DNA from: Acidimicrobiia bacterium
GTDB lineage: Bacteria; Actinomycetota; Acidimicrobiia; Spongiisociales; ZC4RG35
DNA: 53,808 nt
Direction: 5' to 3'
Assembly (NCBI GenBank): GCA_041599115.1
Contig: JBFHXF010000002.1
Location: forward strand, 1 to 53,808
Shown: in pieces, positions 1 through 53,808 of the stretch
Layout of the letters: the number at the start of each line of letters is the position of its first letter
Numbering within the stretch: the stretch's first letter is position 1
Translations under genes and position numbers: made by a program
Notes under the pieces: model-generated
Told to the model about the DNA's origin: nothing
Databases searched by the model: none
Seen by the model: only the letters and a program-made list of their open reading frames with translations

Positions 1-2
1 TC

Positions 3-188
3 GACCACACCCAAGCCTGGGCAAACGGAGGACCCACCACACCCGACAACCTCGCCCCGCTCTGCCGCCACGACCACCGGCTCAAACACCACGCCGGCTC
101 GAACCTCCAAACAACCAACCCCGGCCAATACACCTGGACCACCCCGCTTGGCCACGGCTACGTGACCAGCGGTCGTGCCCCGCCTTGA
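3..188 (+). CDS. HNH endonuclease, C-terminal fragment (DUF222/REP13E12-like); 5' end outside the window
   Basis: Frame +3 reads DHTQAWANGGPTTPDNLAPLCRHDHRLKHHAGSNLQTTNPGQYTWTTPLGHGYVTSGRAPP, with stop TGA at 186-188. 'LCRHDHRLKHH' is the typical C-terminal HNH nuclease signature. The ORF is absent from the track because it has no start in the window. Confidence 0.6.
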   Translation, partial: DHTQAWANGGPTTPDNLAPLCRHDHRLKHHAGSNLQTTNPGQYTWTTPLGHGYVTSGRAPP

Positions 189-264
189 GCATTTAGGGAG
201 TGAGCCCGACTTTTCAGCTTCTGAATCTTGGTAACTTCGACATTTCAAAACAGAGGAAGGCAAG

Positions 265-1293
265 GTGCCAGTCGCCACCCCAGAGAAATACCGAGAGATG
301 TTCGCCGCCGCCCGTTCGGGCCACTACGCCTACCCGGCGATCAACGTCACCTCATCGAGCACCGTGCTCGCTGCCCTGGAGGGATTCAGCGAAGCCGAAT
401 CCGATGGGATCATGCAGATCTCCTACGGCGCGGCCGAATTCGCCTCTGGTCAGAGTAAGAAGAACATGCCCACCGGTGCTCGCGCCCTTGCCGAGTTTGC
501 CCACGTCGTCGCCGACCAGTACCCGATCAATGTGGCCATGCACACCGATCACTGCCCGCCGGACCGGGTCGACGGGTTCGTTCGACCACTCCTGGAGATG
601 TCGCGTACCCGACGCGCCGCGGGACACCGACCGTTGTTTCAGTCGCACATGCTCGACGCCTCCAACCTCCCCATGGAGGACAACCTCGCACTCGCCAACG
701 AGTTGCTCGAGCTCTGCGAACCACTCGACATCGTCCTCGAACTCGAGATCGGGATCGTGGGGGGCGTCGAGGACGCCACCGATCACGAGAACGTCGATCG
801 GAGCAAGCTCTACACATCTCCCGCCGACATGGTCCGGGTATCGGAGGTGCTGGGCACCGGGAACCGCGGTCTGTATCTGCTGGCTGCCGTCTTCGGAAAC
901 GTCCATGGTGTCTACAAGCCAGGTTCGGTAAAGCTCGATCCGGGGATTCTCCGGGATGGCCAGACGGCGGTTGCCGAGCGATACGGGGACGCCGCCCGTC
1001 ATTACCTGGTCTTTCATGGCGGAAGTGGATCGACACTCGAGGAAATTCGCGAGACGATCGGCTACGGGGTGGTGAAAATGAACATCGACACCGACTGCCA
1101 GTACGCCTACACCCGACCCATCGTCGATCACCTGATGGTCAACTATGCCGGTGTTCTCAAAATCGATGGCGAGGTGGGGAACAAGAAGGCCTACGACCCG
1201 CGCTCGTATATGAGACTGGCTGAGACCGGGATGGCGGCGCGGGTGGTCGATGCCTGTGAAGCACTGATGTCGGCAGGCAAGACTCTCAAATAA
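265..1293 (+). CDS. fbaA: Class II fructose-1,6-bisphosphate aldolase
   Basis: 342 aa with a GTG start. N-terminus 'PVATPEKYREMFAAARSGHYAYPAINVTSSSTVLAALEGF', then 'HTDHC' and 'VFHGGSGS', are characteristic of class II FBA. Confidence 0.93.
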   Translation: MPVATPEKYREMFAAARSGHYAYPAINVTSSSTVLAALEGFSEAESDGIMQISYGAAEFASGQSKKNMPTGARALAEFAHVVADQYPINVAMHTDHCPPDRVDGFVRPLLEMSRTRRAAGHRPLFQSHMLDASNLPMEDNLALANELLELCEPLDIVLELEIGIVGGVEDATDHENVDRSKLYTSPADMVRVSEVLGTGNRGLYLLAAVFGNVHGVYKPGSVKLDPGILRDGQTAVAERYGDAARHYLVFHGGSGSTLEEIRETIGYGVVKMNIDTDCQYAYTRPIVDHLMVNYAGVLKIDGEVGNKKAYDPRSYMRLAETGMAARVVDACEALMSAGKTLK

Positions 1294-2645
1294 TGGATAG
1301 CAGACACCAGACATGGGCGACCTCAAACCGGTTCGTCCCACGAAGATTCGTCAGCCCGCTGATCCGATTCACCCAGATCGAGGCTGCTTCCGGCCTTGTT
1401 CTTCTCACGGCTGCAGTGATCGCACTGATCTGGGCCAACTCGGCCGTCTCCCACAGCTATTTCGGGATCCTCGAGACCCATTTGAGGATCAACATCTTTG
1501 ATTTCAACCTGGACCTCTCGGTCCACGACTTCATCAACGACGCCCTGATGGCAATCTTCTTCTTCGTCGTCGGTTTGGAGATCAAACGCGAACTGATTCT
1601 CGGCGACCTCCGGGATCGCCGGGCTGCCGCCCTCCCGGTGATGGCTGCCCTCGGTGGGATGATCTTCCCGGCAGCCATATACATCTTCTTCAACCTGGGA
1701 GCGGGCGGAGAGGTGCTCCGCGGATGGGGAGTTCCCATGGCAACCGACATCGCCTTCGCCGTCGGGGTTGTCTCCCTGCTTGGATCTAGAGTTCCCAGTG
1801 GCGCCAAGCTATTCCTGCTTGCACTTGCCATAGCCGACGACATCGGCGCCATCGCAGTGATCGCCGTCTTCTACACCGATGATCTGAACGCGACCTTCCT
1901 CGCTCTCGCCGTCGCCGGTCTGGTCGGTGTCTGGATCGCTCGCAGGATCGGGATCAGGTCGCTGGTGTTCTACGTTCCCCTGGCCATGGTCATATGGCTG
2001 TTCACTCTCGAATCCGGAGTCCACGCCACTCTCGCCGGTGTCGCTCTGGGCTTTCTCACACCCGCTCGGGCCCAATACAAGCCGAGTGAATTCGATGCGC
2101 GGGCCAGAGCCATCCTGGACCAGTACCCGGCGGAAGTCGACGGCCCCCACGCACAGGAGCATGCCGACCACGAGGCGATGCTCCTCAGCGAGATCGCCAA
2201 GGAATCCGTCTCTCCCTTGAGCCGATTGGAGAACAGTCTTGTTCCGTGGAGTTCTTTTGTCGTCGTCCCGTTGTTCGCTCTGGCCAACGCCGGTGTGGAC
2301 TTCCGCGGGACTTCCTTCGGCGAGACCCTGCGGTCGACGGTGGCACTCGGCGTCGCGTTTGGCCTGGTGCTGGGGAAGACCGTCGGCATCTCGCTGTTCA
2401 CCTATCTGGCGGTCAAGCTCGGAATAGGCCGCCTTCCCGTCGGCACCAAGTGGTCACACATGATCGGGGTGGCAGCTGTGGGCGGGATCGGCTTCACGGT
2501 GTCGCTCTTTGTTGCGACGCTGGCCTTCATCGATCCCCACCACATCGATCTGGCCAAGGTGGGGATCTTCACCGGATCCCTCATCGCCGGGATGATCGGT
2601 ACGGCCATCTTGCTCATCGTTGGTCGCAGACGTTCGACGGCATGA
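1293..2645 (+). CDS. nhaA: Na+/H+ antiporter NhaA
   Basis: 450 aa polytopic protein. 'FFFVVGLEIKRE', 'ATDIAFAVGV' and 'LALAIADDIGAI' are NhaA hallmark motifs. The ATG overlaps the fbaA stop (TAATG). Confidence 0.93.
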   Translation: MDSRHQTWATSNRFVPRRFVSPLIRFTQIEAASGLVLLTAAVIALIWANSAVSHSYFGILETHLRINIFDFNLDLSVHDFINDALMAIFFFVVGLEIKRELILGDLRDRRAAALPVMAALGGMIFPAAIYIFFNLGAGGEVLRGWGVPMATDIAFAVGVVSLLGSRVPSGAKLFLLALAIADDIGAIAVIAVFYTDDLNATFLALAVAGLVGVWIARRIGIRSLVFYVPLAMVIWLFTLESGVHATLAGVALGFLTPARAQYKPSEFDARARAILDQYPAEVDGPHAQEHADHEAMLLSEIAKESVSPLSRLENSLVPWSSFVVVPLFALANAGVDFRGTSFGETLRSTVALGVAFGLVLGKTVGISLFTYLAVKLGIGRLPVGTKWSHMIGVAAVGGIGFTVSLFVATLAFIDPHHIDLAKVGIFTGSLIAGMIGTAILLIVGRRRSTA

Positions 2646-2812
2646 GTGGCCCGCCCCCCTCAATCGTCTGTGTCGAATGTGGAGGCACGGCCCATCTCAT
2701 CTCGTTCTTACCCCCCGACGGCGAGCCGCTGGAGCCCGGCACACCCGTGGCATACCGCTGCTCCGACTGTCTCGACCGATTCGACGTCGTCTGGGAGGAA
2801 GACGGAGACTGA
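2642..2812 (+). CDS. Small zinc-ribbon protein (56 aa), hypothetical
   Basis: MSGPPPSIVCVECGGTAHLISFLPPDGEPLEPGTPVAYRCSDCLDRFDVVWEEDGD carries a CxxC...CxxC pair. Its ATG overlaps the nhaA stop (ATGA). It lies inside the longer 2246-2812 ORF frame. Confidence 0.5.
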   Translation: MSGPPPSIVCVECGGTAHLISFLPPDGEPLEPGTPVAYRCSDCLDRFDVVWEEDGD

Positions 2813-2816
2813 ACGC

Positions 2817-3689
2817 TCAGACCTGCCAGCGATGCACATTGATTGCTCCCGAGTCCAGGCCGACCCTTCCGCAGAATGACTCGAAGAGATCCCGGGGAAC
2901 CCCCATCCATTCCAGGTCCCCCAGACTTTCCGCGATGGGAGCATCCAAACGCAGTGTCGTCAGCTCGCGGTACAGAAACGCCTTGGCGAGGTTCTCCTGC
3001 AAGGTGGTGGCCAGCCGGTCGGCACTCCGCACAGAAACTCCCCATTCCGCTGCGGATGCGGGTATGAGTTCGAGCCGTGGATAGCGGGCCAACACCGAAG
3101 AGGCGGACTTGGCGCCCCAGCCGGGCAGACCGGGGACACCATCGGCGGTGTCGCCTACCAGCGCCAGATAATCAGGGATCGACTCAGGATGAACTCCGAA
3201 CTTCTCGACTACCGCCGCCTCGTCATACATCTTCTGCTCCCGCCTGGCATAGGTGACGATCCGATCCCCGATCACTGACTGAGTCAGATCTTTGTCCGGA
3301 CTGACGATCACGACACGGTCGACGTCCTCGACCCAGCGAACCGCGGCTGCGGCCAGTGTGTCATCCGCCTCGAATTCGTAGTTCTGCCAGACCACGACCC
3401 CGATGGCGCGCAACGCTTCCTCGGCCAGAGGGAACTGGGCCAGCAAAACCTGGTCGATCCCCGCCGAGGTCTTGTAGGCGGGAAACATTCCGTTTCGAAA
3501 CGACTCGATGACAGTGTCGAAACTGGCCGCCAGATGGGTGACATCCGGCTCGCGCAAGAGCGCCAGAGTCGACTCGATGATCCCCAGGGTCGCCCTTATA
3601 TCGCCGCCATCGGCACCGATGACGGCCTCTTTCCGCCCGAAATGGGCCCGGAATAACTCATAGGTACCATCGAGAAGGTGGAGCAGCAC
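2817..3689 (-). CDS. 5'-3' exonuclease (Pol I N-terminal / FEN-like nuclease)
   Basis: 290 aa with a GTG start. 'LLHLLDGTYELFRAHF', 'YEFEADDTLAAAA', 'IVSPDKDLTQ' and 'YLALVGDTADGVPGLPGWGAKSA' match the PIN-like and H3TH motifs of 5'-nucleases. Confidence 0.85.
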   Translation of the reverse strand: MLLHLLDGTYELFRAHFGRKEAVIGADGGDIRATLGIIESTLALLREPDVTHLAASFDTVIESFRNGMFPAYKTSAGIDQVLLAQFPLAEEALRAIGVVVWQNYEFEADDTLAAAAVRWVEDVDRVVIVSPDKDLTQSVIGDRIVTYARREQKMYDEAAVVEKFGVHPESIPDYLALVGDTADGVPGLPGWGAKSASSVLARYPRLELIPASAAEWGVSVRSADRLATTLQENLAKAFLYRELTTLRLDAPIAESLGDLEWMGVPRDLFESFCGRVGLDSGAINVHRWQV

Positions 3690-4013
3690 GAGATAGATCC
3701 TACGACCGTCGAAACAGAGGACACCTGGAGGTCGGTGTCATCACAATTCCAAGCGTTTGGGGCCCGCCTCTCGGAGACCTACAGGCGCGCAGCGAACGAC
3801 CACGGGCCATCCGAGGAAGAGATCAAGGATGCTTTCGCCACTCTTGCCGGTGCGTGGAGTCATGTGGCGGAGTCGGTGGTGACCGCGCTTCGCGATCCCA
3901 ACCTGAAAGACCATCTCAAGGAGGCGACAGGGTCACTGGCCGCCGCATTGGGAACAATGCTGAGCAAGCTCGGTGAGGAGATTCAGCCTCAGGAATCGGC
4001 CGAAGAGGAGTGA
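3678..4013 (+). CDS. Hypothetical acidic helical protein
   Basis: 111-aa ORF in the gap between the exonuclease and the sulfurtransferase. The GTG at 3678 overlaps the divergent exonuclease start by 12 nt, so an internal GTG near 3735 may be the true start. I recognise no motif. Confidence 0.4.
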   Translation: MEQHEIDPTTVETEDTWRSVSSQFQAFGARLSETYRRAANDHGPSEEEIKDAFATLAGAWSHVAESVVTALRDPNLKDHLKEATGSLAAALGTMLSKLGEEIQPQESAEEE

Positions 4014-4020
4014 CACCCTC

Positions 4021-4824
4021 ATGGGCCCTCTGATCTCAGCCACCGACCTCCACCGCAGTCTCGGCGCTGTGAAAGTCTTCGACCTGCGATGGGCCCTGAT
4101 GGAGCCGAATCATGGTCAGGGCGCCTATCTGGCCGGTCACATCCCGGGCGCGGTCTTTGTCGATCTGGACATCGACCTCTGCTCTCCTCGAGGTGCGGGG
4201 CGTCATCCCCTGCCCGGCCTTGCGGATTTCAGCGCCACCCTGGGTCGCCTCGGTCTTGCTCCGGGCGACCCGGTAGTCGTCTATGACGACGCAGCCGGCG
4301 CTGTCGCCGCGCGAATGTGGTGGATGCTCATTTCGATCGGGCATTCCGACGTTGCCGTCCTCGACGGCGGATACCAGACCTGGGTAGTGAGTGAGCTCCC
4401 GGTCGAAACTGACGCTCAGGTTCCGATTCCAGCTCGATACAAACCGGCCCGTGCGGAGTTCCAAGGCGTGGTGGATCATCTCGGGCTGGCCGGCAGGGAG
4501 ATCGTCGACGTGAGGGAAGCCAGCCGTTATGCCGGCGAGTACGAGCCCATCGACCCCAAAGCCGGCCATATACCAGGTGCAGTCAATATCCCCCTTCGCT
4601 TGAGCCTCGATCACACCGGATTGCTTCGAGAGCCGGCACGGCTCGCCTCGCTCTTCGAGAAGGTCGGCGACCACCCAGTGATCAGCTGCGGCAGCGGCGT
4701 GAACGCATGCCACACCGCCCTGGCGATGACTGTGGCCGGACGGGCCCTGCCCGACATCTATATCGGGTCGTTCTCAGACTGGTCATCGAGAGATCTACCC
4801 ATCCACACCGGTCAGCGGCCTTGA
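4021..4824 (+). CDS. sseA: Tandem-rhodanese sulfurtransferase (3-mercaptopyruvate/thiosulfate sulfurtransferase)
   Basis: Two rhodanese repeats. The active-site loop 'SCGSGVNACHTA' has the CG[ST]GV(T/N)A form typical of SseA/MST. I take the start at ATG 4021 (MGPLISATDL) rather than the track start at 3973. Confidence 0.85.
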   Translation: MGPLISATDLHRSLGAVKVFDLRWALMEPNHGQGAYLAGHIPGAVFVDLDIDLCSPRGAGRHPLPGLADFSATLGRLGLAPGDPVVVYDDAAGAVAARMWWMLISIGHSDVAVLDGGYQTWVVSELPVETDAQVPIPARYKPARAEFQGVVDHLGLAGREIVDVREASRYAGEYEPIDPKAGHIPGAVNIPLRLSLDHTGLLREPARLASLFEKVGDHPVISCGSGVNACHTALAMTVAGRALPDIYIGSFSDWSSRDLPIHTGQRP

Positions 4825-5780
4825 TCAACAAACGCGCAATCGAGGCCATCGAAGTGAGCGATACCGACGAATTGCTCCGTGTCATCGGTGGTTACTGCAA
4901 TGCCCACGCATGGGACGATCTGATGGAGTTGAGGATCCGTTGCCGGGAAGCCATCGGGCGCGGAAAGCAACTCTGGGGCGTGGAGGAGCACATCCGATAC
5001 AGGCTCGCCTTGGAGGCGCCGGCTGCGATAGCCGGCCCGGTTGTCTCAGAAGGACAGGCTCGCTTTGCACTGGGGCCACTTGCCGAGGTCGCGGCCAGCA
5101 CCAAGACCTGGCCCGAACTGAGCCAATACCTGGCACCTGGGCCGGATCGAAGAACTGTCGCGGCCGAACGCGTCATCCGGGGCGACGACGTTGCAGAGGA
5201 AATCCCCGATCTGCCGGCTGTCCTCATGGATTGGGAGCCGGCCTATCCGATTGCCACCTACAAGGCCGACAGGGTAGAAACACCAGCACCGGGATGGCCC
5301 CTTCTGGCTGAAGTCGATCTCGTCGACGCACCTGACGTAATCGAGGATCCAGCATCGGAAGCGGCCCTATCCGATCTGGTCCAGCCCTGGGTTGAAGAGT
5401 CGAATGGTCGCTGCCAGACAGTGACGGTATCGGGAAACCATCTGGGAGCAATCAGCGCCCTCGGCTTGAGAGTGGCGCGCACTGGTCTGGTGTCGACCAA
5501 GGAGGCGCTGCAGTGGTTGGGATGGGTGGGAGCCTCAGGCGGCGCACACGGCCGGAGGAGGGGCGCCGCCGCCGGCCGCTATCTCGCCTGGTGGGTGATT
5601 GCCGCTCTAGCCGATCTCGATTGGCCTGCCGATCCGGGGGAAATCGGCGACGCGGCGAACGGGTTGAAGTGGCACTGGTTCGATGACGGCAGTCCCGACA
5701 CAGGGTGGAATCTCCGCATCAGCGTCGCCGACCCGGTCGGCGGCCTCGCCTGGGCAGTCAGTGCATCCGACAGTGTTTAG
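4821..5780 (+). CDS. Conserved hypothetical protein (about 319 aa)
   Basis: The long ORF continues past the sulfurtransferase stop. TTG at 4821 overlaps that stop (TTGA). The protein is Trp-rich and acidic, and I recognise no catalytic motif. Confidence 0.6.
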   Translation: MINKRAIEAIEVSDTDELLRVIGGYCNAHAWDDLMELRIRCREAIGRGKQLWGVEEHIRYRLALEAPAAIAGPVVSEGQARFALGPLAEVAASTKTWPELSQYLAPGPDRRTVAAERVIRGDDVAEEIPDLPAVLMDWEPAYPIATYKADRVETPAPGWPLLAEVDLVDAPDVIEDPASEAALSDLVQPWVEESNGRCQTVTVSGNHLGAISALGLRVARTGLVSTKEALQWLGWVGASGGAHGRRRGAAAGRYLAWWVIAALADLDWPADPGEIGDAANGLKWHWFDDGSPDTGWNLRISVADPVGGLAWAVSASDSV

Positions 5781-7318
5781 GCCTCGTCGATGAGGACGGT
5801 GTGGCGGTCCCAACCGGTTGCACCGCTTGGCGCCGGACGAGTGTTCTGTTCTGTCTGGGTATTGCCCTCGCCATCGGTTGCCCGCACCCGGAGGACGTGA
5901 AGACCGGGCGGCGCCTCCCAACGGATCTTCCATTGGCGCCAACTGTCGTTGCTCAGCGATTCGGAGAGCTCGGCCTCCACCCATTGGGCGCCTTCCCCCA
6001 GCTGCACCTCGACCTTTGATATTCCCCGGTTGGGGGCCCAGGCCACTCCTGCAACGATCCTCTCCCCTTCATACGGCAGGCGAGCCTCGCGCGGTGTGTC
6101 GATCCGGCTCTGGGTCTTTATCGGGGCCTCCTTGGCCCAGCCACGCGGAACCCAGTAGGCGTCGAAGTCGTTCCACCCGGTCAATTCGATCTCGGACAGC
6201 CATTTTGTAGCCGACACGTAGCCGTAGAGACCGGCCACGACCAGTCTCGCGGGAAAACCGTGTTCGAATGGAAGCGGCTCACCGTTCATCCCCACTGCGA
6301 CCAAGGACTCACGGCCGTCATACACCGCCTCGACAGGAAACCCAACAGTGAAACCATCAACGGATCGGCCCACGAGTTGTTCGGCGTCTGATCTGATGCC
6401 GGCACGGTCGAGAATCTCCTTCAGCGGCACACCGAGCCACTTGGCATTGCCGACCAGATCTCCGCCAACTTCGTTGGAAACGCATGAGAGGGTCACGTAC
6501 CGCTCAACCAGTCGCATGTCGAGCAGATCCGCATACGAGATCGAGTACGGCTGATCGACACGCCCGGCGATGGTCAGTCTCCAGTCCGGGAGGTTCACGC
6601 GGGGGAGAGTGAAGGCGGTGTCGATTCGGTAGAAATCCGCGTTGGAGGTCACGACGGTGCTCAATCCGTCGATCCCTAATTCGGCCCCCGGGGGCGAAGA
6701 CGGCACCGTCTGGGCCGGTGATGGCAGAGCGACGTCGGCCCGTCCGGCGAGCGATCGCTTACCCTTCTCGAGAAGCGACCTGCCGACGCCCGCCGAGATG
6801 GCGGCAAGGCCGAACACGGCAGTCAACCCGACGAGTAGAGCCCGGCGAGATCTGTCGGCCACACCCTCTCCCGGATCGAGGGCTGGTTTGGGAGCCAATC
6901 CATAAAGCCATTGGAGTGACCCCAGCCCGCTCAGTGCGGAGAGACCGCCGGGGATGATGGCGAGCCCCAAACCGACCTGGGGATCCCTGGCCGAGGCGAG
7001 AGCCGCGATCACACCAAATCCCACGAATGCCGTGATCGCGAATCCGAATCTCTCCCTGGACACCATCCCGACCGCAGCGCCGATGAGAAGGGTGACTGAG
7101 GCGATTCCGATCAGAAGGGCCAGTTTGTCGTTAGTGCCGAAAACCGAGATCGCCAACTCTTTGATCGTCTTGGGGACAACGTCGATCACCCAGTTCCCCA
7201 GACCGGCGATGAGTGACGGCCACCCTCCGAACAGGCCGGCGGCGAGTTCCGACACACCCAGTCCAAGGGCGGCCGCGGCCGCGCCGATGAGACCATCGCG
7301 CCAATTGGTTCTTTTCAC
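5777..7318 (-). CDS. Molybdopterin-dependent oxidoreductase (sulfite-oxidase fold) with N-terminal multi-TM domain
   Basis: 513 aa. The N-terminal half has several hydrophobic helices. The C-terminal half has 'YVTLSCVSNEVGG', 'NAKWLGVPLKEIL', 'HGFPARLVVAGLYGYVSATKWL' and an Ig-like dimerisation-type tail, typical of the SUOX/YedY family. Confidence 0.85.
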   Translation of the reverse strand: MKRTNWRDGLIGAAAAALGLGVSELAAGLFGGWPSLIAGLGNWVIDVVPKTIKELAISVFGTNDKLALLIGIASVTLLIGAAVGMVSRERFGFAITAFVGFGVIAALASARDPQVGLGLAIIPGGLSALSGLGSLQWLYGLAPKPALDPGEGVADRSRRALLVGLTAVFGLAAISAGVGRSLLEKGKRSLAGRADVALPSPAQTVPSSPPGAELGIDGLSTVVTSNADFYRIDTAFTLPRVNLPDWRLTIAGRVDQPYSISYADLLDMRLVERYVTLSCVSNEVGGDLVGNAKWLGVPLKEILDRAGIRSDAEQLVGRSVDGFTVGFPVEAVYDGRESLVAVGMNGEPLPFEHGFPARLVVAGLYGYVSATKWLSEIELTGWNDFDAYWVPRGWAKEAPIKTQSRIDTPREARLPYEGERIVAGVAWAPNRGISKVEVQLGEGAQWVEAELSESLSNDSWRQWKIRWEAPPGLHVLRVRATDGEGNTQTEQNTRPAPSGATGWDRHTVLIDEA

Positions 7319-7387
7319 AGAGAAGAAGCGTAGGAAATCGTCTGCTAACCCTCCCTAAAGCCACAGCCGCCGAGATATCGTCCGACG

Positions 7388-7993
7388 ATGGATTCAATCA
7401 TGGCCGACGACGGGATCCTTCGATGCTGGTGGGGAGTCGAGCCAGATATCTACCGCGATTATCACGATCGGGAGTGGGGAAGGGCGACGACCGACGACAA
7501 CCGGCTGTTCGAGAAGATCTGCCTCGAGGGATTTCAATCGGGGCTCTCCTGGCTGACGATCCTGCGCAAACGTGACAACTTCAGGAAGGCTTTCGCCGGC
7601 TTCGACCCGGTGAAAGTGGCACAGTTCGACGACCGCGCCATCGAACGTCTCCTCGAAGACGCGGGAATCGTCCGCCATCGGAAGAAGATCTCTTCCACCA
7701 TCAACAACGCCAGGCATGCACTCGAGCTGATCGAGGAGAAAGGCTCGCTGGCCGCCTACTTCTGGTCATGGGCCTCCGCCGAGACGGAGGCGCCGGTTGA
7801 ATTGCTGGGGTCGACCGTGGTGTCGACCGCCCTGTCCAAGGATCTCAAACGCCGGGGTTGGTCGTTCATTGGCCCGACGACCGCGTACGCCTTCATGCAG
7901 GCAATGGGCCTGGTGAACGATCATCTCGAGCAATGCCACGTTCGCGAGGTGTGTGCCCGGGAACGCCGGCACACCCTCGAGAATCTTCTCTAG
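7388..7993 (+). CDS. tag: DNA-3-methyladenine glycosylase I
   Basis: 'RCWWG...YHDREWG', 'LFEKICLEGFQSGLSWLTILRKRDNFRKAF' and 'CHV' are canonical Tag motifs. The ATG at 7400 is an alternative start. Confidence 0.9.
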   Translation: MDSIMADDGILRCWWGVEPDIYRDYHDREWGRATTDDNRLFEKICLEGFQSGLSWLTILRKRDNFRKAFAGFDPVKVAQFDDRAIERLLEDAGIVRHRKKISSTINNARHALELIEEKGSLAAYFWSWASAETEAPVELLGSTVVSTALSKDLKRRGWSFIGPTTAYAFMQAMGLVNDHLEQCHVREVCARERRHTLENLL

Positions 7994-8003
7994 GGTTCGT
8001 CCG

Positions 8004-9137
8004 GTGATACAGCGGCCGACCTTCACCATCGGAATCGAAGAGGAGTATCTCGTCGTCGACCGTCAGACGCGGGATCTGATCAAGAGGCCCCCCAAGGAAA
8101 TGTGGGACTCACTGCGGGAGGTGCTCGGCCCACAAGTCACCCCCGAATTCCTCAAGGCACAGATCGAGGTCGGCACCAAGGTTTGCGACAATCTCGGCGA
8201 AGCCCGTCAGGACTTGACCGCGCTGCGACGTGACCTAGCAAAGGTGGTCGGTAAATACGACGCGGCCATCATCGCCGCTTCCACTCATCCCTTCGCCAAT
8301 TGGTCGAAACAAGAGACAACCGAGGCGCCTCGCTACATGCGGTTGGCTGCGGATTATCAGCATGTAGCCCGTCAACTGGTCATCTGCGGGATGCATGTCC
8401 ACGTCGGAATCGAAGAGGAGCATCTCCGGATAGATCTGATGAACCAGATCAGGTACATGCTCCCCCATCTTCTCGCGTTGAGCGCTTCGTCGCCTTTCTG
8501 GGACGGTCAACTCACCGGCCTGCTCGCCTACCGATTGGTCATTTTCCAGAATCTCCCCCGCACCGGTGTTCCCCAGGAATTCGATTCGTGGGCCGAGTAC
8601 GAGCGCATGGTGGGAATCCTGGTCGACGCCGGACTGATGGAGGACGCCACCAAGTTGTGGTGGGACATCAGACCGTCGGCGCGCTACCCAACCCTCGAAA
8701 TGAGGGTATCGGACGTGTGCACCCGGTTGGAGGATGCGATGACCGTCGCCGCCCTATACCAATGCTTGTTGTCGATGCTGTTCCGACTCCGTCGAAAGAA
8801 CCAGCGTTTCAGAACCTATGCACCGCTGTTGATCGCTGAGAACATGTGGCGGGCGCAACGGTACGGCACCGACGGATCGCTAGTTGATTTTGGCAAGGGG
8901 GAGTTGGTCCCGTTCGGCGAGCTCGTTGAGGAGTTCATTGAGGTTCTCAACGATGATGCCATCGAATTGGGCGTCGAGAAGGAGCTGCTTCATGCCAGAA
9001 CGATCGCACGAGATGGAACCAGCGCCCACCGTCAGATCTCGACGTTCGAGAACGCACTCGCCGCCGGAGCGGAAAAACACGAGGCGCTCCAGGCGGTGGT
9101 CGATCATCTAATCGAAGACACCCTGTACGGTCTCTGA
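8004..9137 (+). CDS. Carboxylate-amine ligase (glutamate-cysteine ligase family 2, YbdK-like)
   Basis: 'FTIGIEEEYLVVD', 'GMHVHVGI' and 'SASSPFW' are GCS2 signatures. I chose the GTG at 8004 because the track start at 7953 overlaps tag. Confidence 0.88.
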   Translation: MIQRPTFTIGIEEEYLVVDRQTRDLIKRPPKEMWDSLREVLGPQVTPEFLKAQIEVGTKVCDNLGEARQDLTALRRDLAKVVGKYDAAIIAASTHPFANWSKQETTEAPRYMRLAADYQHVARQLVICGMHVHVGIEEEHLRIDLMNQIRYMLPHLLALSASSPFWDGQLTGLLAYRLVIFQNLPRTGVPQEFDSWAEYERMVGILVDAGLMEDATKLWWDIRPSARYPTLEMRVSDVCTRLEDAMTVAALYQCLLSMLFRLRRKNQRFRTYAPLLIAENMWRAQRYGTDGSLVDFGKGELVPFGELVEEFIEVLNDDAIELGVEKELLHARTIARDGTSAHRQISTFENALAAGAEKHEALQAVVDHLIEDTLYGL

Positions 9138-9173
9138 ACGCCGGCCTTCCCGCATCAGATCGAGGAGTGAATT

Positions 9174-9956
9174 GTGAGCCGTCCGATTCGCATAGCCGTG
9201 GCCCTGCAGCCACAGCACGCCGAGTTTTTCGAGATTCGGGCCGCGGTCGCTCGAGCCGAGGAACTGGGCGCCGACATCGTCTTCAATTGGGATCACTTCT
9301 TCCCGCTGAGCGGTGACCCCGCCGGAAAGCACTTCGAGTGCTGGACCATGCTCGGTGCTTGGGCCGAGATGACCGAGAGAGTTGAGATCGGCCCACTGGT
9401 CACTGCCAATAGCTACCGAAACCCCGAGCTCCTCGCCGACATGGCTCGCACCGTGGATCACGCCTCTGAGGGGAGACTCATACTGGGGATCGGCGCCGGC
9501 TGGTTCAAACACGACTACGACGAGTACGGATACGAATTCGGAACGCCCGGGAGCCGGCTCGCTGCCCTGCGGGAGTCACTTCCCAGAATCAAATCGAGAC
9601 TGCCGAGACTGAATCCGCCGCCGACCCGCGACATCCCGTTGCTCATTGGCGGTGGGGGCGAGAAGAAGACTCTTCGATACACCGCCGAACACGCCGACAT
9701 CTGGCATGGATTCGGACCTCCGGACGTGATCAGACACAAGAACAACGTTCTCGACCGTTGGTGCGCCGATCTGGGCCGCGACCCGGGATCGATCGAACGA
9801 TCCTGTGGCGCCAACCCGAAACGACCGGAGACCGGCGACAGCTATCTCGAGGCGGGAGCCACCCTGCTGACACTCGGATTCGACGGCCGAACCGGATACG
9901 ACCTCTCTCCCGTGCCGGAATGGCTGGCATGGCGCGATCGGCGCAACTCCTCTTGA
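9174..9956 (+). CDS. LLM-class (luciferase-like) F420-dependent oxidoreductase
   Basis: 260 aa. '[33 protein letters not shown]', '[11 protein letters not shown]' and '[11 protein letters not shown]' form the typical LLM/F420 pattern. Confidence 0.8.
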
Positions 9957-9968
9957 CCGGGGCCATTG

Positions 9969-11627
9969 TCAGCCGCGGATATCACGTCTCTCGAAAAGCG
10001 GTATCGACCCGGCGAGGAGGATCACGGCAAGCAATGAAAGGACAGCGGCGCTCCCCCAGTTCATGCCATTGAGAAGCGGCTCACCTTCGGTGTAGTAGTG
10101 AAAAGGCGAGAGACGGGCCCACACCGCGAGCCTGTCGCTGACGGAAAGGAATGAATCGGCGAAATAGGCGACAAAGGCCAGTCCCGAGGCGGTATATGCG
10201 GCCAACTTGCGGCTTCCGGTGGCCCCGCCGACCAGCAGGGCAACGGACCCGAAAGCCAGACCGAGCAACGCCGCCAGCAGGCTGGCCCCTCCGATATTGG
10301 GATATGAGATACCCAAGCCACCGAGAGCCGCGCCGGCGGACACACCGAGGAAAGTTGCCACGCCGAGAATGAAAGCCAGCAGCACCATGGCCAGGGCCTT
10401 CTCCAGCACGATCCGGGATCTCTTCACCGGGTTGGACAGGAGCAGATCCATGGTGTTGGCCTCTTCCTCTCCGGCGAGACTCCGCGATCCAACGACGACC
10501 GTCACAACGATGATGGCCGCCGGGACAACCATGCTGAACAACTCGCCGTGAAACCATCCTTCGGGTGTCGACATATCGACTCCACCCACCAGGGCAAGCA
10601 CCGCCTTGGGCATCACTGCCATCAGATCCACCAGGACGCCGCTCAAAGCGTTGTACATCGGCCCCACGACGAGGGCGATGTAGAAGATGGCCATGGCCGA
10701 AACCACCGCAACACCGCGATACTCGGAGGTGGTCTTTGCGGCGATCGAAGAGACTTTTGCCGTTCCGGTTAGCCGCGCCGCCAGTTTGGCGGTCATGGGG
10801 TGCTCCTTGAGACGCTCGAGGAGCGACGAACCTCCCTCACCGGCACGAAGGTCCCGCCGGTTGACGCCGACGACAGCGACAGCAACGAGGAGGGCTGCGC
10901 CGCCAAGGAGGACAGCGAGATGCCCCCAGTCCACGCCATTGGACAGGGGTCGCGAAGAGTTGAAGTAGTACCAGGGAAACACTCTTGCGAAGTCCGCGAG
11001 GGATTCGATGAGAGGAAGCAATCCACCTGCGAGGAAGGACAGGATCAGGACTCCCGCCGACCATCCCGAGGCGCTGGTGCGATTCCCGGTCCAGGACCCG
11101 AGAAACAAGGCGAGAGCCCCAAAAAAGAGTGCGAGTGCAAACACGTGGGTCATGGCCGCGCCGAGTTCGATGCGCGACATGTCGGTCCCGTATGCCAGCG
11201 CCACCAGATACGAGCCTCCCCACACCAAGAATGTCGCCACCGCCAGCAAGACGGCCATCGCCGCGGTCTTTGACAAGAGCAGCTGGGTGCGACTTCTCGG
11301 GTTGGCCAGCAACACACCCATGGTGCCTGCGGCCTCTTCCCCGGCGATGGCGGAGGCTCCCATCGAAATGGCGAGGCCGGCCAATGCCAGGGGTGCCATC
11401 AAGTTCGACATCTCACCAAGGACCAGGGATCCCGCCGACGTCACGTCGGTTATGCCGACCACAGAGAGAAACGCCTCCGGAAGCGCGTTGAACATCTCCG
11501 AGATCGTCTGGTCCAGACCGGAGTAGGCAGCCAAGCCGAGCACCGCCACCGATACCACCCCGAGCACACCCACCAGAGTGGCAATCCGGCGATCCCGAAT
11601 CGATTTTGTGAAGACGTTGCCGAGCAT
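9969..11627 (-). CDS. ABC-2 type exporter permease, internally duplicated (two 6-TM halves)
   Basis: 552 aa and very hydrophobic. The two halves each carry an 'AGEEE(A/N)GTM(D/G)(V/L)LL(A/S)NP' motif. It overlaps the upstream ATPase gene by 1 nt. Confidence 0.8.
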   Translation of the reverse strand: MLGNVFTKSIRDRRIATLVGVLGVVSVAVLGLAAYSGLDQTISEMFNALPEAFLSVVGITDVTSAGSLVLGEMSNLMAPLALAGLAISMGASAIAGEEAAGTMGVLLANPRSRTQLLLSKTAAMAVLLAVATFLVWGGSYLVALAYGTDMSRIELGAAMTHVFALALFFGALALFLGSWTGNRTSASGWSAGVLILSFLAGGLLPLIESLADFARVFPWYYFNSSRPLSNGVDWGHLAVLLGGAALLVAVAVVGVNRRDLRAGEGGSSLLERLKEHPMTAKLAARLTGTAKVSSIAAKTTSEYRGVAVVSAMAIFYIALVVGPMYNALSGVLVDLMAVMPKAVLALVGGVDMSTPEGWFHGELFSMVVPAAIIVVTVVVGSRSLAGEEEANTMDLLLSNPVKRSRIVLEKALAMVLLAFILGVATFLGVSAGAALGGLGISYPNIGGASLLAALLGLAFGSVALLVGGATGSRKLAAYTASGLAFVAYFADSFLSVSDRLAVWARLSPFHYYTEGEPLLNGMNWGSAAVLSLLAVILLAGSIPLFERRDIRG

Positions 11628-12541
11628 CAGGCCGACTGCTCCTCCGGGACCGACTCCCGGTAGTAGGTGAGGAAGATCTCCTCGAGATCCGCCTCGACAC
11701 TGTTGAGATTGACCAGGTCGTGCGCCATCGCAGCACGCAGGAGACCAGCCATTGGGCCTTCGAAAGACACCGAGACACGGGATCCCTCGACGGTGATATC
11801 CCGCACCCCCTCGACATTTCGGAAAACCGACTCTGCCACCGGACCGCCGAATTGCATGTCCAACCTTCTGATCGCCTTCTTCTTCAGCGAGTCGATGGTC
11901 TCAACGACCGCCAGACGGCCCATCCGGATGATCCCCACCCGATGGGCCACCCGCTCCACTTCGGAAAGGGTGTGGCTCGACAAAAAGACAGTCCGGCCCT
12001 CGCGGGCGGTCTCTCTCAGGAGGGCCTGGAAATCCTGCTGGACGAGGGGATCGAGACCGCCACTGGGCTCATCGAGTATCAACACCTCCGGCCTGTTCAT
12101 GAATGCCTGGATCAGACCTAGCTTTTGCCGGTTCCCTGACGAGTAATCGCCCACTTTCCGACTGAGATCCGCTCCGAATCGATCGGCTAGCTGCTCGACG
12201 TAGGACCACTCCACCCCACCCCTCAAGTTGGCGAAATACGCGAGAGTCTCCCGGCCGGTCAGATTCGGGTAGAGGGCCAGATCGGCAGGGAGATAACCGA
12301 CATATCGTCGAATCTCGACCGAGAACTCGTGGGAATCCATCCCCAAGATCGAGGCCTTGCCGGCAGTAGGTCGAATCAGGTCGAGAAGGGTCCTGATAGT
12401 GGTGGTCTTGCCGGCACCGTTCGGACCGAGAAACCCGAAAACCTCACCGGGGCCAACGGAAAGATTGAGATCCACCAGGGCTTTGACATCTCCATAGTGC
12501 TTGGTCAGACCCTCAGCAAGAATTGCAGGCTGATCGCTCAT
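11627..12541 (-). CDS. ABC transporter ATP-binding protein
   Basis: Walker A 'GPNGAGKTT', signature 'YSSGNRQKLG', Walker B 'ILDEPSGGLD' and H-loop 'SSH'. Confidence 0.92.
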   Translation of the reverse strand: MSDQPAILAEGLTKHYGDVKALVDLNLSVGPGEVFGFLGPNGAGKTTTIRTLLDLIRPTAGKASILGMDSHEFSVEIRRYVGYLPADLALYPNLTGRETLAYFANLRGGVEWSYVEQLADRFGADLSRKVGDYSSGNRQKLGLIQAFMNRPEVLILDEPSGGLDPLVQQDFQALLRETAREGRTVFLSSHTLSEVERVAHRVGIIRMGRLAVVETIDSLKKKAIRRLDMQFGGPVAESVFRNVEGVRDITVEGSRVSVSFEGPMAGLLRAAMAHDLVNLNSVEADLEEIFLTYYRESVPEEQSA

Positions 12542-12649
12542 GGCATCTCCTTTTCCAACCTGGCCCGAAGAAGTTCCATGATGCCCGGCCGTTCCTATTT
12601 GAAGAAATCTGCCACAGGACCCATTCTCGGGGCTTGACGGCAGAAGGTC

Positions 12650-13537
12650 TCAGACCCCTGTCGTCATGGGCTCAGGCCGCAGTTTCTCGTCCTCTTCCTC
12701 GGACACCGCCGGCTGAGAGCGTCTCATCCACCACAACACGGCGAGACCGGCGACACCGGCGGCAAGGCCACTGATCTGGTTCCAGGTGAACGCTCCGATG
12801 ATGGCGTCACCGTTGCCGAAACGAAGACCATCGAGGATGAAGCGTTGGATCCCGTACCAGGCAACCCAGAGAAAGAAGAGTTGCCCGTAATGAAGACGGA
12901 CCCTCCGGTAGACCAGAAAAAGCACACCAATGAGAAACAGGGCCCCGATCATGTCGTACATCGCCACATGGTGGTAGACGCCACAGAAACCGTCTGGACG
13001 CGCTTGTGAGGCGACGCACTCGAGACCATTGTGCTGCGGGGCAACGTCGTATCCGGGCTTGATTCCATACCCCCACCAAACGTCGGTGGCGCGCCCGAGG
13101 TGCTCGACAATTGCCAGATCCCCGATGCGGCCGATGATGGTGCCCAGGGCCAAACCGAATGAGGACATGTCGAGAGTGGCAATGACCGGAAGCCCGACCT
13201 GTTTCATCCGCCAAACCCCGGCGATGATCCCCCCAGCGAACCCTCCCATGATCGAGAAATTGCCCTGGATGGGATTCAGCGCCGTCAACAGCGGCACACC
13301 GTCCATCAGCTGCGCCGGCATGGTGAAGTATCTGGCTCCAAGCAAGGCGCCGACAAGACCCCAGGTGACCGCCGATTGGTACTTGAGGGTGTCGAACCCC
13401 CTTTTTCCCATCTCTCTCGAGGCAAGCCAGGCGCCCGCCACGAACCCGATGGCGGCGAACAACCCGTGTAACGAGAAGTTGAACGGGCCCAACTGCCAGA
13501 TGGGGATAGGTGGATAGCTGAAGGCTGCGAACATCAC
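12650..13537 (-). CDS. lgt: Prolipoprotein diacylglyceryl transferase
   Basis: 295 aa. 'LGPFNFSLHGLFAAIGFVAG', 'GARYF', 'GGFAGG' and 'GRIGDL' match Lgt motifs. Confidence 0.9.
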   Translation of the reverse strand: MMFAAFSYPPIPIWQLGPFNFSLHGLFAAIGFVAGAWLASREMGKRGFDTLKYQSAVTWGLVGALLGARYFTMPAQLMDGVPLLTALNPIQGNFSIMGGFAGGIIAGVWRMKQVGLPVIATLDMSSFGLALGTIIGRIGDLAIVEHLGRATDVWWGYGIKPGYDVAPQHNGLECVASQARPDGFCGVYHHVAMYDMIGALFLIGVLFLVYRRVRLHYGQLFFLWVAWYGIQRFILDGLRFGNGDAIIGAFTWNQISGLAAGVAGLAVLWWMRRSQPAVSEEEDEKLRPEPMTTGV

Positions 13538-13609
13538 GGTGAGGGTACCCAGCGAATCGATCTATATGCCGACGGTCCACAGCTCACCTGAAGGCTAAAG
13601 TCCCCCGAC

Positions 13610-14746
13610 GTGAGCGACTTGCTGGCAGCCGTGTCCACGGCCCTGGACACACCCCAAGATCTGATCAAGAGATCCGCGGCGGCACGCGCCGCCGCCAACG
13701 GGACAAGTGTCGACGACGTCCTTGCCGCCTGGTCCGGCGGGGCACCCCTGGCGGCGCCTGCGCCCGCTCCCGCCGCTGCAGAGCAGACGCCCACCGTCAC
13801 AGAAGCGCCGGTGTCGGATTCGACCTTCGATAGCCCGGCTCCTCAAGCCGAGACGGCCGGCACCACCCACGCGCTTCTGGCTCAGGAACCGATCGCGGTG
13901 GCGGTACTCGACGAGCCGGAGGGGTTCGAGCCGGTGCCGGTGGGACAACGTGTGCGGGCGGCAACCAGGGTCGGGGCATGGACGGGAGGCATCCTTGGCC
14001 TGATTGGGTTCCTTGTGGCCACAACCCGGTGGGCTGGTAGCACGACGGTTACCGGTGAGGGACCTTACTCGCCTGTGATCCAGGCAGGCTCAACCTCGGT
14101 CATCCTCGGCCTCACTCTGGTGAGCGTCTTCTTCGGGGCAGTCGTGGCCGGATTGTCCCGGTCCGTTACCGGTTGGGTCAATCCCGGAATGCGCTTGAGC
14201 AACTCCGCCCGATCAACCACATGGATTGGAGGGTTCCTGGGACTCGTGCTCGGAGTTGTAGCCGGAGCCCTCTTGACGAGTTCCTTTGGCACTCCCATCG
14301 AAGGATCCGAGGGGCTGATTCAGATGCCGGTACTGGCGACTGTCTGGGTCATGATCGTCGGGGGAGCCTTCCTCGGTGGTCTGACCGCGGCCATAACCCA
14401 GGCCGTCGGCGTTCCCGTCTCCGTCACCGAGGACAGAGCCGAGATAGTCGCCGTCAAGGGCAGGCTGACCGCTGCTGTGGCGGTCCCCATGACGGCTCTA
14501 GTCGCGCTTTTGATCCTCGTACTCCCCTTTGCCTGGGCTCTGCTCGAGTCAAACGGGCTCACCTCCGGAGGAGCCGCCATTGTTGGCGTCATAACGGCGA
14601 TAGGCATTCTGGTGTTTGCCTCGCTGGCGGGAAGCAGGCCCAGCATCAAGCTCTCGCTTGGAGAAGGAATTGTCGCGGTCATTGGCATCGTGACAGTTGT
14701 TGGTGTGATCGTCGCGGTGTTTCTGGCCAGGGGCTCCGCCGGCTGA
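13610..14746 (+). CDS. 7-TM membrane protein with soluble N-terminal domain and Ala/Pro linker (paralog A)
   Basis: 378 aa with a GTG start. It is clearly paralogous to the next gene, sharing 'PGMRLS', 'MPV(L/I)AT', 'VTQA', 'LPFAWAL(L/I)ES', 'SGGA' and 'S(L/I)GEG'. I count seven hydrophobic helices by eye. Confidence 0.7.
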   Translation: MSDLLAAVSTALDTPQDLIKRSAAARAAANGTSVDDVLAAWSGGAPLAAPAPAPAAAEQTPTVTEAPVSDSTFDSPAPQAETAGTTHALLAQEPIAVAVLDEPEGFEPVPVGQRVRAATRVGAWTGGILGLIGFLVATTRWAGSTTVTGEGPYSPVIQAGSTSVILGLTLVSVFFGAVVAGLSRSVTGWVNPGMRLSNSARSTTWIGGFLGLVLGVVAGALLTSSFGTPIEGSEGLIQMPVLATVWVMIVGGAFLGGLTAAITQAVGVPVSVTEDRAEIVAVKGRLTAAVAVPMTALVALLILVLPFAWALLESNGLTSGGAAIVGVITAIGILVFASLAGSRPSIKLSLGEGIVAVIGIVTVVGVIVAVFLARGSAG

Positions 14747-14812
14747 CCCACCTCGGCAAGGAGCCCCATTCCGGGCCGCTTCGACGGGGAAGGCAGGGCT
14801 AGTGTCCTGTCG

Positions 14813-15991
14813 ATGAGCGACCAGCCTCCAGAATCGGTCCTGGTGAGACCTGATCCTTCCAGTTCCCCAGAAGCCATCCCAATCAGGCGACGTCTCCTCA
14901 TGGTGCTTCGTGTCGGCGCCGTGACCGGCGGTGGCCTCGGTCTGGTGGGATCCCTTGTGGCGCTGCTGGTATCGGTCACGACCAGCGCTGAGAACGGCCC
15001 GCTCATCCAAAGTGACGCTGTCTCGGTGATCCTGAGTGGTGCCCTGATCGGCAGCCTGATGGGCGTGATCATCGCCATCACCTCCCGATTGATGGGTGAT
15101 CGCGTGAGCCCGGGCATGCGTCTCAGCAGCCCGACCAGTGCCACGGCCCGGCTTGGAGCCGTTGTGGGCTTGCTTCTTGGTGCACTCGAAAGCGCCATTC
15201 TGACCGGGCTGTTCGCAACCGGGGTGGCTGGAAACCAGGGCCCGGTCGAAATGCCAGTGATCGCCACTTTCTTGGTGATGGTCCTCGGCGGGATTCTGTT
15301 GGGCACGGTCACCGCGGTCGTCACCCAGGCGGCAGACATCCCTGTTGCCGTCTCAGAGAGCGTCGACGAGATCACCACTGTGCGAAAGAGGCTGACCGCA
15401 GCATTGGGAGTCCCGCTAACGGCCTTGCTGATCCTGCTGATAATCGTGCTTCCGTTTGCCTGGGCCCTCATCGAATCGGACCATCTCGCCTCAGGTGGCG
15501 CGGTTGTGGTCGGGATAGTTGCATCGCTTGCCATCCTCGCCATTGCTACCTCCGGAAGGACACTTCCCCGCCTGGGGATCTCGATCGGAGAGGGAGTTCT
15601 GGCGACCACTGCGGTCGTCATGATCATCGCTGCAGTTGCTGTGCTCCTCGTGGTCAGGGAGCCTGGCGGGCCCGTGGCATCGGGAGGCGGAGGCAGTGTC
15701 GCCATAACGGCAACCGGCGACATCACCTTCGACCAGAACGCTTGGACCTCGGAGGAAGGCGCGATAACCATCATCTATACCGATGAAGGCCCGCTCCGCC
15801 ACACCCTCCTCGTCGAAGGACACGAATCAGATCTCGAATTGGAAGTAAAACAGGACGGACAGGTCGATCAGGGCGTCATCAACCTCCCGGCTGGGACCTA
15901 CACCTTGTATTGCGGTATCAAGGGGCATCGCAAGGCAGGGATGGAAGGCACCCTCACCGTCACCGCGACACCCGCCCCGCCGGCCACCTGA
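14813..15991 (+). CDS. 7-TM membrane protein fused to a C-terminal type-1-copper cupredoxin domain (paralog B)
   Basis: 392 aa. The C-terminal roughly 95 aa read 'VAITATGDITFDQ...RHTLLVEG...GTYTLYCGIKGHRKAGMEGTLTVTA'. Candidate ligands are His (RHTL), Cys367 (15911-15913), His372 (15926-15928) and Met377 (15941-15943), in the Cupredoxin_1/rusticyanin-like spacing C-x4-H-x4-M. Confidence 0.8.
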   Translation: MSDQPPESVLVRPDPSSSPEAIPIRRRLLMVLRVGAVTGGGLGLVGSLVALLVSVTTSAENGPLIQSDAVSVILSGALIGSLMGVIIAITSRLMGDRVSPGMRLSSPTSATARLGAVVGLLLGALESAILTGLFATGVAGNQGPVEMPVIATFLVMVLGGILLGTVTAVVTQAADIPVAVSESVDEITTVRKRLTAALGVPLTALLILLIIVLPFAWALIESDHLASGGAVVVGIVASLAILAIATSGRTLPRLGISIGEGVLATTAVVMIIAAVAVLLVVREPGGPVASGGGGSVAITATGDITFDQNAWTSEEGAITIIYTDEGPLRHTLLVEGHESDLELEVKQDGQVDQGVINLPAGTYTLYCGIKGHRKAGMEGTLTVTATPAPPAT

Positions 15992-16153
15992 AACGAACCG
16001 GCGCTGCCGTTCTCCGGCTCAGATATCATCGAGAATCGGCGACAAGACAGGGGGTCACACGCCTAGGCTTTTCCACCGTGACGGGCACGCATTGGGACTC
16101 CCCTGATGATCGACGAGCGTGCCGGTACCCGTGAAGAGGAAAGAGGAGGATTG

Positions 16154-16591
16154 ATGCGTTTAACGAGAATGGTGATGGCGTTTGCACTGATTGCGATGGT
16201 GCTGGCCGCCTGCACCAGCAGCGGCTCGAGCGTCGACGTCTCGCTTTATGAATGGGGTCTGGACCGGGCACCGACCAGTGTCAGTGCCGGCGACGTCACC
16301 TTCAAGGCAACCAACGATGGCAGCGAGACGCACGAGATGGTGGTCGTGAAAGCAGACTCGGCCGCGGACATCCCGACCGACGCGGACGGCGCGGCGGACG
16401 AGAGTCAGATGGACGAAACAGTGTTCATAGGCGAGGTTGAGGATGTGGAAGCCGGTGCCAACAAGAGCGTGACCCTCACACTCGAGCCAGGCACTTATGT
16501 CATCTTCTGCAATGTCACCGAAACCGAGTCGGACGGGACGGTTGAGAGTCATTTCGCCAAGGGGATGTACAACACCATCACCGTCAGCTGA
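16154..16591 (+). CDS. Cupredoxin-domain lipoprotein
   Basis: The ATG at 16154 is preceded by a strong SD (GAGGAGGA). The signal peptide has a lipobox 'MVLAAC'. The cupredoxin pattern is 'VTFKATNDGSETHEMVVV ... GTYVIFCNVTETESDGTVESHFAKGMYNTITV' (His, Cys, His, Met candidates with a long Cys-His loop). Confidence 0.8.
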   Translation: MRLTRMVMAFALIAMVLAACTSSGSSVDVSLYEWGLDRAPTSVSAGDVTFKATNDGSETHEMVVVKADSAADIPTDADGAADESQMDETVFIGEVEDVEAGANKSVTLTLEPGTYVIFCNVTETESDGTVESHFAKGMYNTITVS

Positions 16592-16643
16592 TCAACCAAA
16601 CCACCTGACAAATAGGCATTGATCACCCGTTGAGTCTGCAGAT

Positions 16644-17615
16644 TCAGCGGGTGATCTGCATTCCGTTCACGGCAGCCGACAGATCGCCGTCGAGCAGGGC
16701 CGCCCTGATCCCCTCGGCGACTTCGACGGCTACCCGGAGTTGAGCCTCCCTGGTCGAAGCGCCCAGATGCGGGGTCAAGACCAGATTCGGCGCCATCCGA
16801 AGCGGACTGTCAGGAGGAAGAGGCTCGCTCTCATAGACGTCCAGGGCGGCGCCCGCAATTCTCGCCTCGCTCAGGGCGCTTGCGAGCGCGGCCTCATCGA
16901 CCACACCACCCCTTGACACATTTATCAGCACCACCCCCGGCCTCATCCGGGCAAAGGCTTCATCAGAGATCATTCCGTGGGTTTCTACATTGAGGGGAAC
17001 GTGACATGAGATCACGTCGGCGGAGTCGAGAACCGCATCGAAACCGGTGAGTGTGATTCCCAGCTCGACCGATCGCTCCTGGGTGAGGTAGGGATCGAAG
17101 GCAATCACTTTCATGCCAAATGCCTGACACCGCTTCGCCACCTCGGCTCCAATCCTGCCGGCACCCACCAGACCCAGAGTTCGACCGTGTAGTTCGGTGC
17201 CCATGAACGCAGACCGTTCCCACCTGCCCTCACGAACCGAATGATCAGCGGGAGGGATCGATCGGATTGCAGACAACATGAGAGCCATGGTGAGCTCCGC
17301 CGCGGCGATGGTGTTGCCGTTCGGAGCGTTCATCACAGCGATTCCCCGCGCGGTGGCAGCTCTTAGGTCGATGTTGTCTATCCCCACGCCTGCCCGGCCG
17401 ACGACTGCCAGTCGGGGAGCCATTGCCATCATCGCGTCGTCTACTGTCGTGGCACTGCGGACTATTAGGGCGGAAGCCCGGCCGAGGGCCTCCTTGAATA
17501 CATCCGACGATGAGTCGTCGATGTTGACCACCTCGAATCGATCATCCTCGGTGAGAACCTCCAAGCCCTTTGGAGAGACACGATCCGTGGCAACGACGAC
17601 CAGACCACCGCTCAC
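16644..17615 (-). CDS. D-isomer-specific 2-hydroxyacid dehydrogenase (phosphoglycerate dehydrogenase / hydroxypyruvate reductase-like, no ACT domain)
   Basis: 323 aa. NAD-binding 'GLVGAGRIGAEVA', plus 'HVPL' and 'LINVSRGGVVDE...TPHLGAST'. Confidence 0.85.
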   Translation of the reverse strand: MSGGLVVVATDRVSPKGLEVLTEDDRFEVVNIDDSSSDVFKEALGRASALIVRSATTVDDAMMAMAPRLAVVGRAGVGIDNIDLRAATARGIAVMNAPNGNTIAAAELTMALMLSAIRSIPPADHSVREGRWERSAFMGTELHGRTLGLVGAGRIGAEVAKRCQAFGMKVIAFDPYLTQERSVELGITLTGFDAVLDSADVISCHVPLNVETHGMISDEAFARMRPGVVLINVSRGGVVDEAALASALSEARIAGAALDVYESEPLPPDSPLRMAPNLVLTPHLGASTREAQLRVAVEVAEGIRAALLDGDLSAAVNGMQITR

Positions 17616-18718
17616 CTCAGGACCTCACTCAGGACCGTGAGAAGTTCGTCCAACTCATCCAGGGTGTGGTCTCCCATGTGGCCGATGCGGAGCGTCGAGT
17701 CCTTGAGCTTGCCGTAACCGGATCCGATCACCCATCCCCTGGCCAGCATCTCCGCGACCACAGATTGGCCACCTTCTCCTCCGGGCATGGTCACGCACGT
17801 GACCGTGGGCGAACGGTGTCCCTCCACTGCGACAACCCCGACCTCGACGCCGTCTTTGGCCATCGTATCGACCCACTCGATAGTCCGGCTCTGCATTGCG
17901 GCATGACGGGCCCATCGAGCCTCCAATCCTTCCAAGGCCATGTGCCGTAGCTGGATCTGAAGGGCATACATCAGCGACACGGCCGGCGTTGCGGGCGTCT
18001 CGTCCCTCGACAAACTGTCGTAAAGGGGGATCAGGTCGAAGTAGTAACCCTTGTGTGTAGCGGAACGAGATCTGTTGATCATCGCTTCGGAGGCAGCGCC
18101 AAACGCCAGACCTGGCGGCAGCGCAAGAGCCTTCTGTGATCCGGTCACCACGAAATCGAGACCCCATTCGTCGGTTCTGACCTCGGCTCCACCGACGCCG
18201 GTGACGGAGTCGACCAGGAGCATCACTTCGTCTTCCTTCCCCACAACCTCGGCTATCGCCGCGAGGTCTTGAAGGGCTCCCGTCGAAGTTTCCGACTGGG
18301 AGAGGGTCACAGCGTGATAACCCCCGCGAGCCAGCCTGTCGGCCAGTTCACCTGGATCATGCACCTGCCCCCATTCGACATCCCATACCTCGGTGTCGTG
18401 ACCGCAGTTCATCGCAATTTGGGAGAACCTCTGAGAGAATGCCCCGTTGACCAGACTGAGGACCCTGCCACCGGCCACACCGTTGCGCACCGCAGCTTCC
18501 ATGAGGCCGGTGGCCGAGGACGTCGAAACGACGACCGGTCGTGCCGTCAAGAACACCTTCTGCAGGCCGCCTTGGATCTCGCCCATCAGTTCGTGGATGG
18601 CGGCGCCGCGATGGCCGATCATCTGGCGGGTTTGCGCCTCGAGGATCTCGGGACGCACCTCGGTCGGGCCGGGAAGAAAGAAGTGCCCGGAGGGCACGCC
18701 ACCTTGACTTACCATCAC
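17612..18718 (-). CDS. Class V aminotransferase (serine-glyoxylate / alanine-glyoxylate / phosphoserine aminotransferase-like)
   Basis: 368 aa. It has 'LLVDSVTGVGG' and 'VTGSQKALALPPGL', which contains the PLP lysine in an SQK motif. It overlaps the downstream dehydrogenase gene by 4 nt. Confidence 0.85.
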   Translation of the reverse strand: MMVSQGGVPSGHFFLPGPTEVRPEILEAQTRQMIGHRGAAIHELMGEIQGGLQKVFLTARPVVVSTSSATGLMEAAVRNGVAGGRVLSLVNGAFSQRFSQIAMNCGHDTEVWDVEWGQVHDPGELADRLARGGYHAVTLSQSETSTGALQDLAAIAEVVGKEDEVMLLVDSVTGVGGAEVRTDEWGLDFVVTGSQKALALPPGLAFGAASEAMINRSRSATHKGYYFDLIPLYDSLSRDETPATPAVSLMYALQIQLRHMALEGLEARWARHAAMQSRTIEWVDTMAKDGVEVGVVAVEGHRSPTVTCVTMPGGEGGQSVVAEMLARGWVIGSGYGKLKDSTLRIGHMGDHTLDELDELLTVLSEVLR

Positions 18719-18727
18719 GCTCCTCTT

Positions 18728-19027
18728 CTATCCATCACGAACAGCGACCGCATAGCGCACACCTTCCCTTTCCACCCAATCCACCTGGACCGGCTCACCG
18801 GTCCGCTGATGTTCGCTCAGATGCGGCAACGGAAACTCATAGTCGCCATCATCCAGGGTTCGAAAAGCCATCTCCTCGCCCCCAGCCAGGACAGTGAAAG
18901 CGTTCACTTCCGTGAGCGTCCCCTCCACGTTCACCACGATCCCGTCCACAGTGCCCGACTGAGAGGAGCACGCCGCCAGCAAGAGGCTCGCCACCACGAC
19001 CGCCACCGAACTTCGGCTGATAATCAT
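18728..19027 (-). CDS. Small lipoprotein, hypothetical (99 aa)
   Basis: Signal peptide plus lipobox 'MIISRSSVAVVVASLLLAAC'. Its start abuts the ctaG stop with no gap. Confidence 0.6.
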   Translation of the reverse strand: MIISRSSVAVVVASLLLAACSSQSGTVDGIVVNVEGTLTEVNAFTVLAGGEEMAFRTLDDGDYEFPLPHLSEHQRTGEPVQVDWVEREGVRYAVAVRDG

Positions 19028-19840
19028 TCAACCGACCTGAAGCGATGATTCCAATTCGTCCTGCTCCCTTTCCTCACGGGTCCACCGCGCCCAGATGACG
19101 GCAATCGTGCCCCACAGGAGAAAACCGCCACCGAGTTTCATGACGATGCCCGAAATGGTCTGATCGGAGACCGCACTCAACCCGAAGGCCTCAGCGGCGT
19201 CGCCGTAAAAGGGATAGAGGGCGACACTGGAGAAGGTGAGAAAGGACGCAGGGATGGTCGGCAGCAGCGACTGACCGAACAGGTAGACGATCTGACCAGG
19301 GCGACGCAATTTGGGGATCTGCGCGGTCGGGGAAAGAACGGGCATCCACATGAAAACGGCGGAGGCAAACAGCCAAACGTGCACCGAGAAGTGAGCGAGT
19401 TCGTTCGTCAACATCCAATCCACCAGATCCGGCCAGTGGATCACGATGAACGTGGCGTTGAAGATGACGAACGCCGCGACCGGCCTTGCCAGGGGACGAA
19501 TGACCCGGGCGACTCTCGGGTTTCCCAATGTGACGTCAGCCAGCCAGCGGGGAGTCCCCATCAACATCAGTGGCGGCACGACCAGGGCCAGGACCATGTG
19601 CTCGATCATGTGCAGAGTGAACAGGGATGTGTCGGCCAGGTCGTGGATGGGCCAACCGGACACCAGGTAGATCATGACGATGGCGCTGTACCACTGCCAT
19701 CGCTGTCGCCTGGTGGCACCGGGCCGGCCCGGTGCCACCTGGGGCCGTATCCGCTTGTCGGCGTACCAAAAGCCGAAGGCAAGGATGAAAACCAGGGCCC
19801 AAACATCGAAATGAGGGTGCCAGACCGGCAGCAGATCCAC
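19028..19840 (-). CDS. ctaG: Cytochrome c oxidase assembly factor CtaG (caa3_CtaG family)
   Basis: 270 aa polytopic protein. 'LHMIEHMVLALVVPPLMLMGTP' is typical of Bacillus-type CtaG. Its position directly after ctaF matches that family. Confidence 0.8.
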   Translation of the reverse strand: MDLLPVWHPHFDVWALVFILAFGFWYADKRIRPQVAPGRPGATRRQRWQWYSAIVMIYLVSGWPIHDLADTSLFTLHMIEHMVLALVVPPLMLMGTPRWLADVTLGNPRVARVIRPLARPVAAFVIFNATFIVIHWPDLVDWMLTNELAHFSVHVWLFASAVFMWMPVLSPTAQIPKLRRPGQIVYLFGQSLLPTIPASFLTFSSVALYPFYGDAAEAFGLSAVSDQTISGIVMKLGGGFLLWGTIAVIWARWTREEREQDELESSLQVG

Positions 19841-19842
19841 TA

Positions 19843-20154
19843 CTAGCTACCCCGGATGACGAGAACCCCCAACGCGGTAAGGACGATGGTGTAGAGACTT
19901 GCAGCAAGCACGAAGCCGGCGGTGAAGAACCTGCTGAGCATCGCCTTCTCATACCTCAGATGCATGTAGAAGCCGATCACGATGACGAATTTGAGCGCGG
20001 CCAGGACCAGCAGGGCGAGTGTGTTGACGACCGCCAGGTGGAGTGAACGATTGATGTAATACATCGCCACTTCGACTGCTGTCAACCCCGCGAGGACAAC
20101 GGCAATCTTCCAGTACATGGCGGGTGTGGGGTGGGGGCGTTCTGTGGAGGTCAT
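19843..20154 (-). CDS. ctaF: Cytochrome c oxidase subunit IV (prokaryotic COX4 type)
   Basis: The start MTSTERPHPTPAMYWKIAVVLAGLTAVEVAMYY overlaps the ctaE stop (ATGA). It has three TM helices and 'FVIVIGFYMHLRYE'. The track ORF extends to 20295 but overlaps ctaE. Confidence 0.75.
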   Translation of the reverse strand: MTSTERPHPTPAMYWKIAVVLAGLTAVEVAMYYINRSLHLAVVNTLALLVLAALKFVIVIGFYMHLRYEKAMLSRFFTAGFVLAASLYTIVLTALGVLVIRGS

Positions 20155-20780
20155 GCGGGCGGCACCGAGAGCAAGTACACCGCGGTGAAGATGATGATCC
20201 AGATTATGTCGACGAAGTGCCAGTACAGGCCGACCAGCTCGAGATTCAGGCCGTGCTTCTCGCTCAAGCCGCCCTTCCGGCGTGAGATGCCCCAAAGGGA
20301 CAGCAACATGATCACCCCGACCGCCACATGGGTGCCGTGGAAGCCGGTCAGCAGATAGAAGGCTGACGCCGCAGGATTTGTGGTGAGCTTCATGCCCTCA
20401 TTGGTGATGAACTCGGTGAATTCGAACACCTGGCCACCGAGAAAGACGGCACCCAGGGCCGCGGTGGCAAAGAGCCAGGTGCGGGTGCCGTTCTGGTCCT
20501 TTCGGGTGAGGGCATTATGAGCCAGCACCATTGTCAATGAGCTCATCAAGAGGACGAAGGAGCTGACCGAGGTGAAAGGGATGTCGTAGACCTCTGCCGG
20601 GTAAGTGCCCTGAAAGCCCCCGCGGTGCGAATAGAGCAGGTAGTTGGAGATAAGGGCACCAAAAAACAAGAACTCCGAGCTGAGAAACAGCCACATCCCC
20701 AGCTTGCGATTGTCAATCCCGGTTGACTCGTGCTCGGGATGGGCGGTCTCCATGGCGGCATCGTGTGCGATATCAGTCAT
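20151..20780 (-). CDS. ctaE: Cytochrome c oxidase subunit III
   Basis: 209 aa. It has 'LGMWLFLSSEFLFFGALI', 'FYLLTGFHGTHVAVG' and 'YWHFVDIIWIIIF'. Confidence 0.92.
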   Translation of the reverse strand: MTDIAHDAAMETAHPEHESTGIDNRKLGMWLFLSSEFLFFGALISNYLLYSHRGGFQGTYPAEVYDIPFTSVSSFVLLMSSLTMVLAHNALTRKDQNGTRTWLFATAALGAVFLGGQVFEFTEFITNEGMKLTTNPAASAFYLLTGFHGTHVAVGVIMLLSLWGISRRKGGLSEKHGLNLELVGLYWHFVDIIWIIIFTAVYLLSVPPA

Positions 20781-22806
20781 CGTATGCCACCTTCGTGTCG
20801 CCCTGGGATCCGGCAGCCTCGTGCTCGGGATGGGGCTCTTCGAGCGGCTCCATCGCCCAGCCCATCACCGCCGAGAGAGAGATAATTGCACCTATCAGGA
20901 TCAAGGCCTTGCCCCACAGGGTGGTGTGGTAGATGATCCCGTAGAAGATGATCGGGATGCCCATGGCCATGAAGAAGGGGAAATATGTCTGATTGGGCAA
21001 ATGAATCGGGCTCTCCGGATTGAGTTGTTCGCGCTCGATCTCGGCAACGATCTCATCCTTGTCCGGACGGGCCACGGCCCGGCCCTCCTCGTCCTCGCCG
21101 TACTTGAGGTGCCAGAAATGGTCGAGACCGGTGACCACGGGCGGGACGGCGAAGTTGTATTCGGGGGTCGGATTGGGTGACATCCATTCGACCGTCCGGG
21201 CGTCCCATGGATCGAGCCCCGAGGGCGCTCCCCGCCTTCGACTGGTGTACCAGTTGTACATGAAGACCAATATCGAGATCGCGATGATCCAGGCGCCGAC
21301 GGTGACCGCGAAGTTCCACGGTTGAAGTCCTGTCTCCGGCGCATATTTCCAAGTACGACGCACCATCCCCTGCAAGCCCAGCCAATGCATCGGGGCAAAA
21401 GTGAGGTTGAAGCCAAACAGCATCAGCCAGAAGTGGAGCTTCCCGACCTTCTCGTTCATCACTCGGCCCTTGAGCTTGGGAAACCAGTAGTAGAGGCCGG
21501 CGAATATCCCGAATAGGGCGCCGCCGAACAGGACGTAATGGAAGTGGGCCACGATGTAATAGGTGTCGGTCTGCTGCCAGTCGGAGGGGACCACCGCATG
21601 GGTGACGCCGGAGAGCCCACCAATGGTGAACATCGCCACGAAGCCGATGGAAAACAGCATCGGAACGGTGAGACGTATTCGCCCCATCCACATCGTGCCC
21701 AGCCAGTTGAAGATCTTGATCCCGGTGGGGATGGCAATCGTCATCGTCGCCAGACCGAATGCAGCCTGTGCCACCGGGGTGATCCCCGAGGCAAACATGT
21801 GGTGGGCCCAGACCCCGAATCCCAGGAAACCGATGGCGGCGCCAGCGAAAACGACCGCCGAGTAGCCAAACAGGGGCTTGCGTGAGAAGACCGGGAGGAC
21901 TTCGGACACGATGCCCATGGCGGGCAGGACCAGGATGTAGACCTCGGGATGGCCGAAGAGCCAGAAGAGGTGCTGCCACAAGATGGGATCACCCCCTCCC
22001 GTCGGAGCGAAGAACAGGGAGCCGAACTGCCTGTCGAAGGTGACCATGAAGAGGGCGATGGCAATTATGGGAATCGAGAAGAGGAGGAGGAAGGCCACCA
22101 CCATCGACATCCAGACGAACACGGGCATCCGCAGCAGCCGCATCCCTTTTGCCCGCATGTTGAAGATCGTCACCAGAAAGTTGATTGCCGAAATCAATGA
22201 GGCCAGACCCAGGATCTGGAGGCCGAGCGCCCAGAAGTCCATGGCAGTTCCGGCCGAGTAGAGCGGCCCGGCGTTCGGCTGATAGGCGAACCATCCGGCG
22301 TCGGGTGAATCAGCCAGCCAGTTGAGGGTCCCCGGGCCACCTCCTGCAGCGAGGTTGCCACCCACTCCAAGGCCCCCGGTGGGTGCGAATGACGTCCCGA
22401 AGATGAAGGTCGAATAGAGGAAGATCCCCCCGAAGAAGAACACCCACCATGAAAGGGCGTTGAGTCGGGGGAAGGCGACATCGCGCGCCCCGATCAACAG
22501 GGGCAGCATGTAGTTCATGAAAGCCGCCGACACGGGCATCACGAACAAGAACACCATGGTGGTGCCGTGCATGGTGAACATGGCGTTGTAGGCGCCCGCA
22601 GTGAGAAACTCGGAGTTCGCAGTCGCCAGCTGGGTGCGTATCAGGAGCGCCTCGATGCCGCCGAGGAGGAAGAAGAAGAAGGCGGCATAGCCGTACATGA
22701 TTCCGATTCGCTTGTGGTCGACAGTGGTGATCCAGGACCAAAGACCGGTCGTCGAAGCGGGCCGTCTGAAGATCGTGGTCGCCGGGCGTTCGGCTGTGGC
22801 AGTCAT
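20773..22806 (-). CDS. ctaD: Cytochrome c oxidase subunit I (heme a / a3-CuB), with C-terminal two-helix extension
   Basis: 677 aa. It has 'DHKRIGIMY', 'WFFGHPEVYILVLP', 'WAHHMF' and 'HFHYVLFGG'. An extra roughly 110 aa tail contains 'IHLPNQTYFPFFMAMGIPIIFYGII'. Confidence 0.95.
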   Translation of the reverse strand: MTATAERPATTIFRRPASTTGLWSWITTVDHKRIGIMYGYAAFFFFLLGGIEALLIRTQLATANSEFLTAGAYNAMFTMHGTTMVFLFVMPVSAAFMNYMLPLLIGARDVAFPRLNALSWWVFFFGGIFLYSTFIFGTSFAPTGGLGVGGNLAAGGGPGTLNWLADSPDAGWFAYQPNAGPLYSAGTAMDFWALGLQILGLASLISAINFLVTIFNMRAKGMRLLRMPVFVWMSMVVAFLLLFSIPIIAIALFMVTFDRQFGSLFFAPTGGGDPILWQHLFWLFGHPEVYILVLPAMGIVSEVLPVFSRKPLFGYSAVVFAGAAIGFLGFGVWAHHMFASGITPVAQAAFGLATMTIAIPTGIKIFNWLGTMWMGRIRLTVPMLFSIGFVAMFTIGGLSGVTHAVVPSDWQQTDTYYIVAHFHYVLFGGALFGIFAGLYYWFPKLKGRVMNEKVGKLHFWLMLFGFNLTFAPMHWLGLQGMVRRTWKYAPETGLQPWNFAVTVGAWIIAISILVFMYNWYTSRRRGAPSGLDPWDARTVEWMSPNPTPEYNFAVPPVVTGLDHFWHLKYGEDEEGRAVARPDKDEIVAEIEREQLNPESPIHLPNQTYFPFFMAMGIPIIFYGIIYHTTLWGKALILIGAIISLSAVMGWAMEPLEEPHPEHEAAGSQGDTKVAYDD

Positions 22807-23879
22807 TTGTTGCTATCCAACCAGATGATCAAGTTGTCTATCTCCTGCTCGGTGAGGGCCAGGTTGGGCATGTAGCTCCCTGGCTTGACGTTCGGGGGGT
22901 CGGACAGCCATCTCTTCAACGCAGCGTCGTGTGTCTCGCCCTGGGCAGGAAGAGTCGCTCCGGCAAAGACATCCCGGGAGGCAAAATGGGTCAACTCGGG
23001 CCCGTTGAAGGCACTGGCTTCAACGATGTTCGACGCACTCGCATCATCGAATCGAACGGTGTGACACTGGACGCAGCCTTTGCTCTGATAGACCTGATAC
23101 CCGTCGAACTCCGGGGCCCCCGGCGCGGGTAATGCGGCGGGGGCCTTCTGTCCGGCCAGCCACGATTGGAAGTCAGCGGTTGACAGCGCCACCACCCTGG
23201 TGCGCATCAGGGAATGGCTCAGACCACAGAACTCTGCGCAATGACCCCAAAACTCGCCGGGGTGATCGGCTTCAAGCCGGAGTCTGGTCGTCTGACCAGG
23301 GATGACGTAACGTTTCCCATTGAGAGCCGGCACCCAGAAGTTGTGAATGACATCCTCTGACGTCATCACCGCGCAGACCTCCTCACCTGCCGGGATGACC
23401 ATCACGTTTGCCGTATCGATGCCGGCGTCCGGGTAATGGAATTCGAACCACCATTGATGAGCCGTTATCTGCACTTCCATGGCGTTAGACCCACATTCCG
23501 TCAGGTCGAAGACTGCCGCCGTTGTCGGAACCGCGATGCCCGCGAGTATCAAGGCAGGGATCACCGTCCACAGGACCTCGAGCTTGGGGCTGCCGTGTAA
23601 CTGCTTCGGCTCCCTGGCGCCGTCGCGATCGCGGAACAGGAACACGGCTGCCAGGACCCCACCCTCCACCAGGACGAACACTCCCGCGGCGATCCAGAAG
23701 ACCGGCCAGAACAGGTGGTTGATGCGCTCAGAGAATGGTCCCGCAGGATTGAACGTCGTCAGCGGTCCGTCAGGGTTGCGGGATAAGAACAGGAACGATC
23801 CGATGAGGGCCAACGCAGCCAGGGTGATGATTGTTCTGACTGCGACCTTGCGAAACCCTCCCATGCGGATTTGCATCAT
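22803..23879 (-). CDS. ctaC: Cytochrome c oxidase subunit II with fused C-terminal cytochrome c domain (caa3 type)
   Basis: 358 aa. The CuA site is 'HCAEFCGLSHSLM', with 'DVIHNFWVP' nearby. The C-terminal heme-c motif is 'CVQCHTV', and a distal Met lies in 'GSYMPNL'. Confidence 0.93.
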   Translation of the reverse strand: MMQIRMGGFRKVAVRTIITLAALALIGSFLFLSRNPDGPLTTFNPAGPFSERINHLFWPVFWIAAGVFVLVEGGVLAAVFLFRDRDGAREPKQLHGSPKLEVLWTVIPALILAGIAVPTTAAVFDLTECGSNAMEVQITAHQWWFEFHYPDAGIDTANVMVIPAGEEVCAVMTSEDVIHNFWVPALNGKRYVIPGQTTRLRLEADHPGEFWGHCAEFCGLSHSLMRTRVVALSTADFQSWLAGQKAPAALPAPGAPEFDGYQVYQSKGCVQCHTVRFDDASASNIVEASAFNGPELTHFASRDVFAGATLPAQGETHDAALKRWLSDPPNVKPGSYMPNLALTEQEIDNLIIWLDSNK

Positions 23880-23912
23880 ATGAGAAATCGCACCCGCCGA
23901 CCACTTTCTTTT

Positions 23913-24749
23913 TCAGCCGGCCACTGAGGCGATCGCGGCAGACATCTCTTCACGTGATGCTGCTCCCTCAAAAGAAGCACTGACGATTCCGTCGGAATCG
24001 ACCACAAACACCCACGGCTCGGAGGGAAGCCCCCATTCCTCGACCGCCGGCACCAGGACCAGTTGGTCGAAGGAGTCGACCTGAATGTTGTCGTAGACCT
24101 CGACGTGGACGAAGTCGACACCGGGGAAGTCCGCGCGGAGGCTCTTCGTCTGATCGAGCAGGGGTCCGCACGTCTGGCTGACGCACCACGCCGGCGTTGC
24201 GAAGACGATCACCGCCGGAGTTCCGTCTGTGACCGCCCGGTCGATGCTCAAGCGGTACATCAGCGGGTCCGGGTCGGAGTCCGAGCTGATGACCGCCAGA
24301 TCGGGGTATTCGGCGGAAGTTCTCGTCAGCGACTTCGGCGCTTCGTCACCCGGCTGGACCACGTCCGGGTTTTCCGAGACCACGATGCCCACCGGACCGG
24401 CATCCGCCATCCCCTCAGTTTCGATGGTGGCCTGATAGGTCCCTGCCTCCGGAAAATCCATGTAGGCGACATAGAGGCCCCTCACGTCGGGAGTGGTCCA
24501 GATGAACTCGGTGTCATAGGTATCGAGGGGAGACCCGTCCTGGTTGCGGAGTGTCACCCGGGCCTTGCGATCGGGCGCGGCAAGAAATTGATCGGTCTCA
24601 CGGTCAACCAGAGCAAACATCACCCGTTGGGTCCCGGTGCCGATACTCCCCGCGGACGAGGCGACCAGGGCAAATGGGGTCACCGCCGTCCCCGGGCCAC
24701 AGGCGGCCACAATCAGGACAACTCCAATTAGTGGGGTCAGTTTCTTCAT
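23913..24749 (-). CDS. Lipoprotein with C-terminal thioredoxin-like (TlpA/Sco-like) domain
   Basis: True start is 'MKKLTPLIGVVLIVAACG' (lipobox) at 24749, which overlaps the ctaB stop by 4 nt. The thioredoxin-fold motif is 'AVIVFATPAWCVSQTCGP'. The track ORF extends to 25148, but that part overlaps ctaB. Confidence 0.75.
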   Translation of the reverse strand: MKKLTPLIGVVLIVAACGPGTAVTPFALVASSAGSIGTGTQRVMFALVDRETDQFLAAPDRKARVTLRNQDGSPLDTYDTEFIWTTPDVRGLYVAYMDFPEAGTYQATIETEGMADAGPVGIVVSENPDVVQPGDEAPKSLTRTSAEYPDLAVISSDSDPDPLMYRLSIDRAVTDGTPAVIVFATPAWCVSQTCGPLLDQTKSLRADFPGVDFVHVEVYDNIQVDSFDQLVLVPAVEEWGLPSEPWVFVVDSDGIVSASFEGAASREEMSAAIASVAG

Positions 24750-25660
24750 CGCACCAACACGTCGAGCATCACCGCTCCGAACAGCGCCGTCAGATAGATC
24801 GTAGAGGTCATGAATAGCCTCATTGCATCGAGAGGGCGCCGGTAAACCCGCCAGGTGTCCCACATGAACCAACCTCCCAGACTCACGGTCGCTATCAGGT
24901 AGATCCACGACATCGAGGCCACCGGGACCAGCAGAAAGGTGATGGCGACCATGACCCCGGTGTACAGGAGCATCCTTCGGGTGGTGACCTCCACGCCGGA
25001 GACGACCGGAAGCATCGGAACTCCGGCCGCTTGATAGTCGTCCCGATATCGAATCGCCAAGGCCCAAAAATGGGGCGGAGTCCAGTAGAAAACGACAAGG
25101 AACAGCACCCAGGCCGGAAGGCCGATAGATCCCGTCACCGCCGCCCAACCGACCAGAACCGGAGCTGCGCCGGCGACTCCTCCGACCACGATGTTCTGCA
25201 CAGAAGACCGTTTCAGAGCGATGGTGTAGACGAAGACATAGAACATAAGCGCCGCGGTTGACAGCGCTGCCGCCAGAAGATTGGTAGTGATGGCGAGCCA
25301 GACGAAGCCTGCAATCCCCAGTACGACCCCGAACACCAGGGCGTTGCCGGGAGGAACCTCATGCCTGGCCAGCGGCCTCCCCCTGGTGCGCCGCATCACC
25401 TCATCGATATCCCGATCGACGTAATTGTTTAGGGTATTGGCCCCTCCCGCCGACAGAGTCCCGCCGAGGAGTGTGGCGACGACCAACCAGGTACCCGGCC
25501 AGCCGCCACTCGCGAGCACCATCGCCGGGACCGTCGTTATGAGCAGCAACTCGATGATCCGGGGCTTGGTCAAAGCGACATAGGCCGCGACGATCGAACG
25601 CGATCTGCCAGGAGGCATCAGCTCCACCGCTGGCGCCGCCTCTCTATTCGATTCATTCAT
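24746..25660 (-). CDS. ctaB: Protoheme IX farnesyltransferase (heme O synthase)
   Basis: 'YVALTKPRIIELLLITT', 'NNYVDRDIDEVMRRTRGRPL' and 'TPPHFWALA' are UbiA-family CtaB/CyoE motifs. I take the start at ATG 25660 (MNESNRE). Confidence 0.9.
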   Translation of the reverse strand: MNESNREAAPAVELMPPGRSRSIVAAYVALTKPRIIELLLITTVPAMVLASGGWPGTWLVVATLLGGTLSAGGANTLNNYVDRDIDEVMRRTRGRPLARHEVPPGNALVFGVVLGIAGFVWLAITTNLLAAALSTAALMFYVFVYTIALKRSSVQNIVVGGVAGAAPVLVGWAAVTGSIGLPAWVLFLVVFYWTPPHFWALAIRYRDDYQAAGVPMLPVVSGVEVTTRRMLLYTGVMVAITFLLVPVASMSWIYLIATVSLGGWFMWDTWRVYRRPLDAMRLFMTSTIYLTALFGAVMLDVLVR

Positions 25661-25802
25661 CGTCAACCTCTCTGACCCTCTCCCCGGCTTTCCTCCTGGC
25701 TCGCTTCTCGGCAGCCCGGAGTGCCCACATTGCCAGTAGGGCGGGCACAACGAAGATGCCGATCTCGCCGATTCCACCATGGTGGGCGAATACCAGGGTC
25801 AT
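25653..25802 (-). CDS. Candidate small single-TM protein (49 aa)
   Basis: MTLVFAHHGGIGEIGIFVVPALLAMWALRAAEKRARRKAGERVREVDDE has one TM helix followed by a basic tail. Its stop overlaps the ctaB start by 8 nt. There is no other support. Confidence 0.3.
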   Translation of the reverse strand: MTLVFAHHGGIGEIGIFVVPALLAMWALRAAEKRARRKAGERVREVDDE

Positions 25803-25968
25803 TCGGAGACGAGGGACAACTCGTGCGAATTCTGGACGACCATAAGCGCAAGCATCGCATAATGGGGGTTCTGGAGCCAGCCTACGAACAGGCAAGCGGG
25901 CTGGGCCCGGGAATTGCTCGAATCGTCGGGGGCCGAGCCGGGACGCCGGTCGATAATGTGCTTCCACA

Positions 25969-28485
25969 ATGAAGTGGCTGCGCCGGATTGTCACCGTCTT
26001 GCTCGTCGTCCTCGTGGCGCTGGGCGCCTACGGAATCGTCCTTGTGAGGAAATCCTTCCCACAAACGACAGGAGAAGTTGCCATCCCCGGTCTGGGAAAC
26101 CCGGTGAGGGTGACGAGGGACATAGACGGGGTTCCCCACATATATGCGGAGAGCGCCCGGGACATGTTCATGGCCCAGGGATATGTCGAAGCGCAAGACC
26201 GATTCTGGCAAATGGACGTTTGGCGTCACATCGGAGCCGGGCGTGTCTCCGAGATGTTCGGGAAGAGCCAGATCGAGACCGACATGTTTCTTCGGTCGCT
26301 TGGTTTCGTTGACCTCGCCGAGCAGGAAATGCGATCGATGGACACGCTGACCGGCGAAATACTCCAGTGGTACGCCGATGGGGTGAATGCCTACCTTGCC
26401 CACCACGAGGGCGCCGACATCAGTCTGGAGTACGCCGTTCTCAGGCTGCAGAATCCCGGGTATCGGATCGAGCCCTGGAACCCGGTCAATACCCTGACCT
26501 GGGCAAGACTCATGTCTTGGGACCTCAGCGGAAACATGGCCGACGAGATCGATCGATCGGTGCTCAGTGCCCGAATCCCCCCTGGCCGACTCGAACAGCT
26601 CTATCCGGACTTCCCTGAGGACCATCCTTCGATCATCCCCGCGGGAGTCTCCACCGTCGCCACGAGGCGCCCGGAGCTCCCGCCAGCCGACGCCATCGGC
26701 GCACTTGTCTCCGCGGGAGCAGCGGCACACAAGGTTTGGGATCTGACAGGTGGCGGTTTTCAGGGAATCGGTTCCAACAGCTGGGTGATTGCCGGTTCAC
26801 GGACCCGCACAGGAAAGCCCATTCTGGCGAATGACCCCCACCTTGCCATTCAGATGCCTTCTATCTGGTACGAGATCGGTCTCCATTGCACGACTGACGG
26901 GCCCGACTGCCTTCAGGATCGCATGGGTTTCAGCTTTCCCGGCACTCCCGGGATCGTCGTCGGCCACAACGAGCACATCGCCTGGGGCGTGACCAACGCC
27001 TCGGTCGACACCCAGGATCTGTTCATCGAGAAGATCAACCCCGATGACCCGAACCAATACGAGGTAGACGGCGAGTGGGCTGACATGGAGCTGCGCGATG
27101 AGACCATCGAGGTGGCGGGGAGTGACAGCGTGAATTATCAAGTCCGCTCTACCCGTCACGGACCGGTGATATCAGGGTTGTACTTGGACGAAGGCGCCCT
27201 CGACGGAAGCACCCTCGATCTGCCTGACGACTACGTTGTCGCCCTTTCCTGGCAGACGCTGCATCCGTCCACACTGGTCAATTCGGTCGTCTGGCTCAAC
27301 GAGGCGACGGATTATGAGGACTTCAAGAAAGCCGTGTCACTGTGGGACATAGCTGCACAGAATGTGATCTACGCCGATATCGAGGGGAACATTGCCTTTC
27401 AATCGACGGGTGAGATTCCGATACGAGCACGAGGCGACGGGCGATGGCCCGTGCCCGGATGGAACTCCGAATACGAGTGGACCGGGACAGTGCCAACCGA
27501 TGAGATGCCAGGTCTGCTAAACCCCGAGCGCGGTTACATCGAGACAGCCAACCAGCCGGCCACCCGCCTCGGTGACGGCCCGTTCGAGTCGTTGGACGGC
27601 GACATGGGCTACCGGGCTCAGCGTATCGACGAGCTGATCAACTCACGAGCACTTCATACGGTCGACTCGGTGCAGCGAATGCAGATGGACGCTCACGATG
27701 GCGGAGCCGAGTGGCTGGTCCCTCACCTGCTGAATCTGGGCGGCGGGGACGCGCCCATCGTGGCGACGATTGCCGACTGGGCGAAGGAATCTGAGCCATA
27801 TCAGGCCGGCGCGGATTCAAAAGGTGCGGCTGCATACGAGGTGGTGTGGCGCAATGTGCTCGCCCTCACCTTCGCCGACGAGCTACCGGAAGAGCAGTGG
27901 CCCTATGGCGGAGACCGCTGGTTTGAGGTAGTCCGCCGTCTCCTCGACACGCCCGAGGATGCGTGGTGGGACGATGCAGGTACGCCCGGTGTCGAAACCA
28001 GGGATGACATCCTGGTCGCAGCCCTCGCATCGGCCGGCGACGAACTCGCCGGCATGCTGGGAGTCAACCCGAAGAGATGGGCATGGGGAAAACTCCATGT
28101 CGCCCATTTCGACAACCAGACGCTGGGACAATCCGGGATCGCACCGATCGAATGGCTCTTCAATCGGACGGCACCCCTCCGGGTCGGGGGTGGGCCGGCG
28201 ATCATCAACGCAACCGGTTGGGACGCCGGTCACTCGTACATGGTGGACTGGGTCCCCTCATTCAGGATGGTTGTTGACCTCTCCGATTTCGCCAACTCGA
28301 CCGGGCTACACACCACCGGCCAGTCGGGCCATGCCTACAACGCCCACTATGCGGACATGTTGGGACGATGGGCTGACGGCATCCAGGCACCACTGAGATG
28401 GACCACCGGCCAGGTTGATCGGGACCAGGCCGCCACGCTCACACTCATCCCCACGACTCTTTCAGCGGCGGGACCATCCGGCTGA
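25969..28485 (+). CDS. Penicillin acylase-family Ntn hydrolase (penicillin/AHL acylase-like), N-terminal membrane anchor or signal
   Basis: 838 aa. It has 'DRFWQMD', the autoprocessing/nucleophile site 'GIGSNSWVIAG' and 'ILANDPHL'. The N-terminus is 'MKWLRRIVTVLLVVLVALGAYGIVLV'. Confidence 0.9.
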   Translation: MKWLRRIVTVLLVVLVALGAYGIVLVRKSFPQTTGEVAIPGLGNPVRVTRDIDGVPHIYAESARDMFMAQGYVEAQDRFWQMDVWRHIGAGRVSEMFGKSQIETDMFLRSLGFVDLAEQEMRSMDTLTGEILQWYADGVNAYLAHHEGADISLEYAVLRLQNPGYRIEPWNPVNTLTWARLMSWDLSGNMADEIDRSVLSARIPPGRLEQLYPDFPEDHPSIIPAGVSTVATRRPELPPADAIGALVSAGAAAHKVWDLTGGGFQGIGSNSWVIAGSRTRTGKPILANDPHLAIQMPSIWYEIGLHCTTDGPDCLQDRMGFSFPGTPGIVVGHNEHIAWGVTNASVDTQDLFIEKINPDDPNQYEVDGEWADMELRDETIEVAGSDSVNYQVRSTRHGPVISGLYLDEGALDGSTLDLPDDYVVALSWQTLHPSTLVNSVVWLNEATDYEDFKKAVSLWDIAAQNVIYADIEGNIAFQSTGEIPIRARGDGRWPVPGWNSEYEWTGTVPTDEMPGLLNPERGYIETANQPATRLGDGPFESLDGDMGYRAQRIDELINSRALHTVDSVQRMQMDAHDGGAEWLVPHLLNLGGGDAPIVATIADWAKESEPYQAGADSKGAAAYEVVWRNVLALTFADELPEEQWPYGGDRWFEVVRRLLDTPEDAWWDDAGTPGVETRDDILVAALASAGDELAGMLGVNPKRWAWGKLHVAHFDNQTLGQSGIAPIEWLFNRTAPLRVGGGPAIINATGWDAGHSYMVDWVPSFRMVVDLSDFANSTGLHTTGQSGHAYNAHYADMLGRWADGIQAPLRWTTGQVDRDQAATLTLIPTTLSAAGPSG

Positions 28486-28502
28486 CTCGGATCGCTTCAC
28501 CC

Positions 28503-29402
28503 TCAGCCGACGAAACGGGTGATCTCATCTACCAGTCGATCGGGATGTGTCCACGGGACTTCGTGACGGCCACCAACCAACTCGACGACCCGGGGCCCGG
28601 CCAGTGAACCGGCCAGCTGATACTGCCAGGACGGAGGAACCAACTGATCTTTCGTGGGGATTATCACAAGGGTCTCCGACGCTACTCGCCCTATCCAGGC
28701 CCGTCCATCAAAGCGAAGAAGAGCAAGAGTCGCTTGCGTGCCGGCCTCGATGTCGCGCCTATGGGTTTCCTCCCACAGCCAGCGGGCATGCCGGCGCTCC
28801 ACAGCCCCGGTGGCGAGAAGGTACCCCGACCTGACTTCTGCCGTTCCGAGCCCCGTGAGCCGCTCCCAGGCGCGGGCCACCATCGCACCGACGACTCGCA
28901 AAGTCCGATGCGGCTCGGGTGTGTGGCTGAAGGTGGCGATCAATACCAGTCTGTCCACCCGACCGGGATGACGGTGCGCGATTGCCTGAGCGATGGTGCC
29001 ACCCATGGAGTAGCCGACCACGGTCACCGACGACAGATCGAGCTCATCTAGCACACCGGCCAGGTCGTCTGCAGCCTCTTCGACCTCGAACCGATCACGG
29101 GCCAATGACGAGAGACCGTGGCTGCGATGGTCCACCATCACCACCCGGTATTTCTCGGCCAGGGCAGGGGCGACCCGGTACCACTCGGCGGCTGAGGAGC
29201 CGGCCAGACCGTGAATCAGCAGAAGAACCTTCGCTCCCTCGGGACCCGTCTCACGAACCAGGAATTCCCGATCCCCCACGAAAACCGTATGTCCGGGGCT
29301 CCTCCAGGGATGTTCCTGGGGTGGTCGGAAACGCGGATTGACGATCGGGCCCAGGACCCGCCACAGAATGACGAACGCAATAAGCCTTCTGATGAATCTC
29401 AA
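28503..29402 (-). CDS. Alpha/beta-fold hydrolase with N-terminal membrane anchor
   Basis: 299 aa. It has 'LLLIHGLAGS' and the nucleophile elbow 'VVGYSMGG'. The TTG start overlaps the upstream gene's stop (TTGA). Confidence 0.85.
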   Translation of the reverse strand: MRFIRRLIAFVILWRVLGPIVNPRFRPPQEHPWRSPGHTVFVGDREFLVRETGPEGAKVLLLIHGLAGSSAAEWYRVAPALAEKYRVVMVDHRSHGLSSLARDRFEVEEAADDLAGVLDELDLSSVTVVGYSMGGTIAQAIAHRHPGRVDRLVLIATFSHTPEPHRTLRVVGAMVARAWERLTGLGTAEVRSGYLLATGAVERRHARWLWEETHRRDIEAGTQATLALLRFDGRAWIGRVASETLVIIPTKDQLVPPSWQYQLAGSLAGPRVVELVGGRHEVPWTHPDRLVDEITRFVG

Positions 29403-29854
29403 GGCCTCAAATCTCCCACTACGAAGGTGTACTCGGCAACGGGCACCCCGCCCAGCAGATGCTCGTCGATGATCCGATCCAGCTTGTTGATATCCAGCCC
29501 GGCGTACCAGGTGCCCTCCGGATAGACGACCGCGATACAGCCTTGTTCACAGATCCGAAGGCAATCCACTTTTGAGCGCAACACAGTGCCGTCGCCAGGT
29601 TGGGCGGGGTCTGGATCGATCTCCATGTTCCCCTGCCATTGGGGAGGCGCCGATGTGAGACCCATCCCCTTTAGCCTTTGCTTGAGATGGCTCCACAGCA
29701 TGTTGGTCTCTTCTCTCGGTGCGCATTTCGGATTGGTCTGATCCGCGCAGAGGAAGATGTGACGTTGTGCTCGCGGAATCGACAGAGATTCTGCGATGTT
29801 CTCGAGACGCTCCGTGGACTTCATGCCCTGATGGGTAGCAGAACCATCGCTCAA
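29399..29854 (-). CDS. Thioredoxin-like [2Fe-2S] ferredoxin-domain protein
   Basis: 151 aa. The Cys pattern is 'HIFLCADQTNPKC ... VDCLRICEQGC', followed by 'VVYPEGTWY'. The TTG start at 29854 overlaps the selD stop (TTGA). The ATG at 29824 is an alternative start. Confidence 0.7.
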   Translation of the reverse strand: MSDGSATHQGMKSTERLENIAESLSIPRAQRHIFLCADQTNPKCAPREETNMLWSHLKQRLKGMGLTSAPPQWQGNMEIDPDPAQPGDGTVLRSKVDCLRICEQGCIAVVYPEGTWYAGLDINKLDRIIDEHLLGGVPVAEYTFVVGDLRP

Positions 29855-30876
29855 GGCAAGACAGAGATGCTGTCTCCGGCGGTGATGGTGCCAATCACCG
29901 ATGAGGACGGGAGGGCAGATACGAATCCGTTTGCCTCCTTTTCGGGGAGAGCGACCAGCAGCCCACCTGAGGTCTGGGCGTCAACCAGGATCTTGAGCTT
30001 TTGGGGCTCGACCTTGCTGACAACTTGATCATTCAGGGCTTCGAGATTGCGGCCCGAGCCGCCGGCCCACATTCCGATTTCCAGCAACTCGGCAACGCCG
30101 TCGAGGACCGGGACCGAGCTGTTCTCGACCACGGCACCGACTCGTGAGGCGATGGTCATCTCCCGCAGGTGCCCCAGAAGGCCGAAACCGGTTATGTCGG
30201 TCATGGCGGTGGCCCCTCGTTTGACAGCCTCGATCGAGGCCCTGTCGTTGAGCGCGGCCATGACCTCGATAGCGACACGGGCGAGGTCATCTGGGCAGCG
30301 GTCACGCTTGATCGCCGTGCTGATGATCCCGCTTCCGAGTGGTTTGGTCAGGACAAGGACATCCCCGGGCCGTGCTCCTGCATTTGTCACCACCTGATCG
30401 ATATGGGCGACTCCCGAGACGGCGAATCCATAGTGGGGCTCCGACCCGTCGATGGAATGACCCCCGACAACCGTGCACCCCGCATCGGACATGACATCCA
30501 TCCCGCCCGAGATCACTTCGGCTGCGAGGTCGAACGAAAGTTCATCGCGTGGCCATGCGATGAATTGGAGAGCGGTCAGCGGCATCGCACCCATCGCATA
30601 GACATCACTCAGGGCATTGGCTGCGCTTATCCGGCCCCAGTCGTAGGCCGAGTCGACCACCGGCGCAAAAATGTCGATCGTCTGCACCAGGGCGCGGCCC
30701 TCCCCCAGCGCGAAAACGCCGGCGTCGTCCGCGGTGGCCATGCCGACGATGAGCGCGTCGTTGTGGCTTGCCGGGTGATCTCTAACGGGACGCAGAACCT
30801 GCGCCAGCTCGGTTGGCCCGAGTTTGCAGGCTCAGCCGGCCCCGTGTGAGTATTTGGTGAGTCGAAAGTCGTTCAC
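29851..30876 (-). CDS. selD: Selenide, water dikinase (selenophosphate synthetase), selenocysteine-containing: UGA at 30832-30834 read as Sec
   Basis: The track ORF (29851-30741) lacks the catalytic N-terminus. Reading upstream in the same frame gives (V/M)NDFRLTKYSHGAG-UGA-ACKLGPTELAQVLRPVRDHPASHNDALIVGMATADDAGVF. This aligns with E. coli SelD '[25 protein letters not shown]', with the UGA exactly at catalytic Cys17. The GTG start is at 30876, and total length is 341 aa, as expected for SelD. Confidence 0.9.
30798..30830 (-). promoter_or_regulatory. Candidate bacterial SECIS stem-loop immediately 3' of the selD UGA
   Basis: The mRNA after the UGA reads G CCUGC AAA CUCGG GCCAA CCGAG CUGGC GCAGG. 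The lower stem is CCUGC/GCAGG (5 bp), followed by an internal loop. The upper stem is CUCGG/CCGAG (5 bp) with apical loop GCCAA. The upper stem starts 9 nt after the UGA. Folded by eye only. Confidence 0.5.
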
Positions 30877-30971
30877 ACACCTAGTTAAGCCCTTGCGTGT
30901 GCATAGAAGCGTCCCCCACCCACCCCCATGCACACGCATCGCGTCAGGCGATCGGTAATCTCAGCTGCCCC

Positions 30972-31448
30972 ATGACCGACCAACCCAGCTTTCTGACTGT
31001 GGCTGCTCACCTCCGCATGAAGGAAGAGCTGGAGCACCTCAAGACCGTCGGACGTCGAGAGCTCGAGGAGCGGATCGCCGAGGCGCGATCCCACGGAGAC
31101 ATCCGCGAGAACGCCGACTATGACGCAGCCAAGAACGATCAAGGTCTCATGGAGGCCCGGATCCGCAAGCTCGAGCACATCCTCCACACCGCCGAGGTAC
31201 GCGAGGTCGAGGACACGGGCCAGGTCGTGGTCGGGAGCATCGTCACGGTTGTCGATGAAGACGGTGATGAGATGGACTACTTCGTGGCTCCCCAGGAGAA
31301 CAAGGTCCCCGGACTGCTCCTCGCCTCGCCGACCAGCCCACTTGGAGCGGCGCTATTGGGTGCCGAAGTGGGGCAGTCCGTCGACTATCAGGCGCCCGGC
31401 GGGATCTTCTCGGTGAGGATCAAAGCGGTTCGTCCGTATCAGGGCTGA
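30972..31448 (+). CDS. greA: Transcription elongation factor GreA
   Basis: 'LTVAAHLRMKEELEHLK', 'RSHGDIRENADYDAAKNDQGLMEARIRKLE' and the C-terminal 'VDYQAPGG...V' are canonical GreA. I take the start at ATG 30972 rather than the track start. Confidence 0.92.
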   Translation: MTDQPSFLTVAAHLRMKEELEHLKTVGRRELEERIAEARSHGDIRENADYDAAKNDQGLMEARIRKLEHILHTAEVREVEDTGQVVVGSIVTVVDEDGDEMDYFVAPQENKVPGLLLASPTSPLGAALLGAEVGQSVDYQAPGGIFSVRIKAVRPYQG

Positions 31449-31459
31449 TAGTTCGCCGT

Positions 31460-31987
31460 TCAGCTGCCGATCACAAACTCACCTGACGCCTCGAACGGGC
31501 CTTGATATCGAATCGTGTCACCGTCGATGAGGGACACAAAATGGTGCTGCTCGATGAGGGTCTTTTCTTCGTCAGTCCTGGCCGCCTCGTCCTTCTGGTA
31601 GGCCTCGGCGGCAAGCACATCGTCAAAGACCTCGACACCCCAGGTCGCCGCCCCGTTTTCGATCAAATCCCCGACGAAGTTCTCCAGATCGACGTCGGTG
31701 TACGCACCCTGGGGAATGACGATGTAAAGGACCTCTCCGGCGCCACTTGATTTGCGCGCGATGACCTCATAGCTGTCTACCGCCGACCCCACCAGGACAC
31801 CAACGGTCGTGGTACTGGTGGTGGTCGGGCCGGGAGGGGTCGTGGTCGTGGACTGGCTAACGCCCGCACCATCGCCAATCAGCGACGAGGTGGTGGCCAG
31901 ATCGACAACAGCGTTGTCACAGGCAGCGGTCGCCAGAACCAGGAAAAACGACAAGACAACTATCCGACGCGGTCCGTGCGGCTTCAT
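31460..31987 (-). CDS. Lipoprotein, hypothetical
   Basis: An internal start gives 'MKPHGPRRIVVLSFFLVLATAAC' (lipobox), followed by a Thr/Pro-rich linker and a small globular domain. Confidence 0.55.
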   Translation of the reverse strand: MKPHGPRRIVVLSFFLVLATAACDNAVVDLATTSSLIGDGAGVSQSTTTTPPGPTTTSTTTVGVLVGSAVDSYEVIARKSSGAGEVLYIVIPQGAYTDVDLENFVGDLIENGAATWGVEVFDDVLAAEAYQKDEAARTDEEKTLIEQHHFVSLIDGDTIRYQGPFEASGEFVIGS

Positions 31988-32115
31988 AGGCTTTTCAACG
32001 TAGCTGACTTTCTCGAGGTTCCTGGTAGTCATAGAGGGCCGACCAGACCACGAGCTGGGCAAAGGCGAGCCGGAGCAACTCCCATGGAATGGGGCGGTGA
32101 CCCATGCCCCCGATT

Positions 32116-33846
32116 TCATGAAGTGTCGGGCCGAAAGGCGTTGGTGATGGGAAGCCGTCGATCCTTTCCGAAGGCCTTCGTGGTTATCTTCACGCCAGGA
32201 GCCGCCTGTCTCCTCTTGTATTCATTCCGCCCGACCATCGCCAAGACATTCTCCACCAGGACGCGCTCGTAGCCGGCAGAAACGATCTCGTCGATACCCT
32301 CATCGCGCTCGATGTGCCGCTCGAGGATCGCATCGAGAACTTCATAAGGGGGCAGGGAATCTTGGTCCTTTTGCTCCGGGCGCAACTCAGCCGAAGGCGG
32401 CTTGTCGATGGAGCGCTGCGGGATGACCAAACCATCCTTGTTCCGCCACCGGGCCAGTTCATACACCAGTGTCTTGAACACGTCCTTGAGCACGGCATAA
32501 CCACCGACCATGTCGCCATACAGAGTCGCGTAACCCGCGGCCATCTCCGACTTGTTACCGGTGGCCAGCACCATGGGTCCATGCCGATTCGAAAGAGCCA
32601 TGAGCACCGTCCCTCGTGCTCTCGCCTGAAGGTTCTCTTCTGCCACACCGAATGAGGACCCCCCAAAAACAGGTTCCACGGCTTTGAGAAACGAGCCATA
32701 GATTCCATCGACCGGGATCACGTCGAAACGAATCCCCAAGTTCACGGCGAGTTGACGGGCGTCATCCACCGAATGCTCGGACGAATACCGGGTCGGCATG
32801 GCCACGCCCCATACCGAGCCGGCGCCCAGGGCGTCGCTGGCAATGGTGGCCGTGAGGGCCGAGTCGATCCCGCCTGAGAGGCCGATGACCACCCGTTCGA
32901 AGCCGTTCTTCCTCACGTAGTCCCTGACACCGGTTACGAGTGCCTGATACACCTCTTCGGTGGGATCCAGCAGCTGAGTGATCGAGCCCGCCGTCGCCCG
33001 CTCTCCGGGTAACGGCACATCGACAACGAACAGGTCTTCCTCGAACTGCGGCGATCGATGGATCATCTCCCCTGACCCGTCGAGGGCCAAAGACGCCCCA
33101 TCGAAGACCAGTTCGTCCTGGCCCCCGACGAGATTGAGGTACACGACCGGGACTCCGGCTGCCCGAGCCCGGGCCGCCAGCATGTGTTCTCGCTCTTCCG
33201 CCTTTCCCCTATGAAAAGGGGAAGCATTGATATTCAGCAAGACCTGCGCACCCATTTCGGCCTGGCCGCGGGGTGGGCCATCCGGCGACCAGATGTCTTC
33301 GCAAACCGAGACGCCTACGGCGACGTCGCCGATGCGCCACAGACGATTGGGATCCGCACCTTCGGCGAAATACCGGTCTTCATCGAAAACGCCGTAGTTA
33401 GGAAGCAGCACCTTGTGGTAGATGCCGAGAAGCGAGCCCTCCCGGGCTATCGCGGCCGCATTGGCCACGCGTCTCTCCACGGCGTCCCCCGCCGAACCGG
33501 TCGGAGCCTCCACCCGGTCTACAAAGCCGACGACAACCGTGGTCCTGCCACTCGCCTCGGCGATCCGCTCGAGAACGTCCAGACCGGCAGCGACGAAGTC
33601 ATCGCGTAGGACGAGATCTTCAGGCGGGTATCCACTGATCGCCAATTCGGGCAAAAGGAGGACGTCGGCCCTCTCTGCCTCTGCCCACGCCATAGAGTCG
33701 AGGATCCTGATCTCGTTGCCGGACAAATCCCCGACGACGAGATTGAGTTGGGCGCACGCGACCCGCAGTGGCATCTCCTCACGATACGCCCCGTACGCTT
33801 GTGGGGTGAACCGGGAGCCAAACATAGAGGTACCAGAGTTCGCCAA
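32116..33846 (-). CDS. nadE: Glutamine-dependent NAD+ synthetase
   Basis: 576 aa. It has an N-terminal CN-hydrolase domain ('LLPELAISGYPPEDL', 'VCEDIW') and a C-terminal NAD synthetase domain with the P-loop 'GLSGGIDSAL'. The start is TTG at 33846, with the ATG at 33825 as an alternative. Confidence 0.93.
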   Translation of the reverse strand: MANSGTSMFGSRFTPQAYGAYREEMPLRVACAQLNLVVGDLSGNEIRILDSMAWAEAERADVLLLPELAISGYPPEDLVLRDDFVAAGLDVLERIAEASGRTTVVVGFVDRVEAPTGSAGDAVERRVANAAAIAREGSLLGIYHKVLLPNYGVFDEDRYFAEGADPNRLWRIGDVAVGVSVCEDIWSPDGPPRGQAEMGAQVLLNINASPFHRGKAEEREHMLAARARAAGVPVVYLNLVGGQDELVFDGASLALDGSGEMIHRSPQFEEDLFVVDVPLPGERATAGSITQLLDPTEEVYQALVTGVRDYVRKNGFERVVIGLSGGIDSALTATIASDALGAGSVWGVAMPTRYSSEHSVDDARQLAVNLGIRFDVIPVDGIYGSFLKAVEPVFGGSSFGVAEENLQARARGTVLMALSNRHGPMVLATGNKSEMAAGYATLYGDMVGGYAVLKDVFKTLVYELARWRNKDGLVIPQRSIDKPPSAELRPEQKDQDSLPPYEVLDAILERHIERDEGIDEIVSAGYERVLVENVLAMVGRNEYKRRQAAPGVKITTKAFGKDRRLPITNAFRPDTS

Positions 33847-33853
33847 GGGGGCG

Positions 33854-36562
33854 TTGGCAAAACTGACACCCGACGCCGCTCAGCATCTGGCCGCCCTGAT
33901 CAACGCAAGCTCCGACCCGACAGGAGCGTGGCAACGGATGACGCCAATCATCGCCGCCGACCCGGGAATAGCCGGCTCCCCAGCCGATCGGACCAAGCTC
34001 CTGTCGATTGTCACATCGAGCCGTGCCCTGGCCCGAACCCTGGCTCTACACCCCGGCCTTCTCAGGACCGCGCCACCGGGATCGAGCATCACACTGCAGG
34101 TGAGATCGGCCCTGGCTTCGATTGCGGGTGATGATCTCAGCGGTGTGATCGATATGGCCGACGCCACGGCCAGGTTCTCGGATGCAATCGACGAGATCGT
34201 CGGGAATCAGCTGGTCGCCGCCCGTCGCGCAATCGAACCAAGTCATCCCGTGGTCGGAGACCTTCCCTTCGCCGTCATCGCCATGGGAAAATGGGGAGCC
34301 CGGGAACTGAACTACGCCTCCGACGTGGACCTGCTGTTCGTCCACGATGCCGGGGGGCTCGATCCGTCTGCGGCGAGGTTGGCGGCGCTGGGCCTCGCCA
34401 GCCGGCTCATGGGTGATCTCTCAGCCGCCACATTCGACGGCCCCGCCTTGCTGGTCGACGCAGACCTGAGGCCCGAAGGCACCATGGGGCCTCTCTCGCG
34501 GAGCATCGAAGGATACGAGAGGTACTACCGCGAGTGGGCGGAGGCGTGGGAGCTCCAGGCATTGCTCAAGGCGAGAGCCGCCGCCGGTGATGCAGATCTC
34601 GGAAGGCGGTTCATCGGCCTGGCCACCAGGGTCATCTGGGAGCAAGGTCTGGATGCAGAAGCTCTGAGGAGCATTCGCAAGATCAAGGAGCAGGTCGAGC
34701 TGACCGCCTCATCTTTCGACATCAAGAGGGCTCGAGGCGGCATCAGAGACATCGAATTCACCACCCAGGTTCTTCAACTGGTGCATGGAAGACTCGACTC
34801 CGACCTGCGGAGCCCAAGGACGCTCGACGCCCTGGCCGCACTCTCGGAGCATGGCTTCATCGAAGCGGAGGACAAGGACGTGCTGAGCCGCTCCTATCGC
34901 TTCCTGAGGAACCTAGAGCACAGGATCCAACTCTGGGACCTCCGTCAGTCGCACACCTTGCCGGCCGACACCGAGGACAGGGCTCGAATCGGCCGATCGC
35001 TCGGTTTGAAGGGTGATCCGGCGGAGGCTCTCACCGAAGAACTGGCCCGGGTGCGATCTTCGGTGCGTGACATCCATGAGCGGCTCTATTTCAGACCGAT
35101 ACTCGATGCTCTCGTGGGATCGCCGAGCGCTCGCATCGGGATCGAACAAGCTGCATTGCGCCTGGAAGCCCTGGGCTTCGCTGACGTAACGGCGGCGACC
35201 CGAGCCCTGGAAGAAATGACCTCGGGGGTGACCCGCCGCTCACGAGTGATGAATCAGGTACTACCCCTGATGCTGGATTGGTTGTCCCTGTCACCGGATC
35301 CCGACATGGGGCTCAAGCAACTGCGGATGCTGCTCAGCCGCGGTTCGGATCATTCTCATTTGATAGTCCTGCTGCAAAACAACCCGTTGGCAGGGGAACG
35401 ACTGTGTCATCTCCTCGGCACCGGCCGGCTCATGGGGGAACTGATCGATCGGATCCCCGAATTCGTGCCCCGACTGGCCGACGATGCTCTTCTCGACGAT
35501 ATTCGAGGGGCGAAGGCCGCCGCCGACCGACTCACCCAGCTGCTCGATTCCCGGCCGGACCCCGAAGCCAAACTGGGCACCATCCGCCGGTTTGCCAGAA
35601 GGCGAAAACTGCGAATCGCCGCCCGGGATGTCCTCACTGACGCACCCGTGTCGGCCACGATCGAGGCCCTATCGAACAGTGCCGACGCTGTCATGAGCGG
35701 AGCCCTCAAGATCATCGACAGCGATGGGACAGCAGACTTCGCGGTCGTTGCGATGGGCAAATGGGGCGGTCGGGAGCTCTCATACGAGTCAGACCTCGAC
35801 GTCATGTACGCCTTCTCCCATGATGACAATCGGGATAAGGCTCTCAAACTCTCGTCCGAGCTGAGCAGGGTGCTCTCTGAACCGAGCAAACACGGTGAGG
35901 CCTATCTGCTCGACTCCGCTATCAGGCCCGAAGGGAAGAGTGGGCCGCTGGCTCGATCACTGGACAGTTATCGACGCTATTACCAGGAATGGGCTGAACC
36001 CTGGGAGTTGCTTGCCCTGATCCGGGCGAGACCCATCGCCGGGAACAAGGCGACCTGTGAGGGATTCATGGAGGGAATCGAGCCCATGGTGTGGCGGCCA
36101 GAAGTGCCCCTCGAAATGGTCCGGGCCATCCGATCCATCAAGGCTCGGGTCGAAGCCGAGAGGATTCCTCCTGGGGAAGATCCCGACTACCACCTCAAGC
36201 TGGGCAAGGGTGGGCTCAGCGACGTCGAGTTCCTCGTCCAGATGCTCCAACTACAGAACGGCGGACGCCAACCAGCGCTGCGTGTGACCGGGACATTGGA
36301 TGCGCTGCGACGCCTGTACGAAAGTGAGTACCTGACATCCGATGAGTTCCGGATTCTCGAAGAAGCCTATTTGTTCTGCACGCAGCTGAGGCTCCGACTA
36401 CACCTGCAGACGGGACGCGTGACCGACTCTCTGCCCACCGAGAGACTCTCTCTCGCCAGGGCCGCAGCCTCGCTTGGCTATGACCGGGCCTCCGACCTGA
36501 GGGAGCACTATCGCAGAGTCACCCGGCGCGCCCGCCAAGTATTCGAACGACGGTTCTACTAA
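33854..36562 (+). CDS. glnE: Bifunctional glutamine synthetase adenylyltransferase / adenylyl-removing enzyme
   Basis: It has two nucleotidyltransferase repeats: 'FAVIAMGKWGARELNYASDVDLLFVHD' and 'FAVVAMGKWGGRELSYESDLDVMYAF'. The start is uncertain. I chose TTG at 33854 to avoid overlap with divergent nadE; the track start at 33422 lies inside nadE. Confidence 0.85.
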   Translation: MAKLTPDAAQHLAALINASSDPTGAWQRMTPIIAADPGIAGSPADRTKLLSIVTSSRALARTLALHPGLLRTAPPGSSITLQVRSALASIAGDDLSGVIDMADATARFSDAIDEIVGNQLVAARRAIEPSHPVVGDLPFAVIAMGKWGARELNYASDVDLLFVHDAGGLDPSAARLAALGLASRLMGDLSAATFDGPALLVDADLRPEGTMGPLSRSIEGYERYYREWAEAWELQALLKARAAAGDADLGRRFIGLATRVIWEQGLDAEALRSIRKIKEQVELTASSFDIKRARGGIRDIEFTTQVLQLVHGRLDSDLRSPRTLDALAALSEHGFIEAEDKDVLSRSYRFLRNLEHRIQLWDLRQSHTLPADTEDRARIGRSLGLKGDPAEALTEELARVRSSVRDIHERLYFRPILDALVGSPSARIGIEQAALRLEALGFADVTAATRALEEMTSGVTRRSRVMNQVLPLMLDWLSLSPDPDMGLKQLRMLLSRGSDHSHLIVLLQNNPLAGERLCHLLGTGRLMGELIDRIPEFVPRLADDALLDDIRGAKAAADRLTQLLDSRPDPEAKLGTIRRFARRRKLRIAARDVLTDAPVSATIEALSNSADAVMSGALKIIDSDGTADFAVVAMGKWGGRELSYESDLDVMYAFSHDDNRDKALKLSSELSRVLSEPSKHGEAYLLDSAIRPEGKSGPLARSLDSYRRYYQEWAEPWELLALIRARPIAGNKATCEGFMEGIEPMVWRPEVPLEMVRAIRSIKARVEAERIPPGEDPDYHLKLGKGGLSDVEFLVQMLQLQNGGRQPALRVTGTLDALRRLYESEYLTSDEFRILEEAYLFCTQLRLRLHLQTGRVTDSLPTERLSLARAAASLGYDRASDLREHYRRVTRRARQVFERRFY

Positions 36563-36590
36563 CAATCGGGGATCTCGTTAGCCTGTCGGC

Positions 36591-37748
36591 ATGGTGACCC
36601 CGGAAAGGCTCTCGGGGTTGGTCGAGGGAATCGCATCCAAGGCTGTCGACTTGCGACGCCTGCTCCACCGACACCCGGAGCCGTCCTATCAGGAATATCA
36701 GACCACGGCACTGATCGCGGCCGCCCTCGATGAAAACGGGATCGCCTACCACGATCGGAAACCCCAAACAGGTCTGTGGCTGGATCTTGGAGGAGAAGCC
36801 TTGGTTGCGTTTCGGGCCGACCTGGACGCCCTGCCAATCCTCGAGCCAGAGGGGAACATCCCCTGCTCCCAGAATCCCGGATGGATGCATGCGTGCGGGC
36901 ATGACGCCCATGCCGCCATCGCCTTTGGGATCGTGCTGGTTCTTCGCCAGTTGGAGTTGCCCGGCGGAGTGAGGATTCTCTTCCAACCGGCTGAGGAGGC
37001 CTTTCCGGGCGGCGCGGCCGACATGGTCTCGGATGGGCTGGTGGCGGGGCTCAAGTCCATTTTGGCGTTCCATGTAGATCCGACGGTCCCCACGGGGATG
37101 GTCGGAGTTCGCACCGGACCGGTAACGGCCAGTGCGGACAAGTTCACGCTCGAGTTGGAAGGGCCCGGTGGGCATACCGCCAGACCCCATAGGACGGTGG
37201 ATCTGATCGCGGAGGCCGCCAGAGTGGTCCACGACCTGCCGGGTGCACTCAGACGGAGTGTCGATGCCCGCAGCCCGATGACCGTCGCGTTCGGATCAAT
37301 CCATGGCGGCCGATCGGGAAACGTGATCCCGACCAAGGTCGAACTCAAGGGAACGGTTCGCACCCTGGATCACGAACTCTGGGAAGCTCTGCCGGGGCTC
37401 ATCGACAAGGCACTCACCTCAGTCCTCGCCGGCTCGGGAGCGGAGTTCTCCCTCGAGTATCTGCATGCCATCCCGCCCGTGATCAACGACGAATCGGTCG
37501 CCCAGGTGGCATCACAGGGAATATCAGAGATGTGGGGCTCCGACACAGTGACAATGACTCAGCCGAGCATGGGTGGCGAGGACTTCGCCAACTACCTCTC
37601 GGTCATCCCGGGCGCCCTTCTCCGGCTCGGCACATCCGGCGATGGAAGCGATCTTCACGCTCCCAGCTTCCATCTGGACGAGGGATCTATCGCCCACGGG
37701 ATCAGAGCCGGCGTTGCCGGGCTTCTCGCCTTGCTGGATGGACTGTGA
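36591..37748 (+). CDS. M20D-family amidohydrolase (N-acyl-amino acid amidohydrolase / hippurate hydrolase-like)
   Basis: 385 aa. It has 'LHRHPEPSYQEYQT', 'MHACGHDAH', 'FQPAEE' and 'GGEDF'. Confidence 0.88.
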   Translation: MVTPERLSGLVEGIASKAVDLRRLLHRHPEPSYQEYQTTALIAAALDENGIAYHDRKPQTGLWLDLGGEALVAFRADLDALPILEPEGNIPCSQNPGWMHACGHDAHAAIAFGIVLVLRQLELPGGVRILFQPAEEAFPGGAADMVSDGLVAGLKSILAFHVDPTVPTGMVGVRTGPVTASADKFTLELEGPGGHTARPHRTVDLIAEAARVVHDLPGALRRSVDARSPMTVAFGSIHGGRSGNVIPTKVELKGTVRTLDHELWEALPGLIDKALTSVLAGSGAEFSLEYLHAIPPVINDESVAQVASQGISEMWGSDTVTMTQPSMGGEDFANYLSVIPGALLRLGTSGDGSDLHAPSFHLDEGSIAHGIRAGVAGLLALLDGL

Positions 37749-37749
37749 G

Positions 37750-38766
37750 CTAGAGCGCCAACCCGACGACAGGGGCAATGGCCTTCAGATCTCGCATGAG
37801 GTCGGCGAACTGAGCTGGCAGGAGCGCCTGGTCGCCATCGACTTTTGCGGCTTTTGGATCCGGGTGGACGTCGATGAGAAGCCCATCGGCGCCGACTGCC
37901 AGCGCGGCTCTGGACAGAGCGGGTACCAGGTCGGCTCTCCCGGCAGCATGAGACGGGTCAACCATCACCGGCAGATGGCTGAGACCCTTGGCGAGAGGAA
38001 CTGCAGAAAGATCGAGCGTGTTTCGCGTCGAGTGCTCAAAACTGCGAATGCCCCGCTCGACCAGCACCACGTTCGAATTGCCCTCCGAATAGACGTATTC
38101 CGCAGCGCTGAGCCACTCCTCGATGGTGGCGGTCCTTCCCCGCTTGAGAAGCACCGGCTTGGGCTGCCGGCCCACCTCTTTCAACAATGCGTAGTTGGAC
38201 ATGTTTCTCGTCCCTATTCGCAACAGATCGGCATATGAGGCGACTAGCTCCACATGCCTGGGATCGAGAACCTCGGCCGTGAACGGGAGCCCGGTCTCGT
38301 CCCGAGCATCGGCCATGATCTTGAGGGCATGTTCACCAAGGCCCTGGAACGCGTAAGGAGAGGTCCTCGGTTTGAAGGCGTCCCCGCGCAACATTCGGGC
38401 TCCACTGGCGGCGACCGACCGGGCGGTGTTGAGCATTTGCTCCTTGCTCTCGACCGCACAGGGCCCGGCGATCACGATGAACGTCCCACCCCCGATGGCG
38501 ACACCGGATGCGTCGATCACGGAACTCTTCGAGGAATATGCCCGAGAGACCAATCGAGCCGGACCCTCGACCCTGATCACACGCTCAACGGAATCGAGCC
38601 CAACCAGAGACGCGGTGGTCGCGGACTCCATCGCTCCGGTGAGAACGACAGGGCGGTCTTGATCGGTGACGACCTCTGCGTCGAGACCGGCATCAGCCAG
38701 AAGATCGATGACCTCCGCCACGGCATCTTCGGAAACGTATGGGCGCATAACGATGATCATTGGCAC
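37750..38766 (-). CDS. 3-deoxy-7-phosphoheptulonate (DAHP) synthase, type I-beta with N-terminal ferredoxin-like regulatory domain
   Basis: 338 aa. The catalytic core has 'IAGPCAVES', '[19 protein letters not shown]', 'LRIGTRNM', 'LKRG' and 'DPSH'. It is preceded by a roughly 70-aa regulatory-type domain. Confidence 0.9.
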
Positions 38767-38825
38767 ACCTGGGTGAGACCTAGAGGGTAGTCAACTGTGA
38801 AAGGACAGTTACCATCGGTTACCCC

Positions 38826-39554
38826 ATGACTGCCGACCCGGACACATCGACGACACCCGCATACCAGCCTCACATCGGCGAGACCCGCCAGTACTGGCGG
38901 GACATAATCCTGGGTGTCAACGACGGGCTCGTCTCGATGTTCCTACTTGTCGCCGGGGTCGTAGGTGGAGGTCTCGACACGAAACAGGTGTTGCTGACCG
39001 CTCTCGCCGGGGCCCTTGCGGGGGCGGTATCCATGGCAGCGGGAGAGTTTCTGGCTACCAAATCCCAGGACGAAGTCCTGGAATCGGAGTTGGCCCTAGA
39101 GCGGACCCACATTCGCGACCATCGCGAAATGGAACTGGCTCAACTCCGGGAGATGTTCGCCGACATGGGGATTGCCGAGAACGATCTCGATCAAATCGTG
39201 AGTTCGTTCGATCGCTCCGACGATGCGATCCTGAACGCCATGAAGGCTCTCGAGTTCGGCTTCGTGGAATCGGAGAGACGCTCCCCGTATCGGGCGATGC
39301 TGGCCTCCGGAAGCCTGTTCCTGTTGGGCTCGCTTCCCTCGGTCCTGCCATTCGCCTTCTTGAGCACACCTACGGCGGGACTCCTCTGGGCGACCCCGCT
39401 GGCATTGGGCGGGCTCTTCATCGTGGGAGTGGCCAAAGCCCGGGTTACCCGCAACAACTGGCTGCTGTCCGGTCTCGAGAACATGGCCATAGCCGGTGTC
39501 GGCGGGCTCATCGCCTGGTTGATCGGTGACGCTGTGGGTGCGGCTCTGGCCTGA
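38826..39554 (+). CDS. VIT1/CCC1-family iron/manganese transporter
   Basis: 242 aa. It has 'ILGVNDGLVSMFLLVAGV', 'SMAAGEFLATKSQ', an acidic cytosolic helical segment, and C-terminal TM helices. Confidence 0.85.
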   Translation: MTADPDTSTTPAYQPHIGETRQYWRDIILGVNDGLVSMFLLVAGVVGGGLDTKQVLLTALAGALAGAVSMAAGEFLATKSQDEVLESELALERTHIRDHREMELAQLREMFADMGIAENDLDQIVSSFDRSDDAILNAMKALEFGFVESERRSPYRAMLASGSLFLLGSLPSVLPFAFLSTPTAGLLWATPLALGGLFIVGVAKARVTRNNWLLSGLENMAIAGVGGLIAWLIGDAVGAALA

Positions 39555-39613
39555 TTGCTCGCAGCTAGCGCAACGCTTACTATAACTAGCGGTTAGCGGT
39601 AAGCTTTCGTGAG

Positions 39614-39979
39614 ATGAGTGAGAGCAAGCATCTGGATCTCGGGGCCTTCATCCGCGAGCACAGGGAGCGAGCCAATCTCTCCCTCAGACGATTGGCCGAT
39701 TCGGCCGGCATTTCCAACCCGTATCTGAGTCAAATCGAGCGGGGGATCAGAAGGCCATCGGCTGAGATTCTCAAGAGACTGTCGCGGGCCCTCGAGATAT
39801 CGGCAAACAGCCTCTACGCCAGGGCGGGTCTTCTCGATGAGGAGAGGCGGTCCCCGACAGTCACCGAGGCAATCAACTCCGATGGACGGCTGAGTGCCAG
39901 TCAAAAACGGGTGCTTCTCGACATGTACAAGGCTCTCATCCAGACAACTGGGTCGGAGCAGGCAATACCGCTGAAATGA
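39614..39979 (+). CDS. XRE-family helix-turn-helix transcriptional regulator
   Basis: 121 aa. 'FIREHRERANLSLRRLADSAGISNPYLSQIERGIRRPSAEIL' is a classic Cro/C1 HTH. Confidence 0.85.
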   Translation: MSESKHLDLGAFIREHRERANLSLRRLADSAGISNPYLSQIERGIRRPSAEILKRLSRALEISANSLYARAGLLDEERRSPTVTEAINSDGRLSASQKRVLLDMYKALIQTTGSEQAIPLK

Positions 39980-40461
39980 GGTACAGAATGAAAGCGAAGA
40001 ACGTTCTCTATGCAGCCGTCGGTGCGCCGGTCGTAGCTGCACGCAAGGTCGGCACACGGGCCACCGACCTCAGCACCAAACTGAGCGAGCAGGCCAACCA
40101 ATACTCCCAGTCATTGGAGGAAGCCCTCGACAGCTGGGCCACCGAAGGGGAGAAGATGGTCACTCGGATCAGACAGGGGAAGGTGGTCGACGAACTGACG
40201 TCCAAGGTCGACCTCGACCAGGCCAAGGAGCAGGTCAGCAAGCTGCGTGACCAACTCGAAGACATGCTCTCCACGTGGCGCGCTTCCTTCAGGCCCGAAA
40301 AGGCCGACTCCGGGGAGATCGAGACAACCGTTGCCACGTCCGACGAGGCGACGGTCGGGGCCACGCACGCCGAAACTTCTGCAAGCGAGGCCAAGGAGCC
40401 GACAGCAGAGAACACGGGCATCGAGTCCGGGTCGGAATCGGAAATCGACCAGGCCTCGTAG
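39976..40461 (+). CDS. HbhA-like / phasin-like coiled-coil protein
   Basis: 161 aa. 'LYAAVGAPVVAARKVG' is followed by long amphipathic helices and an acidic tail. The ATG overlaps the XRE stop (ATGA). The XRE + HbhA-like arrangement resembles M. tuberculosis Rv0474-Rv0475. Confidence 0.55.
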   Translation: MRYRMKAKNVLYAAVGAPVVAARKVGTRATDLSTKLSEQANQYSQSLEEALDSWATEGEKMVTRIRQGKVVDELTSKVDLDQAKEQVSKLRDQLEDMLSTWRASFRPEKADSGEIETTVATSDEATVGATHAETSASEAKEPTAENTGIESGSESEIDQAS

Positions 40462-40480
40462 CCTCACATCTTCTCATTTG

Positions 40481-40509
40481 ATCAGGGGGCCCTCCAGGGG
40501 CCCCCTGAT
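40481..40509. terminator. GC-rich perfect hairpin between convergent genes (candidate bidirectional terminator)
   Basis: ATCAGGGGGCCC-TCCAG-GGGCCCCCTGAT forms a 12-bp perfect stem with a 5-nt loop. It lies 20 nt after the HbhA-like stop and about 50 nt after the DUF4332 stop. Neither side has a clear U-tract. Confidence 0.45.
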
Positions 40510-40557
40510 GATTCAATGGTCTCGGGTCCGGGTCGGAGGATCGATACTCGGATGCAC

Positions 40558-40968
40558 TCAGAGAGTAGGGTCGACCAGTTTGGCGGCCTCAATCCACTTC
40601 TCCACCATGGATTCTGTGGGAAGGCGCCGGACCACCTTCTGAGAGCCGTTGAGACTGATGATCTTGGCCAAAAGGGCAGTGGGGTTGCGTCTCCGCAGAT
40701 CGCGAACCGTTTCCACCCCGGCGGCGACCAGTAACTCGGCGTACTCGGCGCCGACGCCGCCCACTGCGAGAAGATCGCAATGGTTGACCCACTGCTGGAG
40801 AAGTCGCGCCTCGATGCCGCAAGCGTCGGCCAGCTCGACGCGACCTTTTCTGGTCGCCGCTGACTGACTCAGACCCCTCGCCGTCCGGATGCCGGCCTTT
40901 CGCAACTTGGTGGCGTTCTTCTGGTCTATTCCGGCCACCTGGTCGACACGCGCCATTTGCCCATTCAC
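40558..40968 (-). CDS. DUF4332-type helix-hairpin-helix domain protein
   Basis: 136 aa. Repeated HhH-like segments include 'VAGIDQKNATKLRKAGIRT' and 'VGGVGAEYAELLVAAGVETVRDL'. Confidence 0.7.
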   Translation of the reverse strand: MNGQMARVDQVAGIDQKNATKLRKAGIRTARGLSQSAATRKGRVELADACGIEARLLQQWVNHCDLLAVGGVGAEYAELLVAAGVETVRDLRRRNPTALLAKIISLNGSQKVVRRLPTESMVEKWIEAAKLVDPTL

Positions 40969-41013
40969 TCCGCTTGTCTGAACTCGGGGGACTCTATACG
41001 AATGTCCGGCAGG

Positions 41014-41619
41014 TCATAAATGGTGTTTGGGTCTCAGATCGACGATGTCCTCTTCGGTGTCGACATCGCGCGGTGCGAGATCAGACGACCACACCTCGTT
41101 CACCCACTCGGGATGTGCCTGCCAGAGGCGGGCGGCGCCCTCGTCACCTTCCAGGGACATCAACCTGGGCCAGAGCGAACGATTGACGATCACCGGGTTT
41201 CCTGAGGTGTACCTGTACTTCGGTACCGTCACTGCCTGATCGGATCGTCGGTGTGAATCGAGGAGCTCAGAGACCAGCTCCACCGAAACATCGGGCTGAT
41301 CGCCAATCACGATTAGCGCCATATCGCAGCGCGACAATCGCGTCAAAGCGTCCAACCCGACTCGGATCGAGGACGCGATGCCTTCCTCCCACTCCGGATT
41401 CTCAATGACTCCTGCCTCGCCAAGATCACAATTCGCGATTATCCGGTCGGCTTCATATCCCAACACCAACCAGATCTCATCCGTCTCGAACTCTTCAGTC
41501 CTGCGCAAGACATGTTCGAGGAGGTTGGTTTCGCCCCACGGCTCGAGTTGCTTTGGACGACCCAGACGGCGGGAACTCCCGGCGGCGAGAACCAGTGCGG
41601 CAACTGACATGGGCGGCAC
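41014..41619 (-). CDS. MobA-like NTP transferase (molybdenum cofactor cytidylyl/guanylyltransferase, MocA-like)
   Basis: 201 aa. It has 'ALVLAAGSSRRLGRPKQL' and 'IVIGDQPDV'. Confidence 0.8.
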   Translation of the reverse strand: MPPMSVAALVLAAGSSRRLGRPKQLEPWGETNLLEHVLRRTEEFETDEIWLVLGYEADRIIANCDLGEAGVIENPEWEEGIASSIRVGLDALTRLSRCDMALIVIGDQPDVSVELVSELLDSHRRSDQAVTVPKYRYTSGNPVIVNRSLWPRLMSLEGDEGAARLWQAHPEWVNEVWSSDLAPRDVDTEEDIVDLRPKHHL

Positions 41620-41636
41620 GCTAGTTGGGCGCTGCT

Positions 41637-42392
41637 TTAGACCCGTAAAGCTCTCCCGATCAGGTCCACCGGCTTATCAACCGAGTATCGAGCGGCGATC
41701 ATCTCACCGAGAATCGCAATAGCGGTCTCCCCGGCCGTGCGTGATCCTATGTTCAGCCCGATTGGACCGTGGATGCGATCGACCTGGTTCTCTCCGAACC
41801 CGTCCGCGAGGAGCCTTTCCCGCCTTCGCGCCGTCGTCTTCGCCGAACCCATCGCACCGACGTAACGGGCGTCCGACGGAAGGACGATCGGCCAGAGCGG
41901 GTCTTCGAACCTGCGGTCATGTGTCAGAACCACGACAAAAGCGTGCCGGTCAAAGCTGCCGGTATCACACACATCGTCGGGCCATCCCACCCTCAGCTCG
42001 TCGGCGTCCGGAAATCGGTCCGATGTGACGAAGGCCGGGCGTGGATCGGCGACCACCGTTCGAAATCCGAGCAGAGAGGCATGGGTCACCAATTCCTGGG
42101 CGATGTGGACCGCACCAAATACGAACAAGGTCGGACGCGGTGTGAGAACTTCGTAGAAAAGCTCGTCGTCGCCGTAGGAGAGTGTCACGCTTTGTTCGCG
42201 ATCGATCAGCGATATTGCGTCGGCCCTCACCGACTCAGAGATGTGCGCCGGCAGCCGGCCGGCCAACAGAGATCCATCGCCGTCCAAAACAGCCTTACTC
42301 CCAGACTGCCCGCCTGCAATGAAAGTGACTACCGCACCGGCCGAGTCCGACTCGACCAGAAGTTTGAGAGAGCGTGCGATCTCATCGCTCAC
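41637..42392 (-). CDS. XdhC-family accessory protein (second XdhC_CoxI-like segment plus Rossmann-like C-domain)
   Basis: It has '[26 protein letters not shown]', '[14 protein letters not shown]' and 'YVGAMGS...T'. The GTG at 42392 overlaps the stop of the upstream ORF (GTGA). The track start at 42428 is the alternative. Confidence 0.8.
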
Positions 42393-42697
42393 CACGGTTC
42401 GATGTACACCTGAATCGTCCCACCACATGCCAGACCCACGGCAAAAGCGTCCTCATCGGCGATCCCATAAGTGACCAGCTCGGGAGTCTGGGTATCCAGA
42501 ACAGCGAGGGCGCGAACCACGACGTCGTTCTCGACACACCCACCTGACACGGACCCGGCCATCTCGCCCTCCGAGGAGACGAGCATGGCGGAACCGGGAC
42601 CCCGGGGTGAGGAGCCGTAAGCCCTGACCACTGTGGCCTTGGCAACTCCTTTTCCCTGCCTCTGCCACTGATCCACCATTTCCAGTGTTTCGCGCAT
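42389..42697 (-). CDS. XdhC/CoxI N-terminal-domain protein (stand-alone, 102 aa)
   Basis: [56 protein letters not shown]...[13 protein letters not shown] is the canonical XdhC_CoxI domain. I take the start at ATG 42697, because the track start at 42808 overlaps the upstream gene. Confidence 0.75.
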
Positions 42698-42722
42698 CCT
42701 CTGGAGCGTACCTGACGACCCG

Positions 42723-43838
42723 TCAGTCGCCGATGCGGAATCTCGTGAGAGCTCCCAGCCCGTAGACATCCAGTGGGGAAGCTGTTTCGATCTGGAAAAC
42801 ATCGCCACCGGCTTCGACGACCAACTCCATCACGGCTCCGACCACATCGTCGATTGCAGACATCGACCCGAAGCAGATCGGGCAATCATCCCCTGTCCGA
42901 CTGACGTGCCCGAACTCGGTGCATACCAATCCGGGGCGTAGGAAGGGGCCGGCCACAACCAGGGTCTCTATTGCCTGAGCGTTGGAGTAGTCGATCACCG
43001 AGCCGAGGCCGAGCACGGCGAGCCCACCGCTCCACGCCGTGTCACAGACACGGCCGGCCAAAGCGATGTGGCGATTCCTCCTCACCTCGGACCGCAAGTC
43101 GAGGAGAGCCATCTTCAGGGTGACGTCGGTCATGGCCTGGGGACGGCTTGGAAAAGACGCTCTGTACAGACCTTCCAGATAGGGGTGGAGCTCCCGACCG
43201 ATTTCCTCGACCATCTCGTCGGCCGCACCGATAGCGATGTAGTCCAGGGAATGATCCAGATGCGCCTCCATCAGGATCGAACCGGCTTCCTTCCACATCT
43301 TTGAGGTCTCTTCCTCGGCGCGGGAACGCACGGTGAACTCGTCGTATCCGGAAAAGCCGCCGTAGTTCGACTTTCCGATATCGGCCGTCAGTGAACCTTC
43401 GATCTCCTCGATGAAATCCCCGGTGGCGAGGAACACCCGCGCCCGGGTCCGATCGGCGATCAGCACTCCGCCGCGCAGCGGTCGCGGGCTTGCCCGCAGG
43501 GGCCGGAGATAAGGGCGCGGTCCGACCGCGGACACGCTGCTCACCGGGTGGGTCAGCGATTCGACCACGAATATGTCGTCGGCTTGTGAGGCAAAGATTG
43601 CATAAGAAGGCGCCGACCGCTGCTCGAGGTCGTCGGCAAGACCTCGGATACGATCGACATCAGCGCGAATACTCTTCTGGACTTCTTTCGGAAACGTGTC
43701 GACTCTGTCGCGAACTGGCCGCAGCAAGTCCGATATCAGGGCCGACATCTTCATGGGGAATGGATGGGGGCGATCGATGTAGATCGAGATCAGCGAGCCG
43801 TCTGGACTCCTCAACCCGGCGATCGGATCTATGAGCAC
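42723..43838 (-). CDS. Bacterial eRF1/Pelota-like (baeRF-family) protein with C-terminal zinc-ribbon insert
   Basis: 371 aa. The GTG start is preceded by AAGGAG. It has '[12 protein letters not shown]' and a central loop '[22 protein letters not shown]'. The C-terminal eRF1-domain-3-like segment reads '[26 protein letters not shown]...C...CPIC...[21 protein letters not shown]...GLGALTRF'. Confidence 0.65.
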
Positions 43839-43919
43839 TCGATTCTCCTTGGCCGCCTGCGTTATGGCGGACCCACGTCGACTGTCATGAACCTACCCAA
43901 TCGGAACCAGTAGGAGGGA

Positions 43920-44396
43920 TCACAGCCCTCTCATCAAGACGACGGTCAACTCTTCGAGCACCCAACCCAGGAAGTCGATAGCAGTTCGCTCCTGTTCGGG
44001 AAGGCGATCGTGGTCCTCCTCGACCTCGAGACCGAGGCGGGCCCCGAAAGCCAGACGGCCCTGATTGATCACACGCAGAAAAGCGTCGGCTTCGTCCTCG
44101 GAAAGCAGGCTCTTCTCCATTGACATAACTCTTCGATAGACCTCTTGATCATCGAGTCGCGACTGGGTCATTTCCCCGCCCATGAGCCGCCACCATTCCT
44201 CATTGGCATCGGCATCATCCAGGTAGACGGGAACGTTGAGCCTCCGATGCGCCGGATCGTCGAGGTCGACGTCGACGTCTGCGAGTAGATCGAGGATCTG
44301 GGACAGGAAGTCTCTCTCTTCGCCGCCAAGTCGAACGACGATCGAGTCTCCCTTGCGCTGGAATCTGACCGTCACACTTTTTCCATCGTCGCCCAT
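43920..44396 (-). CDS. DUF2017-domain protein (ClpS-associated)
   Basis: 158 aa acidic protein. It has '[12 protein letters not shown]' and '[11 protein letters not shown]'. It lies immediately downstream of clpS, as in many actinobacteria. An in-frame GTG at 44375 would give a GTGA overlap with the clpS stop. Confidence 0.7.
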
Positions 44397-44656
44397 AGAC
44401 CATGACTGTGCAGTCGATAGCAGTCAAACTCGGCCTTCTCCCGAGGCCCATCACTGACTATGGCCCGACCGTCGAAGTGAACCTGCAACATCAGGTCGGT
44501 GGCCTTCAGTTCGTCATATCCGAATAGCTTCCGAAATACATAGACGACGTAGGTCATCGTGTTCACCGGATCGTTCCAAACCACCACCTGCCACGGCCTA
44601 TCGAGGTCATGCTCCTCGTCGATCTGCTGGGTCTCGACTGGGGATGGAAGCGTCAT
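44372..44656 (-). CDS. clpS: ATP-dependent Clp protease adaptor ClpS
   Basis: 94 aa. '[47 protein letters not shown]' is canonical ClpS. Confidence 0.92.
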
Positions 44657-44681
44657 CTTGGTGCTGGATGCTAGGTGTCAC

Positions 44682-45215
44682 CTAGCCGGCCGGGAGATCG
44701 CCAAGCACCCGCTCGCGGCATATCTCGAGAGCCGCCGGCAATAGAGGGTTGGAGTAGGGGATCTCCGCAGCCGAGTAAGCCGATCCCACCCCGGTAAATC
44801 CGGGGATGGGATCGGGAAAGTCCGGGACGCCCTTTTCCCTGACACATGCCGAGAACGCACTCAATTGCTCGAGGACAAAGGATCGCAACATTTGATCGTC
44901 GCTCATGTCGAGCGATCCGGATACCAGAGCCGATGAACAGGCTGCAATCGCCTCCGCAACAATCGGATCACCGAAATCGAGGGTCCGAGTCGCCAGATCC
45001 AACCTCGGATGTCCGGTGGCGTCGAGCGGGATCGCATCTATCTCGACTCCGTGTCCGCTCAGACATGAGCGGAACAGCTCTGCTCCTTTGTCCGGCGCAA
45101 TCGTCGTGGTTGTCGTGGACCCGATCGATGTCGTCGTTCCCTGGGGCGGGGATGTCGGGGACGGGGAGTCGGCAATGCCGGTGCATCCCGCAGTCAAGAG
45201 GCCCAAGGCCACCAC
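44682..45215 (-). CDS. Lipoprotein, hypothetical, two Cys-containing repeats; true start probably upstream of 45215
   Basis: The lipobox 'LLTAGC' lies only 10 residues after the GTG. Repeats occur around 'CLSGHGV' and 'CVREKGVPDFPDP'. See the related finding on a possible non-canonical start. Confidence 0.6.
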   Translation of the reverse strand: MVALGLLTAGCTGIADSPSPTSPPQGTTTSIGSTTTTTIAPDKGAELFRSCLSGHGVEIDAIPLDATGHPRLDLATRTLDFGDPIVAEAIAACSSALVSGSLDMSDDQMLRSFVLEQLSAFSACVREKGVPDFPDPIPGFTGVGSAYSAAEIPYSNPLLPAALEICRERVLGDLPAG

Positions 45216-45235
45216 GAGGCCGGGAGGGATCCGAA

Positions 45236-47428
45236 TCAGCCTTCTCCTCCGGGCGATTTCCCCAAGGCGTCGGCCAGGATCATCGCAATGTCGCGAACCG
45301 GAAAATCCTCCCGCCCCAACTCCTTGACGCCGTCATCGAGCATCACAAAGCAGAAGGGGCAGGCGACAGCGATCTCTTCTGCGTCGGTGGCCAAGGCCTC
45401 CTCGGCCCGCTCGATGTTGACCTTCTTGCCGGTATGTTCCTCCATCCAGAATCGCCCACCGCCGGCGCCACAACACAGCGCTCGTGTTCCACTGCGGGGC
45501 ATCTCGACCACTTCATGACCACCAGCACCGACGACTCTTCTCGGGGCGAGATAGACCGAATTGTGCCTTCCCAGATAGCAGGGATCGTGGTAAGCGATCT
45601 TCTTTGGCTCGCCGTCCGGTCTTCTTGGCACGGGGATTCGCTCCTGTGTCAGCAACTCGGCAAGGAGCTGGCTGTGGTGGATCACCTCATAATTGCCGCC
45701 AAACTGGGGATACTCGTTGCCGAGAGTGTTGAAGCAGTGGGCACATTGGGTGATGATCTTCCTGACACCGAGCTGATCAAACGTGGCGATGTTCTGCAAG
45801 GCGAGCTGCTGAAAGACGAATTCGTTGCCTGATCTCCTTGCCGGGTCGCCGTTGCACAGCTCGGCGCTCCCCAGTATGGCGAAATCGATGCCAGCCTCTT
45901 GGAGGAGACGGGCGAGGGCCACCGACACAGCGGTGTTGCGATCGTCGAACGAACCGGCGCACCCCACGAACCACAGGTAGTCGGCGGAAGTCTTGCCGTT
46001 TTCCCCAAACACCGGCACCTCGAAGTCGAGCTCGCTCCTCCAGTCGCCTCTCGCCTGCTGACTCATCCCCCACGGATTCGATTGGTTCTCCATGGCCACG
46101 AAGGCTTTGCCCAGTTCCGAGGGGAAGTCCGATTCCATCAGCGTCAGATAGCGCCTCATGTCCAGAATTCGATCGAGGATTTCGATATTCACCGGGCAGA
46201 TCTCGTCGCAGGCCCCGCAAGTCGTGCAGGAGAAGACCTCTTCAGGGCGAACTCGGTCGAACAGCGAGCCTTCACCGCTGAGTTCGATCACCGACATGAC
46301 CGGAGGCGATACCCCCGCTGCGGCAGCGGCCACCTCGCCGGTCTTGAGGACCATTTCGCGTGGGTCCAGGGGCTTACCAGTGATGTTGGCGGGACACACG
46401 GAGGTACACCGTCCGCAGATCGTGCATGAGTCGGTGTCGAAGATCTGCTTCCAGGTCAGATCCTGCACCGTCGAGGCGCCGATGGTGTCGATATCGTCGA
46501 CCTCCAACAGATTCGGCATCTCGCGCATCGCCCCTCTAGGGCGTTCCCGCGTGGAAAGGAACATATTGGCCGGTGCGGTGAACATGTGACGCAGCTTGGT
46601 GACGGGAATGAGCACGAGTAACCCCAGGAAAGAGGCGACATGAATCGCCCACGCAGCCCGATGCCAGGCCTCGGCCGTCGGCCCGGCGAAAAGACCCGAG
46701 AGGGGATACCCGACAAAAGACCAGACCTCGAAATCGGGCCGGCCCACCGCCGAGATTCGGGCAGCCTCGGTAATGAGGCCGGTGAGGCCTATTGCGATCA
46801 AAACGAAGAGAATGAGCCCGTCCTCCGGCTTCGTCTTCGACCTGATCCTCCAGCTGGGAAAGACGTACCGGCTCAATACCGCCAGGGCCAGACCACCCAG
46901 ATAGGCAAGCGAGGCCAGGTCGAGCACTGCCGAATAGCCCTGATAAACGACCCCATGGAGAAACTGAAGACTGGTCGGCACTATGTGGTCGATCTCGAGG
47001 ACGACCGTCCCGAGAAAGAGAACTACAAAGCCGTAGTAGATCAGGGAGTGCATGACACCGGCCCTGGGGTCTCGCATCAGGGTTTTCATCGACAATCCGT
47101 CGGCAAACTGGCTGAACCGCAGCTTCCATTGGCCGGAGCGGCGCTCGGAGCGACCCTGCATCCAGCTTTCGGCGCGACGGGCGAACAGGTGGCCGGCCAG
47201 CCAAAGAAAGGCTGAAACACCTATGTAAAAGACGACACGGGTGCCAACCGGAATGCCCCCAAAGACCTCCCGGCCAATCTCAACCGGGGGATGGTCGGGG
47301 AGGGTCCCCAAGAAGCCGAGTACGAGGTTGCCGATCGCCAGCGCAATGCCGACACCCTCGATGACCTTCGGCACCCTCGAGACATCGGTGTGGACGATGG
47401 CTTCTTGTCGCTCCTCGGTGACGGCCAT
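45236..47428 (-). CDS. Membrane-bound Fe-S oxidoreductase (NarI-like TM domain + 2x[4Fe-4S] + two CCG domains; HdrD/GlpC/DsrK-like)
   Basis: 730 aa. It has roughly 5-6 N-terminal TM helices, ferredoxin motifs 'CTICGRCTSVCPA' and 'CTTCGACDEICPV', and CCG domains containing 'CAHC', 'DPCYLGR' and 'ALCCGAGGG'. Confidence 0.88.
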   Translation of the reverse strand: MAVTEERQEAIVHTDVSRVPKVIEGVGIALAIGNLVLGFLGTLPDHPPVEIGREVFGGIPVGTRVVFYIGVSAFLWLAGHLFARRAESWMQGRSERRSGQWKLRFSQFADGLSMKTLMRDPRAGVMHSLIYYGFVVLFLGTVVLEIDHIVPTSLQFLHGVVYQGYSAVLDLASLAYLGGLALAVLSRYVFPSWRIRSKTKPEDGLILFVLIAIGLTGLITEAARISAVGRPDFEVWSFVGYPLSGLFAGPTAEAWHRAAWAIHVASFLGLLVLIPVTKLRHMFTAPANMFLSTRERPRGAMREMPNLLEVDDIDTIGASTVQDLTWKQIFDTDSCTICGRCTSVCPANITGKPLDPREMVLKTGEVAAAAAGVSPPVMSVIELSGEGSLFDRVRPEEVFSCTTCGACDEICPVNIEILDRILDMRRYLTLMESDFPSELGKAFVAMENQSNPWGMSQQARGDWRSELDFEVPVFGENGKTSADYLWFVGCAGSFDDRNTAVSVALARLLQEAGIDFAILGSAELCNGDPARRSGNEFVFQQLALQNIATFDQLGVRKIITQCAHCFNTLGNEYPQFGGNYEVIHHSQLLAELLTQERIPVPRRPDGEPKKIAYHDPCYLGRHNSVYLAPRRVVGAGGHEVVEMPRSGTRALCCGAGGGRFWMEEHTGKKVNIERAEEALATDAEEIAVACPFCFVMLDDGVKELGREDFPVRDIAMILADALGKSPGGEG

Positions 47429-47491
47429 GGTCGGCGAGTGTAGGAGAGTCTTACCGATCTGAGGTTGCGGTCTGGAGTCGTGAGGTCCGGC

Positions 47492-48403
47492 TCAGGAACC
47501 GAGCAGAGAGCGAATGAAGAACCACGTGTTTGCCGGTCGTTCCGCCAGACGCCGTGTCAGATAGGGATACCACTGCGAGCCAAAAGGTAGATAGATCCTC
47601 ACCGGGAACCCGGCCGCAACCAGCTCACGCTGCAGATTGGTTCGCACGCCGTAGAGCATCTGGAACTCGAAATACTCCTGCCTGACAGCCGCAAGCTCAC
47701 GGGTCAGGTCGATCAGGGCCTGATCATGTGTGGCTACAGCTGGGTTGACCACGCCATTCGCCATGAGCATCCGAAGGCCATCGGCAAATGATTTATCGAC
47801 GTCGCGCTTCGCCTGCAGAGCTATCTCCTCGGACTCGACGTAAGCCCCTTTGCAAAGCCGAATATGACCACCCAGCGCCATGAGACGTTGCAGATCGCCA
47901 GGCGTCCGATGCAAGTAGGCCTGAAGGGCGATGCCGAGATTGCCAAACTCTGACTGCGTCTTCTCATAGATCCGCACCGTGGCATCGGTGTATCGGGAGT
48001 CCTCCATATCGATTGTGACCGTCGTCCCGATCTCGGCGGCCCGGAGCGCCAGCACCCCCACCGAATCGACGGCCAGAGCCTCATCGATACTTAGCCCCAG
48101 TTGGGTCAGTTTGATCGAGAGGTTCGAGTCCAGTCCATCGGATTCGATCCGGTGCAGACTTTCGAGGTACTCGTCTCGCGCCTTCTGTGCCGAGGCCGAG
48201 TCGTGCACTTCTTCGCCGAGTAGGTCGAGCGACACCTTCATGCCTTCCGCATTCAGATCTCTGGCTGCCGTTACGGCCTCATCGAGTGTGTCTCCGGCCA
48301 CGAAACGACCCGCCAACGCTTTCCCTGGCCTGGTGCCCGTCACCAACGCTTGCACCGACCGGGCGGCGGTGGCTGCCACCACCAACCGCGAAAAGATGCT
48401 CAA
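47492..48403 (-). CDS. Proline dehydrogenase (monofunctional PutA-type PRODH)
   Basis: 303 aa. It has 'FVAGDTLDEAV', 'VSLDLLGEEV', 'TIDMEDS' and 'RLCKGAY'. The TTG start overlaps the proC stop (TTGA). Confidence 0.85.
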   Translation of the reverse strand: MSIFSRLVVAATAARSVQALVTGTRPGKALAGRFVAGDTLDEAVTAARDLNAEGMKVSLDLLGEEVHDSASAQKARDEYLESLHRIESDGLDSNLSIKLTQLGLSIDEALAVDSVGVLALRAAEIGTTVTIDMEDSRYTDATVRIYEKTQSEFGNLGIALQAYLHRTPGDLQRLMALGGHIRLCKGAYVESEEIALQAKRDVDKSFADGLRMLMANGVVNPAVATHDQALIDLTRELAAVRQEYFEFQMLYGVRTNLQRELVAAGFPVRIYLPFGSQWYPYLTRRLAERPANTWFFIRSLLGS

Positions 48404-49212
48404 TCCGGATTCCCCATCTCGGAGGCACGCTTAGCGGCCGCCCGGACCGCGTCTTCGACGAGAGCCCTGAAGCCGCGCTCCTCGAGCACATGAACCGCCG
48501 CAGCGGTGGTTCCACCTGGCGAGGTGACCTGGCTCCGCAATTCGGTTGGGGACTTGCCCGTACTGGTTAGGAGGTGCCCGGCACCCCGAATCGTTTGATT
48601 CACGAAGCGCTCTGCGATATCCCTGGGCAAGCCCTCCCTAAGCGCGGCCTCGATCAGCGCTTCGGCCAACAAGAAGACATATGCAGGGCCGGTCCCCGAG
48701 ACCGCGGTCACCGCATCGAGAAGAGCCTCATCCATCATCCTCACCGATCCGACCGCGTCCAGGACCTCCCGGGCGAGATCCAGCTCGGATAACCCGGCGT
48801 GGGCTCCCGCGGCTATCCCGGTGACACTCTCACCCACCAGAGCCGGAGTGTTGGGCATAGCTCGAATCACGGGCACCGACCCGAGGTATTTCTGATAACT
48901 CGCGGTCGTAACGCCGGCGGCGACCGACAGGACCAACTGACCTGGCTGCACGCTTCCCGCGAGAGACTCCATCAGGGATTCGACGTCTCTGGGTTTTACA
49001 GCAACCACGACAACCTGACGGCCCTCGATCGCCTCCACGGGATCGAGCGTGATGGTGCACGTGGTCTGCTGAGCCAAGGCGTCGGCTCGATCCTGGCGGC
49101 GAACGCAGAGTGCTATGTCCTCGGGCTCCCACCCCGCACGCAACAAACCCGATAGCAGTGCCTGACCCATCGCACCGACTCCCATAATGGCCACCGATAC
49201 GTGAGCTGACAT
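48400..49212 (-). CDS. proC: Pyrroline-5-carboxylate reductase
   Basis: 270 aa. It has 'VAIMGVGAMGQAL', 'RAMPNTPALVGE' and 'VTSPGGTTAAAV'. Confidence 0.92.
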   Translation of the reverse strand: MSAHVSVAIMGVGAMGQALLSGLLRAGWEPEDIALCVRRQDRADALAQQTTCTITLDPVEAIEGRQVVVVAVKPRDVESLMESLAGSVQPGQLVLSVAAGVTTASYQKYLGSVPVIRAMPNTPALVGESVTGIAAGAHAGLSELDLAREVLDAVGSVRMMDEALLDAVTAVSGTGPAYVFLLAEALIEAALREGLPRDIAERFVNQTIRGAGHLLTSTGKSPTELRSQVTSPGGTTAAAVHVLEERGFRALVEDAVRAAAKRASEMGNPD

Positions 49213-49265
49213 GGGCTGATTATATGGGTCCGCGGTTCATCGGGTCCCAGGAACCGTCCAACGAC

Positions 49266-49901
49266 TCAGCCCAGGCGAGATCTGATCAGTTCGACAACGG
49301 TGGCGACCGCTCTGGGGTTGTAACCCTCGGGAATGATCAAGTCGGCATATCGCTTGGAGGGCTCAACGAATTCCAGATGCATCGGTCTGACAGTGGCGTA
49401 GTACTGCTCGATAACTGATTCCGCAGTACGACCCCGTTCGGATATGTCCCGGGTCAGCCGACGGGCGAGACGCAAGTCGGCATCGGTATCGACGAAGATC
49501 TTCAGGTCGAGTTCTGATCGGAGTTCCGCATCTGCGAGAACCAGAATCCCCTCGATGACCACCACCAGACCGGGTTCCACGCGTATCGAGTCACCGGAGC
49601 GGAGATGCTTCGCGAAGTCGTAGATGGGCCGCTCGATTGGCCTTCCAGCCCGCAGCATGCCGAGATGCCCTACCAGTAATTCGGTCTCCAGCGAGTCCGG
49701 ATGGTCGTAGTTGACCCGGGAGCGCTCTTCGAAAGAGAGATGAGGCATGTGGCGGTAGTAGGCATCGTGCTGCAACAAGGAGACCTGGCCGTCGAGTTCG
49801 CTTATCACGGCCCGGGCAATGGTTGTCTTCCCCGAGCCAGATCCTCCGCCTATCCCGATGAAGAGTGGACGGTCCGGTCTCCAAGGGTCACGCTCGTGCA
49901 T
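49266..49901 (-). CDS. udk: Uridine kinase
   Basis: 211 aa. It has the P-loop 'IGIGGGSGSGKTT', plus 'YDHPDS' and 'VIEGIL'. Confidence 0.92.
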   Translation of the reverse strand: MHERDPWRPDRPLFIGIGGGSGSGKTTIARAVISELDGQVSLLQHDAYYRHMPHLSFEERSRVNYDHPDSLETELLVGHLGMLRAGRPIERPIYDFAKHLRSGDSIRVEPGLVVVIEGILVLADAELRSELDLKIFVDTDADLRLARRLTRDISERGRTAESVIEQYYATVRPMHLEFVEPSKRYADLIIPEGYNPRAVATVVELIRSRLG

Positions 49902-49913
49902 ACCCCGCCGACG

Positions 49914-50747
49914 TTACTTATCGCCGACCCGGCTCCGAAGTCGACGGATCTCGTCGTAGACCCCGTCAGTCAAGGTCGTGGACGCGGGAGCGGCTACCCC
50001 ACGAAGAACTGTTGGTGCCCTCACCTTCGCATGGGATGGCTCTTCCGTTTCGGCGGGCTCGAGAGTCTCGGACACGGCGACTTTCTCCCCTGGTTCGGCC
50101 TCCCCAACCTGGCTCTGCCAGGGTTCGGCGGCGTCTCCGGGTGACACGTCATCGGCCAGACGGTCGAACCATTGAGTTTCGTCCTCTTCGACCTCGACAG
50201 GCTCGGCTATTCCCAGCCGGTGAAGGGTATGAAGCACTCGTACCGCGGCACCGCGACCGTGCTCCTTCTCGATGTCGGCAAAGGTGAACGGATGCACCAA
50301 GTTCACGAGTACGTGCCAGTCAGCCGGATCGATCGTCACCGGATCCTGGAGTTCGTTGACGAGACGCACACTGGTGGCATCGAACAGGCCCGTATCGACC
50401 ACCTCGTCCTCCAGCCGTCGTAGATCGTCGACCTCCGACATCACCTCTTCGACGAGCCAGCCTTTGCCGTCGGGGCCATCAGCGGGCCCCACTGCAAACC
50501 TGCCCGAGGCCATCGACGACAAGACGTATAGGACGTCGGCAACTGCGGAGCGCGCAGATCCGGGTTGGCTCCCCTTCGCTCCGAGGAGCTCTGCGCCGGT
50601 CACCCGACCGTCGCGAAAGTGGATGCGGCCGCGTCGCTCGCCCTCGATGTCGAGAGAGCCGGTCTTATTCGTGACCTGCATGATCTGGAGCAGGTCGCTG
50701 ATGCTCCAGTCAGAGAGCTGTCCCGAGAGATGCATCTGTCCTTCCAA
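49914..50747 (-). CDS. DUF4388 (PATAN-like) domain protein
   Basis: The N-terminus 'LSGQLSDWSISDLLQIMQVTNKTGSLDIEGERRGRIHFRDGRVTGA' is the DUF4388 signature. The central and C-terminal parts are acidic. Confidence 0.7.
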   Translation of the reverse strand: MEGQMHLSGQLSDWSISDLLQIMQVTNKTGSLDIEGERRGRIHFRDGRVTGAELLGAKGSQPGSARSAVADVLYVLSSMASGRFAVGPADGPDGKGWLVEEVMSEVDDLRRLEDEVVDTGLFDATSVRLVNELQDPVTIDPADWHVLVNLVHPFTFADIEKEHGRGAAVRVLHTLHRLGIAEPVEVEEDETQWFDRLADDVSPGDAAEPWQSQVGEAEPGEKVAVSETLEPAETEEPSHAKVRAPTVLRGVAAPASTTLTDGVYDEIRRLRSRVGDK

Positions 50748-50808
50748 TGGTTCCTTGCCGCTCCTATGGATGCCCTATCGGCAGCAACGAGCCGGGAGTT
50801 GAGGCGGA

Positions 50809-51363
50809 TCAGGCTCTCTTGGCGGCTTTCATGGCCCTCTTGCGCTCTCTGAGTCGAGGGACATCATCAAAAGAGGTCACGTCGGCGATGCTCGGCCAGT
50901 CGGCCGCAACCTGCTCCCAGCCTTGCGGAGCAACGCCGAGTCGCTTGCCGAGGACCCCGATGAAGATGCGCGATTTGCCGACCCCGAAGCCAGGAAGACC
51001 CTGAAGTCTTTCCAACAACTCCCGTCCATCGGACGCGGTCTTCCAGATCTCCTCGGCGCGGCCTGAATAGTCGGCGACAATCACCCGGCACAAATCCTGG
51101 GTCCGCTTCGCCATCGAAGCGGGGTAACGATGGATGGCCGGTGGGCCCCTGAATATGGACTCCATCTCCTCGGGATGCCACTCGGCGATTCTGGCCTCGT
51201 CGAGCCGCTCACCCAGTCTCTCTCTGAGAAGGAAGGGCCCGTAGAACGCCCTTTCCATCGGGAATTGTTGATCGAGAAGCATCCCGATGAGAAGAGCCAG
51301 ACCTTCGTCGCTCAAGAGCCGGTTCGCTTCCGCGTTATCGGTGAAATGGAGTTGGGGCGCCAT
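50809..51363 (-). CDS. HhH-GPD-type base-excision-repair family protein
   Basis: I take the start at ATG 51363 (MAPQLHFTDNAEANRLLSD). It has 'LLIGMLLDQQFPMERAF' and 'LQGLPGFGVGKSRIFIGVLGK'. The track start at 51636 adds an unlikely N-terminal extension. Confidence 0.7.
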   Translation of the reverse strand: MAPQLHFTDNAEANRLLSDEGLALLIGMLLDQQFPMERAFYGPFLLRERLGERLDEARIAEWHPEEMESIFRGPPAIHRYPASMAKRTQDLCRVIVADYSGRAEEIWKTASDGRELLERLQGLPGFGVGKSRIFIGVLGKRLGVAPQGWEQVAADWPSIADVTSFDDVPRLRERKRAMKAAKRA

Positions 51364-51459
51364 GCCCCAAGGGTATTGCCGCCGCCGAGCTGAGCGAGGC
51401 GACCACCCCGGGCAAGACCGCGGCCGGCCGTGAGATGAGAAAGACGTACCATCGCGTCC

Positions 51460-52668
51460 ATGAGGGAGATCTTCATCGTGGATGCATGTCGCACCCCAAT
51501 GGGCAAGCTCGGCGGCCAGCTTGCTCACACCCGGCCCGACGACCTGGCCGCACACACGGTCAAGCGCCTCATGGCGAGGAATCCCCAGGTGGATTCGCAA
51601 GCTATCGAAGACATCCAATGGGGCGCAGCCAACCAAGCCGGTGAGGACAACCGCAATGTCGCCCGAATGACCGGGCTACTCGCCGGTCTCCCCATTGAAG
51701 TCCCCGGGGTGACAGTGAACCGTCTGTGTGGCTCGGGACTTCAGGCGGTGGCATCGGCGGCACATGCCCTGACAGGGGGATGGGGCGATCTCATGATCGC
51801 CGGTGGCTCCGAATCGATGAGCCGGGCTCCCTATGTGATGATGAAGGCCGACAGGGCCTTTGCGACAGGATTCCCCGAGTCTGCCGACACCGTGCTCGGC
51901 TGGCGTCTCGTCAACAACACCATGAAGGAGATGTACCCGCCGATCACATTGGGTATGACCGCCGAGGTGGTGGCGGAGAAATACGGCATCTCCCGCGACG
52001 ACCAGGACCAGTTTGCGCTGTCGAGCCACGAGAAGGCCGTGGCCGCGATCGACGCCGGGCTTTTCGCCAAGGAGATCGAGCCGATAGAAGTCGCGGCAGA
52101 CCAGCGACGTCGCTCTCTGGTGACTGTCACGACCGACGAGGGGCCACGACCTGACACGTCGATCGAAAAGCTCCGCACGCTGCCGTCGGTGTTCAAAGAA
52201 GATGGAACCGTCACTGCAGGTAATTCGTCGCCGATGAACGATGGCGCCGCAGCTGTTCTGCTGGCGACCGCCGCCGGGCTCAAGAGCCATGAGCTGAAAC
52301 CGCTGGCGCGGATCGTCTCGTCGGCCGCCGCCGGGGTCCACCCGGACGTCATGGGCATCGGCCCTGTCCCGGCTTCCCAGAAGGCGCTGGCCAGGGCCGG
52401 ACTGTCTCCGGAGGACTTGGACCTGGTTGAGCTCAATGAGGCATTCGCCTCGCAGTCGGTGGCGAGCATGAGACTTCTCGACCTCGATCCGTCGAAAGTG
52501 AACGTCAACGGGGGAGCGATAGCCATCGGGCATCCTCTTGGCGCATCGGGGGCAAGGATCCTGGTGACCCTGGCCCACGCCCTCATCCAACGCTCCGGTC
52601 GCTACGGCATGGCGACAATGTGCATTGGCGTGGGTCAAGGGATCAGCATGGTCATTGAGCGTGTCTGA
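51460..52668 (+). CDS. Acetyl-CoA C-acetyltransferase (thiolase II)
   Basis: 402 aa. It has 'VNRLCGSGLQAV' (active Cys), 'NEAFASQ', 'NVNGGAIAIGHPLGASGAR' and 'CIGVGQG'. Confidence 0.93.
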   Translation: MREIFIVDACRTPMGKLGGQLAHTRPDDLAAHTVKRLMARNPQVDSQAIEDIQWGAANQAGEDNRNVARMTGLLAGLPIEVPGVTVNRLCGSGLQAVASAAHALTGGWGDLMIAGGSESMSRAPYVMMKADRAFATGFPESADTVLGWRLVNNTMKEMYPPITLGMTAEVVAEKYGISRDDQDQFALSSHEKAVAAIDAGLFAKEIEPIEVAADQRRRSLVTVTTDEGPRPDTSIEKLRTLPSVFKEDGTVTAGNSSPMNDGAAAVLLATAAGLKSHELKPLARIVSSAAAGVHPDVMGIGPVPASQKALARAGLSPEDLDLVELNEAFASQSVASMRLLDLDPSKVNVNGGAIAIGHPLGASGARILVTLAHALIQRSGRYGMATMCIGVGQGISMVIERV

Positions 52669-53808
52669 GGGACCACTCCGCGGCACCACTGTTGTGGAAT
52701 TCGGCAACCTCATTGCCGCCCCGTACGCGGGCATGCTTCTGGCCGACCTCGGGGCGCGGGTGGTCAAGGTCGAACCGCCGACGGGCGACCTCGCCCGTCA
52801 ATTCGGACCGTTTATCGGTGGCGAGTCTGCTTTTTTTATGGCGGTCAATCGGGGCAAGGAATCATTGGCTCTCGACACCAAGGACTGGGTGGTCAAACGT
52901 GTTCTGGACAATCTCGTCCGAAAGGCCGACGTCTTGGTGCACAACCTCCGTCACGGAGCGATGGATCGGCTGGGTCTCGGCTACGACCGGGCAGCAGACC
53001 TGAATCCCACGCTGATCTATGCCACGGTGAACGCCTTTGGGGCCGAAGGCCCATACGCCGCGAGACCTGGAGTCGACATCATCTTCCAGGGTGAATCAGG
53101 GATGATCTCGATAACCGGAGACCCCAACGACGGGCCGAAGAAGACGGCCACCACCGTGGGTGACTATGTCGCGGGGACCAACGCCGCTCTGGCCGTAACG
53201 GCCGCCCTCGCCGAACATCCCAGGAGAGGGCGACGAATCGATGTGTCGCTCCGGGACGGTCTGATGGCGGTTCAATCCGGGTGGAACGCAATTGGCTTCG
53301 CCACCGGCGACCAACCGGTGCGCACCGGGACGGCCAGTCCTTTCCTCGCTCCCAATAGGGTATTTCATGCCGCCGACGGCATGTTCACTCTCGCGATTGT
53401 CAGTGATCGACATTTCGAACTGCTCACCGATGCCATCGAAAGACGCGATCTCGCCACAGACTTCCCCACCAACGACGACCGGATGAGGAAACGGGCCTCC
53501 CTCGAACGAAAGCTCGAGCGGATGTTCCGCCAGGAGTCGGTCGAGCACTGGTTGGATGTCCTCGGATCGGCCGGTCTTCCAGTCGGCAAAGTCCTGACGA
53601 TCCCCGAGGCTCTCAACGACCCCCAGGCGCGGCACAATGAGATGCTGGTTGAGTACGAGCACCCAACCGCGGGGCGGATTGAGACAACGGGTTCCCCCAT
53701 CCAAATCGACGGCGCGGCCGCCCGTGCTACCGCGCCTCCGGCAACTCTGGGCCAACACACCCGCCCGCTGCTCCATGAGCTGGGGTTGGACGACGAGTCG
53801 ATCGCTCA
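52661..53808 (+). CDS. Family III CoA-transferase (CaiB/BaiF-like), 3' end outside the window
   Basis: The GTG at 52661 overlaps the thiolase stop. The frame reads VSEGPLRGTTVVEFGNLIAAPYAGMLLADLGARVVKVEPPTGD...FMAVNRGKES...DVLVHNLRHGAMDRLGL...GVDIIFQGESGM...GDY and stays open to the window end. It is not in the track because no stop is reached. Confidence 0.88.
   Translation, partial: MSEGPLRGTTVVEFGNLIAAPYAGMLLADLGARVVKVEPPTGDLARQFGPFIGGESAFFMAVNRGKESLALDTKDWVVKRVLDNLVRKADVLVHNLRHGAMDRLGLGYDRAADLNPTLIYATVNAFGAEGPYAARPGVDIIFQGESGMISITGDPNDGPKKTATTVGDYVAGTNAALAVTAALAEHPRRGRRIDVSLRDGLMAVQSGWNAIGFATGDQPVRTGTASPFLAPNRVFHAADGMFTLAIVSDRHFELLTDAIERRDLATDFPTNDDRMRKRASLERKLERMFRQESVEHWLDVLGSAGLPVGKVLTIPEALNDPQARHNEMLVEYEHPTAGRIETTGSPIQIDGAAARATAPPATLGQHTRPLLHELGLDDESIA

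What the first reader, a model, noticed from the sequence alone, without database searches (positions are those of the whole stretch)
13610..15991. Tandem paralogous 7-TM proteins, only one of which carries an extracytoplasmic cupredoxin domain
- The two adjacent genes encode clearly homologous 7-helix cores. Shared motifs are PGMRLS, MPV(L/I)AT, VTQA, LPFAWAL(L/I)ES, SGGA and S(L/I)GEG.
- Their termini differ. Paralog A has a soluble N-terminal domain (MSDLLAAVSTALDTPQDLIKRSAAARAAANGTSVDDVLAAW) and an Ala/Pro linker. Paralog B has a C-terminal blue-copper domain.
- An odd helix count with a basic N-terminus predicts that the cupredoxin faces outside.
- I do not recognise the 7-TM core as any characterised family.
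- The pair looks like a heterodimeric membrane scaffold for a copper redox centre.
Basis: partly seen in the sequence, partly recalled or inferred. Interest (0 to 1): 0.7.

Follow-up and report, generated by a model that had tools for sequence, protein, structure and literature searches.

The report
Membrane-anchored blue-copper proteins beside a cytochrome oxidase
Two neighbouring genes encode related seven-helix membrane proteins of an unnamed family found so far only in Acidimicrobiia and a few other Actinomycetota; one carries a blue-copper domain on the outside of the cell, and the likeliest role is tethering copper electron carriers that feed the nearby caa3 cytochrome oxidase.

Summary
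A (13610-14746) and B (14813-15991) are paralogues: 42% identity over 284 aa, E 9e-54. B ends in a type-1 cupredoxin with His330/Cys367/His372/Met377.

The 7-TM core matches nothing in Pfam, NCBIfam, PDB sequences or PDB folds.

A belongs to a large family with no curated name (at least 461 clusters; every named source is an Acidimicrobiia or Actinomycetota MAG). In 15 related genomes a single A-type gene, with no B, sits at this locus about 3 kb from a caa3 oxidase operon. So the pair is not conserved in the closest relatives.

- Single-chain versions exist that combine the N-domain, 7-TM core and cupredoxin; one sits at this same locus.
- Modules of an A-type or fusion gene, a B or shortened 3-TM-cupredoxin gene, and a lipoprotein cupredoxin recur in four other genomes.
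- In more distant Actinomycetota a 3-TM-cupredoxin plus lipoprotein cupredoxin directly follow ctaG inside the cox operon.
- A's 45-aa N-domain also occurs, often in tandem, on FixO- and FixP-like cytochrome c subunits, so it is cytoplasmic.

Best reading (inferred, about 0.5): membrane-tethered blue-copper electron carriers for the caa3 oxidase on a lineage-specific anchor. An A/B heteromer is untested.

The parts
13610..14746 (+). Gene A: N-domain + Ala/Pro linker + 7-TM core, 378 aa, GTG start. It lacks the acidic C-terminal tail that its orthologues carry.
   Evidence: ORF. At least 461 homologous clusters. Orthologous position in 15 loci. AF2 model. Tail comparison.
13610..13744 (+). A, residues 1-45: cytoplasmic three-helix N-domain (RSAAARA...G..V..VL..W).
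   Evidence: AF2 pLDDT about 90 with three helices. The same domain occurs 1-6 times N-terminal of FixO/FixP-like cytochromes c. It is the only copy in the window.
13745..13924 (+). A, residues 46-105: Ala/Pro/Glu-rich disordered linker.
   Evidence: pLDDT below 50 for residues 45-100. Variable length and sequence across the family alignment.
13925..14743 (+). A, residues 106-378: 7-TM core. Invariant glycines spaced four apart in TM1, TM3 and TM4, and two conserved outer loops.
   Evidence: Helices 111-141, 161-190, 200-226, 241-266, 276-313, 321-341 and 350-374. Invariant columns.
14813..15991 (+). Gene B: 7-TM core + C-terminal type-1 cupredoxin, 392 aa, no N-domain.
   Evidence: ORF. BLASTP against A, E 9e-54. 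AF2 mean pLDDT 84.
15695..15988 (+). B, residues 295-392: cupredoxin domain with ligands H330, C367, H372 and M377.
   Evidence: Pfam SoxE 25.0 bits, above the cut-off of 21. PDB sequence hits to the NiR cupredoxin, auracyanin B and plastocyanins. Foldseek to azurin, auracyanin and 4hcf. Invariant ligands. Positions.
16154..16591 (+). Gene C: lipoprotein cupredoxin, 145 aa. Lipobox LAAC with Cys20; putative ligands H60, C119, H133 and M138; GGAGG ribosome-binding site upstream of the ATG.
   Evidence: Sequence. Pfam Cupredoxin_1 at 2.1e-5 (24.9 bits, below the cut-off of 27) and an EfeO Cup-like match. PDB 6kol auracyanin, E 2e-4. Orthologues follow the B/B'/fusion gene in L002, L004, L020, L021, L022 and L023.
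19028..23879 (-). Context: caa3-type cytochrome c oxidase cluster. It holds Caa3_CtaG, subunit IV, III and I, and subunit II with a fused cytochrome c domain. It is the likely functional partner.
   Evidence: Pfam. It lies next to the A-type gene in 15 A-only loci plus L006, and next to a fusion gene in L022.
18728..19027 (-). Context: conserved 99-aa lipoprotein next to ctaG, function unknown.
   Evidence: ORF. Conserved in 14 loci. No Pfam hit.
12650..13537 (-). Context: lgt (prolipoprotein diacylglyceryl transferase), divergent from A. A conserved neighbour.
   Evidence: Pfam LGT 1.2e-32. Synteny.

Best explanation
A and B are two members of an uncharacterised family of N-in/C-out seven-helix membrane proteins, seen so far only in Acidimicrobiia and other Actinomycetota MAGs.

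The complete form of the family is one chain with four parts:
- a cytoplasmic 45-aa three-helix domain;
- a disordered Ala/Pro linker;
- the 7-TM core;
- an extracytoplasmic type-1 (blue) copper cupredoxin.

In this genome the parts are divided between two paralogues. A keeps the cytoplasmic domain and B keeps the cupredoxin. A third gene adds a lipid-anchored cupredoxin.

The most likely function is as follows. B and the lipoprotein are membrane-tethered blue-copper electron carriers on the outer face of the membrane. They pass electrons to the neighbouring caa3-type cytochrome c oxidase. The donor upstream of them (a quinol oxidase such as complex III or ACIII) is not identified in the window. 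The 7-TM core would be an anchor and docking subunit rather than a transporter. A would be the conserved oxidase-associated member, with which B may associate through its glycine-rich helices.

Shown: paralogy, domain make-up, copper ligand set, topology signal, synteny with caa3, existence of fused and split forms, and the N-domain shared with FixO/FixP-like subunits.

Inferred: electron transfer to caa3, the anchor or docking role, and A-B association.
For: 1. The cupredoxin has the classical His/Cys/His/Met set, invariant in 10 homologues. Its closest solved relatives are electron carriers: auracyanin, plastocyanin, azurin and the NiR cupredoxin domain.
2. Topology places it outside. Lys/Arg lie only in alternate loops. 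The N-domain must be cytoplasmic because in other proteins it precedes a single TM helix and a c-type cytochrome domain, and haem c is attached outside the membrane (established knowledge).
3. Link to caa3, first arrangement. In 15 loci the A-type gene lies in the order lgt-A-serA-aminotransferase-lipoprotein-ctaG-coxIV-III-I-II. L006 has a single fusion at the same locus. L022 has a fusion plus lipoprotein cupredoxin directly abutting the cox cluster.
4. Link to caa3, second arrangement. In L072 and L084 a 3-TM-cupredoxin lies immediately downstream of ctaG, followed by a second cupredoxin. In L072 its start overlaps the ctaG stop and the second cupredoxin is a lipoprotein. L055 also has cupredoxin matches just after ctaG.
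5. Control: only 4 of 79 loci fetched with the cupredoxin-bearing query have cox genes within 7 kb, so the linkage is not a general property of such cupredoxins.
6. Among the columns invariant across 30 family members there is no His, Cys, Met, Asp or Glu. Instead glycines recur four residues apart (G122/G126/G130, G207/G211/G215, G252/G256). This fits a packing or anchor role.
7. The N-domain also occurs on FixO- and FixP-like subunits next to a haem-copper oxidase subunit I in L019. It therefore marks terminal-oxidase-associated membrane proteins.
8. A TM-anchored carrier paired with a lipoprotein carrier recurs in 8 of the 9 genomes where a family cupredoxin is present (window, L002/L024, L004, L020-L023, L072; not L006).
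Against: - No experiment or structure shows any contact with the oxidase.
- Most family members (A-type) have no cupredoxin at all, so the core must have a function that does not depend on carrying one.
- In L002/L004/L023 and L020 the module is not near cox genes, within the 10-kb and about 3.7-kb flanks that could be read.
- serA and an aminotransferase separate A from the cox cluster in most loci, so they are neighbours, not one operon.
- The homology of the L072/L084 3-TM anchor to TM5-7 of the family is weak (8-9 bits, high compositional bias).
- L021 has a Sco1-like gene downstream and ctaG is a neighbour, which also fits a copper-delivery role.
- The lipoprotein cupredoxin has an unusual 13-residue Cys-His spacing and resembles the EfeO Cup domain.
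Confidence: 0.5

Rival explanations
1. Copper trafficking or assembly. The cupredoxin domains act as copper chaperones or insertases for the CuA/CuB sites of the caa3 oxidase, and the 7-TM core moves or holds copper at the membrane.
For: Neighbours include Caa3_CtaG. In L021 a Sco1/SenC-like ORF with a CPDIC motif follows the lipoprotein cupredoxin. In L072/L084 the 3-TM-cupredoxin follows ctaG.
Against: The ligand set is the electron-transfer type (His/Cys/His/Met). By my own knowledge, characterised chaperones such as CupA or PCuAC use Cys/Met or His/Met sets instead. There is no invariant His, Cys or Met in the TM core. There is no Pfam hit to CopD, CtaG, FTR1 or other copper or iron permeases.
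Confidence: 0.15
2. The 7-TM core is a general caa3-oxidase or supercomplex accessory or assembly subunit. Its role has nothing specific to do with cupredoxins, which are occasional add-ons that simply use it as a convenient anchor.
For: A-type proteins without a cupredoxin are the large majority and sit beside the cox cluster in 15 loci. The N-domain is shared with cbb3 oxidase subunits.
Against: Cupredoxin-bearing members are scattered over the family tree (unbootstrapped NJ). A-type tails align with the linker and first strand of the cupredoxin. This suggests the cupredoxin is old in the family rather than an occasional add-on. This rival overlaps with the best explanation more than it excludes it.
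Confidence: 0.15
3. An oxidase-independent extracytoplasmic redox role, for example oxidation of Fe(II) or another periplasmic or extracellular substrate, with the cupredoxins as the catalytic or first-acceptor site.
For: The lipoprotein cupredoxin's best NCBIfam hit is the EfeO cupredoxin region (1.5e-8, far below the family cut-off). The modules in L002/L004/L023/L020 are not next to cox genes.
Against: There are no EfeU/FTR1, EfeB or multicopper-oxidase partners in the window. The core has no REXXE-type motifs. There is a strong positional link to caa3 in most loci.
Confidence: 0.08
4. The 7-TM core is a transporter or channel, and the JGI label 'MFS family permease' is right.
For: Some JGI records carry that name.
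Against: It has seven helices, not twelve. No MFS or other transporter family appeared in Pfam even at E up to 10. No PDB sequence or fold match. No conserved charged residues within the helices.
Confidence: 0.04

Closest known systems
Auracyanins of Chloroflexus and Roseiflexus (PDB 1qhq/1ov8, 6kol)
   Same: They are membrane-tethered type-1 copper proteins. By my own knowledge they carry electrons between a quinol oxidase (ACIII) and terminal acceptors, and occur as paired forms with different tethers. They are the best or near-best solved relatives of both B's domain and the lipoprotein.
   Different: By my own knowledge auracyanins use a single N-terminal helix or lipid tether. Here the cupredoxin is C-terminal to a 7-TM (or 3-TM) anchor of an uncharacterised family. 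Sequence identity is only about 20%.
Sulfocyanin SoxE of the Sulfolobus SoxM terminal oxidase supercomplex (Pfam PF06525)
   Same: It is the only Pfam family that B passes at the curated cut-off (25.0 against 21 bits). By my own knowledge it is a membrane-anchored blue copper protein that is a component of a terminal oxidase complex.
   Different: The match covers only the C-terminal copper loop (residues 339-386). The NCBIfam sulfocyanin equivalog scores 17 against a cut-off of 168. By my own knowledge SoxE has one N-terminal helix and is archaeal.
AcoP and rusticyanin in the Acidithiobacillus ferrooxidans rus operon
   Same: A cupredoxin gene ('cup') lies just before the COX2 gene in a cytochrome c oxidase operon, and rusticyanin is the main carrier (bioRxiv 10.1101/2020.03.01.968255, read). 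By my own knowledge AcoP has one membrane helix and co-purifies with the oxidase. L072/L084 show the same logic, with cupredoxins inside the cox operon.
   Different: Different phylum and an acidophilic iron-oxidation context. No 7-TM anchor and no cytoplasmic domain. No detectable sequence relationship beyond the shared fold.
Bacillus subtilis cytochromes c550 (CccA, TM-anchored) and c551 (CccB, lipoprotein)
   Same: By my own knowledge this is a Gram-positive solution to the lack of a periplasm: one helix-anchored and one lipid-anchored small carrier serving a caa3 oxidase. This parallels B plus the lipoprotein cupredoxin.
   Different: Those carriers use haem c, not copper. There is no polytopic anchor.
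FixO/CcoO and FixP/CcoP-like subunits of Acidimicrobiia carrying the same N-domain (L019, P0185, P0193, P0214, P0245, P0264)
   Same: They share A's 45-aa N-domain and Ala/Pro/Glu linker, followed by a membrane anchor and an outward-facing redox domain.
   Different: The redox domain is cytochrome c, the anchor is a single helix, and the N-domain is often present in 2-6 tandem copies.

Membership tests
Type-1 (blue) copper cupredoxins (Pfam clan; PF00127 Copper-bind, PF06525 SoxE) | Cupredoxin Greek-key beta-sandwich fold | tested here: met
   In the AF2 model of B the cupredoxin region has pLDDT of 82-97 by 10-residue block, all beta strands. Foldseek gives azurin, auracyanin and 4hcf at E about 1e-6 to 1e-7, probability 1.0, target-normalised TM up to 0.83.
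Type-1 (blue) copper cupredoxins (Pfam clan; PF00127 Copper-bind, PF06525 SoxE) | Ligand set His ... Cys-Xn-His-Xn-Met | tested here: met
   H330, C367, H372 and M377 in B. All four are invariant in 10 homologues.
Type-1 (blue) copper cupredoxins (Pfam clan; PF00127 Copper-bind, PF06525 SoxE) | Score above the curated Pfam cut-off | tested here: inconclusive
   SoxE 25.0 bits against 21 (passes). Copper-bind 14.4 bits against 21.2 (fails).
Type-1 (blue) copper cupredoxins (Pfam clan; PF00127 Copper-bind, PF06525 SoxE) | Binds one Cu with a 600-nm charge-transfer band and reversible one-electron redox | not testable with these tools
   Needs the expressed protein, with UV-vis, EPR and electrochemistry.
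Sulfocyanin proper (NCBIfam TIGR03094 equivalog) | Full-length match above the equivalog cut-off | tested here: not met
   17 bits against a cut-off of 168.4; only residues 350-383 match.
Lipid-anchored blue copper carriers (auracyanin/halocyanin type), tested for gene C | Signal peptide with a lipobox Cys, followed by a cupredoxin with type-1 ligands | tested here: met
   MRLTRMVMAFALIAMVLAAC with Cys20, then H60, C119, H133 and M138. 6kol auracyanin at E 2e-4. Pfam Cupredoxin_1 scores 24.9 bits, just under the cut-off of 27. The Cys-His spacing of 13 residues is atypical.
FTR1/EfeU seven-helix iron permeases (partner of EfeO) | Pfam FTR1 match and REXXE motifs in TM1 and TM4 | tested here: not met
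   FTR1 is not among the hits for any of 12 members at E up to 10. There is no REXXE motif in A or B (sequence).
CopD / Caa3_CtaG polytopic copper-handling or assembly proteins | Pfam match and conserved His/Met in the helices | tested here: not met
   No match. No invariant His, Met or Cys in the core. The real Caa3_CtaG is a separate gene at 19028-19840.
MFS permeases (name given by JGI to some homologues) | Twelve helices in two 6-TM halves; Pfam MFS match | tested here: not met
   Seven helices. No MFS hit.
Unnamed 'N-domain + 7-TM' family (A-type proteins) | 45-aa N-domain, Ala/Pro linker, and a 7-TM core with RVGAWTG, NPGMxLS, QLPVLxT and VLPFAWALxES motifs | tested here: met
   A aligns end to end with 15 members at 56-62% identity and carries all these motifs. 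B has the core motifs but no N-domain.
Unnamed 'N-domain + 7-TM' family (A-type proteins) | Acidic C-terminal tail (EEPAAEPEAAVxLVIG) | tested here: not met
   The window's A stops at ARGSAG. All 15 aligned orthologues have the tail.

The most novel reading that the evidence does not exclude
The 7-TM proteins and their 45-aa cytoplasmic N-domain define a previously unrecognised accessory system of terminal oxidases in Acidimicrobiia.

The same cytoplasmic three-helix module is attached to caa3-associated 7-TM/cupredoxin proteins and to the FixO/FixP cytochrome c subunits of a cbb3-type oxidase. It would act as a common docking or organising handle. It would gather membrane-tethered copper and haem electron carriers around the oxidases, forming a new kind of respiratory supercomplex organisation on a membrane fold with no solved relative.
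Probability: 0.25. Interest if true: 0.7.

Novelty: new variant of a known kind. Interest (0 to 1): 0.5.

Why it matters
Gram-positive bacteria have no periplasm to hold soluble carriers, so they must tether them. How the abundant but mostly uncultured Acidimicrobiia wire their caa3 oxidase is not known.

This locus shows a lineage-specific solution: type-1 copper domains on a polytopic anchor, paired with a lipoprotein cupredoxin. It also exposes two protein modules with no curated family and no solved structure:
- the 7-TM core, with at least 461 clusters at 90% identity;
- a portable cytoplasmic N-domain shared with cbb3 oxidase subunits.

If the anchor proves to be an oxidase subunit, it adds to the growing list of lineage-specific supercomplex components in Actinomycetota. 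It would also give a handle for annotating several hundred 'hypothetical' proteins.

The split, fused and truncated variants form a neat natural series for testing which part does what.

Tried and rejected
- Pfam and NCBIfam on A, B and 12 family members found nothing for the core or the N-domain. The weak hits (DUF4153, DUF6057, YesK, COX7C and others) are scattered and inconsistent.
- PDB sequence profiles for the core and for the N-domain found nothing below E 0.4.
- Foldseek of the A model against the PDB gave a best E of 0.16 and TM 0.17 (rhodopsin, GPCRs, assorted transporters), which is noise. Foldseek of the B model returned only cupredoxin matches among the 50 best listed, so the better core model could not be tested on its own.
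- The third homologue search, with the N-domain profile, returned only short fragments and no architectures. The architectures came from the representative search instead.
- The promoter and terminator scan of 13400-16750 found no more than the shuffles, so the operon structure is not established.
- Literature searches for Acidimicrobiia with cupredoxin or plastocyanin found no papers.
- A targeted HMM test of the L072/L084 3-TM anchor against the family profile was only suggestive (8-9 bits, in register, biased composition). I do not claim homology of that anchor.
- A contig look-up for the B-type protein P0177 gave a 1.5-kb contig with no context.
- I rejected the idea that B is a decaying duplicate. 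It has an intact ORF, keeps nearly all the family's invariant residues and has an intact copper site.
- I rejected a recent tandem duplication. A is 55-60% identical to orthologues in other genomes but only 42% identical to B. On the full core, B groups with another B-type protein (P0146).
Full report
**1. The observation**

The window is a GC-rich (about 61%) chromosomal stretch. ORF A (13610-14746, GTG start, 378 aa) and ORF B (14813-15991, 392 aa) lie head to tail on the + strand, 66 bases apart.

BLASTP of A against B gives 42% identity over 284 residues, E 9e-54.

A has an N-terminal soluble segment and an Ala/Pro linker. B has a C-terminal cupredoxin: Pfam SoxE scores 25.0 bits, above the cut-off of 21.

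It has a GGAGG ribosome-binding site, a lipoprotein signal peptide (lipobox LAAC, Cys20) and a second cupredoxin with His60/Cys119/His133/Met138.

A 484-aa ORF on the opposite strand (14320-15774) is a GC shadow ORF.

**2. Anatomy and topology**

AF2 models A as follows:
- a confident three-helix bundle (residues 2-41, pLDDT about 90);
- a disordered linker (residues 45-100);
- seven helices, with TM1-4 at pLDDT 80-89 and TM5-7 at 55-68.

With a deeper alignment, B gives mean pLDDT 84. TM1-4 are above 90, TM5-7 are at 60-75 and the cupredoxin is above 90. Short beta hairpins are predicted in the TM1-2 and TM3-4 loops.

In B all Lys/Arg outside the helices lie in the N-terminal segment and loops 2-3, 4-5 and 6-7 (11 in total). 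There are none in loops 1-2, 3-4 and 5-6. This is a clean positive-inside signal for N-in/C-out, which puts the cupredoxin outside.

The four copper ligands of B (H330, C367, H372, M377) are invariant in ten homologues. The nearest solved relatives are electron carriers:
- the N-terminal cupredoxin domain of a nitrite reductase, auracyanin B and plastocyanins by sequence;
- azurin, auracyanins and a Bacillus anthracis Cupredoxin_1 protein by fold.

Columns invariant over 30 family members contain no His, Cys, Met, Asp or Glu. They do contain glycines spaced four residues apart in TM1, TM3 and TM4.

**3. Is the core a known family?**

No, on every test available:
- Pfam and NCBIfam give nothing for A or for the core of B.
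- Scanning 12 members one by one gives only scattered weak hits.
- A family profile finds nothing in PDB sequences.
- The A model finds nothing in the PDB by fold; the best match has E 0.16 and TM 0.17.

Some JGI records call homologues 'MFS family permease'. Seven helices and the lack of any MFS hit argue against that label.

**4. The family and its architectures**

A first search with B found only eight full-length relatives. Five of them (476-496 aa) are single chains that carry everything: N-domain, linker, 7-TM core and cupredoxin.

A profile without the cupredoxin found at least 461 clusters of about 385-400 aa. Most have no name, and every organism named by a source is an Acidimicrobiia or Actinomycetota MAG.

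An exhaustive HMM search of 1.84 billion representatives gave 407 hits, of which about 60 are full-length family clusters.

The architectures seen are:
- N-domain + 7-TM + acidic tail, by far the most common (A-type);
- N-domain + 7-TM + cupredoxin (fusion);
- 7-TM + cupredoxin without the N-domain (B-type: window B, P0146, P0177, L021);
- a short form, B', with only the amphipathic helix, TM5-7 and the cupredoxin (L002, L004, L020, L023, P0224).

The acidic tail of A-type proteins aligns with the linker and first strand of the cupredoxin in the fusions. The window's A lacks this tail.

B starts MSD, as the N-domain does, and then continues at the end of the linker. This hints at an in-frame loss of the N-domain, but it rests on three residues.

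**5. Genomic context**

I mapped window proteins onto 19 related loci with tblastn. In 15 of them the order is gcs2 - luciferase-like monooxygenase - lgt(-) - A(+) - serA(-) - aminotransferase(-) - small lipoprotein(-) - ctaG - coxIV - coxIII - coxI - coxII(-). Two of the 15 lack the small lipoprotein and ctaG hits (L003, a short contig, and L014), L014 also lacks lgt, and L003 and L010 end before parts of the cox cluster. Each has a single A-type gene, with no B and no lipoprotein cupredoxin.

The oxidase is caa3-type, with a cytochrome c domain fused to subunit II.

L006 has a single fusion gene at exactly this locus. So the pair is not conserved in the nearest relatives. The window is the only locus seen with A plus a full-length B.

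Comparable modules do recur:

| Locus | Arrangement |
|---|---|
| L002/L024, L004, L023 | A + B' + lipoprotein cupredoxin; the B' start overlaps or abuts the A stop |
| L020 | fusion + B' + lipoprotein cupredoxin |
| L022 | fusion + lipoprotein cupredoxin, directly abutting the lipoprotein-ctaG-cox cluster |
| L021 | B-type + lipoprotein cupredoxin + a Sco1-like ORF |
| L072, L084 | coxII-I-III-(IV)-ctaG, then a 3-TM-cupredoxin and a second cupredoxin; in L072 the start overlaps the ctaG stop and the second cupredoxin is a lipoprotein |

L072 and L084 are more distant Actinomycetota. L055 is similar to them. The 3-TM anchor in L072/L084 resembles TM5-7 only weakly.

As a control, only 4 of the 79 loci fetched with the cupredoxin-bearing query have cox genes within 7 kb. 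Cox linkage is therefore specific, not a generic property of such cupredoxins.

Unbootstrapped NJ trees place window A among the A-only orthologues. They place B on a long branch with another B-type protein, and they scatter the cupredoxin-bearing members across the family. The A/B split is therefore old. Alternatively, B and the lipoprotein gene arrived together.

**6. The N-domain**

The exhaustive search also found many proteins that match only profile positions 1 to about 50, often in 3-6 tandem copies. In these proteins the repeats precede a single TM helix and a cytochrome c domain (Pfam Cytochrom_C, Cytochrome_CBB3, FixP_N) or a FixO-like domain.

In L019 a haem-copper oxidase subunit I gene is followed by a FixO-like gene and then a cbb3-subunit-III-like cytochrome c gene. 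Each of these two carries the N-domain.

Haem c is attached on the outer face of the membrane (established knowledge), so the N-domain is cytoplasmic. It has no Pfam or PDB sequence match. A holds the only copy in the window.

**7. Interpretation**

The most economical reading has four parts:
- B and the lipoprotein cupredoxin are membrane-tethered type-1 copper electron carriers on the outer face.
- They are functionally tied to the adjacent caa3 oxidase.
- The 7-TM module is a lineage-specific anchor or docking subunit.
- A is the conserved, oxidase-associated member.

This resembles auracyanins, sulfocyanin, AcoP/rusticyanin and the Bacillus c550/c551 pair in logic. The anchor and the cytoplasmic domain are different.

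Domain content, ligands, the topology signal, synteny and the range of architectures are shown. Electron transfer to caa3, the docking role and A-B association are inferred.

The main weakness is that most family members have no cupredoxin, so the core must do something on its own. An accessory or assembly role for the oxidase is a live rival that overlaps with the best reading. Copper delivery (ctaG and Sco neighbours) and an EfeO-like metal-oxidation role are less likely, given the ligand set and the absence of partner genes.

**8. Verdict**

The functional kind, tethered blue-copper carriers near a terminal oxidase, is known. The 7-TM anchor family and the portable N-domain are uncharacterised. 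I rate it a new variant of a known kind, with interest 0.5.

**Caveats**
- The locus scans depend on short peptide patterns and so under-sample the family.
- Several loci come from nanopore assemblies with frameshifts.
- TM-region profile scores are prone to compositional bias.
- Model coordinates and PAE were not available, so domain packing could not be examined.

Noticed in passing
window 16154-16591 (+): Third gene of the unit: a 145-aa lipoprotein cupredoxin (lipobox LAAC; His60/Cys119/His133/Met138, with an unusually long 13-residue Cys-His spacing). Its best hits are the EfeO Cup region and Roseiflexus auracyanin 6kol.
   Followed up: yes
window 13610-13744; L019 9992-11000; proteins P0183, P0185, P0193, P0204, P0245, P0264: A's 45-aa three-helix N-domain is a portable module. 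It occurs 1-6 times in tandem at the cytoplasmic N-termini of FixO- and FixP-like cytochromes c and of other TM proteins in Acidimicrobiia. It has no Pfam or PDB sequence match.
   Followed up: partly
window 9969-12541 (-): An ABC-2-type permease (552 aa) and an ABC ATPase (304 aa) sit between the luciferase-like monooxygenase and lgt. The 15 syntenic loci have no such genes at this spot, so this looks like a lineage-specific insertion.
   Followed up: partly
window 18728-19027 (-): A 99-aa lipoprotein (lipobox LAAC) with no family match is conserved immediately next to ctaG in 14 related loci. It may be an oxidase accessory protein.
   Followed up: partly
window 20773-22806 (-): Cytochrome oxidase subunit I is 677 aa, but the Pfam COX1 match ends at residue 506. 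The C-terminal extension of about 170 aa is unexplained.
   Followed up: no
window 14700-14812; alignment A4: A-type orthologues end in a conserved acidic tail (EEPAAEPEAAVxLVIG) that aligns with the linker and first strand of the cupredoxin in the fused forms. The window's A stops before it, and the 66-base spacer does not encode it.
   Followed up: partly
L021 2365-3087: A Sco1/SenC-like ORF (CPDIC motif, identified from its sequence only, not scanned against any library) directly follows the B-type gene and the lipoprotein cupredoxin in another Acidimicrobiia MAG.
   Followed up: no
L072 5967-8057; L084 6072-8022; L055 5826-7468: In more distant Actinomycetota, the cox operon continues past ctaG into a 3-TM-cupredoxin gene and a second cupredoxin. 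In L072 the 3-TM-cupredoxin start overlaps the ctaG stop and the second cupredoxin is a lipoprotein.
   Followed up: partly
window 45236-47428 (-): A 730-aa protein combines a NarI-like membrane domain, 4Fe-4S cluster motifs and two CCG domains (HdrD/GlpC-like membrane oxidoreductase). It lies next to the proline dehydrogenase and P5C reductase genes.
   Followed up: no
window 14320-15774 (-): A 484-aa ORF antisense to A and B is a shadow ORF typical of high-GC DNA, rich in Ala, Thr, Pro, Ser and Arg. It is not a gene.
   Followed up: no

Follow-up and report, generated by a model that had tools for sequence, protein, structure and literature searches.

Where does the selD gene of this stretch of DNA begin: at the internal Met codon chosen by gene callers, or further upstream, beyond an in-frame UGA that would be read as selenocysteine (Sec)? 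The stretch analysed here, hereafter called the window, is a complete 53.8-kb metagenomic contig (53,808 nucleotides) from an Acidimicrobiia-like organism, with a G+C content of about 61%. A mechanical list of its open reading frames starts selD at the ATG at 30741, which gives a product of 296 amino acids, and the gene call on record in the protein database (P0001) is the same short product starting from the same Met. Comparison with related genes leads us to conclude that the longer minus-strand frame is very probably a complete and functional selD gene, coding for selenophosphate synthetase (selenide, water dikinase), in which the UGA specifies a Sec residue in the catalytic N-terminal part of the protein. 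The features on which the argument rests are collected in Table 1.

Table 1. Location of selD, its recoding features and its downstream neighbours in the window.
Feature	Position	Strand	Description or basis
Full-length selD coding sequence (predicted)	29851..30876	-	341 codons including Sec15, plus stop TGA 29851-29853; start GTG 30874-30876
In-frame UGA, probably read as Sec, residue 15 (E. coli Cys17)	30832..30834	-	Alignment to E. coli SelD; TGA in orthologues
Internal Met46 codon, apparent false start of ORF and gene callers	30739..30741	-	ORF list; gene call P0001
Candidate SelB-binding bacterial SECIS hairpin (hairpin 2)	30789..30805	-	GGCGCAG-GUU-CUGCGUC, 7 bp, loop GUU 30796-30798, 33 nt past the UGA
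Hairpin 1, between the UGA and the candidate SECIS hairpin	30808..30822	-	CUCGG-GCCAA-CCGAG, -8.1 kcal/mol, z = -3.2
orfX, 141 aa, Cys-rich, resembling thioredoxin-like [2Fe-2S] ferredoxins	29399..29824	-	NF041612, E = 5e-10, below cut-off
Alpha/beta-fold hydrolase gene	28503..29402	-	PF00561, 117 bits

The reading frame of selD and its catalytic site

Translation of the minus-strand frame yields 341 sense codons followed by a stop codon, with a single in-frame TGA. Around this codon the frame reads VNDFRLTKYSHGAG-UGA-ACKLGPTELAQVL, the continuous N-terminal reading being VNDFRLTKYSHGAG*ACKLGPTELAQVLRPVRDHPASHNDALIVGMATADDAGV. A sequence-only reading of the locus had described this UGA, placed it at the position of the catalytic Cys17 of E. 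coli SelD and taken the upstream GTG as the start of a protein of 341 amino acids, a normal length for SelD. Its coordinates and sequence proved exact on re-translation, the conceptual length compares well with the 340 amino acids of full-length relatives, and the equivalence to Cys17 is confirmed by the match to E. coli SelD described below.

The gene is a selD gene by two family models. When the TGA is written as Cys, the 341-residue protein scores 372.7 bits against the TIGR00476 selD model (cut-off 125) over residues 5-314, and the 341-residue protein also matches NF002098 from residue 2 onwards (346.9 bits, cut-off 299). Its best match among solved structures is E. coli SelD (3u0o; E = 6.7e-76, residues 2-315 aligned), and in this alignment the TGA falls on Cys17 of the SHGAGCGCK loop, with the next Lys (K18) falling on Lys20. 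Since YSHGAG-(TGA)-ACK is thereby superposed on the E. coli loop, the TGA occupies the Cys17 position and the Lys that follows corresponds to Lys20; in homologues the loop reads HGAG(C/U)ACK. The residues D51, D68, N87, D91 and D227 (E. coli numbering), which we take to be the ATP and metal ligands of this AIR-synthase-type enzyme family, occupy invariant columns in an alignment of the window protein with 27 homologues, and likewise against 3u0o.

The GTG is favoured as the start codon on homology, because Cys-type homologues begin four residues ahead of the RLT motif and because a stop codon lies seven codons ahead of RLT in two orthologues (L001 and L003). An in-frame ATG at 30942, which likewise lies downstream of the preceding in-frame stop, may be an alternative start.

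Conservation at the UGA and in the codons ahead of it

The closest database proteins are, by name, SelD proteins of Acidimicrobiia or Actinomycetota, and they fall into two groups: 1) full-length Cys-type proteins of about 340 amino acids with the motif RLTxYSHGAGCACKL, those aligned among the matches listed being 58-67% identical to the window SelD; 2) short calls of 300-318 amino acids, 64-69% identical, which start just past the UGA site. Public protein collections contain at least 13 close homologues called at this reduced length. DNA was retrieved for three of them (from ENA, NCBI and JGI assemblies), and an in-frame TGA occupies the equivalent codon in all three, with RLT(G/R/K)(Y/F)SHG(A/S)G kept ahead of it. 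The prediction of the sequence-only reading that gene callers would shorten this gene thus holds both for the window itself and for its relatives.

The TGA is not confined to this handful of proteins. It occupies the equivalent codon in all the close syntenic orthologues read at the DNA level, which come from three independent metagenome sources and from two Acidimicrobiia MAGs of GTDB (L001, L002, L003-5, L006 and L007). Scanning GTDB at one genome per species yielded 80 loci, 66 of which could be classified at the UGA codon: 44 of these 66 carry TGA and come from more than 12 phyla, and the other 22 carry TGC or TGT. With the window and L001-L005 added, the total rises to 50 TGA loci, against 22 with a Cys codon. 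The scanned loci include members of the Actinomycetota, Gemmatimonadota, Chloroflexota, Bacillota and Verrucomicrobiota, and also Myxococcota/Desulfobacterota-type lineages, Latescibacterota, Marinimicrobia and others. In a neighbour-joining tree, the window SelD falls in a clade made up solely of short (Sec-type) calls, the sister clade of which contains both Cys and Sec types.

The codons ahead of the TGA bear the mark of purifying selection. Among ten Actinomycetota-type Sec genes, the 10 codons that precede the TGA have a pS of 0.65 and a pN of 0.16 (pN/pS 0.24), RLTxYSHGAG being retained despite many synonymous changes; the stretch upstream of the TGA is therefore translated in the selD frame. 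The sequence-only reading had made its case depend on conservation of the residues ahead of the internal Met, and the N-terminal 14 residues are indeed kept in Cys-type and TGA-type orthologues alike. As for the code used by this organism, TGA is the stop codon of 32 of the 40 window genes with family support. UGA is thus an ordinary stop in this contig, from which it follows that the standard code applies and that recoding is site-specific, with no reassignment of the codon.

These observations bear directly on the possibility that Met46 is the true start after all, in which case the gene would encode a SelD-like protein of 296 amino acids lacking the glycine-rich loop, and the similarity upstream would be a relic. 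Met46 is the first canonical start past the TGA and, as mentioned above, it is the start of the call on record, but it is not conserved in this role, as the calls for orthologues begin at varied positions. The 45 residues upstream of it are moreover conserved at the protein level amid synonymous turnover, and the loop carrying Cys17 and Lys20, which such a protein would lack, is required for activity according to mutagenesis of E. coli SelD. We regard a start at Met46 as very unlikely.

RNA hairpins downstream of the UGA

Two small hairpins lie within the coding sequence just downstream of the UGA. The more distal one (hairpin 2; -9.4 kcal/mol, z = -2.4) is the candidate SECIS element. The archetype of the bacterial SECIS consensus (bSECISearch model) is the element of E. 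coli fdhF, which the apical sequence GCAGGU(N)CUGC of hairpin 2 resembles. The pairing of hairpin 2 was assessed by aligning 47 Sec-type genes without gaps; in this alignment columns 36-42 pair with columns 46-52. In these genes pairing is seen in 82% of cells, compared with 33-52% after the 3' partner is shifted along the alignment, and double changes are seen in 29 cells and at six of the seven pairs; none of 500 shuffles reached the observed values. RNAalifold independently recovers the core of the same hairpin. The structure is moreover specific to Sec-type genes: at least six of the seven pairs can form in 36 of the 47 Sec-type genes, against one of 22 Cys-type genes at the equivalent columns.

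Published criteria for bacterial SECIS elements (PMC13188914, Fig. 2) call for an apical loop of 3-9 nt on a stem of 4-16 bp, for a G within the first two positions of the loop, usually with G or U next, for a location 16-37 nt past the UGA and for a minimum free energy of -7.5 kcal/mol or lower. Hairpin 2 agrees with all four, its spacing being close to the top of the range. A search of the whole window against Rfam gave no match at the gathering score, to either a SECIS or a tRNA-Sec model; because bacterial SECIS elements are poorly covered in Rfam, according to one preprint (bioRxiv 10.64898/2026.04.03.716425), this missing match carries little weight.

As hairpin 2 is itself coding, the peptide motif (E/D)LAQVLR is fixed in most Sec-type SelD proteins; Cys-type SelD proteins diverge from it. 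Among the Cys-type orthologues found at the syntenic locus, the hairpin has been lost in five out of six, and the sixth (L090) retains six of the seven pairs. The L090 hairpin looks like the relic of a recent change from Sec to Cys, and Zhang et al. 2006 (PMC1794560) have reported SECIS remnants of this kind.

The gap between the UGA and hairpin 2 is filled in the window selD by a second small hairpin, which sets this gene apart from the bacterial SECIS consensus. A hairpin is present at the position of hairpin 1 in most Sec-type genes, in two registers, CUCGG/CCGAG with Glu and GGUCC/GGACC with Asp, and the sequence of its loop is not conserved. It may serve as a spacer or helper. As a SelB site it is less likely than hairpin 2, given its unconserved loop, the shift of register between subgroups and a spacing of 14 nt, below the 16-nt minimum. 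For the window sequence taken alone, the minimum free energy fold favours a different structure, a long-range stem around hairpin 1 in which the UGA region GAGCCUGC pairs with GCAGGUUC. This stem was rejected as a conserved element, since its pairing in the 47 Sec-type genes stands at 68%, on a level with the 67% of shuffles, and it shows little covariation.

The conserved UGA, the purifying selection upstream of it and the hairpin specific to Sec-type genes all support the central claim of the sequence-only reading, namely that selD encodes Sec at this codon. They also bear on the view that the TGA arose through faulty sequencing or assembly, or that a Cys codon was recently mutated so as to inactivate selD and leave it a pseudogene. 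TGA is one substitution away from TGC and TGT, and close Cys-type orthologues do occur at the equivalent syntenic position. Against this stand the recurrence of the TGA in assemblies that are independent of one another and come from three archives, as well as in the 44 species representatives, the selection on the upstream codons, the hairpin that accompanies the TGA, and the intact remainder of selD, in which every presumed ligand residue is present. The conservation of the UGA, the translation of the codons ahead of it and the standard code together mean that an error or a pseudogene is effectively excluded.

Under the preferred reading, that of a complete Sec-type selD, the mechanism would be as follows. 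A SelB-type elongation factor carrying Sec-tRNA(Sec) would bind hairpin 2 inside the coding sequence, hairpin 1 presumably filling the intervening space, and the bound factor would bring Sec to the UGA, which lies 33 nt before the hairpin. The resulting Sec-containing enzyme would be expected to make selenophosphate from ATP and selenide.

Gene neighbourhood, selenium genes and comparison with known systems

Insertion of Sec in this organism would call for selA, selB and selC genes, presumably located elsewhere in the genome. ARAGORN found no tRNA at all, and thus no tRNA-Sec, in the whole 53.8-kb window, and tblastn searches with E. coli SelA and SelB found neither gene in it, nor in the Acidimicrobiia loci that are syntenic with it; tRNA-Sec, selA and selB were all undetected in the syntenic loci of the window's relatives. 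The same methods did find these genes near selD in other taxa: in loci L036 and L039, ARAGORN located a tRNA-Sec next to a Sec-type selD, and tblastn showed selA and selB adjoining selD in many other taxa, mostly Actinomycetota with a Cys-type selD. Within the class, Ilumatobacter coccineus and I. nonamiensis possess SelD, SelA and SelB, along with 15 and 10 selenoproteins, respectively (PMC5029168, Tables S1 and S2), and selA, selB, selC and selD are present in 84 of 84 complete Actinomarina genomes, in about half of which selD is itself a selenoprotein (bioRxiv 10.64898/2026.04.03.716425). Acidimicrobium ferrooxidans, on the other hand, lacks selD.

The UGA might also be decoded as something other than Sec, either by a near-cognate tRNA as Trp or Cys, or as Cys carried by tRNA-Sec when selenium is scarce, in which case SelD would not strictly need selenium. 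Other systems are documented to insert Cys at Sec codons, and the lack of any Sec machinery in the window contig is in keeping with such decoding, but UGA is the main stop codon of the contig, the conserved GU-loop hairpin is a hallmark of SelB-dependent decoding and relatives in the class possess selA, selB and selC, all of which make this explanation highly improbable.

Besides selD, no further selenium-related gene was found within the window. An XdhC-like and a MocA-like gene (41014-42428) were considered as YqeB/YqeC markers of selenium-cofactor use and rejected, as their matches are to general XdhC and MocA models and stay below cut-off, with no YqeB or YqeC model among them. An aminotransferase class V gene (17612-18718) was considered as a Sec lyase or cysteine desulfurase and was likewise set aside, its best matches being aspartate-glyoxylate and phosphonate aminotransferases. 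Nor did composition-filtered in-frame TGA junctions, of which the three best were inspected, reveal any other convincing UGA-interrupted gene in the window: one joins two adjacent genes (MocA-like and DUF4332), another lies in a non-coding frame and the third is just upstream of a ClpS-like open reading frame, named by eye from its translation.

Downstream of selD, the product of orfX has the Cys pattern C-x7-C...C-x3-C-x3-C and a weak resemblance to thioredoxin-like [2Fe-2S] ferredoxins; it goes by the database name '(2Fe-2S) ferredoxin', has no Pfam match and is 72-80% identical across the clade, which makes it more conserved than SelD. The start of the hydrolase gene overlaps the stop of orfX by 4 nt, and both the overlap and the gene order recur in related loci. 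The locus as a whole is syntenic with those of relatives, the order being a divergent greA, then selD, orfX and the hydrolase gene on a common strand, a convergent gene of the penicillin amidase family and, beyond it, a UbiA-family gene and the genes for a caa3 cytochrome oxidase.

The order selD, orfX, alpha/beta hydrolase was observed in all 12 Acidimicrobiia loci examined (three of which were picked via orfX rather than selD), whether selD was of the Sec or the Cys type.

One could imagine that selD heads a conserved unit of three genes, in which the orfX and hydrolase proteins would provide an undescribed route of selenium supply or reduction for SelD, or of selenophosphate use. We consider this rather doubtful. 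The arrangement may alternatively be plain conserved gene order, greA, mgtE, nadE and the caa3 oxidase genes being syntenic in the class as well. A comparative-genomics survey of selenium genes (PMC5322559) contains no mention of ferredoxin or hydrolase.

The conserved arrangement of selD with the ferredoxin-like and hydrolase genes is the only mildly new lead to come from the locus, the main value of which lies in the correction of a systematic annotation error: selD of the window and at least 13 close homologues are on record as proteins of 296-318 amino acids devoid of the catalytic loop. With the reading of 341 amino acids, the organism becomes a probable user of selenocysteine, and other UGA-interrupted genes are predicted elsewhere in its genome. 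The known carriers of Sec-type SelD also gain an uncultured Acidimicrobiia lineage, and the locus provides a clean example of switching between Sec and Cys at a single syntenic locus, including a Cys-type orthologue with what seems to be a relic SECIS.

The first Sec-containing bacterial SelD to be exemplified was that of Haemophilus influenzae, and the dependence of Sec-type SelD on selenium for its own synthesis is an old idea. The window selD is a Sec-type SelD of a kind that is already known, including in the Acidimicrobiia, and it leaves knowledge of selenium biology unchanged. Among bacterial selenoprotein families, SelD ranks second in spread, next to FdhA (PMC1794560). Sec-type selenophosphate synthetase had been listed for 383 organisms by 2016 (PMC5029168, Table S3), it is also catalogued in PMC13188914, and a preprint on Actinomarina attributes the Sec-type variant of SelD to Guimaraes et al. 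1996 (bioRxiv 10.64898/2026.04.03.716425).

The window gene shares with the other Sec-containing bacterial SelDs a UGA at the codon equivalent to Cys17 in the glycine-rich loop, a SECIS element within the coding sequence just downstream and a tendency to be shortened by gene callers; it differs from them in its host, an uncultured Acidimicrobiia-like lineage, and not in mechanism. The full-length proteins on record that match it best share only 60-67% identity with it. The nearest parallel is the selD of Actinomarina (Actinomarinales), which also belongs to the Acidimicrobiia, is of the Sec type and encodes a protein of 342-346 amino acids; there, selD is polymorphic for Sec and Cys among close relatives, and selA, selB and selC lie away from selD (bioRxiv 10.64898/2026.04.03.716425). 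According to the same source, Actinomarina represents a different order with streamlined marine genomes of 1.1 Mb, as against a G+C content of about 61% in the window, and its Sec machinery is documented. With E. coli SelD (3u0o), finally, the window protein has in common the SHGAG-x-x-C-K motif and the presumed ligand residues, but Cys17 of the E. coli enzyme comes from a Cys codon without a SECIS, whereas the window SelD would have Sec15 in its place, so that the loop reads G-A-G-U-A-C-K in the window SelD and G-A-G-C-G-C-K in that of E. coli.

The peptide encoded by the SECIS hairpin

The motif (E/D)LAQVLR, which comes shortly after the active site of SelD, accompanies TGA-type selD genes in more than 12 phyla and decays among Cys-type selD genes (alignment A2, columns 31-54). 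Its source is the SECIS hairpin itself when translated (CUG GCG CAG GUN CUG CGN), and the SelD protein sequence is therefore constrained here by RNA structure. A Cys-type selD from the sister clade (locus L090, TGC at 3010) retains six of the seven hairpin pairs (L090:3004-3069, ACCCAG-GUG-CUGGGG), and two to four pairs are left in the five other Cys-type orthologues. The L090 hairpin looks like a fossil SECIS after a recent conversion of Sec to Cys.

The start of selD

Initiation at the in-frame ATG upstream of GTG 30876 would yield a SelD of 363 aa, whose start would lie only about 30 nt from the point where the divergent greA gene is estimated to begin. The sequences of homologues argue for GTG 30876 as the start. 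In the ENA orthologue (L001:9757-9798), a TAA stop lies 7 codons ahead of RLT, the conserved residues near the SelD N-terminus, and no ATG, GTG or TTG is found from this stop to the Sec codon (PESISPIRLT...). Translation of its selD may begin at an ATC/ATT codon, which would be a rare start, or be initiated in some otherwise unusual way.

Features of the window and of related selD loci
Feature	Location	Strand	Remark
(E/D)LAQVLR-coding stretch	window 30787-30810	minus	alignment A2, columns 31-54
Ferredoxin-like and alpha/beta-hydrolase genes	window 28503-29824	minus	downstream of selD
Alternative in-frame ATG	window 30940-30942	minus	22 codons 5' of GTG 30876, past upstream stop
371-aa ORF	window 42723-43838	minus	marginal Pfam match, 'bacterial archaeo-eukaryotic release factor family 10'
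XdhC-family maturation factor and MocA-like cytidylyltransferase	window 41014-42428	minus	neighbours
Molybdopterin-binding oxidoreductase	window 5777-7318	minus	apart from XdhC/MocA-like pair
tRNA-Sec	L036:11017-11115		adjoins Sec-type selD, Gemmatimonadaceae MAG
tRNA-Sec	L039:5109-5205		adjoins Sec-type selD, Paenisporosarcina sp. TG20

Gene neighbourhood and Sec machinery

The neighbours of the 371-aa ORF (30.3 bits against a cut-off of 27.1) are a DUF2017 gene and an ORF judged by eye to be ClpS-like; the 371-aa ORF itself is probably unrelated to UGA recoding. The XdhC- and MocA-like genes scored below cut-off against the general XdhC and MocA models, with neither of the selenium-cofactor markers YqeB and YqeC among their model matches.

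The order selD, Cys-rich [2Fe-2S] ferredoxin-like gene, alpha/beta-hydrolase gene was seen in 12/12 Acidimicrobiia loci, three of which were chosen through the ferredoxin-like protein (loci with this order: the window, L001-L007, L086-L088 and L090-L092), and is common to Sec-type and Cys-type selD loci. The ferredoxin-like product (140-145 aa) is rich in cysteine and resembles [2Fe-2S] ferredoxins; the stop of its gene is overlapped by the start of the hydrolase gene. Neither gene is mentioned in a survey of selenium genes (PMC5322559).

Outside the Acidimicrobiia clade, selD is flanked by selA and selB in many taxa, most of them Cys-type Actinomycetota, and tRNA-Sec can adjoin a Sec-type selD (see table). 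The Acidimicrobiia clade probably carries selA, selB and tRNA-Sec away from the selD locus.
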